51,325 bases of DNA from NCBI GenBank assembly GCA_002269645.1, contig NIVC01001618.1:1-51325 (forward strand), given 5' to 3'. Of the stretch, positions 1 to 51,325 are shown piece by piece. Numbering within the stretch: the first letter of the stretch is position 1; every line of letters begins with the position of its first letter. The translations under genes and the position numbers were made by a program. Source of the stretch: Macrostomum lignano (taxonomy: Eukaryota). A model generated the notes under the pieces. The model was not told the DNA's origin and searched no databases. It saw only the letters and a program-made list of their open reading frames with translations.

Positions 1-76
1 AATTTTTAGTCAAACTGAAAATTTAATTACGGATAGGCAATAATCCAAAAGAGACCTCACAGGGATAGACAGAAGA

Positions 77-517
<441 letters not shown>

Positions 518-808
518 GTCTGTCACGGTGAGACCCGTGATTATAATTTAATTTATGTACGATTGAATATTCTGAAGGTTTTGTCTGACATATAAATGCA
601 CATGTTGCTCCTACTCAGAGAGTACATTTGGACAGCTTCCTCATTGAGTGTTTTCAATCCTTTTCCCTCACTTTTCATTTATTCAACCTCTTACAGTGCA
701 ATTGCATCAAGTCTTCTAACAGACCGTTCGCGAGTTCTATGAGAACAATCATGCCTTTGCCTAGCTCAAACTCAATGCATTTCACTCTTGAACTTCTCTT
801 CTTTTATA

Positions 809-1345
809 CCCCTCATTCACTCCCTCTCGTACCCCTCATTCACTCCCTCTCCCATCCCTCATTCACTCCTCTCCCACCTCTCATTCACTCCCTCTCCCAT
901 CCCTCATTCACTCCCTCTCCCATCCCTCATTCACTCCCTCTCCCACCCTCATTCACTCCCTCTCCCATCCCTCATTCACTCCCTCTCCCTCTCCCATCCC
1001 TCATTCACTCCCTCTCCCATCCCTCATTCACTCCCTCTCCCATCCTTCATTCACTCCCTCTCCCTCTCCCATCCCTCATTCACTCCCTCTCCCATCCCTC
1101 ATTCACTCTCTCTCCTACTCCTCATTCACTCCCTCTCCCATCCTTCATTCACTCCCTCTCCCTCTCCCACCCCTCATTCACTTCCTCTCCCATCCTTCAT
1201 TCACTCCCTCTCCCTCTCCCATCCCTCATTCACTCCCTCTCCATCCCTCATTCACTCTCTCTCCTACTCCTCATTCACTCCCTCTCCCATCCCTCATTCA
1301 CTCTCTCCCCTACTCCTCATTCACTCCCTATTCCATCCATTACTC
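809..1345 (+). repeat. Pyrimidine-rich minisatellite, about 23-bp unit CCCTCATTCACTCCCTCTCCCAT
   Basis: Tandem units with length variants read directly. Confidence 0.93.
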
Positions 1346-1720
1346 ACTCATGAATGGTTCATTCACACTCCATTTCCACTCACTCAAACTTTCTTAGCCC
1401 GCATTCCCTCCATGGAGCTGTGAAGGCAGAATGGACCGCCTGCTTAACGCTCGTCTTTAGCGAACAAAAATCCGTATTAGATTTAAACTACTTAAAGTAG
1501 GCAATGCGGCATAATTAAAATACATTTTTGTACTGATAGGTATATTTTAGACACAAAGAATCCAGTATTGTAGCTGGTATTAACAAATAAAATGGACTCA
1601 AATAATTAATATAATTTATAAAATGCTTCAGCACAGGTCACTTCTTCTGATCCGAGATGTGAAAGACATGATCGAAGATTTTTGGTTAAACTACATTCAC
1701 AAGTAGATTTTCGTACAAGT

Positions 1721-2825
1721 AGACTGGCACTGACTCCGCACTTTGACAGCCACAGACTGGCACTGACTCCGCACTCTAATAGCCACAGACTGGCACTGAC
1801 TCCGCACTCTGACAGCCACAGACTGGCACTGACTCCGCACTCTAACAGCCACAGACTGGCACTGACTCCGCACTCTAACAGCCACAGACTGGCACTGACT
1901 CCGCACTCTAACAGCCACAGACTGGCACTGACTCCGCACTCTAACAGCCACAGACTGGCACTGACTCCGCACTCTAACAGCCACAGAGTGGCACTGACTC
2001 CGCACTCTAGCAGCCACAGACTGGCACTGAATCCGCACTCTAACAGCCAGACTGGCACTGACTCCGCACTCTAACAGCCACAGACTGGCACTGACTCCGC
2101 ACTCTAACAGCCACAGACTGGCACAGATTCCGCACTCTAACAGCCACAGACTGGCACTGACTCCGCACTCTAACAGCCACAGACTGGCACAGACTCCGCA
2201 CTCTAACAGCCACAGACTGGCACTGACTCCGCACTCTAACAGCCACAGACTGGCGCTGACTCCGCACTCTAACAGCCACAGAGTGGCACTGACTCCGCAA
2301 TCTAACAGCCACAGACTGGCACAGACTCCGCACTCTAACAGCCACAGACTGGCACTGACTCCGCACTCTAACAGCCACAGACTGGCACTGACTCCGCACT
2401 CTAACAGCCACAGACTGGCACAGATTCCGCACTCTAACAGCCACAGACTGGCACTGACTCCGCACTCTAACAGCCACAGACTGGCACTGACTCCGCACTC
2501 TAACAGCCACAGACTGGCACTGACTCCGCACTCTAACAGCCACAGACTGGCACTGAATCCGCACTCTAACAGCCACAGACTGACACAGACTCCGCACTCT
2601 AACAGCCACAGACTGGCACTGACTCCGCACTTTGACAGCCACAGACTGGCACTGACTCCGCACTCTAACAGCCACAGACTGGCACTGAATCTGCACTCTA
2701 ACAGCCACAGACTGGCACAGACTCCGCACTCTAACAGCCACAGACTGGCACTGAATCCGCACTCTAACAGCCACAGACTGGCACTGACTCCGCACTCTAA
2801 CAGCCACAGACTGGCACTGAATCCC
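1721..2825 (+). repeat. 33-bp minisatellite ACTGGCACTGACTCCGCACTCTAACAGCCACAG, about 33 units
   Basis: 11-aa periodicity (LALTPHSNSHR) in the ORF track; a degenerate unit at the right edge runs up to the stop of the 2844-3068 ORF. Confidence 0.97.
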
Positions 2826-2843
2826 GCGCTCTGTTGGCCACAA

Positions 2844-3068
2844 TCAAATCTTAGCCCGATCCAGCACTCCGTCATCCCGCTGAAGTGCCCGAATCTCGCT
2901 CAGCAGTCGCAGCCTGTCGACTTCTCGTGCCGTCAGTAAGCCGTCGCCGCCGCTGTCGCCGCCGAGGCTGGAGCCGGCCCACAGCAGGTAAAGGAACATG
3001 GCCATTGAGGTGGCTGTCAGCAATATTGAAATGCCGAAAAGGAACCAGCAGATCTGCCTGCCAGCCAT
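2844..3068 (-). CDS. Candidate small single-pass membrane protein (74 aa), possibly only the first exon of a longer gene
   Basis: ATG start, hydrophobic segment ICWFLFGISILLTATSMAMFLYLLWA, GC3-rich codons like the confident genes, TATA box upstream. No family recognised. Confidence 0.45.
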   Translation of the reverse strand: MAGRQICWFLFGISILLTATSMAMFLYLLWAGSSLGGDSGGDGLLTAREVDRLRLLSEIRALQRDDGVLDRAKI

Positions 3069-3146
3069 GCGGAGAAGTTTTTATTGTCTCGACTTGCAAG
3101 TGCGACTGCGGTTTGGGCAGGCGGGCCATTTTCGATACTCTTTAGC

Positions 3147-3152
3147 TTTATA
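3147..3152 (-). promoter_or_regulatory. Candidate TATA box (TATAAA) beside a GA-rich putative bidirectional promoter
   Basis: Minus strand reads CGC-TATAAA-GCT about 80 nt upstream of the ATG at 3068; purine/G-rich tract at 3165-3250. Confidence 0.3.
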
Positions 3153-3264
3153 GCGGAGTGGGAGAAACGGGGAAGAGGAGAGAGGGGGAGGGGAGGGGGG
3201 GAGAAGCCGAGGGATTAAGAGCGGGATCCAGCGGGCGATAGGGTAGAGGAGGCTTCACCAACTT

Positions 3265-4586
3265 ATGCTACCTGCCCAGCAGTTGCAGCAGGTCTGGCGG
3301 GATGCCGCCGCTAAGCTGCCTCTTCCGCACGGCTGTTTAGGGGGGTTAAAAGGGGTTGGGGTGTGTGGGGAGTGTTTTCCCAGCGCCACGCGAGACTGAA
3401 TGTGTTTTTTTACAACAAGCGAATCAGCAGCGCTTGTAGCAGCAGCTGGCAGAGACATTGCAGAGAGAGAGTTGGAGAATTTTGGCGAGGGACTTCCAGT
3501 GTAGCTACATGTGTAAAGCCTTCGGGCATAGAGTCCTGGACAGAGTGAGAGTCTGGAGCACACTGCTCACGCTTCGTCTACATGTACTCTTTCACGCGGG
3601 GCGATTTCACAAGCTTTTATAAACTGGATTTCAAAAACCGCTATAAACTGGAACTCACAAGCCACTATAAACAGGATTTCAAAAACCGCTATAAACTGGA
3701 ACTCACAAGCCACTATAAACAGGATTTCACAAACCGCTATAAACTGGAACTCACAAGCCACTATAAACAGGATTTCACAAACCGCTATAAACTGGAACTC
3801 ACAAGCCACTATAAACAGGATTTCACAAACCGCTATAAACTGGAACTCACAAGCCACTATAAACAGGATTTCACAAACCGCTATAAACAGGATTTCACAA
3901 ACCGCTATAAACTGGATTTCACAAACCACTATAAAGTGGATTTCACAAGCCACTATAAACAGGATTTCACAAACCGCTATAAACTGGAACTCACAAGCCA
4001 CTATAAACAGGATTTCACAAACCGCTATAAACTGGAACTCACAAGCCACTATAAACAGGATTTCACAAACCGCTATAAACTGGAACTCACAAGCCACTAT
4101 AAACAGGATTTCACAAACCGCTATAAACTGGAACTCACAAGCCACTATAAACAGGATTTCACAAACCGCTATAAACAGGATTTCACAAACCGCTATAAAC
4201 TGGATTTCACAAACCACTATAAAGTGGATTTCACAAGCCACTATAAACTGGATTTCACAAACCGCTATAAACTGGATTTCACAAACCGCTATAAACTGGA
4301 TTTCACAAACCACTATAAAGTGGATTTCACAAACCATTTTAAACTGGGTTTATGGCACCAATGGATTACACGTATGCTACATGCTATCGCAGCCAAGCAG
4401 ACACAGGAAACAGCGCCAGCACGCAAGGCTGACGCTGTGCAAACAAAAGAATCTCCACTCGGTTACTTCGCACTCAAAGCCCCTCCAGACTGCATCTGCA
4501 GAGCTCAACTCGGGAGTGGATTACGAGGCCTCCCAGCAGCAGATTATAAGCTACATCATCGGAGAGGAGACTGGCAGGACAGGCGG
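3265..4586 (+). CDS. Weak candidate multi-exon gene (exons 3265-3291, 3440-3544, 4393-4586; 3' end uncertain)
   Basis: GT-AG boundaries keep one frame: MLPAQQLQQ|QQLAETLQRESWRILARDFQCSYMCKAFGHRVLDR|PSRHRKQRQH...IIGEETGRTG. GTGAGA donors at 3545 and 4587; GC3 roughly 65%; the 24/48-bp array would fill intron 2. No homology recognised. Confidence 0.3.
3601..4345 (+). repeat. 24-bp minisatellite with two alternating variants (48-bp higher-order dimer)
   Basis: CTATAAACAGGATTTCACAAACCG alternates with CTATAAACTGGAACTCACAAGCCA (YKQDFTNR / YKLELTSH in the pseudo-ORF). Confidence 0.95.
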
Positions 4587-5384
4587 GTGAGAGGGCGGGG
4601 AGAATTCCCCCACAGAATCAATAATAGAAAACAGGCTGAAGGGTATTGGAAGGGCGAAGGGCAAACACAGCGGGATCGCGGCGCTGGGGCGCAAACACGA
4701 CTAGGCGGTCTCTTTAATGATTTCTCTAGATGGATCCCCAGGCTGGCATGCAAGGAGCGATGGAGCGCAGAAACCTGTCCAGAATCCCAGCCCAAGCCCA
4801 GCGTTCATTTTCATCCCCTCTCAGCTATATGCATCAGCTATTTTTACGCAACTCCAGCACTTGCCTCCACCAGCGCCGGCCGGGGATAATTGAAAATTGA
4901 TCCCCTATCCCGAGCGCCCCCCCCCCCGGCCAGCATCCCAATTAAAGTGGCATAGCGGCATCGATTAGTATATCTAATATTATATTAGAGATAAAGGGGC
5001 AGAAATCGAACGAGGATAGAATATTCCGGCTCTCCGTCAAAGAGGAGCAGCGCTGCACGCAGATGCGCGGACACGAATCCTAATCCCGGGCGAAGGGGAG
5101 GGGGGATATAATTCTAACTGACCCCAAATCTTTAGCCCAGCAGGGCTGGGAAGTTCGATTAAATAATATGCATAAAATCCAGCAGTCAGGCTGGCTCAGC
5201 CTATATATTTATACTGCATAGGCAGAGTTGTGCATTCCGCGGTTCCCTTAAGTCCTGCTGCTATTAATATTAATAATAATTGGATTGGGAACTCGTGCCG
5301 ACTGTGACTGTCAGAAAATTGGAAGTCAGGTTCTGATTAAAATAACTCGAATATGTGTACAATTTGTGGTATGGACGGGTTCGG

Positions 5385-6500
5385 GTGTTGGGGCAGAGCC
5401 CACACTGGGGTGTTGGGGCAGAGCCCACTCTGGGGTGTTAGGGCAGAGCCCACACTGGGGTGTTGGGGCAGAGCCCACACTGGGGGTGTTGGGGCAGAGC
5501 CCACACTGGGGGTGTTCGGGCAGAGCCCACACTGGGGGTGTTGGGGCAGAGCCCACACTGGGGGTGTTGGGGCAGAGCCCACACTGGGGGTGTTCGGGCA
5601 GAGCCCACACTGGGGTGTTGGGGCAGAGCCCACACTGGGGGTGTTGGGGCAGAGCCCACACTGGGCTGTTGGGACAGAGCCCACACTGGGGTGTTAGGGC
5701 AGAGAGCCCACACTGGGGTGTTGGGACAGAGCCCACACTGGGGTGTTGGGCAGAGCCCACACTGGGGTGTTGGGCAGAGCCCACACTGGGGGTGTTGGGG
5801 CAGAGCCCACACTGGGGGTGTTGGGGCAGAGCCCACACTGGGGTGTTGGGGCAGAGCCCACACTGGGGGTGTTGGGGCAGAGCCCACACTGGGGGTGTTG
5901 GGGCAGAGCCCACACTGGGGGTGTTCGGGCAGAGCCCACACTGGGGTGTTGGGGCAGAGCCCACACTGGGGGTGTTGGGGCAGAGCCCACACTGGGGTGT
6001 TGGGGCAGAGCCCACACTGGGGGTGTTGGGGCAGAGCCCACACTGGGGTGTTGGGGCAGAGCCCACACTGGGGTGTTGGGGCAGAGCCCACACTGGGGGT
6101 GTTGGGGCAGAGCCCACACTGGGGGTGTTGGGGCAGAGCCCACACTGGGGTGTTGGGGCAGAGCCCACACTGGGGGTGTTGGGGCAGAGCCCACACTGGG
6201 GGTGTTGGGGCAGAGCCCACACTGGGGTGTTAGGGCAGAGCCCACACTGGGGTGTTGGGACAGAGCCCACACTGGGGTGTTGGGGCAGAGCCCTCACTGG
6301 GGTGTTGGGACAGAGCCCACACTGGGCTGTTGGGACAGAGCCCACACTGGGGTGTTAGGGCAGAGAGACCACACTGGGGTGTTGGGACAGAGCCCACACT
6401 GGGGTGATGGGACAGAGCCCACACTGGGCTGTTGGGACAGAGCCCACACTGGGGTGTTAGGGCAGAGAGCCCACACTGGGGTGTTGGGGCAGAGCCCACA
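5385..6500 (+). repeat. G-rich minisatellite, 24-27-bp unit GGGCAGAGCCCACACTGGGG(G)TGTTG
   Basis: About 43 tandem units; length variation lies mostly in the G runs. Confidence 0.97.
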
Positions 6501-7276
6501 CATGTTAACAACAGAAATCAATCAATCAATCAATCATTCAAGAATCTCGTTAATCAGTCGATCAATCAATCAATCGATACTAGTTAACTGCTCAATTGCC
6601 TAATCAAGGGACTCCCTTGAATAATAAATAAACTAACCTATGGCCAGATTCCTTGACAAACCTTGCACTTATCTTATTTAAAACGTTCTGAGTAAAATAC
6701 ATGCATAATAATAGGCTAAACGTAGTAAAAATATTTTATTCACCAAGCAAAATGAGTAACAAAGACTACAGATCAAAAAATTCATTGTTCTGCTAGTCAA
6801 TGAGGCACACAACTTGATACCCCCACTATAAGGTGTGGAAACCACGTAAATGAGCTGGTAGGTATTTATATTTCATTAGAAAATGTATAGAAAGCAATTA
6901 GAGCCAACAATCGAAAATCATTTTTCACTCGGCAAAAGCATAGATAGAAAGAAAAGAGAAGTAAGCATAAGCCACGCTAATAATAGATAGTATATATACG
7001 ACAAACAGACTACTAGTAGAAAGAATCATACACACAAAAACAAACATATATTTAAATGACAATTCTAGAATAAAATCTATGAATACTATATATTACGCTA
7101 CTGAAAATAAAATTGTGTACAAATCTTCAAGTAGTCACAATTTGAATAATACATTTCAGTCAAGAAACAGTGCACTGGAATGTCATCGAAGCTGTTTAAT
7201 GCTAATGTACAAAACGTACTTAATGTACTTACAGTCCGAGTCGCAAGCTCGTGTAAAACATTTCTATTCGAGCTAA

Positions 7277-7970
7277 ACCCTCCCTTTGTATGATCAATCG
7301 AAGAATGACCGACAATATCCCTTTGTGACCAATTGAAGAATGACCGACACAGTCTCTTTATGACCAATTGAAGAATGGCAGACATTCTCCCTTAATGATT
7401 AATTGAAGAATGACCAACACTCCCTTTATGATTAATTGAAGGACCGACACTCCCTTTATGACCAATTGAAGAAGGACCAACACTCCCTTTATGACCAATT
7501 GAAGAATGACCGACACTGTCCCTTTATGATTAATTGAAGAATGACCAACACTGTTCTTTTATGATTAATTGAAGAATGACCAACACTGTTCTTTTATGAT
7601 TAATTGAAGAATGACCAACACTGTTCTTTTATGATTAATTGAAGAATGACCAACACTGTTATTTTATGATTAATTGAAGAATGACCGACACTGTCCTTTT
7701 ATGATTAATTGAAGAATGACCAACACTGTCCTTTTATGATTAATTGAAGAATGACCAACACTGTTCTTTTATGATTAATTGAAGAATGACCAACACTGTC
7801 CTTTTATGATTAATTGAAGGACCGACACTCCCTTTATGACCAATTGAAGAAGGACCAACACTCCCTTTATGACCAATTGAAGAATGACAGACATTTTTCA
7901 TTTTATGAACAATTGAAGAATGACCGACAGACACCCTTTATGACCAATCAAGGAATGACCAACATTCCTT
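7277..7970 (+). repeat. About 35-bp minisatellite ATGATTAATTGAAGAATGACCAACACTGTTCTTTT
   Basis: Homogeneous core with degenerate edges; starts about 35 nt downstream of the DUF1294-like stop. Confidence 0.93.
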
Positions 7971-8002
7971 TAGATGAAACAGTCTGGCAAGCTTCAAGTG
8001 CT

Positions 8003-8524
8003 TCACGTGAGGACAAGCAGAGCCAGTAGCAGCCAGAAGGCATTGCATGGCACCAGAAGCAGCGTAATGACAATGAAGGTCAGCCGTTTAACCCGGTGAC
8101 AGCACAGCAGCATGCCAATCAAAGTGCCAATCGCGCCGCCAAAAAATGACAGCAGATGCAGCGAGGCGTCGCCAACTCGATAGGAAGAACGTCGCCGAGG
8201 CTGAGCGGCGAATTTCAAGCAGCGATCGACGGCAACAGCGGCTAGGCTGGCGGCGGAGTGGCCACCGAAGTAGCCCAGCAGTACACAGGCCTTGCCGTGC
8301 TGGCTCAGCCACGCAGTCTTGTACACCAGAGCTGCCGACGTGAAACTCAACAGGGACAGGGCTAGCAGGGAGCACAGCTGCCAGAATTTGGGGAAACATC
8401 GGTGCGAATCTTCATCCTGCTCAGTCTCATCTGGCCATTGCAGCCGGCCGTTGCGACCCACGATCAGCGTGCCAACGTCTGTCTGCTGTTGGGTTACCGT
8501 GTCGCTGCCGTTGCTTAGCAACTG
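8003..8524 (-). CDS. DUF1294-like small multi-pass membrane protein; coding exon without an in-frame ATG
   Basis: AVDRCLKFAAQPRRRSSYRVGDASLHLLSFFGGAIGTLIGMLLCCHRVKRLTF resembles the DUF1294 pattern (DK..A...R..E..LHLL...GG..G...M...RHK..K..F). Preceded by a pyrimidine tract and NAGNAG acceptor (ACTCAG|CAG|TTG). Confidence 0.6.
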   Translation of the reverse strand, partial: QLLSNGSDTVTQQQTDVGTLIVGRNGRLQWPDETEQDEDSHRCFPKFWQLCSLLALSLLSFTSAALVYKTAWLSQHGKACVLLGYFGGHSAASLAAVAVDRCLKFAAQPRRRSSYRVGDASLHLLSFFGGAIGTLIGMLLCCHRVKRLTFIVITLLLVPCNAFWLLLALLVLT

Positions 8525-8570
8525 CTGAGTCGATTGCGACGACAGCAGAGGTAGATGAGGAATAGAATAG

Positions 8571-8940
8571 GGTCACTAGTGGCCAGGCTGCAGACACACT
8601 GTGGGGTCACTGGTGGCCAGGCTGCAGACACACTGTGGGGTCACTGGTGGCCAGGCTGCAGACACACTGTGGGGTCACTGGTGGCCAGGCTGCAGACACA
8701 CTGTGGGGTCACTGCAGGTGGCCAGGCTGCAGACACACTGTGGGGTCACTGCAGGTGGCCAGGCTGCAGACACACTGTGGGGTCACTGGTGGCCAGGCTG
8801 CAGACACAGTGGGGTCACTGGTGGCCAGGCTGCAGACACACTGTGGGGTCACTGGTGGCCAGGCTGCAGACACACTGTGGGGTCACTGGTGGCCCAGGCT
8901 GCAGACACAGTGGGGTCACTGGAGCCCAGGCTACAGACAC
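8571..8940 (+). repeat. 34-bp minisatellite GGGGTCACTGGTGGCCAGGCTGCAGACACACTGT
   Basis: About 11 units directly upstream (minus strand) of the DUF1294-like acceptor. Confidence 0.96.
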
Positions 8941-9460
8941 TAAATTAGCAAAAAAATAACAACAAAATTTTGTTTCCAAAGTATCGAAATGAAGCCGATG
9001 CAGATGTAATAGTATAATTAGCTGGTCTAAAACAAGAACGTGAGCTGCGTTAGTCTCGTGTTGAGAGCAGGCAGCCGACAAGATTCAGCTGACGGTATGT
9101 GGCATTATTATTATTAGTTAGTATTATTGCAGAAAGGCGGGGCGCGGGGCTGCTGGGCAAGGGGAAATAGTTTTGTAAAAGACAATAACTAACTGTAATA
9201 GACAAGATGGACGCTACTACTAGACATTCTGCATAATGTAAGCATAAGAGATTACACGAAATATACATCACTGAATATTTTTTAGCTAAGAAGCAGCTCA
9301 GTAGTATAGTAAGCAAAGCGCAATGGATAAGCCTCAGACTGTAAATGTGCATAATTTAAGTGCCATCTGCTGACTGCTAGCGTACTTGGGACCTGCTGGC
9401 ACTTCAAAGATCTTCTGGCGACATTAAGATTTTACTGACACTTATAGGATCTGTCTCAAT

Positions 9461-12400
9461 GAACATCTGACAGTCCCAAGGATCATCTGACAGTCCCAAT
9501 GATCATCTAACAGTCCCAATGATCATCTGACAGTCCCAATGATCATCTGACAGTGCCAATGATCATCTAACAGTCCCAATGATCATCTGACAGTCCCAAG
9601 GATCATCTGACAGTCCCAATGATCATCTAACAGTCCCAATGATCATCTGACAGTTCCAATGATCATCTGACAGTCCCAATGATCATCTGACAGTCCCAAT
9701 GATCATCTAACAGTCCCAATGATCATCTAACAGTCCCAATGATCATCTGACAGTCCCAAGGATCATCTGACAGTCCCAATGATCATCTAACAGTCCCAAT
9801 GATCATCTGACAGTCCCAATGATCATCTGACAGTCCCAATGATCATCTAACAGTCCCAATGATCATCTGACAGTCCCAAGGATCATCTGACAGTCCCAAT
9901 GATCATCTAACAGTCCCAATGATCATCTGACAGTCCCAATGATCATCTAACAGTCCCAACGATCATCTGACAGAGTCCCAATGATCATCTGACAGAGTCC
10001 CAATGATCATCTGACAGAGTCCTAAGGATCATCTGACAGAGTCCCAAAGATCATCTGACAGTCTCAAGGATCATCTGACAGTCCCAAGGATCATCTGACA
10101 GTCCCAATGATCATCTAACAGTCCCAATGATCATCTGACAGTCCCAATGATCATCTAACAGTCCCAATGATCATCTGACAGTCCCAATGATCATCTGACA
10201 GTCCCAATGATCATCTAACAGTCCCAATGATCATCTGACAGTCCCAAGGATCATCTGACAGTCCCAATGATCATCTAACAGTCCCAATGATCATCTGACA
10301 GTCCCAATGATCATCTAACAGTCCCAACGATCATCTGACAGAGTCCCAATGATCATCTGACAGAGTCCCAATGATCATCTGATAGAGTCCTAAGGATCAT
10401 CTGACAGAGTCCCAAAGATCATCTGACAGTCTCAAGGATCATCTGACAGTCCCAATGATCATCTGACAGTCCCAATGATCATCTGACAGAGTCCCAATGA
10501 TCATCTGACAGTCCCAATGATCATCTGACAGAGTCCTAAGGATCATCTGACAGAGTCCCAATGATCATCTGACAGAGTCCCAATGATCATCTGACAGTCC
10601 CAATGATCATCTGACAGTCCCAATGATCATCTGACAGAGTCCTAAGGATCATCTGACAGAGTCCCAATGATCATCTGACAGAGTCCCAATGATCATCTGA
10701 CAGTCCCAATGATCATCTGACAGTCCCTATGATCATCTGACAGAGTCCCAATGATCATCTGACAGTCCCAATGATCATCTGACAGTCGCTATGATCATCT
10801 GACAGAGTCCCAATGATCATCTGACAGTCCCAATGATCATCTGACAGTCTCAATGATCATCTGACAGTCCCTATGATCATCTGACAGAGTCCCAATGATC
10901 ATCTGACAGTCTCAAGGATCATCTGACAGTCCCAATGATCATCTGACAGTCCCAATGATCATCTGATAGAGTCCTAAGGATCATCTGACAGAGTCCCAAA
11001 GATCATCTGACAGTCTCAAGGATCATCTGACAGTCCCAATGATCATCTGACAGTCCCAATGATCATCTGACAGAGTCCCAATGATCATCTGACAGTCCCA
11101 ATGATCATCTGACAGAGTCCCAATGATCATCTGACAGTCCCAATGATCATCTGACAGAGTCCCAATGATCATCTGACAGTCCCAATGATCATCTGACAGT
11201 CCCTATGATCATCTGACAGAGTCCCAATGATCATCTGACAGTCCCAATGATCATCTGACAGTCCCTATGATCATCTGACAGAGTCCCAATGATCATCTGA
11301 CAGTCCCAATGATCATCTGACAGTCCCAATGATCATCTGACAGTCCCAATGATCATCTGACAGTCCCAATGATCATCTGACAGAGTCCCAATGATCATCT
11401 GACAGTCCCAATGATCATCTGACAGAGTCCTAAGGATCATCTGACAGAGTCCCAATGATCATCTGACAGAGTCCCAATGATCATCTGACAGTCCCAATGA
11501 TCATCTGACAGTCCCAATGATCATCTGACAGAGTCCTAAGGATCATCTGACAGAGTCCCAATGATCATCTGACAGAGTCCCAATGATCATCTGACAGTCC
11601 CAATGATCATCTGACAGTCCCTATGATCATCTGACAGAGTCCCAATGATCATCTGACAGTCCCAATGATCATCTGACAGTCGCTATGATCATCTGACAGA
11701 GTCCCAATGATCATCTGACAGTCCCAATGATCATCTGACAGTCCCAATGATCATCTGACAGTCCCTATGATCATCTGACAGAGTCCCAATGATCATCTGA
11801 CAGTCTCAAGGATCATCTGACAGTCCCAATGATCATCTGACAGTCCCAATGATCATCTGACAGTCCCAATGATCATCTGACAGTCCCAATGATCATCTGA
11901 CAGTCCCTATGATCATCTGACAGTCCCTATGATCATCTGACAGAGTCCCAATGATCATCTGACAGTCCCAATGATCATCTGACAGTCCCAATGATCATCT
12001 GACAGAGTCCCAATGATCATCTGACAGTCCCAATGATCATCTGACAGAGTCCTAAGGATCATCTGACAGAGTCCCAATGATCATCTGACAGAGTCCCAAT
12101 GATCATCTGACAGTCCCAATGATCATCTGACAGTCCCTATGATCATCTGACAGAGTCCCAATGATCATCTGACAGTCCCAATGATCATCTGACAGTCGCT
12201 ATGATCATCTGACAGAGTCCCAATGATCATCTGACAGTCCCAATGATCATCTGACAGTCCCAATGATCATCTGACAGTCCCTATGATCATCTGACAGAGT
12301 CCCAATGATCATCTGACAGTCCCAATGATCATCTGACAGTCCCAATGATCATCTGACAGTCCCAATGATCATCTGACAGTCCCAATGATCATCTGACAGT

Positions 12401-12707
12401 CCCAACGATCATCTGACAGAGTCCTAAGGATCATCTGACAGAGTCCTAAGGATCATCTGACAGAATCCCAAAGATCATCTGACAGTCCCAATGATCATCT
12501 GACAGTCCCAAGGATCATCTAACAGTCCCAAGGATCATCTGACAGTCCCAAGGATCATCTGACAGTCCCAAGGATCATCTGACAGTCCCAAGGATCATCT
12601 GAAAGTCCCAAGGATCATCTAACAGTCCCAAGGATCATCTGACAGTCCCAAGGATCATCTGACAGTCCCAAGGATCATCTGAAAGAGTCCCAATGATCAT
12701 CTGACAG
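9461..12707 (+). repeat. 3.2-kb minisatellite, 20-bp unit GATCATCTGACAGTCCCAAT with 22-bp (+AG) variants and higher-order blocks
   Basis: About 155 units; most contain the palindrome ATGATCAT. Confidence 0.98.
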
Positions 12708-13796
12708 CCTTGCCACCCACTTGATCGGTAACACTACAGGCTGCATTGCATTGCAACTGCACGCATTAGTATAAATATATTATTTAAAAAGAACCCGGCC
12801 AACTGGGCATTGATGAAATTTAAAAAATATAAAGCAACCAATTTGGAATACGACCTAAATAAAAAACGTAACATGCAATTTAATACTTTTAAAAGCAATG
12901 CATACATATTGAAAAAGACTGGTCTTGCACAAAACTAATATACAAGAAAGTACAATCTAATTAAAAAAATAAGTGGCATAGATAATTTTTGCATAGTTGC
13001 CAGAGATCTTAAATAATGTTAACCGAAATCTGTTTAAACAGAAAAGTACAGACATAAGTCAGTCAGAAGTAACAATACACACAAATTAGTCATGACAGAC
13101 TGGAATATGGGGCAATATATATGGGGAGCACAACTAGGAAAGCACGGAACAGGTGTCGCATACGCGCACGGAGATTGATGGGTTGATTGTACACTTGTGC
13201 GTAGGTGAGGAAAGTTGTAGTAACGCCTACTTTAAGTAGCTTGTTGCGCTTAAAAGAAGCATGGAATTGAGTTTATATAAAGTATCGAGTAATGTATTTC
13301 AATAGAAGAAGCACTGGCCGTTAATTTAGTGGTTAGGGTTATCCATATCGCAATACATCTCAGGAAACAGTTCAGATATCAATACTGATTAGGTATAAGT
13401 GAAATTGTTTATTTATCTGGATAACAAAACAAATTGCAAGGACCAGTGGCGTGGAGAAAGCAGAAAAATCTACATTTTTGACAACGATTATAATATATTC
13501 TACTATACTGCATGTATAAGTAGTATGAAACAGAAATAGTTATCTACGCTTTTTTGGAAAAGTAGTGGAAACAATTTTAACAGAAATCCGGGGCTAATCC
13601 AGCCCTATTAAGACAAAGGAATGAATTCCTGGACTGAAAACAAAACATTATTATATGTAAGAAGCTTTAGCAATTAATAAGTGAACACTGCCATCATTAT
13701 GTAATTCATTCATTCGTCTAGCGGCTATCTGTAGTCAGAAACGCATCGGCGACTAATAACAGACCAAAACACCACTGCGCAACAAAGGAGAGCAGA

Positions 13797-13797
<1 letters not shown>

Positions 13798-13831
<34 letters not shown>

Positions 13832-14718
13832 CTACTTAATATTTCATTCTTTTACAAATTCAACCAGCTAATATACATGTAAGACTGAATGAGAGATATT
13901 GATCTCCTAGATAAAGGAGGGAAGGAGATGGAGGAAGAGAGAAGAGAGAAAAAGGACGGGAGGAGAGGGAAGAGAAAGCGAGGAAAAGAGAGGAAGTAGG
14001 GGAGGAGAGAGGAAGCGAGGGAAGAGAGAGGAAGGAGGGGAGGAGAGGGGAGGAGAAGGGAGAGAGAGAGGAAAGGTAAGGAGAGGATAGGAGAGGGGAG
14101 AGGAAGAGAGGAAAGGTAAGGAGAGGGGAGGAGAGGGGAGAGAGAGAGGAAAGGTAAGGAGAGGGGAGGAGAGGGGAGAGAGAGGAAAGGTAAGGAGAGG
14201 GGAGGAGAGGGGAGAGAGAGAGGAAAGGTAAGGAGAGGGGAGGAGAGGGGAGGAGAAGGGAGAGAGAGAGGAAAGGTAAAGAGAGGGGAGGAGAGGGGAG
14301 AGAGAGAGGAAAGGTAAGGAGAGGATAGGAGAGGGGAGAGGAAGAGAGGAAAGGTAAGGAGAGGGGAGGAGAGGGGAGAGAGAGAGGGAAGGTAAGGAGA
14401 GGGGAGGAGAGGGGAGAGAGAGAGGAAAGGTAAGGAGAGGGAGGAGAGGGGAGAGAGAGAGGAAAGGTAAGGAGAGGGGAGGAGAGGGGAGAGAGAGAGG
14501 AAAGGTAAGGAGAGGGGAGGAGAGGGGAGAGAGAGAGGAAAGGTAAGGAGAGGATAGGAGAGGGGAGAGGAAGAGAGGAAAGGTAAGGAGAGGGGAGGAG
14601 AGGGGAGAGAGAGAGGAAAGGTAAGGAGAGGGGAGGAGAGGGGAGAGAGAGAGGAAAGGTAAGGAGAGGGGAGGAGAGGGGAGAGAGAGAGGAAAGGTAA
14701 GGAGAGGGGAGGAGAGGG
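13798..14718 (+). repeat. (GA)n tract (13798-13828) and polypurine minisatellite (13915-14718, about 38-bp unit GGAAAGGTAAGGAGAGGGGAGGAGAGGGGAGAGAGAGA)
   Basis: Almost pure purine on the plus strand; array begins about 110 nt after the DESI2 stop. Confidence 0.95.
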
Positions 14719-14827
14719 AATGCTGTGACAGCAAGTGACGCAACTGTTGCCAACTCCACATTAACCGCAGCAAGGAAAGCAAAACACAGAACCACGCGGT
14801 GCCCCCTCCAAGTCGCTATGTCAGTCG

Positions 14828-15499
14828 CTAGAACTCGTCATCGAGCTCGGAGCCGTCCTGCGGTCGCAGCCACTCCTTGGGAATGGCCCGTTCAATGAAT
14901 GGCACAGTAGTGCTGACCGTGGCCAACCTGTTAACCCACTTGGGCAGCGAGGAATTGCAGATAATAGCCAGCATGTTATTGGAGAAGTGATTGCAATTCT
15001 GTCTAGTCAGGTGATAATCCTTGCCGGTGAATTTCTGCCCGAGATTAACCATGACCTCGTCGATTTCCTCCTGCGACAGGTGGGTGCAGCCCAGCGGTAT
15101 GCTGGTTTTCAATTTGAAATTCTCGCCAAGCTCTTCGGCGTTCTGCGGCGCGATGGTGAATATGCCGGAGGTTTCCGACGGGTGCCCGCCGTAGGTGTAC
15201 TCTCGATTGTACACCTGTACGCCTGAGTGATAGATGCCGACTCCGAGGTTGTTGGTATAGCCGTTTGTCCAGTACTGCGAGTTCGGTTTTTGGATATAAA
15301 TCAGTTAAATTTAAATTTGTGTACATTTATACACTGATTGGGGTGCTGCATGGAAGGGCAACTCTCTGGAGATTGAGGAACTTACCATATCGTAAACGTT
15401 GACAATAACGGGCTCATTAATGTCAAAGGTCATGGAGGTTCCTTCAGCTCCATCCCGGCTGCCCAGCTTCTTCAGCTTTTCCACTATATTTTGCAGCAT
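14828..15499 (-). CDS. DESI2: Desumoylating isopeptidase 2 (PPPDE peptidase), 2 exons (15386-15499, 14828-15274), 186 aa
   Basis: Splicing ATG|GTAAGT ... TCGCAG|TAC gives VNVYDM|YWTNGYTNNLGVGIYHSGVQVYNREYTYGGHP...YHLTRQNCNHFS...LPKWVNRLA, matching the DESI2/PPPDE1 His-Cys dyad motifs. Intron 111 nt. Confidence 0.93.
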
Positions 15500-15661
15500 G
15501 CATGAAAGGATTGTGGTGTGCGCGTATCAAGTTTGTTGTACAGAAAACTTTATTTAACCAAATTAGATGATTCATTAAAAGTTGACAGCTTAGTACGTTT
15601 CTGAGTAATAATATGAGAAAAAGTTTGCTGTTACAATGGGGTCAGGTAAGAAGCTAGTCTG

Positions 15662-15985
15662 GAGTTTTCATCGGGGTAGGAAGTTGGCAGGGAGAGAGTG
15701 TACTTTGGGGGTGGGAAGTTGGCAGGGAGAGAGTGTACATTGGGATAGGAAGTTGGCAGGGAGAGTGTACCAATTGGGGTAGGAGGTTGGCAGGGAGAGA
15801 ATGTACATTGGGATAGGAATTTGGTAGGGAGAGAGTGTACATTGCGGGGGGTAGGAAGTGGCAGGGAGAGAGTGTACATTGGGGGTAGGAAGTGGCAGGG
15901 AGAGAGTGTACATTAGGGGTAGGAATTTGGCAGGGAGAGAGTGTACAGGGGGTAGGAAGTTAGCAGGGAGTGTACAGTGGGGTTA
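15662..15985 (+). repeat. About 36-bp G-rich minisatellite GGGGTAGGAAGTTGGCAGGGAGAGAGTGTACATT
   Basis: About 9 degenerate units between CPSF3 and DESI2. Confidence 0.88.
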
Positions 15986-16452
15986 CGAAGCTGGCAGGAA
16001 CGAAGCTTACGCTCGCACATTAAGTTTAGGCAGCTGGTCGAGAGTGATTGTACAACATTAGGATTAAGGGTCTGATATAGAAAGTGTGTAAATTTGGGGT
16101 AGGAAGTTTATACTACATACGAGCGTATTGTTTAAAATAACTTGAAGTTCGATTTTTGTGCGACGTTTTAGCAACCGGGTCTTAGTTTATTTAAACGCAA
16201 CAAGAACTTAAGCGAATGTGCTGACTGATTGGAAAAATACCTGTCTAGGTAGAGTCGGCATTAAGATTAGCAGCATTAAATAGAACTGGAACAGTCTATA
16301 AATGCTTACATTAACAACATGAACTATTACGGCAAAAGCGTGCACAATTGGAGACGGGAAATCGCAACAAATTCTAGTGGAAAATTGAAGCCAGCTGCGT
16401 CATATTTACGATACTAGAAATACAGCACAAATAAAAAAGGTTCACTTCAAAG

Positions 16453-19400
16453 TCAGGATGCTGCCTGAGCCTCTTCCAGCTGACGCAGCGGCGGCATGAG
16501 TACCTGGCGCAGTCTATTAATGACGGTGCGCACCAGCTGCTGCAGCGGGGCGTCCTCTTCGCAGGTGGCCGTCAGCCGTCCGGTGTCCACCTCAACCTGA
16601 CGGTTGCGCACAACCAGCTGAAAGGTCAGGCCGCTCTTCCTGGGATCCGGCCGGCCCTGCACGCTGTCCGGGCCGAACATCTCGGACAGAGTCTCCAACA
16701 GGGCGGTGCGAAACGCGGTGCTGTCTTGCCTGGCCGGGGCTGGCACGCTCTGCCAGGGCATGCCCTCCAGCTCGGCCTTCAGGATCACCGTCTGCACGGC
16801 GTCGGCGAACATGTCGCTGACCGGGTTGGACTGCCACTGAAGATGGGCAGAGTGGAGTGCTTAGCTGGGGTAGGCGCGTTCAGTGTATAGTATAATAATT
16901 GCCGTTTTCCAGCCCATAGCAACGGAGACTCTTTTTATCAATCAGTATAGAAACGAATTTTGAGAGCATAGCAACAGCGCAACAGCATAGCAACAAAGTA
17001 CGAAAGCATCCCAACAGCATAGCAACAAAGAATGGAAGCATCTCAACAGCATAGCAACAAACTACGGAAGCATCCCAACAGCATAGCAACAAAGAATGGA
17101 AGCATCTCAACAGCATAGCAACAAACTACGGAAGCATCCCAACAGCATAGCAACAAAGTACGGAAGCATCCCAACAGCATAGCAACAAAGTAAGGAAGCA
17201 TCTCAACAGCATAGCAACAAACTACGGAAGCATCTTAACAGCATAGCAACAAAGTAGGGAAGCATACCAACAGCCTAGCAACAAAGTACGGAAGCATCTT
17301 AACAGCATAGCAACAGCACAAAAACACAAAGCATTCAGACAATTAATAAGCCAATATTAACTCACCTCAATTAGAACCTGGCGCGGCTCCCAGGTAACGG
17401 TGACGCACTGGAACACGCGGTAGACGTGACAATCACCCTTCTGCCTGACAGTTTCAACTGAGCCGGCCACCACAGCCAGATGAAAGTACAATAGGCTAGG
17501 CGGCATGCTGAAATGCACAGCCATTCGCTGAGTAACCTCGCTAGTAGCCAGGTCCGTATACGTAGGCAAATCAGTCTCGTGCACCAGATGATAGCTGAAA
17601 TTCTTCTTCATCAAGATGCCGGACAGAGGCTGGCCCTCAGTAGGGGCTGATTTAGCCAAACTGCCAACCACTTTGGCAGTTTTCTCGCCGCGGAAATGCA
17701 ACGAGACGGATTCGCAGTTCTTGGGCGTGAAAATGTCCAGGCGGTAGTCGGGCTCGTCCTCGTACTGGCGCAGCAGGGCGGAGCGAAGCCGCAGCATCTC
17801 GTTCTGCTCGCCGTGCACCAGCACGATGTGCGCCGGACGCAGGTCGCGAATAAACTCAGACGTCTGCTGGTAGTCCGTGTGAGCCGAGAACGATACGTAG
17901 TCTACTGAGCACTTTAGCGGCAGCGTCTGGCCGGACATTGTGGTCACCTGTGGGTTGGTTGATTGGTTAGATCAGTGTGGAATTAGCTAGCTAGTAAATG
18001 TGGAGGCCATTCCGTTCAACATCTTGTGATACGAAGAAATTCCGTTCAATACCTCTGTGAGGAATATGGGGGGATTCCGTCCAATACCTCTGTGGGGAAT
18101 GTGGGGAGATTCCGTTCAATACCTTTGTGGGGAATGTGGGGAGATTCCGTCCAATACCTCTGTGGGGAATGTGGGGGAATTCCGTTCAATACCTCTGTGG
18201 GGAATGTGGGGAGATTCCGTCCAATACCTCTGTGGGGAATGTGGGGGGAATTCCGTTCAACACCTCTGTGGGAAATGTGGGGGAATTCTGTCCAATACCT
18301 CTGTGGGGAATGTGGGAAGATTCCGTCCAATACCTCTGTGGGGAATGTGGGGGGAATTCCGTTCAATACCTCTGTGGGGAATGTGGGAAGATTCCGTCCA
18401 ATACCTCTGTGGGGAATGTGGGGGAATTCCGTCCAATACCTCTGTGGGGAATGTGGGGGGAATTCCGTTCAATACCTCTGTGGGGAATGTGGGGGGGAAT
18501 TCCGTCCAATACCTCTGTGGGGAATGTGGGGGAATTCCGTCCAATACCTCTGTGGGGAATTCCGTTTAATACCTCTGTGGGGAATGTGGGGGGGAATTCC
18601 GTCCAATACCTCTGTGGGGAATGTGGGGGAATTCCGTCCAGTATCTCTGTGGGGAATGTGGGGGAGTTCTATCCAATATCTCTGTGGGGAATGTGGGAGA
18701 ATTCTGTTTAATATCTCTGTGGGGAATGTGGGAGAATTATGCTCAATATCTCTGGGGAATATGGGAGAAATCTGTTCAATAGCTCGGCGGGGAATGTGGG
18801 GGAATTCTGTCTAACATCTCTGTGGGGAACGTGGGGGAATTCTGTTCAGTATCTGGTCAGTTTCTATGAAATAGTTGGGAGAACGTTGCCCACCTCCTGC
18901 GGATGGCTGAGAATCTGCTTGGCCAGGGTGCCTTCAACGCAGTACCCGGCAATGATGACGCCATTGCGCTTGTCTGTGCACCAGTTCTCGAATAGTTCGC
19001 GAGACAGCCCGTTCTGCATCATGCCAGGCGAGGCCATGATAACGCACGGCCCGCTGTCAACATAGATGTCCACATTGCGCAAGTTGCTGATGTGCTTGAA
19101 CACGAATGGATTGTTATTGACAATTTTATTGCGCACAGATTCGTTCATAGCGTGAATATAAGTCTGATAGACTGCCATGCATTTCTTAGCCAGCTGGGAC
19201 GCGTAATAGATTGGGATGCGGTGCAGCTCGGGGTGCAGGCTCCAGTATTCGTCTAGGATGAGCATGAGCTCCTGGGCTCGGCCCAGAGCGAACGCCGGTA
19301 TCAGGCACCGACCGCCCCTAGCAACAATATCGTGTACTAAACCGACGAATCGGGCTTCGCGTTCCTCGCGCCTATCGTGAATGTGCGTGCCGTAGGTGGA

Positions 19401-20006
19401 CTCGGTGATGAGCACGTCTGGTCGGCAGGGCGGCAGCTCGGCGGACATCAGGTGCCGGTCCTCCTGCCGGCTGAAATCGCCCGTGTACAGGATTCGAACT
19501 CCGGCTATCTCAATTAGAAACATTGCGGCGCCGAGCACGTGACCAGCGTGATAGGCCGTGAATTTGATGCCGTTCACCTCCAGCTCTTGGTGAAAGTCGA
19601 TGGTCTCAATGCGCTCCATGGAGCTCTGGATGTCCTGATCGGCGTACAGAGCCGCCTCCGAGCTGTTGTTGCTAACCTTGACAAAGTCGCATAGCAACCA
19701 ACGGTAAATAGCCTTAGTGGCGTGGGTCATAAATACTCGGCCTCGGAATGGCGTCTTGGACAGCAGGTAGGGCAGGCCGCCGCAGTGGTCCAGGTGGAAG
19801 TGGCTCACTAGAAGTACGTCGACCTTCTCGTGCTCGATATTGTCAATGAATGGCAGGGACTCGTTGGAGCGCAGGCCCGGATGAATGCCGCAGTCCAGCA
19901 CCACCAGTTTGCCTTTGAATTTCAGCATGATGCAGGACCGGCCGACCTCTTGGCCCGAGCCCAGGGGCGTGATCACCAGCTCGTTGCTTTCATCCGCTCC
20001 GCTCAT
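16453..20006 (-). CDS. CPSF3: Cleavage and polyadenylation specificity factor 73-kDa endonuclease, 3 exons (18894-20006, 17366-17947, 16453-16836), 692 aa
   Basis: [33 protein letters not shown] (metallo-beta-lactamase), HAGHVLGA, beta-CASP, SFSAHTD and HGEQNEM. Phase-0 introns GAG|GTGGGC...CCACAG|GTG and GAG|GTGAGT...CTTCAG|TGG join the frames. Confidence 0.97.
16965..17316 (+). repeat. 32-bp minisatellite ACAGCATAGCAACAAAGTACGGAAGCATCCCA in CPSF3 intron 2
   Basis: About 11 units, partly alternating variants; lies within intron 16837-17365. Confidence 0.94.
18038..18850 (+). repeat. 35-37-bp minisatellite ATTCCGTCCAATACCTCTGTGGGGAATGTGGGGGA in CPSF3 intron 1
   Basis: About 22 units filling about 86% of intron 17948-18893. 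Confidence 0.96.
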
Positions 20007-21987
20007 GCTTGATCAGCATGCAAACATTGGGGATTTGGTGATGTAGCTATGCAGTCAATACGTTCATTGCTTGGGTATTCATTTTCTAAAGCAGATAATG
20101 ATAAGTCAGGTAGAATTTAAAATAGTGCTAAAAGACTAAAATGCTTTATTTATATTTTGATAATTGATGTAGGGTCAATTTCCCAAGAAGAAAAAATGAC
20201 AATAATTACCTGCAAAACACATGGGCAATTATGTGCTTCTTACGAGCAGATAGTTAAGATTCTTAATTAAAGTTTTTGGAAAATATGGCTTTGGGGTATA
20301 TATACTCATAAAGTATAAACATACCTTAGTATTGTATTTTACTTTTATGGAAACCAAACTGCTAAATAAATACTAGGATGCTAGTTGGTACATTTTCAAC
20401 TAAATGATTTAATTGGCACTTCAAACTGTTTTAAAGTATATTATTAGATATATAGATATATATATATATATAGAACTAAGTGAAATTACTTAAAATGTTA
20501 ATGTAGATCAATAAGAAATAGAATGGTTATAATAAATTTTTTCTATTGAGGTGGAAGGCCTCTTAGTTCAATAGATGTAATGGCAGCAAAGATTTTGTGC
20601 TGCTTTGCGAGTATATTTATATATACAAACAGCACAAGATTCAAGGGCCTAAGGAGGTATGAAAAGGTGGCATGGTGTGATAGGCTATGCCAACCCCCCC
20701 CAGCTTAGTGAGCCAGCTAGCTTGGTGTGCACCCACCCCACCTCAGCTAGACAGAGGTTGGGGCAGTTTCTAGTGCAGCTACACTGGTGCTTGCCAGTCG
20801 TGTATAGTCTGGCCACCACACTACTAAATTTATTATAAAACAAATATTTTCCCTATAACTATGGCCATAACTACAGTAAGCCTTATATTATGGCAGCTAT
20901 GATAAAATAGACCTGTATTGAAGAGAATTAAAAGAACTAAGAATACTGAGGGGCTTATATTATAGAGATAGGACAAAACAATTTTTTTAAACAATTTTAT
21001 TTATTTTGAATATCTGATGGAACCAATTTCAATACTGAATAATACTGAATATTGAAAGCACTTTGGTAAAGCCATGAATTGCAATGATTAAACTTGTGTA
21101 GAAATGTCTAGCTACACTCACTGCTAGAAGCACATGGTATTTATATCTAAACCTGATCCCTTTAGTAGCCCTTGTCCAATAGGTCTGCATCTTCTTGTCC
21201 AATGAAATATGCCTAGACCAAATGCAAACCTCATCTCTTCCAAATGTTTAGGAATCAGTGCCTCCGAATCTATGGTCCATAAACTTGATTCTTAATGTTC
21301 CACTTTTTCTAAAGCTTCAAAGCCTCCTAAAGTCTCAGTATCTAATCTGAGCACAACAGACCTCGTTATCTTATCCTTAATTCTTTCCCTTATTTATAAG
21401 CCACAACCCCATAACCCTCAACACCATTGACTCTTCAAATACAAACTTCAATCCTTAATTCTCAAATATCCTGAATTCTTCCCTTCATTTATAAGCCACA
21501 GCTGTAATACTTACTCAACTCTTGACTTGATCCAAATCTTCATCCTATATCAAAGCAACTACTCAGTATCTTATTTTTCAGCTTTTCAGCAGCTTATTTT
21601 CAACTTTCCAATTCCAATTCAAAGCAAATATTCAATCGATTTGATTCAATTCTGAACATTCAAAATATTTGTTCTATCTTTACTATGTTAAATGCATAAA
21701 GGCAAAGCTGAATAAGTTCCAAAGAAACCTTTCTATAATCATATGAGGTGTTTTTAAAACAAATGTCAGTGGCTATATATTTCTGCTCAAGCAAATGCAG
21801 CCAACCTATTTTTTAATATGTTTTATATTGTTATCTTGTGACTTACCAGCTGAAAATTCTACATTCAGCTACATTCTAGCACTAGCAGCAATGAAAGCCA
21901 ACTACTTGTTTTAAGGTGTTATATTACTGCCATGATCTGAGCTCATACTTTTGTTTATGATATGGCAAAAGTGGGGTACAGCATGCT

Positions 21988-22757
21988 CAGTGTTGTTACA
22001 AGCATTTCTGAAAAATAATCCACAGATTAAAAAAATCTGCAGAGTATATTTTTCATGAATTAGAAAGTTAAAAGATCCATTTTTAATCCTCAAAATACTT
22101 GTTCACAATATTATTAAAACCAATTTCAACAACGTCCTAATTAAGGAATCTAAATCCTAATGTATTCTGGGTCTCCTAAAGTAAAACACTAACAATATAA
22201 AATGAAGACAGTCGGAGAAAAGTCTATCGATAGCAGCCTTGAAGCTCTGCACGTAACTGTTATCCCAATGAAGCACATTTTGCAGTATCTTCAATAGCTG
22301 AGGGTCGAGCCCTCGCACCATCTCCTGCCTCGTTTGAAATTCAGTGTTGCAGAAGAACAGCCGGCAGAACTTGACTGAGCTTCTGTCACTAGGAAGAAGG
22401 CTGCCGATTCTATGGTAGATTTCCCTGTGAATGATCACACTGGGGTATCCACCAGGCATTTGCCGCTCCTCCACTCCTAATTATTTATATTCTATCAGCC
22501 AGATGGAACACTAGCTAATACAAGTCTGTCAGTTTAGCTATATTAAAAAACTAAGTGATATAACAAAAAATAAATGAAAATAGAAAACACAAAAAGACAG
22601 GAACCATACTTGTAAATGTAAAACATTGTTTTTATATACAGTTTTGCAAAAAAAGAAAAATCCGCAGAAATTCAAAAACAAATAAAATAATCAGCATTTT
22701 CCTCAGAAAGCTAAAAAATCTGCAGTGTGGAAATTTCTGCAGCTTGTAACACCACTG
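21988..22757. mobile_element. Non-autonomous hAT-like element, 770 bp
   Basis: 16-bp TIRs CAGTGTTGTTACAAGC / GCTTGTAACACCACTG (1 mismatch) with perfect 8-bp TSD AGCATGCT (21980-21987 and 22758-22765). Removing it restores the mariner frame ...MAKVGYS|MLKIKEAL. Confidence 0.82.
22157..22474 (-). pseudogene. Helitron Rep/helicase N-terminal fragment inside the hAT-like element
   Basis: IHREIYHRIGSLLP...FCRLFFCNTEFQTRQEMVRGLDPQLLKILQNVLHWDNSYVQSFKAA matches the Helitron pattern IQGQVYHRIGSLLP...FAQLY.YD...LD..IL..LQ.ML...NPYV..FK.A. Confidence 0.72.
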
Positions 22758-24059
22758 AGCATGCTGAAAATCAAAGAGGCCTTGGCCATGGCCCACCTAG
22801 ACAAGCAGCTATCCAAGAGGCAAATCTATTGTCTCATCTGTCAAGAAAATGATGGCCAGGACACAGAAGATTAATGCAGGTTCAATGCAAAGAAAACAAG
22901 ACAATTTGCAGACTACCATAGCTATAGAAGAGGCTATTGAGTCTGATCACTACAAAACCATTGAGGAATTAGCCAAAGACTTTGACCTGTCTATCAGCAT
23001 AGTCCACACAATTTTACACATGGATCTTGGATTGTCTAAGAAGAGTGTGCTGGGTCTCTTGGCTGCTATTGCTGGAGCAGAAAGCAGAGCAAGTCTGCTG
23101 CTATAAGATTATGCAAAAGCTCCACTTTGAGCAAAGTGGAGCCTTTGAGACATCCATGATGACCAGTCTTTTTTCACCTTAGAGACCAAGCAGCAAAGCC
23201 ACCAATGGCTGTTAAGAAGAGTTCCAGTACCAACTACCAATGAATGTGAGAGTCCAGGAGTCCTACAAGAAGCAGATAATCTTTATCTTCTTTGACTCCC
23301 AAGGCATGATCTATATGCACTATGACCCAATAAGCTCAAAAATTAATTCCAACTACTAAGGTATATCTTGAATATGTTGGCCACTTTCAAGAAGCAACTA
23401 GCTTAGAAATGGTCATAGTTGGCCAAAGGCCAATGGTTCTTCCATTGGGACAATGCAACAGTCTACTCAGTGGCCAAGATAAGAGTTTTTAGCTAAAAAT
23501 CATATCAAAGTACTTAAGTATCCATTATATTTACCAGATCTAGTTTTAGCCAACTTTTGACTATTTTTCAAGTGAAATTGGACTTATTAAGTAGCTAGAT
23601 TGTTGGCAAAACAGTAAGAGCAGAGTGGGAACACATTGTAAGGAGTCTCCTAACAGTTGTATATGCCTAAGCTTTTTATAACTAGATGGAGCAATGCAAG
23701 AAGTGCATCAAGCTAGGTGGTAACTATGTTGCAAAGTTGTAGGGAATAATAGACCAAAGTTGCCATGCGAGCTAGAAAATAAACTCACAAAAATTTGTTT
23801 TTGAAAACACATATATATATTATATAACAATAAATTGATTATTATAAGACATAGTTATATCATTAATGCTAGATTATTATTCCATATCTATAGTAATAGT
23901 ATCATTAACTGATCATAGTATTTATATCTAATTAATTTGGTTTATATAATTTTAACAATATACTATTATAGAACATGAATTAATATATTAAGTGATTAAC
24001 CTATTTTTATATACTAAATATTAGTAGCTAAAATAATTGGTCAAAGATGCTAAAAATAT

Positions 24060-25230
24060 ATAGAGGCCTATTCAAAAAGCCTAAAAATTTGAGCAAAAAC
24101 TGAAGATATACCTTTATATCATTTATATACAAAGGGCATGCAATGTATTCTGCACAAATGCCTATTATGATAAAACAGTGAAGGGCACAGTCATACTACA
24201 TATGTCATAACTCAACATAGTCTCTATCTAATGCAATGCACTTTTGCCATTGTCACTCCAGCTTCTTGATCCCCTCCTCAAAACAGGTTTGTGGAAGCTA
24301 CAAAATTGACTTTCTTCATAGTAGCCCAAATCTCCTCTACTATGAAGTGGATATCATGCAAGGGATCTTTGAGCTATACAAACAGGTGGTAGTTGCTGGG
24401 GGCTAGGTGTGGGAGTAGCTGCCACTTCAGTTGTCGAATTTTGGCCATAGACAAACATGTTATGTGCACTTGTGCATTGTCCTAAAGGAGGAGCGAATGA
24501 CCATGGATCTTTCCAAGTCTGACTTTGGGCAGTTTCTGATAGACTTCTTCTAGCAAAGTGCTATAACAGGTAGCAGTGATACTTGTCTTTAGAGAATAGA
24601 AGTCAGTATGGATGATTCCCTTATAGTTGCAAAATATAGTGAGTTGAAACTTGCCAATAGAGAGGGACCTGACTTGGCATGAACTAGTCAAGATTCATCA
24701 GGACCCACCCACTGCATCCATTGGCACTTGGTCTTAGGTAGGAAGTATAGCAAAGGGGTTTTATCAAAGGTTATGATGCATTGCCAGAAATGGTCACCTA
24801 TGTCTTCTAACATATTGATATACATAGTCACATAGGCCACCCTTCTTCCTTTCTACTTAGCCATTAGTAGCCTTGGGACCAATAGAGAGTTAAGCTTCTT
24901 TATCTGCAAATCCCCATGGACAATCTTCTCCAAAGAGCCACAAGAGATACCTATGGATTACCTCCATTTCATCAAATGTGAGCCATTGGTCTTTGTCTAC
25001 GAGGGTCTATACACAGTCTATATTCTGTTTTATTGCTACAGTCAATAGACCTTTATTGCATACATCATCTTTGAGGTCATGTTGCCTAGCAGCAAAGTAG
25101 GCAATCCACTTACTCACTATGGATCTGTTAGGAGCTAAGTCACTATAATGTGCTTATAGGCATTTGGCAGCCTTATTCAGTGTTAATCCTTCTTTATATC
25201 AGAAATAGGTGATTGCCTTCCATTTATTTT
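24060..25230 (-). mobile_element. Second decayed mariner (different family); boundaries approximate
   Basis: Minus-strand remnants YKEGLTLNKAA...APNRSIVSKWI, TIFCNYKGIIHTDF...LL*DNAQVH, LAPSNYHLF and WQKCIALDRDYVEL*. Confidence 0.8.
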
Positions 25231-25799
25231 AGTAGGTGCATAGCTAGGATTTATATCAAGGAGGGACAGAAACATAAATTCATCTCTAATATTAGCAATA
25301 GAAGCAAAAAAACGAAATCAATAAAAAAATTTTTCCCCTTCTAGAGGGGGGGGACATGTCCTTAGTGTCCCCCCTCCCCATTGGCTATGCCCCTGATTTT
25401 TTAATGAATTTGAGTATTTGGAAAAGGAAAATAGATGCATCATTTATTATCTAGATAATTAAGGACTATTAATGTGAGTTGAATGAAAAATTCAATATTA
25501 TTAGATAATACAATGTACTGTCTGGACCATATATAGAAATAAGTACTTCTCTGTTTTAATTCAAGTAGGAACCCCTTGGCCTAGTACAAAATACATTATA
25601 TATCCTTCAACCATTGCAAGTCATACCTGTCATATGCCTAAAAATTTATAAAACTGTTATATTTTCATACATAATCTTTTTATCATGCTCAGTAAAGTAG
25701 ATGTAGACCTATATAAATAAGTATTAATTTATTAAAAATTAGTAAATAATAATAATAATTTTATAGTCTAGGCCTATACACTCAGTTGTTTTAAGCATT

Positions 25800-25967
25800 C
25801 ATGCACAACTTTGGGAATCACCTAGCCATTTCAATTGGCAACACATACATGTAAGTTGCTATTGGCTAAGAGCAGTCACGTGACTACTATTCCGTCCAAT
25901 AGCAACTTACATGTGTTTGTTGCAAATAGAAATAGCTGAGTGAATCCCAAAGTTGCGCCCAAGCATG
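25800..25967. mobile_element. Palindromic MITE-like element, copy A
   Basis: Long imperfect hairpin bounded by CATG...GTTGCGCCCAAGCATG; clearly homologous to 35419-35563. Confidence 0.75.
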
Positions 25968-26079
25968 GTTTTAAGCATTTATTAGGTTAGAATAGAAGGC
26001 TAATATAGGTTGTATTTATAAAAAAGCATAGCTTAGGCCCTAGGGCCTAGTAAATAATTTGTATATTCTTTATTTGGCA

Positions 26080-26465
26080 ATCTTTTGGTTTCCCACTCTA
26101 AATTATTTTAATGCTTTTTTCAAACTTTTCAGAGTTGCAGAAGCATAGAAGCAGAAGCATACGTTCAGGTAAAGTTCAGGTAAGTTGCTGAAGTGACATA
26201 GCAATGTCACAGGTCTCGCAATTCCTGCTATTGGTAAACGGGTGGTGTCTCGCCATCCAATGCATTGCCTCGTCAACATTGGGCACCAATGCAACTAGTC
26301 CTCAATGATTAACATCAATGTCATACAGAACTATGCTTTTGAGGACTTCGGCGGCTGGGACAATGGTCTGCGGCGCAGGAGGTCGACCAGCCATACTAGC
26401 AGTAGCTGAAAAGTTTGAAAAAAGCGTTAAAATAACTTAGAGTGGGAAAACGAAAGATCACCCTT
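26080..26465. mobile_element. MITE-like element with about 55-bp imperfect TIRs
   Basis: TTTCCCACTCTAAAATTATTTTAATGCTTTTTTCAAACTTTTCAG on the left is the reverse complement (few mismatches) of CTGAAAAGTTTGAAAAAAGCGTTAAAATAACTTAGAGTGGGAAA on the right. Confidence 0.65.
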
Positions 26466-28070
26466 TATTCTATTCTAGGAACTCTCATTCTATTCTTATT
26501 TGTCTCCCAGGGGGCGGGGGGCACTGATGGCTAGTAAGATAATTGTAGACTGGATGTTGTATCAGATTGACTGAGGCCGATGGGTTTGATTGAGACTTCT
26601 TATTAAATTTAAGTTTTTTCTTAAATTTAATAAGAAATTAAGAATTTAATAAAATTATTTAAAATCATAAAAAATTATTAGAAAGAGACGAGAGAATAAA
26701 CGGATAAGCTAATAATGCAGATTAATTGTAGATAGACCTGGTTGTTCATTATCAGGTAAAGTTAGAAAAGCAACACTGGACCAAAGTGGTCAAAACAAGG
26801 CAAGCTGGCAAGCTATGAGTTAGACTTCGCGGATCAGTGTCTTAACTTAACTTTCAACTAAAATTTCTTAGAAGAAGACACTTTAAAAGTTGTGTTAACA
26901 TGATTAAACAAATTATTTCTGATATTTGCATACTGTTCAATCCAGAAAATGCTAAGTGAAATATTACCTAATAGTGATTAAAGTTCTGCTTTTTTCAGAC
27001 GTTGTGTTCTATCAAAACTAATAATCACTTTTTTAGCCGATGGAGGAGGAGAATCGCACTCACTGTATTGTTATTTTGTTATTCAGTAAGTTACCAAATA
27101 GCGCTCTAAAAGTTTAACTTCGGTTAGTAAAATTGGAACAAAAATGAATTCGCTTGTGCAAACCAATGCTTATTCTCTACTGAAAGCATGTAGAATCATG
27201 CCTTTAGCTTCACGTACAAAGTGAGTCTGCATTTTGCTTAGGGGCCTAGGCCCTTATCTTATATCTTAGGCCTTCAATGGGCTGGTTAGGCCTGTGCCTA
27301 ACGGATGACATGGCCATTTGTATTTGTAGCTATTACATTTTTTAATTTTATTATTTACTGCGAGAGTCAAAAAATCTCTATACTATAGCATTGCCATGCC
27401 ATTTACTAGGCATTCTAATGAGATTTTGAAAATTTGGAATTTAGTCTTTTTTTCTTCTTTATATGATAGATAATGCCTGTATGAGCATTTTGACACCTCC
27501 CATATAAAATTTGGTCAAATAATAAAAAAGTTGTGACACATTTTGTGTCAAAAATTTTGTCTAGGTTCGTAATGCATTTTTCCCATAAGGGACTGTGATC
27601 ATTTTGGTATCAAAAAGAGCATTTTTTTATTTAAACATCTATAACTTTTTTTTTAGTTGGTCAATTTTTATGCACAATTTGTCATTTTTTTGCAAATTTT
27701 TCAGGCTTTTAGAACATGCTATTGTCTATATTATACAGTACCTTTGTTATATTTTATGACATTCTTTTTCAGGGATCATTTACAAAAATTGTGAATTTTG
27801 CGGATAAAAAAATTTGACCAGTCATAACTTTTCTGTATTTTGCCCACATTTAGTGTCCAATATGTCATTCTTTCTTATATTTCCAGAAGGACATATTAAT
27901 ACATGTTTGGCATATTATGTTTTTACTTCATAATCAGTAGACTCTGTTTAGTATGTAGTAATTTAGTAGTATGCAAACTCAAAACTGATCAGTTTATAAT
28001 GCTGCTGTGACCTTTTTCTTCTTCCAGCTACTGACTGAGCTAGCCTGCTAGCCTACCTAAGCTTTGCTTC

Positions 28071-28420
28071 TTGAGTTTGACCTTGTCTCTTCTTGCCATG
28101 AGCACCTCCCAGGCCACCAAGTCTGGTACAGATGTGGCAACCCAGCCTCCTGATACTGACACACACCAGGCATCAGTGAAGGAGGTGCTGGAAGTCTTTG
28201 CTGGTGGTGGCATGCATGGCCAGCGGGCTGTGCGTGCCCATATCGGAGCTGCCCTTCTGGCTAATGTCACTGAGCTGCATCTGTTCAATAGGCTGCAAAA
28301 GCTCAGGGCAAAGGCCACGAAGCTCTCAAAGCTGAAGACCGCGAGTCGCCAGAGGGACTTCAACGAGTTCTTGTCCAGCCCCTTTGTCATTCAAGGTTGT
28401 GCCCGCGGTGCTCTGCCTGT
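28071..28420 (+). pseudogene. GC-rich coding-like remnant, probably transposon-derived
   Basis: Open frame ...VRAHIGAALLANVTELHLFNRLQKLRAKATKLSKLKTASRQRDFNEFLSSPF in an otherwise AT-rich block; family not recognised. Confidence 0.3.
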
Positions 28421-29599
28421 GACTCCATCATCGTGCAGTATTGAACTGCCTAAATGTATGCACATATATAGTACATGTACATGCCATTGTATAAAAATGG
28501 ACTTCCGACTCCCTTACAGAACACTAAAGAGTCAAAGTTACAGCTTATATACTGCTATATCCATGATTAAATGTCTCAGTATCTATGTCTCAGACACACA
28601 GACAATGAAGACATAGTCCGGAGCACCAGATTGACTGCCGATGAATAGCCTGAAAATGCAAAGCATGGGGGTGGGTAATTTTGAAGTGAGCGCGCTTGAA
28701 CGCGCGTCGATGAATTTCTCTACTTTTTTTTACATTGTTTTCTTCCGGAATTGTTGCGCATTTTTAAGGGGGTGACGTCGCGGGGAGAAGGCTTATTTCT
28801 TATAGAAAAATTAGTTAAAAGTTTTTTTTTTCGTTTTTAAGCAACAAAAAATGTATGAAAACTTTTTTATTCCTTCTAGAAACAATATTTAACTCCGTAT
28901 CTTTGTTAATAAAAAAGAATTTATATGATACCTATAACAGCTTTCTCATAATTTCAAATTGAATTTACCGTCCATTTTTCACGATACGGCTTCATTTTTT
29001 CATATTTGCCAAATTTTGACCTCTTTTTAATGGACTATAACTTTTGTATTATACACGGTACACGCAAGTGGTTGGTGTCATTTTAAAGATAAACTCTTCT
29101 TCTTTCGATTGCATACTCATTCTTTCTATAACTCCGTTTATTTGATATAGTTTTTTATGTTCAAAGTTAGGGTACTTTTTGCCACTTTTCCAGTTTTTCA
29201 ATGGTCACGTGACCCTCACTGGAGTCCCTACATTTACTCACATTGCCATTTAAAGTGTTGAATTTATTATTCATAATAAAAATAGGCCTAGTAACATTTC
29301 ACAATTTTATAGAGTTCCACTGTAGCTAAAGACATGGTCATGGGAAGTTATAGATAGCCTATAGAGGTTTTTGGCAAAGCATATGAATATAGATAGGATA
29401 GGCTTAGGTTATAAGACATAGTCATACATTTTGGTATCTAGTCAATCTAGGTATCAAGCAACAGGACAATCTAATTGATGATAGACAATTCAATGATAGT
29501 CAAAATGCCAACAATCAATTTGGCAATAAAGTGTAATAAAAAGCTATTACAATATATGTAAATTGGCTAGGCCTATTGTCATTTAAACAGATTAGAAAG

Positions 29600-30540
29600 C
29601 TTAAATAATATATAATATTTAGGCAATTGCTAAGTTCTATTTGTTAAATTATTTTGACTCTAGAAAAGTACTGTACAACCTATTTTAAGTACAAATAGCT
29701 ATTTTTAAGAGACAAGCATTAGTTTCATGCTTCAAAACTTGTTATAATATATCTGACATCAAAAAGCCGCAATAGATTAGTCTATGGCCAAAACATTAAT
29801 ATGTGAAATAGAAAAAAAAATATTATTGTTTATAGTCAAACTGCCAATTAACAGCAAAATTTTTATATATTACAGTATTGAGAAATCTATAATAGGATAT
29901 GCCCAAATGGTTTTACACCTTTTCACGTTCAATTTTGAACAAAGTCCAGTTCTAAAAAAACTAGCAGAAATTCAATTCAGACAATTCAGACTGGGGCAAC
30001 AAACCCCAGTTCAAAACATTCTGCTACGGAAGCGAGGTTTAGCCATAGACAAAATTGTCCCCAGTCTGAATTGTCTGAATTGAATTTCCGCTAGTTTTTT
30101 TAGAACTGGATTTTGTTCAAAATTGAACGTGAAAAGGTGTATTAGGTTCAGTTAATGCTATAATTCCTCTAAGTAATTTTAAATAGGGCTTGTGAAGTCC
30201 CATGCATGGTGCATAGCATGGCGCACAGCCTTGCTAAATTTAGGACTTTACTTTTATTTATTTGTTATTTGTCAATTTGTTAAAGATCATTGATATTTAG
30301 ACTTGACCATAGACCTTTTTCAAGGCAAAGAATGTTCAAACATTCTGGCCATAGACTTTTGCGGCTTTCCGATGTCAGGTATATTATAACAAGTTTTGAA
30401 GCATAGAATTAGTGCCTAGTCAGGCTTAAGTCTCCTAAAAGTATTTATTTATACTTGAAATAGTTTATACATTACTTTTCTAGAATCAAAATAATTTTTA
30501 TGAATGGAACTTGACAGTTGCCAATATCTATAATATATAA
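29600..30540. repeat. Long inverted-repeat (foldback-like) element, arms about 29600-29800 and 30335-30540
   Basis: For example ATGCTTCAAAACTTGTTATAATATATCTGACATC is mirrored by GATGTCAGGTATATTATAACAAGTTTTGAAGCAT. Confidence 0.7.
29916..30139. mobile_element. 224-bp hairpin MITE with TA target duplication (Tc1/mariner-like)
   Basis: TA|CACCTTTTCACGTTCAATTTTGAAC...GTTCAAAATTGAACGTGAAAAGGTG|TA; about 80-bp near-perfect arms. Confidence 0.85.
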
Positions 30541-30698
30541 TAATATTACAATTATTATTGCTAATATTTTTTTATTATAGGCAAAAAAGTTTGATATGAT
30601 GCCCTAAATTGTATCAAAAGTATATCTATAATATAATACAATAGATATTGATTCCTAATATTAAGGTTTCCTTATAGATATTTAAACAGATATTTAAA

Positions 30699-32183
30699 AT
30701 GATCATCTATAACTTTTAACAAAATTGACCTTCTTCAACTATCTTTTCATCAAATATTTAAGCAATTGTTGGATATTAAATAAGCATTCATTTATTTACT
30801 AAAGTAACCATATTTTTAAAATACATTAATTCAAAGATTGTTTAGCAACACTCTGATTAGGACATTATTTTACCATTGATTAAAATTGTTTTGATCATAG
30901 CAGCCTAAAGATAGTTAAAAATTATTTAACTTTTTACATGTGTCTCAACTTTTTCAGCTACTGCCTTGATGCTAAGATATTCAATACTAAACATTGCTTT
31001 GCACAAACTTACATTAGAAATTTTACTTATTTTTAATCAATATTTGTTTAGCTGCTATATCCTTGTTTTTTATCAGAATCTTGTCAAATTCTAGTCATAG
31101 CTATAAGATGTGTCAAAAAAGTTCCAAGACTAAAGTCCTACAGCACAACTTTTAGGTGCACTATCAATTTGCAGTTTGTTGAAGGCTGATACACCTCATA
31201 TATATCTACTATAAAGTAAAGAGTAAGCCTTGACATCTCAGAAATTGAGTAGGACTTTGCAGGGTAGTCTATAGACATAGCAAGAGGCAAATGTTGCCTA
31301 TTCCTTTAGCTCTTAAAAGCCCAGCAGGGTTGTGACAGGCAGATAGGCAAAAGCAAGGTGGTCAGGATGGTTCACTAGCTATGGCTCATTTTGCAATGTG
31401 GTCTTCCATAGGGGGGAAAGTGGCTCATCTTGTTGCCTAGATAAACTGAGTGATGTTGTTGGGTTGGCAAACCTCATCAATAGATGGGTTCAGCTTGAGT
31501 TAGCATATCTAGTCTTTGGTAAAGGAAGGGTAAAGAAAGGGCAATGGCAGACAATGCTGCTAAGCATCTTAATTATAATTAATAAAAGGGCTAATTATAA
31601 TTAAAAGTTTGTTTTCAAGTTTGCCTTAGAGGAAATAGTGCCTATCAAGGTAGCCATGGCCAAAAAGGTCATGATAAAGGTATGAATATCTTTCTGTTTT
31701 GGTTTGGAAGGATATTCCTGAGCCTGCAAAAGCTGACATTTCATTTTAAAGCTAACATTGTGTATTGACATGACTAGAATTTGACAAGATTCTGATGAAA
31801 AACAAGGACACAGCAGCTGAACAAAAATCAGTAAAATTTCCAAATATGAGTTTGCATAAAGCAATGTTTAGTTTTAAATATCTCAGCATCAGTGTAGTCT
31901 TTTGTGGTGGCTGAGATGTCATTTTAAAGCTGATATAGATATAAAAAGTTAATCAAAGCATTTTTTTAAACTAGCTTTTAAGCTGCTACAATTGAAACAA
32001 ATTTAGTCAAAGGTAAAGCGATGTCTAATCAGAGTGTTGATAAGCAATTTTTGAATTAATGTATCTCAAAGATTTTTACTAAAGTAAATAAATTAAAGCT
32101 TATTCGATGCCCAACAATTGATTAGATGTTTGCTAAAAAGATGATTGAAGCAGGTCATTTTGTTAAAAGTTACAGACAATCAT
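30699..32183. repeat. Foldback-like element with about 400-bp diverged inverted arms (30699-31098 and 31770-32183)
   Basis: ATCAGAATCTTGTCAAATTCTAGTCAT is mirrored by ATGACTAGAATTTGACAAGATTCTGAT; TAACTTTTAACAAAATTGACC by GGTCATTTTGTTAAAAGTTA. Confidence 0.75.
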
Positions 32184-32799
32184 GCCTGACATTGATTCTT
32201 ACATTTCCCTCACATTGATTCCTATTATCTAATTCCTATATCTATTAATACTAATACCACTCAACTGAGATTTAAAAGGTCAATTGAGCTATTGATTTGA
32301 TGGGGTAGGATAGTAAAAATGATGAATGTTGCCAGTTTCAAATTGGAGGGAACTCTTAAGTCCCTAGAATTTAAGACTTGTATGAGCTTATATGTATCAA
32401 TATAGATTTTTAATGCCCTAGTCCCTATAGTTAAAGACTAGGAATACCAGTCATTTTGATAAGACATATTGGTGATGGACACTGGCAACAAGACATATAG
32501 ATTGCTATATATTATTTTTATAACTCATTGATTAATTAACAATCAACTAATCAGTATGCATGTCAAAGTCTAGAAAATCTTAGGCCTACTATAAATTCCA
32601 GTATGCTCAATGAATTTGAACTTGTTATTCAGGCCAGCATACAGGCTAGCATAACTTCAAGCCAAAGTTAAGTAGACTTGCTATTATAGCTATTATAGAT
32701 AAAATAAATATCAAGTCATTTATAAATAAATTTGGTATTCTAATGAGAAACTAAAGTGAATGAGAAAGGCACTCTTCCAAATGAAAAAAGTCATGAGCT

Positions 32800-35700
32800 A
32801 TGCTTGTTCAAACTTTGGCCGCCAGGGCTCACTGGGCCAGCGTGGAGATGGGCCCACCGGACCCGATCCTGGGCGTTACCGAGGCGTTCAAGCGGGACAA
32901 GAATCCCAAGAAGATGAACCTCGGCGTTGGCGCCTACAGAGACGACACTGGCAAGCCATTTGTGCTGCCTTCGGTGCGCAAAGCTGAGGAGCAGCTGATG
33001 GCCCAGAAACTGGACAAGGTGAAACAGACAGCTTTTTATCTTATAAAATTTCCCACGAAATTGTAGCAATCTGTAAATAACTCCTGCCTAGTGGTGGGTC
33101 TGGAGCTGCTCCAGCTGTGATCATTTTAGCTGCTGAATTGGGCTGATGAGTCGCTCATTTGAATAAGCCGCATTTTTGCTCTGCCAAACCTCTGTTGACG
33201 CCGCAGACTGCGTTCAAAATCGTCCTTCAAATTTAGAACTGATCTTTGAGAATCGAGTCTTGAAAATGTCGCTTATCGAGAATCGCCTACTTTAGAACTA
33301 ACCATAAAGATTCAACCACTGAGAATCACTCATCGAGAATCTTTAATGAAGAATCTCACACGATGAGAATCACTCATCGGGAATCATTAATGAAGAATCA
33401 CACACTAAAAATCACTCGTCAAATCATTAATGAAGAATCACCCACTGATAATCACTCTTCAAGAATCATTCATGAAGAATCACCCACTGATAATCACTCA
33501 TTGAGAATCAATGATGAAGAATCACCCACTGATAATCACTCATTGAGAATCAATGATGAAGAATCACCCACTGAGAATCACTCATCGAGAATCATTAATG
33601 AAGAATCACTCATCGAGAATCATTAATGAAGAATCACTCATCGAGAATCATTAATAAAGAATCACTCATCGAGAATCAGTAATGAACAATCAATCACTGA
33701 GAATAATTATTGAAAAATCACCCACCTAGAATCGTTAATGAAGAATCACACACTAAAAATCACCCATCGAGAATCATTATTGAAGAATCACTCATCGAGA
33801 ATCAGTAATGAACAATCAATCACTGAGAATAATTATTGAAAAATCACCCACCTAGAATCGTTAATGAAGAATCACACACTAAAAATCACCCATCGAGAAT
33901 CATTATTGAAGAATCACTCACTAAGTATCACTCACCGAAAACCATTAATGAAGAATCAGTCACCGAGAATCATTAATGAAGAATTACTCACTGAGAATCA
34001 TTAAGGAAGAATTACTCACTGAGAATCATTAAAGAAGAATTACTCACTGAGAATCATTAAGGAAGAATTACTCACTGAGAATCACTCGAGAATCATCCAT
34101 GACATACGAGGGTCACTCAGAAAGTTCTTAGCCTGAACACGAAAACAGCAACAAATGAACTAAAAAACGACTACAAGTGCTCAAAATACTCTCCACCGGC
34201 ATTGATACAGGCTTGCATCCTGTGAAACCAGCTGTCGAAGCAATGCCGCCAATCCTCATCCCGGAGCTCCTCGATGATGTTTTTGAACTCATTTACAGCT
34301 TCTTCCGGTGAAGAAAAAACCTGGCCCTTCAGAATCTCCTTGCACTTCGGAAACAGAAAAAAGTCGCACGGTGCCAGGTCTGGACTGTAAGCAGGGTGAG
34401 TCATCAGCTGGACCCCACAGTCAGCCAGAAACTCCAGAGTTTGAGCCGCCGTGTGCGCGCTGGCGTTGTCGTGGTGCAGAAGCACCCCGCGCAATCCGCA
34501 CCTTGGGCGCCTCTGGCTCACAGCAGAAAAGACCTTGGGCAGGCAAACCGTTGTGTACCAGTCAGCGGTGACTGTCTGGCGATCTTCAAGTGAAACGGAA
34601 GCCACATGCCCAGTGCGCATGAAGAAACAGGCCACCATCTGCTTGCCGACACTCCGGCTGCGTCGAAACTTTGTGGGGCTGTCCTCGTCTCCAAAGGTCC
34701 ACATGGCTGACTGGCGCTTGCTTTCGGGGTCGTATTGATAAATCCAGGTCTCATCGCCCGTGAGGATGTCCCAGATACGCCGGCTGGTCCCGGATTCGAA
34801 TTTCTGCAGCATGAATCGGCACCAAGCCACCCTGGTGTCCTTCTGCACGTCCGACAGCTGATGGGGGATCCACCGGGAAGCCAGCTTCCGCACTCCAAGG
34901 TGTTCGTGCATAATGGCGTGCACACTCCCCGATCCAATACCGATCTCCTGCTGGATCTGCTGGTAGGTCACTCGCCGGTCAGCGGCAATCATGCTGGACA
35001 CAGCGCAGATATTTTCTGGAGTCACTGCGTCACAGGGTCTCCCGGATCGATGTTCATCTTCGAGGCTTTCTCGACCTCGGCGAAACTCAGCGAACCAGTT
35101 TTTGACGGTTGCGTATGAAGGACATACATGGGTGAAAACGTTCTGTAAAGTTTGATACGATTCGGCCGGCGACTTGCCTTGCTTGAAGTGCAGGTACATC
35201 ATTGCTCTGAAGTCGCGATTTTCCAGCTTCATTGTTGAATTGAAGAACTCAGGGGGTGAACTGACTTTAACTCGCTGCAGTGGACTCAAAAGTGGCTGCT
35301 TCTGTTTGAAATTTTTGCTGCGATACTTTTAAAAGTTGGTCTTTACCATAGACAAATTTCATGCTTCTACGTCTCGTGGATCCTACTCAGGCTAAAGACT
35401 TTCTGAGTGACCCTCGTACATGCGCAACCTTGGGAATCGTTCGGCCGTTTCTATTGGCAACACACACACAGTCACGTGGCTACACTTCCATCCAATAGCG
35501 ACTTAAATGTGTGTGTTGCCAATAGAAATGGCCGGATGAATCCCTAGGTTGCGCCCAAGCATGATCCATGAGAAGTCGCCCATTGCGAAAAGCCTACCGA
35601 TAATTCACTATCAATTTTTAGCGTTGACTGTCGCTCTTTGGAAATCACCCCTTGAAAATTGCCCCATTACGAGTGGCCTCCAACGCCAACCTAATGCAGG

Positions 35701-37480
35701 AATACGCCGGCATCGTTGGCCTGCCCGAGTTCACCAAGGCCGCGGTGGAGCTGGCCCTCGGCAGCGCCAACCCAATCCTAAGCGAGGGCCGCAACGCCAG
35801 CGCCCAGTCCATCAGCGGCACCGGGGCCCTGCGCATTGGCGCCGCCTTCTTTGCCAAATTCTATCCCAGCAAGACGGTGTGGTTCCCCAAGCCCACCTGG
35901 GGAAATCACAACCCCGTGTTCGGCCACGCCGGCATGTCCGTCAAGCAGTACCGCTATTACGATCCGGCCACGTGCGGCTTCGACGCCGCCGGTTGCCTTG
36001 ACGACGTCAGCAAAATACCCGAAGGCGATGTCATCCTGCTGCACGCCTGCGCGCACAACCCGACTGGAGTGGATCCGCGCCAGGAGCAGTGGCGCGAACT
36101 GTGCGACGTCATCAAGAGAAGGAAGCTGTATCCGTTCTTTGACATGGCCTATCAGGTGCGCTATCAGATTTCACAGAGTCCAGAATGCACAAAATCTCTA
36201 ACATACAATCCCCAGTCAGAATGCACAGAATCCTCAACCAGAATGCACAGAATCCCCAACCAGAATGCACAAAATCCCCAACCAGAATGCACAGAATCCC
36301 CAACCAGAATGCACAGAATCCCCAGTCAGAATGCACAGAATCCCCAACCAGAATGCACAGAATCCCCAGTCAGAATGCACAGAATCCCCAACCAGAATGC
36401 ACAAAATCCCCAACCAGAATGCACAGAATCCCCAACCAGAATGCACAGAATCCCCAGCCAGAATGCACAGAATCACCAGCCAGAATGCACAGAATCCCCA
36501 ACCAGAATGCACAAAATCCCCAACCAGAATGCACAGAATCCCCAACCAGAATGCACAGAATCCCCAGCCAGAATGCACAGAATCACCAGCCAGAATGCAC
36601 AGGATCGCCAGCCAGAATGCGCAGAATCTTCAGTCAGAATGCACAGAATCTCAACCAAAATGCACAGAATCCCCAGCCAGAATGCACAGAATCCCCAGCC
36701 AGAATGCACAGAATTCCCAGTCAGAATGCACAGAATCCCCAGCCAGAATGCACAGAATCCCCAACCAGAATGCACAGAATCCCCATCCAGAATGCACAGA
36801 ATCCCCAGCCAGAATGCACAGAATCCCCAGCCAGAATGCACAGAATCTCAACCAAAATGCACAGAATCCTCCACTCAGCATGGCCCAGAATCCCCACTCA
36901 GCATGGCAGAATCCCCATCCCAACACAGGGCTTCGCCTCCGGCTGCGTGGACACGGACGCCTGGGCTGTCAGGCACTTCCTATCGGAGGGCCTGCCTGCT
37001 GCCCTGTGCCAGAGCTTCGCCAAGAACATGGGCCTCTACGGTGAACGAGTCGGCGCTTTCAGCATCTTCTGCGACTCGCAAGAGGAACGCGACCGCGTAC
37101 TGAGCCAGATGAAGATCCTGATCCGGCCAATGTACTCCAATCCGCCCGTGCACGGCGCCAGAATCGCTGCCGCGGTGCTGACCCAGCCGGAGCTGCGGCA
37201 GGCCTGGCTATCGGATGTGAAGGGCATGGCCGATCGCATTATCGGGATGCGAACCCAGCTCACCGAGCTGCTGGCTAAAGAGGGTAGCAAGAAGAACTGG
37301 CAGCACATTATTGACCAGATTGGCATGTTCTGCTTCACCGGACTCAAGCCCGAGCAGGTTGAACGGCTTATTAAAGAGTTCAGCATCTACCTGACCAAGG
37401 ATGGCCGGATCAGCGTGGCCGGAATTTCGTCCAACAATGTGGCTTACCTGGCCCACGCTATTCACCAGGTTACCAAGTAG
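32800..37480 (+). CDS. GOT2: Aspartate aminotransferase, mitochondrial type; exons 32800-33018, 35700-36155, 36929-37480 (408 aa from the visible ATG; 5' end uncertain)
   Basis: [34 protein letters not shown]|[21 protein letters not shown]|GFASG, PLP lysine motif [23 protein letters not shown]. Phase-0 GT-AG introns 33019-35699 and 36156-36928. Confidence 0.96.
33320..34097 (+). repeat. Degenerate about 28-30-bp minisatellite GAAGAATCACTCATCGAGAATCATTAAT in GOT2 intron 1
   Basis: Recurring GAGAATCA/GAAGAATCAC modules ending just before the mariner. Confidence 0.9.
34107..35416 (-). mobile_element. Full-length mariner transposon (1310 bp), antisense in GOT2 intron 1
   Basis: TA TSD (34105-34106, 35417-35418); 30-bp TIRs CGAGGGTCACTCAGAAAGTTCTTAGCCTGA vs CGAGGGTCACTCAGAAAGTCTTTAGCCTGA (2 mismatches). 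Confidence 0.96.
34171..35232 (-). CDS. Mariner transposase, DD34D, 353 aa, intact
   Basis: First ATG at 35232 ([12 protein letters not shown]); HTH region, [26 protein letters not shown] with 34 residues between the last two aspartates; no stops. Confidence 0.95.
   Translation of the reverse strand: MKLENRDFRAMMYLHFKQGKSPAESYQTLQNVFTHVCPSYATVKNWFAEFRRGRESLEDEHRSGRPCDAVTPENICAVSSMIAADRRVTYQQIQQEIGIGSGSVHAIMHEHLGVRKLASRWIPHQLSDVQKDTRVAWCRFMLQKFESGTSRRIWDILTGDETWIYQYDPESKRQSAMWTFGDEDSPTKFRRSRSVGKQMVACFFMRTGHVASVSLEDRQTVTADWYTTVCLPKVFSAVSQRRPRCGLRGVLLHHDNASAHTAAQTLEFLADCGVQLMTHPAYSPDLAPCDFFLFPKCKEILKGQVFSSPEEAVNEFKNIIEELRDEDWRHCFDSWFHRMQACINAGGEYFEHL
35419..35563. mobile_element. Palindromic MITE-like element, copy B
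   Basis: CATGCGCAACCTTGGGAATC...GAATCCCTAGGTTGCGCCCAAGCATG; homologous to 25800-25967 with a short internal deletion. Confidence 0.75.
36175..36920 (+). repeat. About 22-bp minisatellite CCAGAATGCACAGAATCCCCA(A/G) filling GOT2 intron 2
   Basis: Occupies about 96% of intron 36156-36928. Confidence 0.96.
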
Positions 37481-38268
37481 ATCGCCTCTGACTGTTTGTG
37501 TTGTTTCATGGATTCTAGTAGGGGTCTAGTAGGGGTCTTATTACTTATAGTAGTAATATATATATACGGGTACGTATTAATTGTTTACTTTCTGTGTAGC
37601 AGTTACCATGGAGATGGCGAGGTCCAGCGTTAAATGAAATACTTTGCTGCGCTGTTTTCAAACTCAAATTTGCAAGAAGAGAAACAACAGGGCGTCTTGC
37701 TACTACTTTTATAGTTGAATATTACTATTAGTAGTGCGCAACAGCTGGAAATGATTATTTCGATAGACTTCCTTCGATTTGCGTAAAATCACGCTTGGTT
37801 AAAAATTTCAATAATAATAATATCAATTTTTCTCTGGTTTAGCTTTAAGGTTGCTGTGAACTTTTTTAGCGCCTCGAATGACAGGATTAGTTTGACATTG
37901 ACGCTGTTTCGAATAGTTGGTTAATTTATATTGTATTTTTAGTTAATTTTTTGTCTAAGCGTGTTTTTGTTGTGTCTAAAATTTCAACCGAGAAAAACAC
38001 TCATTAGAACTGATGACAGCCCGTCTTAGCACACAGCTTATTAGTTGTTAACTAATATAGATGCTTTAAATTCTATCGAACTTGTTTTTTGTATTCCTTG
38101 TTACACTTTTTTGCTAAATAAAAACCTAAATTTCGAATAGCTAATACCCGCTAGATATTCGATGATAGCACACCAAATTTTAGTTTGCACATTCAGGTCC
38201 TACAAAAATACGGTTTTTCAAGCCTTGATAATCATTAATAAATATCATAGATAATTCCTGTCAAATTA

Positions 38269-39124
38269 GTCTCCAGGTTGCATGTCTGCATGCTGAAGGT
38301 TCAGGTAGAGACCGGAGTCTCCAGGTTGCATGTCTGCATGCTGAAGGTTCAGGTAGAGACCGGAGTCTCCAGGTTGCATGTCTGCATGCTGAAGGTTCAG
38401 GTAGAGACCGGAGTCTCCAGGTGGCATGTCTGCATGCTGAAGGTTCAGGTAGAGACCGGAGTCTCCAGGTGGCATGTCTGCATGCTGAAAGTTCAGGCAG
38501 AGACCGGAGTCTCCAGGTGGCATGTCTGCATGCTGAAGGTTCAGGCAGAGACCGGAGTCTCCAGGTTGCATGTCTGCATGCTGAAGGTTCAGGCAGAGAC
38601 CGGAGTCTCCAGGTTGCATGTCTGCATGCTGAAGGTTCAGGCAGAGACCGGAGTCTCCAGCAGGTTGCATGTCTGCATGCTGAAGGTTCAGGCAGAGACC
38701 GGAGTCTCCAGGTTGCATGTCTGCATGCTGAAAGTTCAGGCAGAGACCGGAGTCTCCAGGTGGCATGTCTGCATGCTGAAGGTTCAGGCAGAGACCGGAG
38801 TCTCCAGATGGCATGTCTGCATGCTGAAGGTTCAGGCAGAGACTGGAGTCTCCAGGTTGCATGTCTGCATGCTGAAGGTTCAGGCAGAGACCGAAGTCTC
38901 CAGGTTGCATGTCTGCATGCTGAAGGTTCAGGCAGAGACCGGAGTCTCCAGGTTGCATGTCTGCATGCTGAAGGTTCAGGTAGAGACCGGAGTCTCCAGG
39001 TGGCATGTCTGCATGCTGAAGGTTCAGGCAGAGACCGGAGTCTCCAGGTTGCATGTCTGCATGCTGAAGGTTCAGGCAGAGACCGGAGTCTCCAGGTGGC
39101 ATTTCTGCATGTTTAAGGTTCAGC
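38269..39124 (+). repeat. 48-bp minisatellite TCTCCAGGTTGCATGTCTGCATGCTGAAGGTTCAGGCAGAGACCGGAG, about 18 units, between the converging GOT2 and WAP genes
   Basis: 16-aa periodicity in the ORF track; lies between a plus-strand AATAAA (about 38116) and a minus-strand AATAAA (about 39290). Confidence 0.97.
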
Positions 39125-39408
39125 CTGAGCTGTATATTTCCTATACGCTGTACCCTGTACTTGTACATCAAAGTAATGAACTAAACACAAGAGTACATCG
39201 TGGGATGCAACTTGCAGTTCGCGTGCACTAATACACCACTGCCCTCTTGTTTCAAAACTAGGCGCTTTGGAATGTCTTCTCTCAGTTTATTTATTTTACG
39301 GCCAAGCTGGCCAGTCCCGTGTACCGGAGATTGGTGCGATAGGATGGCGAGCAACGCAGTCGCACAACGGAAAGAAATCCCATAGTTGTATTGCAGTTGA
39401 GCCTACTG

Positions 39409-42400
39409 CTAGTACACCTTCTTCACGTGTTTGAAGGCTTTCTGCAGGGCGTCGTAGATCTTCTGCCGCGTTGTTCGCTCCCGTTTCTTCAGCTTCACCG
39501 TCTTGTTGTTGATAAAGGGCAGCTTGAATAGCTGGAATGAATAGGGATTTATTCATGCTGGACCTCAATATTGACAATTTTACTTGACTAAAAGGAGTCT
39601 GGGAATTCCCTTTGACCCAAGCAAGTTAGAAAATACTCTGACAGAAGCGATGTGAAGAATTCCCCTTGCCTAAAACGAGTTAGAATTCCCTTGACTGAGG
39701 CGATTCACGGATCGAATTCCCCTTGACTGAGGCGATTCACGGATCGAATTCCCCTTGACTGAGGCGATTCACGGATCGAATTCCCCTTGACTGAGGCGAT
39801 TCACAGATCGAATTCCCCTTGACTGAGGCAATTCACGGATCGAATTCCCCTTGACTGAGGCGATTCACAGATCGAATTCCCCTTGACTGAGGTGATTCAC
39901 GGATCGAATTCCCCTTGACTGAGGTGATTCACGGATCGAATTCCCCTTGACTGAGGCGATTCACGGATCGAATTCCCCTTGACTGAGGCGATTCACAGAT
40001 CGAATTCCCCTTGACTGAGGCGATTCACGGATCGAATTCCCCTTGACTGAGGTGATTCACGGATCGAATTCCCCTTGACTGAAGCGATTCACGGATCGAA
40101 TTCCCCTTTTGACTGAGGCGATTCACGGATCGAATTCCCCTTGACTGAGGCGAGTTACGAAACTCACCTTGACTGAAACGATTCACGGAATCCCCCATGG
40201 TAGAATATGAGTCCAGTAAAGAGATGTCAATCTGCTGGCAAAGTATCTGATCCGAAGCATCTACGAGCCGTAGAATCAATTCGAAAGCACTTTATTGACA
40301 GCGATATTGAACTCAATACAAATCAGAATATCTGCTTTCTGTTTTTTTTCCACAAATTCCGTAATCCGAGCTTCCATGCTGTCTAGAAAAAGTCAGTCAG
40401 CTAATCCGACAATCTATGAAATCTGCTACAGACAGTTAGTTCCCTCGCTGAAAAAAATCCTATACGGTGAAATCTAGTCAATATCTCTTAAAGGAATCTG
40501 ACTGTGGGTCCGCTGCTTTCCTATCGAAGAATTTTCCCCAGACAGAACCTGACAGGAAAGAACACAGAAAAATACTCAATTTGATGACTTTGCGCGACCT
40601 ATTCAGCTACCGTAGACGACTCACCGAGCTCGATATAACATCGATGCAGGGCTTCTTGTCCTTGCAACCTGCCGGGCGGCCCAGCTCGTCGCATGTGCAA
40701 ATCTGCTCCCTGCGATGCATGTACAGGTCGCCCGGGTAGGCCGTGCTGTTAGCGTAGTCCCGACACACTGCGGAAGGGGATTTGAGGGTTATAAGTATTG
40801 GCGAGACTGCGAGCTGATTCGGGAATACACGTGTTAGACAGATTTGCATGTGTCCCACAGTAGCCTGTCTATATAGTGTCCCACAGTAGCCTGTCTATAT
40901 AGTGTCCCACAGTAGCCTGTCTATATAGTGTCCCACAGTAGCCTGTCTGTAGTGTCCCACAGTAGCCTGTCTGTAGTGTCCCACAGTAGCCTGTCTGTAG
41001 TGTCCCACAGTAGCCTGTCTATAGTGTCCCACAGTAGCCTGTCTGTAGTGTCCCACAGTAGCCTGTCTGTAGTGTCCCACAGTAGCCTGTCTGTAGTGTC
41101 CCACAGTAGCCTGTCTGTAGTGTCCCACAGTAGCCTGTCTATAGTGTCCCACAGTAGCCTGTCTATAGTGTCCCACAGTAGCCTGTCTGTAGTGTCCCAC
41201 AGTAGCCTGTCTGTAGTGTCCCACAGTAGCCTGTCTGTAGTGTCCCACAGTAGCCTGTCTGTAGTGTCCCACAGTAGCCTGTCTATAGTGTCCCACAGTA
41301 GCCTGTCTGTAGTGTCCCACAGTAGCCTGTCTGTAGTGTCCCACAGTAGCCTGTCTGTAGTGTCCCACAGTAGCCTGTCTATATAGTGTCCCACAGTAGC
41401 CTGTCTGTAGTGTCCCACAGTAGCCTGTCTGTAGTGTCCCACAGTAGCCTGTCTGTAGTGTCCCACAGTAGCCTGTCTATATAGTGTCCCACAGTAGCCT
41501 GTCTGTAGTGTCCCACAGTAGCATGTCTGTAGTGTCCCACAGTAGCCTGTCTGTAGTGTCCCACAGTAGCCTGTCTATATAGTGTCCCACAGTAGCCTGT
41601 CTCTAGTGTCCCACAGTAGCCTGTCTATAGTGTCCCACAGTAGCCTGTCTGTAGTGTCCCACAGTAGCCTGTCTATATAGTGTCCCACAGTAGCCTGTCT
41701 ATATAGTGTCCCACAGTAGCCTGTCTATATAGTGTCCCACAGTAGCCTGTCTCTAGTGTCCCACAGTAGTCTGTCTATAGTGTCCCACAGTAGCCTGTCT
41801 GTAGTGTCCCACAGTAGCCTGTCTGTAGTGTCCCACAGTAGCCTGTCTATATAGTGTCCCACAGTAGCCTGTCTATATAGTGTCCCACAGTAGCCTGTCT
41901 ATATAGTGTCCCACAGTAGCCTGTCTGTAGTGTCCCACAGTAGCCTGTTTATATAGTGTCCCACAGTAGCCTGTCTATATAGTGTCCGACAGTAGCCTGT
42001 CTATATAGTGTCCCACAGTAGCCTGTCTATATAGTGTCCCACAGTAGCCTGTCTATATAGTGTCCCACAGTAGCCTGTCTATATAGTGTCCCACAGTAGC
42101 CTGTCTGTAGTGTCCCACAGTAGCCTGTCTATATAGTGTCCCACAGTAGCCTGTCTATATAGTGTCCCACAGTAGCCTGTCTGTAGTGTCCCACAGTAGC
42201 CTGTCTATATAGTGTCCCACAGTAGCCAGGCCCACACCAGCCAGTCCCACAGTAGCCAGTCCCACACCAGCCAGTCCCACACCAGCCAGTCCCACACCAA
42301 CCAGTCCCACACCAGCCAGTCCCACACCAACCAGTCCCACACCAGCCAGTCCCACACCAGCCAGTCCCACACCAGCCAGTCCCACACCAGCCAGTCCCAC

Positions 42401-43756
42401 ACCAGCCAGTCCCACACCAGCTCACCGTGCTTGACGAGCAGCTCCGGCTCCAGACAGCGCAGTTTGCACCCATCGAAGCAGCAGCGGCTGTCCGCCGGAC
42501 ACTCGGAGTCCTTGTAGCAGAACGTGGCGTTCGCCTTGCAGCGATGATCACCGAGGCGCCAGCGGGGTGGGCAGACTCGCACAGGCGGGCTGGGTGTCAT
42601 CTCCGGGCCGCTGGTCGGCGCGGGGCTGGTCGTGGAGTTGCCGCCGCCGTCGCCCGACGGGACGTCCTCGAAGAACTCGCGAATAGCAGAGGTCTCTGGG
42701 CGTAGGAAAGGATTCGAGTTGCAGTGAGTGAGCGACAGCTTGAACATTAAGGACGGATTCCAAACCATTCGGACACGAGTCAGAAACCATTCGGACACGA
42801 GTCAGAAACCATTCGGACACGAGTCAGAAACCATTCGGACACGAGTCAGAAACCATTCGGACACGAGTCAGAAACCATTCGGACACGAGTCAGAAACCAT
42901 TCGGACACGAGTCAGAAACCATTCGGACACGAGTCAGAAACCATTCGGACACGAGTCAGAAACCATTCGGACACGAGTCAGAAACCATTCGGACACGAGT
43001 CAGAAACCATTCGGACACGAGTCAGAAACCATTCGGACACGAGTCAGAAACCATTCGGACACGAGTCAGAAACCATTCGGACACGAGTCAGAAACCATTC
43101 GGACACGAGTCAGAAACCATTCGGACACGAGTCAGAAACCATTCGGACACGAGTCAGAAACCATTCGGACACGAGTCAGAAACCATTCGGACACGAGTCA
43201 GAAACCATTCGGACACGAGTCCCAAACCATTCGGACACCAAACCAAAACGGCGGCATTAGAGAGCTCACCATCGAAGCCGTGCATCGCCACCATGCGGTT
43301 CCGCATCGCCAGGATGGCCCGAACAAATCTGTGGTAGGCCTCGCTGGCCAGCTCCCTGTACGGGTCCGGCCGGTCCAGCCGCTTGTCCCTGGCGTGCGGC
43401 GCCAGTGCCGCGCGCAGTCGCGGATGTCGCGACATTCGCCAGAGCAGCCGGCGCCGGATTCGCTCAGCCGCCAGCTGACGGCGACGCCGTTGTCGCCGGT
43501 CAGACGCCGGCCAGTCGAGCCGGCGCGGCTCGGCGAACTCATCGAACGGGTCGGGCTGCCGCAGCCGATCCGTCGAGCCGCCCGGAGCTGCTGGCGGCCG
43601 CTGCTGACGGCTGTCGGCGGGGCCGAGCAGCTCAGAGACGACCGCACTTCTTGGCGCCGCTGCCGCAGCGGCCGCTGAAGCCGTCCAGATGTTCAGCAGA
43701 AGCGGCGGCAGCAGCAGCAGAGTCAGGCTCAGCCTGGCATCTTCGGCGGCTCTCAT
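39409..43756 (-). CDS. Secreted WAP (four-disulfide core) domain protein with a second Cys-rich module; exons 43270-43756, 42426-42695, 40625-40767, 39409-39531; about 340 aa
   Basis: Signal peptide (RLSLTLLLLPPLLLNIWTASA); WAP CPPRWRLGDHRCKANATFCYKDSECPADSRCCFDGCKLRC on a phase 1-1 exon. Donors GTGAGC, GTGAGC, GTGAGT and pyrimidine-rich acceptors keep the frame to ...HVKKVY*. Confidence 0.82.
39683..40190 (+). repeat. 32-bp minisatellite GAATTCCCCTTGACTGAGGCGATTCACGGATC in WAP-gene intron 3
   Basis: About 15 units inside intron 39532-40624. Confidence 0.95.
40850..42225 (+). repeat. 24/26-bp minisatellite GTGTCCCACAGTAGCCTGTCT(A/G)TA(TA) in WAP-gene intron 2
   Basis: About 55 units. Confidence 0.97.
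42226..42420 (+). repeat. 15-bp minisatellite CCCACACCAGCCAGT abutting the WAP intron 2 donor
   Basis: About 13 units starting immediately after GTGAG on the minus strand. Confidence 0.95.
42761..43240 (+). repeat. 22-bp minisatellite AACCATTCGGACACGAGTCAGA in WAP-gene intron 1
   Basis: About 21 nearly identical units inside intron 42696-43269. Confidence 0.97.
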
Positions 43757-44249
43757 TTCCTAGCAATTAATTCTTTTCTTCTAGTAGCAGTTGGAAGACA
43801 AAAGCGGAATTTTCTCTTTTTAAAAAAGAAGAAGAACTCGGAGCCTCTCCGAAGTTGATTGAGAATTTCTTTATTCTCTTTCCGGTCGACTCTGTCCCCC
43901 CCGCGTAAATGCTCCGCATTGCTCCTTGGCTATTGTTTTTGGCCTCTAAAATGGGAGCAAATGCTCGGCAAAGAATGTTAGTTGAATTGAACGCAGGAGT
44001 GCAGGGCAGACATAAGGCGGAAATCAATGCAACGGCGAGTTATTTTCTTTGGAAGGGGGTTGCAGCGCAAACACGTGTGCGACAGATAGAATTACTGTGC
44101 TCTGATTTCTCCGAGTGGGTCTGAAGTTTTGTCAGAAGCTCAAACAAAACTGCAGCTTGGAGTTAGCTGGAATTTCTCCCTTACGGGGTGTCACTGTCTA
44201 AAATTTGGGTTGCAGAAAATCAGAGAAGAGAGACAGATTGGCTTGGATT

Positions 44250-44822
44250 TTCGGTGATCTGCAGCAGTTCCAATGAGCTGCAGTGTTTTTGGGAATCTGC
44301 TGCAGTTCCGATGAGCTGCAGTGTTTTTGGGAATCTGCTGCAGTTCCGATGAGCTGCAGTGTTTTTGGGGGATCTGCTGCAGTTCCGATGAGCTGCAGTG
44401 TTTTTTGGGAATCTGCTGCAGTTCCGATGAGCTGCAGTGTTTTTGGGGGATCTGCTGCAGTTCCGATGAGCTGCAGTGTTTTTGGGGGATCTGCTGCAGT
44501 TCCGATGAGCTGCAGTGTTTTTGGGAATCTGCTGCAGTTCCGATGAGCTGCAGTGTTTTTGGGTGATCTGCAGCAGTTCCGATGAGCTGCAGTGTCTATG
44601 GGTGATCTGCAGCAGTTCCGATGAGCTGCAGTGTCTATGGGTGATCTGCAGCAGTTCCGATGAGCTGCAGTGTCTATGGGTGATCTGCAGCAGTTCCGAT
44701 GAGCTGCAGTGTCTATGGGTGATCTGCAGCAGTTCCGATGAGCTGCAGTGTCTATGGGTGATCTGCAGCAGTTCCGATGAGCTGCAGTGTCTATGGGTGA
44801 TCTGCAGCAGTTCCAATGAGCT
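44250..44822 (+). repeat. 39-bp minisatellite CTGCAGCAGTTCCGATGAGCTGCAGTGTCTATGGGTGAT, two variant blocks
   Basis: 13-aa periodicity; left block TTTTTGGGAAT variant, right block CTATGGGTGAT variant. Confidence 0.96.
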
Positions 44823-46519
44823 TTAGCTATTAACTCTTGTACACAGTAGTAATATACCAGCGCACAAATTTAATTGAAATCGAAATAGTTTTATCCCGAG
44901 AGTTGCCCGATCGACCGACTTTCTGTGCACTTTTAAGCTGAACTTTTTGATGAATGATGCTTAGAAAAGTCACATTGCCGGCGCTAGGCCACACTTACAG
45001 ACACAGTGGACCGCAGCGTCGCCACTCGCTGGGCAAACATCACTCGCTGTGAACGTGACTTCAAATAAGCTCTCTCTCGCTGTTATCACTGCTATTCGTA
45101 AATTCGAACTTCCGTCATAGGCGGCTTTTTCAATTTTATCTGTCAGTGTCACGTGCTCTTCCTTCGGGATCCAGATCCTGTGGAGTATCAAGTTCGACGC
45201 AATATTTGTTTTGTTCGATCAGTTTTTTCTCTGACAGGATCTTGCAGTTCTACGGCAGTTCGTTTAGCCTTGTCGTGTGCACAGCTTTGGACTCATGTCT
45301 ATGGATAAAGTTCATATTTTTCAATTCGGTAAATTCCACAGAATCATGTTGGACCATAGACAACCATATGAGATTGTGCAGATTCAAAGTTTACAAAGGC
45401 TTTAAGGTTTTGTGCCAATGACACACTAGTTCGTATTTGATTCGATTTTAACCATAGACCATGAAGTTCAACCATAGACAAAAAATCAATCCTGCACGCT
45501 GCAGAGGGTGAGCGTATTATTTTTATTATTTAAATTACTATAATTATAACTATAATTGCAGATTATAATTCTAATCATTGTTATTATTAGTCTTATTACT
45601 AATAATCGATATACTAATACTACCAATAACTATGCAACTAATATACTAATAACTCATCTATTATAATAATAACAATAATGATAAAAATAATCTTTATATA
45701 CTAAATCTCTATAGTTTGTATACTTGCTTATCCAGGTCAAGTATAATATAATATACGAGCTATATTGCTAAACACGGGTACAGGGGTGTTAAACTTAGCA
45801 CAGGGGTCAGCAATTTGCGTGCAGTCTATGGCCCAACCAGTCTTTGTTCTGTAGGCTCTGAACTTTGGATTTAATCAGTTTTTTTAATCGTAACTTAGCA
45901 TGACTAAAGCTATGCTTTCAGAGTGACAGCTATCTAAATCACGTGAGCACTGGCATTCCATCCATTATAAAAAGAAAAAAACAGTCGGGTCGCTCCTGCT
46001 GGACAAAAATTGTCAAAACTGACCACCCCGCCCCCGAGGGTGGGTCAGCGGCCTCGCCAGCTGCATGAATAAAACACCAGCTTCCTGCAGTTTCGGCAAT
46101 CCATCGTGCCCCCGGATTCAAATGTGGGCTCCAGCGGGCTCCACTGGTCAACACTGTCGCCTCGTCTGTTTCCGTTGGAGACTAAAAAAAGTTATTTTTT
46201 TAACACCCCAAAGCGCGACAGAGTTGACCTTTTCCTGTCTCTCTTTCTCTGCGCTGCACCGGATCTCGCATTTCCATTTCCAGCATCCAGCTATAGCTCC
46301 ATCGAATGCATCTCCCCCTTCCTCTTTCTCTCTCCCTCTCCCTCTTCTGATAATTGCCGCACAGAGCTGTGCACAATGCTGAAAACGCTGCAGTCCCCAA
46401 GCCTGTAACATAGATTGAAAGTTGATATTTTGGAATGCGCCGTAATGCTGAGACTGAGACGGGTTCTATACAGAATTCAATGGACACGACAACTGGTTCG
46501 CTGGAGCAATTTCCATTTT

Positions 46520-46895
46520 AATTAGTCCTCTAGTAATATCCGTTGTTAAACCTGTAATATCCATTGTTGAACCTGTAATATCCATTGTTAAACCTGTAAT
46601 ATCCGTTGTTAAACCTGTAATATCCATTGTTGAACCTGTAATATCCATTGTTAAACCTGTAATATCCATTGTTGAACCTGTAATATCCATTGTTAAACCT
46701 GTAATATCCATTGTTAAACCTGTAATATCCATTGTTAAACCTGTAATATCCATTTTAAAACCTGTAATATCCATTGTTGAACCTGTAATATCCATTGTTA
46801 AACCTGTAATATCCGTTGTTAAACCTGTAATATCCGTTGTTAAACCTGTAATATCCGTTGTTAAACCTGTAATATCCATTGTTAAACCTGTAATA
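46520..46895 (+). repeat. 21-bp minisatellite ATATCCATTGTTAAACCTGTA
   Basis: About 17 units. Confidence 0.96.
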
Positions 46896-47325
46896 TACTA
46901 AAATATCCTCTATTGAGCCTACAAAATTCACAAAAAGCCTACAATATTTGCGACAAATTCATCAGGACAAAAGATCACGTCATTTTATTGAGCAGCTTAA
47001 TAATGAGCACAACCTAAACTAAATAATTTCCATCAGTGATTCCGGAAACTATTAGTCTAAAATCTGCTGTTCGGACCATTTAGAGTGATTTCTCTAATGC
47101 TCCTATGTAATTGCGCCTGTAACTGCAGATAACTGTTTATAAACGGAGTGTATAAACGGATTACAATTTTTTGGCTTTATGGCCTTCAGTTCCCACATTG
47201 CAATGTGGTCGGCTGAACCATTTTGCTGATTTCCTGCTGTTCCATTTGTTCTCCGGCCCAACACTTTTGGCTTCACTCAGTGCCCCCATTGTTGTGTCCG
47301 CACTGTCTGTCGACAACTGTCTTCA

Positions 47326-47471
47326 CTCCATCTCCAAACATCTCTCACTCCATCTCCAGACATCTCTCACTCCATCTCCAGACATCTCTCACTCCATCTC
47401 CAGACATCTCTCACTCCATCTCCAGACATCTCTCACTCCATCTCCAGACATCTCTCACTCCATCTCCAGAC
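47326..47471 (+). repeat. 22-bp minisatellite CATCTCCAGACATCTCTCACTC abutting the Gypsy LTR
   Basis: About 6.5 units ending exactly at TGTGAATTG. Confidence 0.93.
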
Positions 47472-47753
47472 TGTGAATTGGCTGTCTTATACCGATTTGA
47501 ACTATACTGCTTTGTGCGTTTGGCTGCTCAAATTTAGCTTACCACTATAGACCCTCCCCCTCCACTGAACTGATCGATTTCTGTTTATACGTACAGTACT
47601 CGTACTTCTTCGCAATGTACATCGTTCGTCCTAACTACATGTACTCAGTTCTATAATACAATATAAAGGACCAACGCGTCAGTTAAGAAACGCCGTTTAC
47701 AACTTGCGGCTCAAGCCAATTCAATCGCTTCGTCTCAATCTCAATTCATCACA
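47472..47753 (+). repeat. Probable 5' LTR of the Gypsy element (alternative start 47582)
   Basis: Termini TGTGA...TCACA; TATA-like AATATAAA at about 47660; immediately followed by a PBS. The 3' LTR is outside the window, so the start is unconfirmed. Confidence 0.55.
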
Positions 47754-50700
47754 ATGGCGACGAGGACTTTTGGCCAAATTCCAGAACTTTCAGCTGAATC
47801 AGACCTTGAAATCTACGCTGAGCGCATGAACCAATATTTCATATGCAACAAAGTTGAGACTGCCGAGGCCAAGCGTGCTATCTTTCTTACTGCCATTGGT
47901 GAGAAGTACTACAAATTGCTTCGCGACTTGTGTCAGCCACAGAAACTGACTGAAAAATCCTACGAAGATCTGCAGGACATACTAAAGAAGCATTGCTCGC
48001 CCGAACCTTCGGAGATCGCCGCACGTTTCAAATTTCAGCAACGTCTTCAGCAAGATGGTGAATCTTTCGCTAACTTCTTGGCAGGGCTGAAAAACGCTGC
48101 AAACCATTGCAAGTTTGGCGAGTCCCTTCAGGAGCGACTTCGAGATCAGTTTTTGTTCGGAATGAGAAGCGACAATTTCCGCTCTAAGCTACTCGAGAGT
48201 TCGGATCATTCGTACGCTGGGCTGATCAAACTGGCCTTGGACCTCGAAGCTGCTCACAAATCTTCAAGCGAGATGGCGCACACTTCAGCAACCAATCGAG
48301 TCAGCGCGAATCCATCAGTGGCACGCCCGAGAGCACAATATAACATCAGCCAACACTCTGGTCCCGCTGGATCAGCATCCAAGCCAGGCACCTGCGACAG
48401 CTGTGGAGGTCCACTTTCGCGTCAGAACTGTAAATTCCGTAACTCGAAATGCCATGCTTGCGGGAAGGTTGGCCACATTAAGAAGGTTTGCAGGTCAGCA
48501 AAATCTGTGAAACTCCTGGAGGAGAATGAAACCGGGTCTCAGTACGACGAAGAAAACTACGAGGAAGAGCCAATATTTCATGTCTCAATGACTTCCAAGT
48601 CCCCGATTCTGGTGCCTCTGCAAATCGAGGAAGTGCAATCTCATTTTGAGCTGGACACAGGATCTGCTGTAAGTCTCGTTCCCAAGGCATTCTATGATAG
48701 CCATCTGTCTCATCTGCGACTGCATCCGTCCAAGACGACTCTGCGAACCTACACGGACCAGGAGTTCTCTCCGATCGGAGAAGTAACAGTGAAGGTCACT
48801 TACGAAGGGCAGGAAGCTTCTCTGCCGCTACTCGTGGTGTCTGAAGGCAGCGCTCGACTCCTGGGACGCAACTGGCTAACCGTCATCCGCCTAGATTGGC
48901 CTCGCTTGACAGCACCCGTCAACTCGTTGATCGCAGCACCTAACGATATGGCTACTGAGCTGGTCCGTCAGTTTCCGGATGTCTTCGCCGAGGGTCTCGG
49001 TAAGTATCGCCTCAGTGAAGTCGACCTTCATTTACAAGAAAATGCTACGCCAAGGTTTTACAAGGCGCGACCGATTCCCTATGCTCTGCGTGAGACCGTC
49101 GATTTAGAGCTTCAGCGCATGGAATCAGAAGGGGTCATCACTCCAATAGCGACTTCTCAATGGGCTGCCCCGATTGTGCCAGTAGTAAAGAAGGACGGGT
49201 CTGTACGAATCTGCGGAGATTACAAGTGCACATTCAACCAGGTCGCAAAGCAAGAGCACTACCCGCTGCCGAGAATCGAAGATTTATTTGCGAGACTGGG
49301 TGGTGGCCACAAATGGAGCAAACTCGACCTGGCAAAGGCATTTCTGCAGCTCCCAATATCAGAAGACAGCAAACAGTACCTCGTTATCAACACTCAACGT
49401 GGACTGTTCAAGGTGAACCGCCTGCCATTCGGTATCTGCTCGGCCAGTGCAATTTTTCAACGCATCCTTGACAGTCTGCTCGGGCATCTCAACGGCGTCC
49501 AGGTTTATCAGGACGACATCCTGGTTACCGGGTCTTCACTGGCGGCTCACAAAGAAAATCTGCTGCAAGTCCTGCACAAGCTTCAAGAGGCCGGACTGCG
49601 TCTCAACGTCGCCAAGTGTGCTTTCTTCCAAGACTCCATCGACTATTTGGGCCACCGAATTGACCAACACGGGCTGCGGCCGCTCGAGAGCAAGGTCGAC
49701 GCCGTTCAGAACGCGCCGGCTCCGAAAGACGTATCTCAGCTGCGATCCTATTTGGGAATGCTGACGCATTACGCCAAGTTTCTTCCCAACCTGGCATCAG
49801 TCGTGGCGCCGCTTAATCAGCTCTTGTCGAAGGAGTCAGCTGGCTTTGGGGCGACCGCGAGAATGAAGCCTTCCAAGCATCGAAGCGAATGCTGCTCGAA
49901 TCAAAAGCTCTGATGCACTTTGATCCAAATCTGCCGATTCGTCTCGAGTGCGACGCTTCGCGTACGGCATTGGCGTGGTTCTCAGTCACCGGGTGGGCGT
50001 CAGGATCACGCGATCGCATTTGCTAGCAAGTCGTTGACTTCAGCCCAGCGAAACTATTCTCAGCTGGATAAAGAGGCACTAGCCATAATCTACGGTGTCC
50101 AACGCTTCCACCAATTCCTCTATGGGCGGCACTTTACGATTGTCACTGACCATCAGCCTCTGCTGGATTGCTGGGCCCAGACAAAGAGATTCCGACACGT
50201 GCGGCTGCCAGGATGCAGCGATGGGCCATCCGTCTATCTGGATACCGGTACGCCATGGAGTTCAGGCCCACCCAGAAGCACAGCAATTGCGACTCTCTTT
50301 CTCGATTGCCTCTAAAAGGAAACTTTATGAAGAAGAGGCGGTGCACTCGCTCACGCTCGAGGAGGACTTTCCATTGCTGTGACTGCGGCTTTGGTCGCCA
50401 AAAGCAACTCTGGCTGACCCTATACTGTCCAAGCTGCTTCGCCTTCTGCAATCCGGAGAGAGCGACTATCCGGCAAAGAATTTCCAGAGTTCGCTCATCA
50501 GCAAACGAGATGACCATCGAAGCCGGCTGCTTACTCTGGGGGACTCGCGTTATAATCCCGGAGTCCCTGCGCAAGGCCGTCCTACAGGAACTCCATTTGG
50601 CTCACACCGGTGCCAGTCGCATGAAAGCCCTGGCACGCAGTTTTGTTTGGTGGCCAGGGCTGGACAAGGACTTGGAGCAGTTGGCTAGAACATGCGAAAC

Positions 50701-51325
50701 CTGCAAGGCTCACCAGTCTGATCAGCCAAAGCTCCGTGCATCCTTGGATATTTCCCAGCGAACCTTGGAGCAGAATTCACTTGGACTTTGCTGTCCTGTT
50801 AATGGGCGAGTCTACCTGGTCATCATGGACGCTCACAGCAAATGGCCCGAGGTTCGTCTAGTCAAGGATACTTCAGCAGACAGCACCATCGCACATCTCT
50901 GTGAAATCTTCAGCCGTCTGGGCCTACAAGAATTATTGTCTCCGACAACGGGCCTCAATTCATTTCCAGGGAATTCGCAAGCTTTACACGCAGCAACGGC
51001 ATTCGGCATGTCACGTCAGCGCCTTACCATCCTGCTACGAACGGTCAAGCTGAAAGATTTGTACAAACACTGAAGCTGCACATCAGGAAATCCGGTCACT
51101 CCGCCGCTGCTTTGCAACGCTTTCTCTTCGCCTACAGGGTAACGCCGCATTCGACTACAGGCACCTCTCCCAGCGAACTGCTTCTGGGACGTCGGCTGCG
51201 CTCCAGACTGGACTTCTGCGGCCATCTCTAGTAGACCAAGTGCGCGATCGGCAAGAGGCTGCCGCTGAGTCCAGCGCCGCACCGGTTCTTCGGGATCGGC
51301 GACAATGTTCGAGTGAAAGGATTCG
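47754..51325 (+). mobile_element. Ty3/Gypsy LTR retrotransposon (Mag-like single gag-pol ORF), cut by the window edge; frameshifted from about 49834
   Basis: Gag with CHACGKVGHIKKVC knuckle, protease LDTG, RT WAAPIV...YQDD, RNase H (CDAS, KEALAII, TDHQPL), integrase HHCC (LHLAHTG...CETC) and D-D-E remnants (IHLDFA, SDNGPQF, QAERFVQ) spread over shifting frames. Confidence 0.95.
47755..47765 (+). promoter_or_regulatory. Primer-binding site TGGCGACGAGG
   Basis: TGG-starting tract one base after ...ACA, as expected for the complement of a tRNA 3' end (CCA). Confidence 0.7.

What the first reader, a model, noticed from the sequence alone, without database searches (positions are those of the whole stretch)
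20100..32780. A 12.6-kb transposon block with RIP-like, near-saturating C-to-T / G-to-A decay and sharp borders at genes
Seen: by manual scan, 22766-23767 (1 kb of former mariner transposase, roughly 40% GC) contains no CpG, and most of the block between the CPSF3 start and the first GOT2 exon is similarly depleted. The flanking exons, the mariner at 34.1 kb and the Gypsy at 47.7 kb are CpG-rich. Both decayed mariners, the MITEs and the foldback arms show the same directional change on both strands. Established: 5mC deamination erodes CpG; Neurospora-type RIP converts C to T in repeats, favouring CpA, and is not an established animal mechanism. Inference: this block is or was a domain of targeted cytosine methylation/deamination that inactivated its transposons.
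Basis: partly seen in the sequence, partly recalled or inferred. Interest (0 to 1): 0.8.

Follow-up and report, generated by a model that had tools for sequence, protein, structure and literature searches.

The report
CpG-decayed transposon spacer between two genes
A 12.8-kb stretch of old transposon debris between (and inside the first intron of) two housekeeping genes of an unidentified invertebrate has lost almost all its CpG sites, which is the ordinary footprint of locally targeted DNA methylation and not a fungal-style RIP process.

Summary
Window 20100-32780 holds 100 CpGs against 373 expected (o/e 0.27). It includes CpG-free runs of 1105 bp and 1649 bp. All other non-tandem noncoding DNA in the window has o/e 0.69-1.11, and exons and intact transposons have 0.84-1.02.

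The decay is CpG-specific, not RIP-like:
- The RIP substrate index has a median of 1.45, where RIP needs below about 1.
- TpA is not enriched.
- CpA and CpT cytosines decay equally.
- Transversions roughly equal transitions against an intact family member.
- Indels and frameshifts are present.

CpG loss is near-saturating: 65 of 67 CpG positions of an intact relative are gone, mostly to TG, CA or TA. CpG is not hypermutable in the neighbouring GOT2 exons when compared with a related species' mRNA (odds ratio 1.1). The hypermutability is therefore local.

The gene map also needs correcting. GOT2 exon 1 lies inside the block at 27144-27220. The block is therefore the CPSF3-GOT2 divergent spacer plus GOT2 intron 1. 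It is a mosaic: old elements are CpG-free, while young TIR elements and the GOT2 promoter keep CpG.

Best reading: germline CpG methylation aimed at transposon-rich spacer DNA in a genome with unmethylated gene bodies. This is a known kind of system.

The parts
16492..20006 (-). CPSF3 (CPSF73) gene. Three exons at 20006-18876, 17950-17312 and 16842-16492. CpG o/e 0.86-0.99. Forms the left border of the block.
   Evidence: Pfam Lactamase_B, Beta-Casp. tblastn of 120 homologues. Composition.
20007..21978 (.). CPSF3-proximal upstream DNA. Deeply CpG-depleted (7 CpGs against 55 expected, o/e 0.13). No recognisable transposon protein.
21979..22766 (.). 788-bp element bounded by 25-nt TIRs that are 96% complementary. 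Younger, with CpG o/e 0.44.
   Evidence: the repeat finder I12..
22767..23767 (+). Decayed mariner copy 2. 0 CpGs against 40 expected, GC 0.40. Only 25-30% aa identity to available transposases.
   Evidence: tblastn..
24211..25228 (-). Decayed mariner copy 1. 3 CpGs against 43 expected. About 9 in-frame stops and 3 frameshifts. Same family as the intact P0122/L002.
25795..25970 (.). Palindromic MITE related to the copy at 35405-35570. The block copy keeps 3 CpGs, and the outside copy has about 9.
26080..26458 (.). 379-bp TIR element (53-nt arms, 92% complementary). CpG o/e 0.70.
26459..27220 (+). GOT2 upstream region and exon 1 (27144-27220, mitochondrial presequence). CpG o/e 0.63-0.71, so CpG is retained inside the block.
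   Evidence: Related-species mRNA L003..
27221..32825 (+). GOT2 intron 1 (GT...AG), 5.6 kb. CpG o/e 0.33 overall.
27521..28871 (.). 1351-bp TIR-bounded element (28-nt arms, 86% complementary) carrying a GC-rich ORF at 28098-28616 with no Pfam match. CpG o/e 0.54.
29605..30541 (.). Small foldback (arms 75% identical) enclosing a young hairpin at 29914-30141 (arms 98% identical, o/e 0.65).
30699..32183 (.). Large foldback with arms of about 400 nt at 75% identity. 2 CpGs against 38 expected (o/e 0.05). Arm differences: 46 transitions, 22 transversions, 44 gapped columns.
32826..37480 (+). GOT2 exons 2-4 (32826-33018, 35700-36155, 36929-37480). CpG o/e 0.70-1.02. Forms the right border of the block.

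Best explanation
The block is the AT-rich spacer between the divergently transcribed CPSF3 and GOT2 genes, together with GOT2's 5.6-kb first intron. It has been filled by nested DNA-transposon insertions of different ages: two mariners of different families, TIR elements or MITEs, and foldbacks.

In the germline, cytosines in CpG within this transposon-rich DNA are or were methylated. Spontaneous 5mC deamination then converted CpG to TpG/CpA on both strands until the old elements held almost no CpG. Younger insertions and the GOT2 promoter still keep part of theirs. The rest of the change is ordinary AT-biased neutral decay towards the genome's roughly 33% GC noncoding composition: the GC fall from about 0.52 to about 0.40, the stop codons, the transversions, the indels and the frameshifts. 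Gene bodies in this genome are unmethylated.

Shown: the CpG-specific, local, age-graded loss and its products. Inferred: that 5mC is the cause, and that it is aimed at transposons or heterochromatin.
For: - Local depletion. The block has o/e 0.27, against 0.84 for outside noncoding DNA and about 1.0 for exons.
- Products of CpG decay. Of 67 CpG positions in the intact family member L002 (GC 0.52, o/e 0.95), 2 remain CpG in mariner 1. Sixteen are TG, 13 are CA and 8 are TA.
- Arg codons. Eleven of 21 conserved Arg codons became Gln, Cys, His or stop through CGN to CAN/TGN changes, and one more (Arg to Trp) may have.
- Independent decay in repeat arms. CA aligned to TG occurs 5 times in repeat arms, against 0 for the GpC control AC:GT.
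- Context. In repeat arms the C/T difference fraction is 19/30 at CpG-type sites against 55/209 elsewhere (OR 4.8, p=1e-4). CpA at 0.30 does not differ from CpT at 0.25.
- Control for genome-wide hypermutability. Between the window's GOT2 CDS and a related species' mRNA (85.6% nt identity), CpG-type sites differ no more often than other C sites: 30/212 against 60/470 (OR 1.13), and 22/90 against 52/232 at third positions.
- Age gradient. Elements with arms 92-98% identical keep o/e 0.44-0.70, and elements with arms 75% identical keep 0.05.
- Replicate in another animal genome. A mariner of the same family in L001 has o/e 0.34, exactly bounded by 10-kb flanks at 0.92-0.93.
- Precedent. Transposon-only CpG methylation with unmethylated gene bodies is documented in a chaetognath, early-branching nematodes and ctenophores (PMC12460157). 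CpG o/e is an accepted proxy for germline methylation (PMC8857923).
Against: - No methylation data and no DNMT genes are available for this unidentified organism.
- Depletion also covers about 44% of the block that is not demonstrably transposon. This includes the 2 kb next to the CPSF3 start codon, which is an odd place for heavy methylation if the CPSF3 promoter lies there.
- No old transposon outside such a block exists in the window, so position and element age cannot be fully separated.
- Minisatellite arrays outside the block show a modest CpG transition excess (OR 1.8).
- The comparison with L002 mixes pre-insertion family divergence with post-insertion decay.
Confidence: 0.7

Rival explanations
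1. Ordinary ageing without targeting. All neutral DNA in this genome slowly loses CpG, and the block is simply the oldest neutral DNA in the window. CpG-replete sequence elsewhere is young (minisatellites, fresh transposons) or selected (exons).
For: CpG retention within the block tracks element age. The ages of the outside noncoding segments are unknown. Minisatellites outside show a weak CpG transition excess (OR 1.8). No old transposon lies outside the block for comparison.
Against: CpG sites are not hypermutable in GOT2 exons, including synonymous third positions, over about 14% divergence from a related species (OR 1.1). AT-rich noncoding DNA outside keeps o/e 0.73-1.11. The GOT2 promoter inside the block keeps 0.63-0.71. 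In L001 the depletion stops at the element ends. An o/e of 0-0.1 implies roughly 10-fold or greater hypermutability (inference).
Confidence: 0.13
2. A RIP-like or deaminase-driven hypermutation (Neurospora-type RIP, basidiomycete TCG-type, or AID/APOBEC editing) hit the repeats and converted C to T broadly.
For: GC-to-AT transitions outnumber AT-to-GC transitions 45:5 at conserved codons of mariner 1 and 150:57 against L002. Both strands are affected. About 21 of 45 inferred transitions now sit in TpA.
Against: - The RIP composite index is above 0 in 1 of 49 windows, and the substrate index has a median of 1.45 and never falls below 1.02.
- TpA o/e is 0.90, the same as AT-rich DNA outside.
- CpA equals CpT in decay.
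- Transitions/transversions are about 1.0-2.1, and indels and frameshifts are present.
- Half of the C/G sites are intact.
- The two mariners are different families, so they are not a duplicated RIP substrate.
- The strand-symmetric pattern argues against single-strand APOBEC editing.
- The directional bias is expected for a 52% GC element relaxing towards a 33% GC background.
Confidence: 0.04
3. The CpG loss is a relic. The lineage methylated this DNA in the past but no longer does, or a CpG-specific process other than 5mC acts here (for example selection against CpG in silenced chromatin).
For: Sequence alone records history, not the present state. Many invertebrate lineages have lost DNMTs.
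Against: Differences between the arms of the youngest elements (92-98% identical) are still enriched at CpG sites, with 3 of 5 transitions there. This argues for recent activity. No known selective force removes CpG from noncoding transposon debris to below 10% of expectation.
Confidence: 0.1

Closest known systems
Transposon-restricted CpG methylation with unmethylated gene bodies in animals (chaetognath Paraspadella gotoi, early-branching nematodes, ctenophores; PMC12460157)
   Same: Gene bodies are free of the methylation footprint: exon CpG o/e is about 1 and CpG is not hypermutable there. Transposon DNA carries the footprint. Low-complexity tandem repeats appear unaffected.
   Different: Here the evidence is only the mutational footprint, with no methylome and no DNMT inventory. 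The organism is unidentified (GOT2 is 74% identical to gastropods and 73% to a brachiopod). The depletion also covers DNA not recognisable as transposon.
Vertebrate-type CpG decay with CpG-island-like protected promoters
   Same: Depletion is as strong as or stronger than in vertebrate bulk DNA (o/e 0-0.17). CpG is converted to TG/CA. CpG is retained around the GOT2 promoter and exon 1.
   Different: The depletion is not genome-wide, since exons and other noncoding DNA are CpG-replete. The region next to the CPSF3 start codon is not protected.
Fungal RIP and RIP-generated AT-rich isochores (Neurospora crassa, Leptosphaeria maculans; from general knowledge)
   Same: An AT-rich block of inactivated transposons with sharp borders against GC-rich genes, and a directional GC-to-AT shift on both strands.
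   Different: There is no CpA preference, the RIP indices are negative, transversions and indels are abundant, C/G sites are not saturated, and the host is an animal. The AT-richness equals the genome's ordinary noncoding composition.
CpG o/e surveys of repeat methylation in invertebrates (e.g. Cnidaria, PMC8857923)
   Same: The same inference from CpG depletion and TpG enrichment of repeats to historical germline methylation.
   Different: Those genomes methylate gene bodies more than repeats. This locus shows the reverse.

Membership tests
Neurospora-type RIP | Mutations almost exclusively C:G to T:A transitions, with few transversions or indels | tested here: not met
   Foldback arms show 46 transitions, 22 transversions and 44 gapped columns. 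Mariner 1 against intact L002 shows 207 transitions and 199 transversions, with 3 frameshifts.
Neurospora-type RIP | CpA preference: CpA/TpG depleted and TpA enriched, so TpA/ApT is high and (CpA+TpG)/(ApC+GpT) is below about 1.03 | tested here: not met
   The median substrate index is 1.45, with a minimum of 1.02. The composite index is above 0 in 1 of 49 windows. CpA decays at 0.30 against 0.25 for CpT, not significant.
Neurospora-type RIP | Acts on duplicated sequence within one genome | tested here: inconclusive
   The two mariners are different families with no DNA similarity beyond 35 nt. Foldback arms are duplicated, but non-repeated spacers are equally CpG-poor. Genome-wide copy number is unknown.
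Neurospora-type RIP | RID/Dim-2-type cytosine methyltransferase homologue in the genome | not testable with these tools
   Only a 51-kb window is available, and the organism was not identified.
5mC-deamination CpG decay (germline CpG methylation footprint) | CpG strongly under-represented while GpC is not | tested here: met
   In the block, CpG o/e is 0.27 and GpC o/e is 1.45. Old elements have CpG o/e 0-0.17.
5mC-deamination CpG decay (germline CpG methylation footprint) | Lost CpGs appear as TpG/CpA, on both strands | tested here: met
   Of 67 CpG positions in L002, 16 are TG, 13 are CA, 8 are TA and 2 are kept. Arg CGN codons became CAN/TGN 11 times. CA:TG aligned pairs number 5, against 0 for the control.
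5mC-deamination CpG decay (germline CpG methylation footprint) | Hypermutability confined to the CpG context | tested here: met
   CpG-type sites 19/30 against non-CpG 55/209, OR 4.8, p=1e-4. Against L002, C-to-T per context is CpG about 33%, CpA 16-24%, CpT 16% and CpC 9%.
5mC-deamination CpG decay (germline CpG methylation footprint) | Direct presence of 5mC and of DNMT1/DNMT3 | not testable with these tools
   No methylome or proteome of the source organism is available.
Transposon-targeted (not gene-body, not global) methylation | Gene bodies lack the footprint | tested here: met
   Exon CpG o/e is 0.70-1.02. CpG-type and non-CpG substitution between species are equal, OR 1.13 overall and 1.12 at third positions. 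The related species' CDS has o/e 1.03.
Transposon-targeted (not gene-body, not global) methylation | The footprint coincides with transposon boundaries | tested here: inconclusive
   In L001 the depletion is exactly element-bounded. In the window it also covers about 44% unannotated DNA, which may be unrecognised debris or the result of spreading.

The most novel reading that the evidence does not exclude
On top of CpG decay, the block may have experienced an extra, targeted cytosine deamination in non-CpG contexts. GC-to-AT transitions outnumber AT-to-GC transitions about 9:1 at conserved codons of mariner 1, and 5.6:1 at codon positions 1 and 2 against an intact relative. That would be an animal process functionally analogous to RIP but without the CpA preference. 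The window contains no equally old neutral sequence outside the block, so the ordinary AT-biased baseline could not be measured.
Probability: 0.06. Interest if true: 0.75.

Novelty: new member of a known kind. Interest (0 to 1): 0.3.

Why it matters
If confirmed by a methylome, this locus would place another invertebrate lineage among the few animals that aim CpG methylation at transposon-rich DNA while leaving gene bodies unmethylated. Here the mutational strength would match vertebrates. That bears on how often methylation has been retargeted between genes and transposons in animal evolution.

It does not provide evidence for RIP in animals. Practically, the work corrects the local gene model (GOT2 exon 1 and a 5.6-kb first intron). 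It also shows that the 'sharp borders at genes' are boundaries between coding and noncoding sequence.

Tried and rejected
I reached the family through P0121 instead.
- My first single-frame translation of mariner 1 was wrong in its middle third. The copy has 3 frameshifts, which is why one search found only one hit.
- Mariner 2 could not be polarised. The best homologues are only 25-30% identical.
- The exact-protein look-up of the intact mariner found nothing on record.
- The organism could not be identified. The best CPSF3 hits are a flat 73-77% across bilaterians. GOT2 has one 93% hit in unnamed RNA-seq runs and otherwise 74% or less. The run accessions appear in no paper. A chaetognath origin was considered but has no support.
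- A six-frame Pfam scan of 20007-22780 found no domain. Rfam and tRNA scans of the window found nothing.
- A naive fixed-period slicing of minisatellites lost register. It was replaced by alignment to an ideal array, which has low power because there are only 22 CpG columns and the cells are not independent.
- The old minisatellite in GOT2 intron 2 (33317-34102, o/e 0.74) was considered as an age-matched control. I rejected it as unreliable because it is a higher-order repeat of three 14-bp subunit types.
- The TpA-creating transitions first looked RIP-like. With proper denominators CpA is not preferred over CpT.
Full report
**What the window is.**
The window comes from an animal genome.
- ORF 18864-20006 (minus strand) is the N-terminal metallo-beta-lactamase/Beta-CASP part of CPSF3. 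It is 73-77% identical to CPSF3 across bilaterians. tblastn of 120 homologues gives three exons: 20006-18876, 17950-17312 and 16842-16492.
- An intact Mos1-type mariner transposase lies at 34171-35289 on the minus strand.
- A Gypsy element has RT, RNase H and integrase ORFs at 47754-51073.
- Outside the block the window is packed with minisatellite arrays. The block has none.

- One-kb bins from 20001 to 33000 have GC 0.28-0.43 and CpG o/e 0.00-0.63. GpC o/e is 1.2-1.7.
- CpG-free runs span 22663-23768 (1105 bp, 43 expected) and 30370-32019 (1649 bp, 39 expected).
- Over 20100-32780 there are 100 CpGs against 373 expected (o/e 0.27).
- Fifteen non-tandem noncoding segments outside pool to 465 against 551 (o/e 0.84), Poisson p about 2e-45.
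- Outside segments as AT-rich as the block have normal CpG: 37481-38265 (GC 0.33, o/e 1.11), 12708-13908 (GC 0.35, o/e 0.73) and 6502-7288 (GC 0.32, o/e 0.83).
- AT-richness and high GpC are therefore the genome's ordinary noncoding composition. CpG loss is what is special about the block.
- Exons (0.70-1.02), the intact mariner (0.84) and the Gypsy (0.94) are CpG-replete.

**Correction of the gene map.**
A GOT2 search found a 93% identical protein in two RNA-seq assemblies of a related, unnamed species. The next best hits are gastropods and a brachiopod at 72-74%.

These bases encode the presequence MNSLVQ.... They lie at 27144-27220, inside the block.

A complete model with canonical GT-AG introns is: exon 1 at 27144-27220, exon 2 at 32826-33018, exon 3 at 35700-36155, exon 4 at 36929-37480. 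It encodes 425 aa, 91.5% identical in protein and 85.6% in DNA to the relative.

The block is therefore two things:
- the 7.1-kb spacer between the divergently oriented CPSF3 and GOT2 start codons;
- GOT2 exon 1 and its 5.6-kb first intron.

Both 'sharp borders' are boundaries between coding and noncoding sequence.

**The block is a mosaic.**

Deeply depleted segments (o/e 0-0.17):

| Segment | What it is | CpG o/e |
|---|---|---|
| 20007-21978 | next to the CPSF3 start | 0.13 |
| 22767-23767 | mariner 2 | 0.00 |
| 24211-25228 | mariner 1 | 0.07 |
| spacers between elements | unannotated | 0-0.17 |
| 30699-32183 | large foldback | 0.05 |
| 32184-32821 | end of GOT2 intron 1 | 0.06 |

Intermediate segments (o/e 0.4-0.7):

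| Segment | What it is | CpG o/e |
|---|---|---|
| 21979-22766 | TIR element, TIRs 96% | 0.44 |
| 26080-26458 | TIR element, arms 92% | 0.70 |
| 27521-28871 | TIR element, arms 86% | 0.54 |
| 29914-30141 | hairpin, arms 98% | 0.65 |
| 26459-27220 | GOT2 upstream region and exon 1 | 0.63-0.71 |

- CpG content thus falls with element age, and the GOT2 promoter region is spared.
- About 56% of the block is demonstrably transposon-derived.
- A six-frame Pfam scan of 20007-22780 found nothing.

**Polarising the decay of mariner 1.**
One database protein (P0121) matched the decayed copy. A profile-free search with P0121 recovered its family.

That family includes an intact 352-aa transposase, P0122. 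Its DNA (L002) has GC 0.52 and CpG o/e 0.95, and 24 of its 29 Arg codons are CGN.

P0122 aligns to 25228-24211 in four pieces in alternating frames. The copy therefore has three frameshifts as well as in-frame stops.

At 254 positions where close homologues agree, 127 residues differ from the consensus. Of these, 89 are explained by a single base change:
- C-to-T plus G-to-A: 45
- T-to-C plus A-to-G: 5
- transversions: 39

Fates of the 21 conserved Arg positions:
- Eleven became Gln (CAA, 5), Cys (TGC/TGT, 4), His (CAC, 1) or stop (TGA, 1). These are the changes expected from CGN codons losing their CpG.
- One more became Trp (TGG), which can arise the same way.

The codon-aligned comparison with L002 covers 1005 nt at 59.6% identity:
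- C-to-T 72 against T-to-C 25
- G-to-A 78 against A-to-G 32
- 199 transversions against 207 transitions

Of 67 CpG positions in L002, 2 are still CpG. Sixteen are TG, 13 are CA and 8 are TA. For non-CpG cytosines the C-to-T fraction is 16% before A, 16% before T and 9% before C. CpG loss is near-saturating. General C-to-T change is not, because about half of the C/G positions are unchanged.

**Repeat arms inside the block give the same picture.**
- The large foldback arms differ by 46 transitions, 22 transversions and 44 gapped columns.
- CA aligned with TG is the signature of one ancestral CpG decaying independently in both arms. It occurs 5 times, against 0 for the GpC control AC:GT.
- The fraction of C-bearing sites that differ is 19/30 at CpG-type sites and 55/209 elsewhere (OR 4.8, p=1e-4).
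- CpA (0.30) does not differ from CpT (0.25).
- Even the youngest elements show 3 of their 5 arm transitions at CpG sites.
- The block MITE keeps 3 CpGs where its relative in GOT2 intron 2 has about 9.

**RIP is not supported.**
- In 49 windows of 500 bp the composite RIP index exceeds 0 once (maximum 0.07).
- The median TpA/ApT is 0.94.
- The median (CpA+TpG)/(ApC+GpT) is 1.45 and never falls below 1.02.
- TpA o/e in the block (0.90) equals that of AT-rich DNA outside (0.91-0.96).
- An early hint that many inferred transitions now sit in TpA disappeared once proper denominators were used.

**Is the CpG hypermutability local or genome-wide?**
The best control is the GOT2 coding sequence compared with the related species.
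- CpG-type sites differ in 30/212 cases and other C sites in 60/470 (OR 1.13, p=0.63).
- At third codon positions the counts are 22/90 against 52/232 (OR 1.12).
- Forward and reverse transitions are balanced there.
- CpG is therefore not intrinsically hypermutable in this lineage, and gene bodies have not been methylated in the germline.
- Minisatellites outside the block show only a weak excess (23/407 against 77/2393, OR 1.8, cells not independent).

A mariner of the same family in an unrelated animal contig (L001) gives an independent replicate.
- The element has CpG o/e 0.34.
- Its two 10-kb flanks have 0.92-0.93 at GC 0.33-0.35.
- The depletion is exactly bounded by the element.

**Mechanism.**
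- The simplest account is germline CpG methylation directed at transposon-rich or silenced DNA. It is followed by 5mC deamination, on top of ordinary AT-biased neutral decay.
- An o/e of 0-0.1 implies roughly ten-fold or greater CpG hypermutability in old parts of the block (inference).
- Transposon-only methylation with unmethylated gene bodies is documented in a chaetognath, early-branching nematodes and ctenophores (PMC12460157).
- CpG o/e is an accepted proxy for historical germline methylation (PMC8857923).
- Methylation itself is not shown, nor is its present-day activity.
- It is also open whether the target is each element or the whole domain.
- One oddity remains. The 300 bp next to the CPSF3 start codon hold only 2 CpGs, so either the CPSF3 promoter tolerates this state or its start site lies elsewhere.

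**Verdict.**
The 'targeted methylation/deamination domain' reading is supported in its CpG form. The 'RIP-like, near-saturating C-to-T' reading is rejected. This is a new example of a known kind of system, of moderate interest.

Noticed in passing
window 27144-27220 and 27221-32825: GOT2 has an upstream exon 1 (mitochondrial presequence) inside the block, followed by a 5.6-kb first intron. The ATG at 32800 taken as the gene start is intronic, and the true exon 2 starts at 32826.
   Followed up: yes
window 18038-18842, 16980-17315, 36207-36917, 33317-34102: The introns of the otherwise intron-poor CPSF3 (3 exons) and GOT2 (4 exons) consist almost entirely of minisatellite arrays with 22-42-bp units. 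More than 25 arrays fill much of the window outside the block, and the block has none.
   Followed up: partly
window 20007-20306 versus 26459-27143: The DNA immediately upstream of the CPSF3 start codon is CpG-depleted (2 CpGs in 300 bp), while the GOT2 upstream region retains CpG (o/e 0.63). CPSF3 may use a distal or shared bidirectional promoter. This was not tested.
   Followed up: no
L001 9700-10920 (ENA ERZ25067582, contig ctg11442): In another, unidentified animal genome a mariner of the same family has CpG o/e 0.34. Its 10-kb flanks on both sides have 0.92-0.93 at the same GC, so the CpG depletion is bounded by the element.
   Followed up: partly
window 34171-35289 (-) and 35405-35570: An apparently intact Mos1-type mariner ORF (372 codons, no stops) sits in GOT2 intron 2. 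Next to it is a palindromic MITE related to the block MITE at 25795-25970.
   Followed up: partly
window 27521-28871, ORF 28098-28616 (+): A TIR-bounded 1.35-kb element carries a GC-rich ORF beginning MSTSQATKSG... It has no Pfam match and its nature is unknown.
   Followed up: no
window 42205-42798 (-): This ORF contains a WAP four-disulfide-core domain (Pfam E=3e-7). It is embedded between minisatellite arrays and may be an exon of a small secreted-protein gene.
   Followed up: no
window 47754-51073 (+): A Gypsy-type element has open RT (719 codons), RNase H and integrase ORFs and CpG o/e 0.94. It looks young or active.
   Followed up: partly
window AT-rich noncoding DNA and L001: GpC o/e is unusually high (1.3-1.7) in AT-rich noncoding DNA, both in the window and in the unrelated contig L001. 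This is independent of CpG status and unexplained.
   Followed up: no
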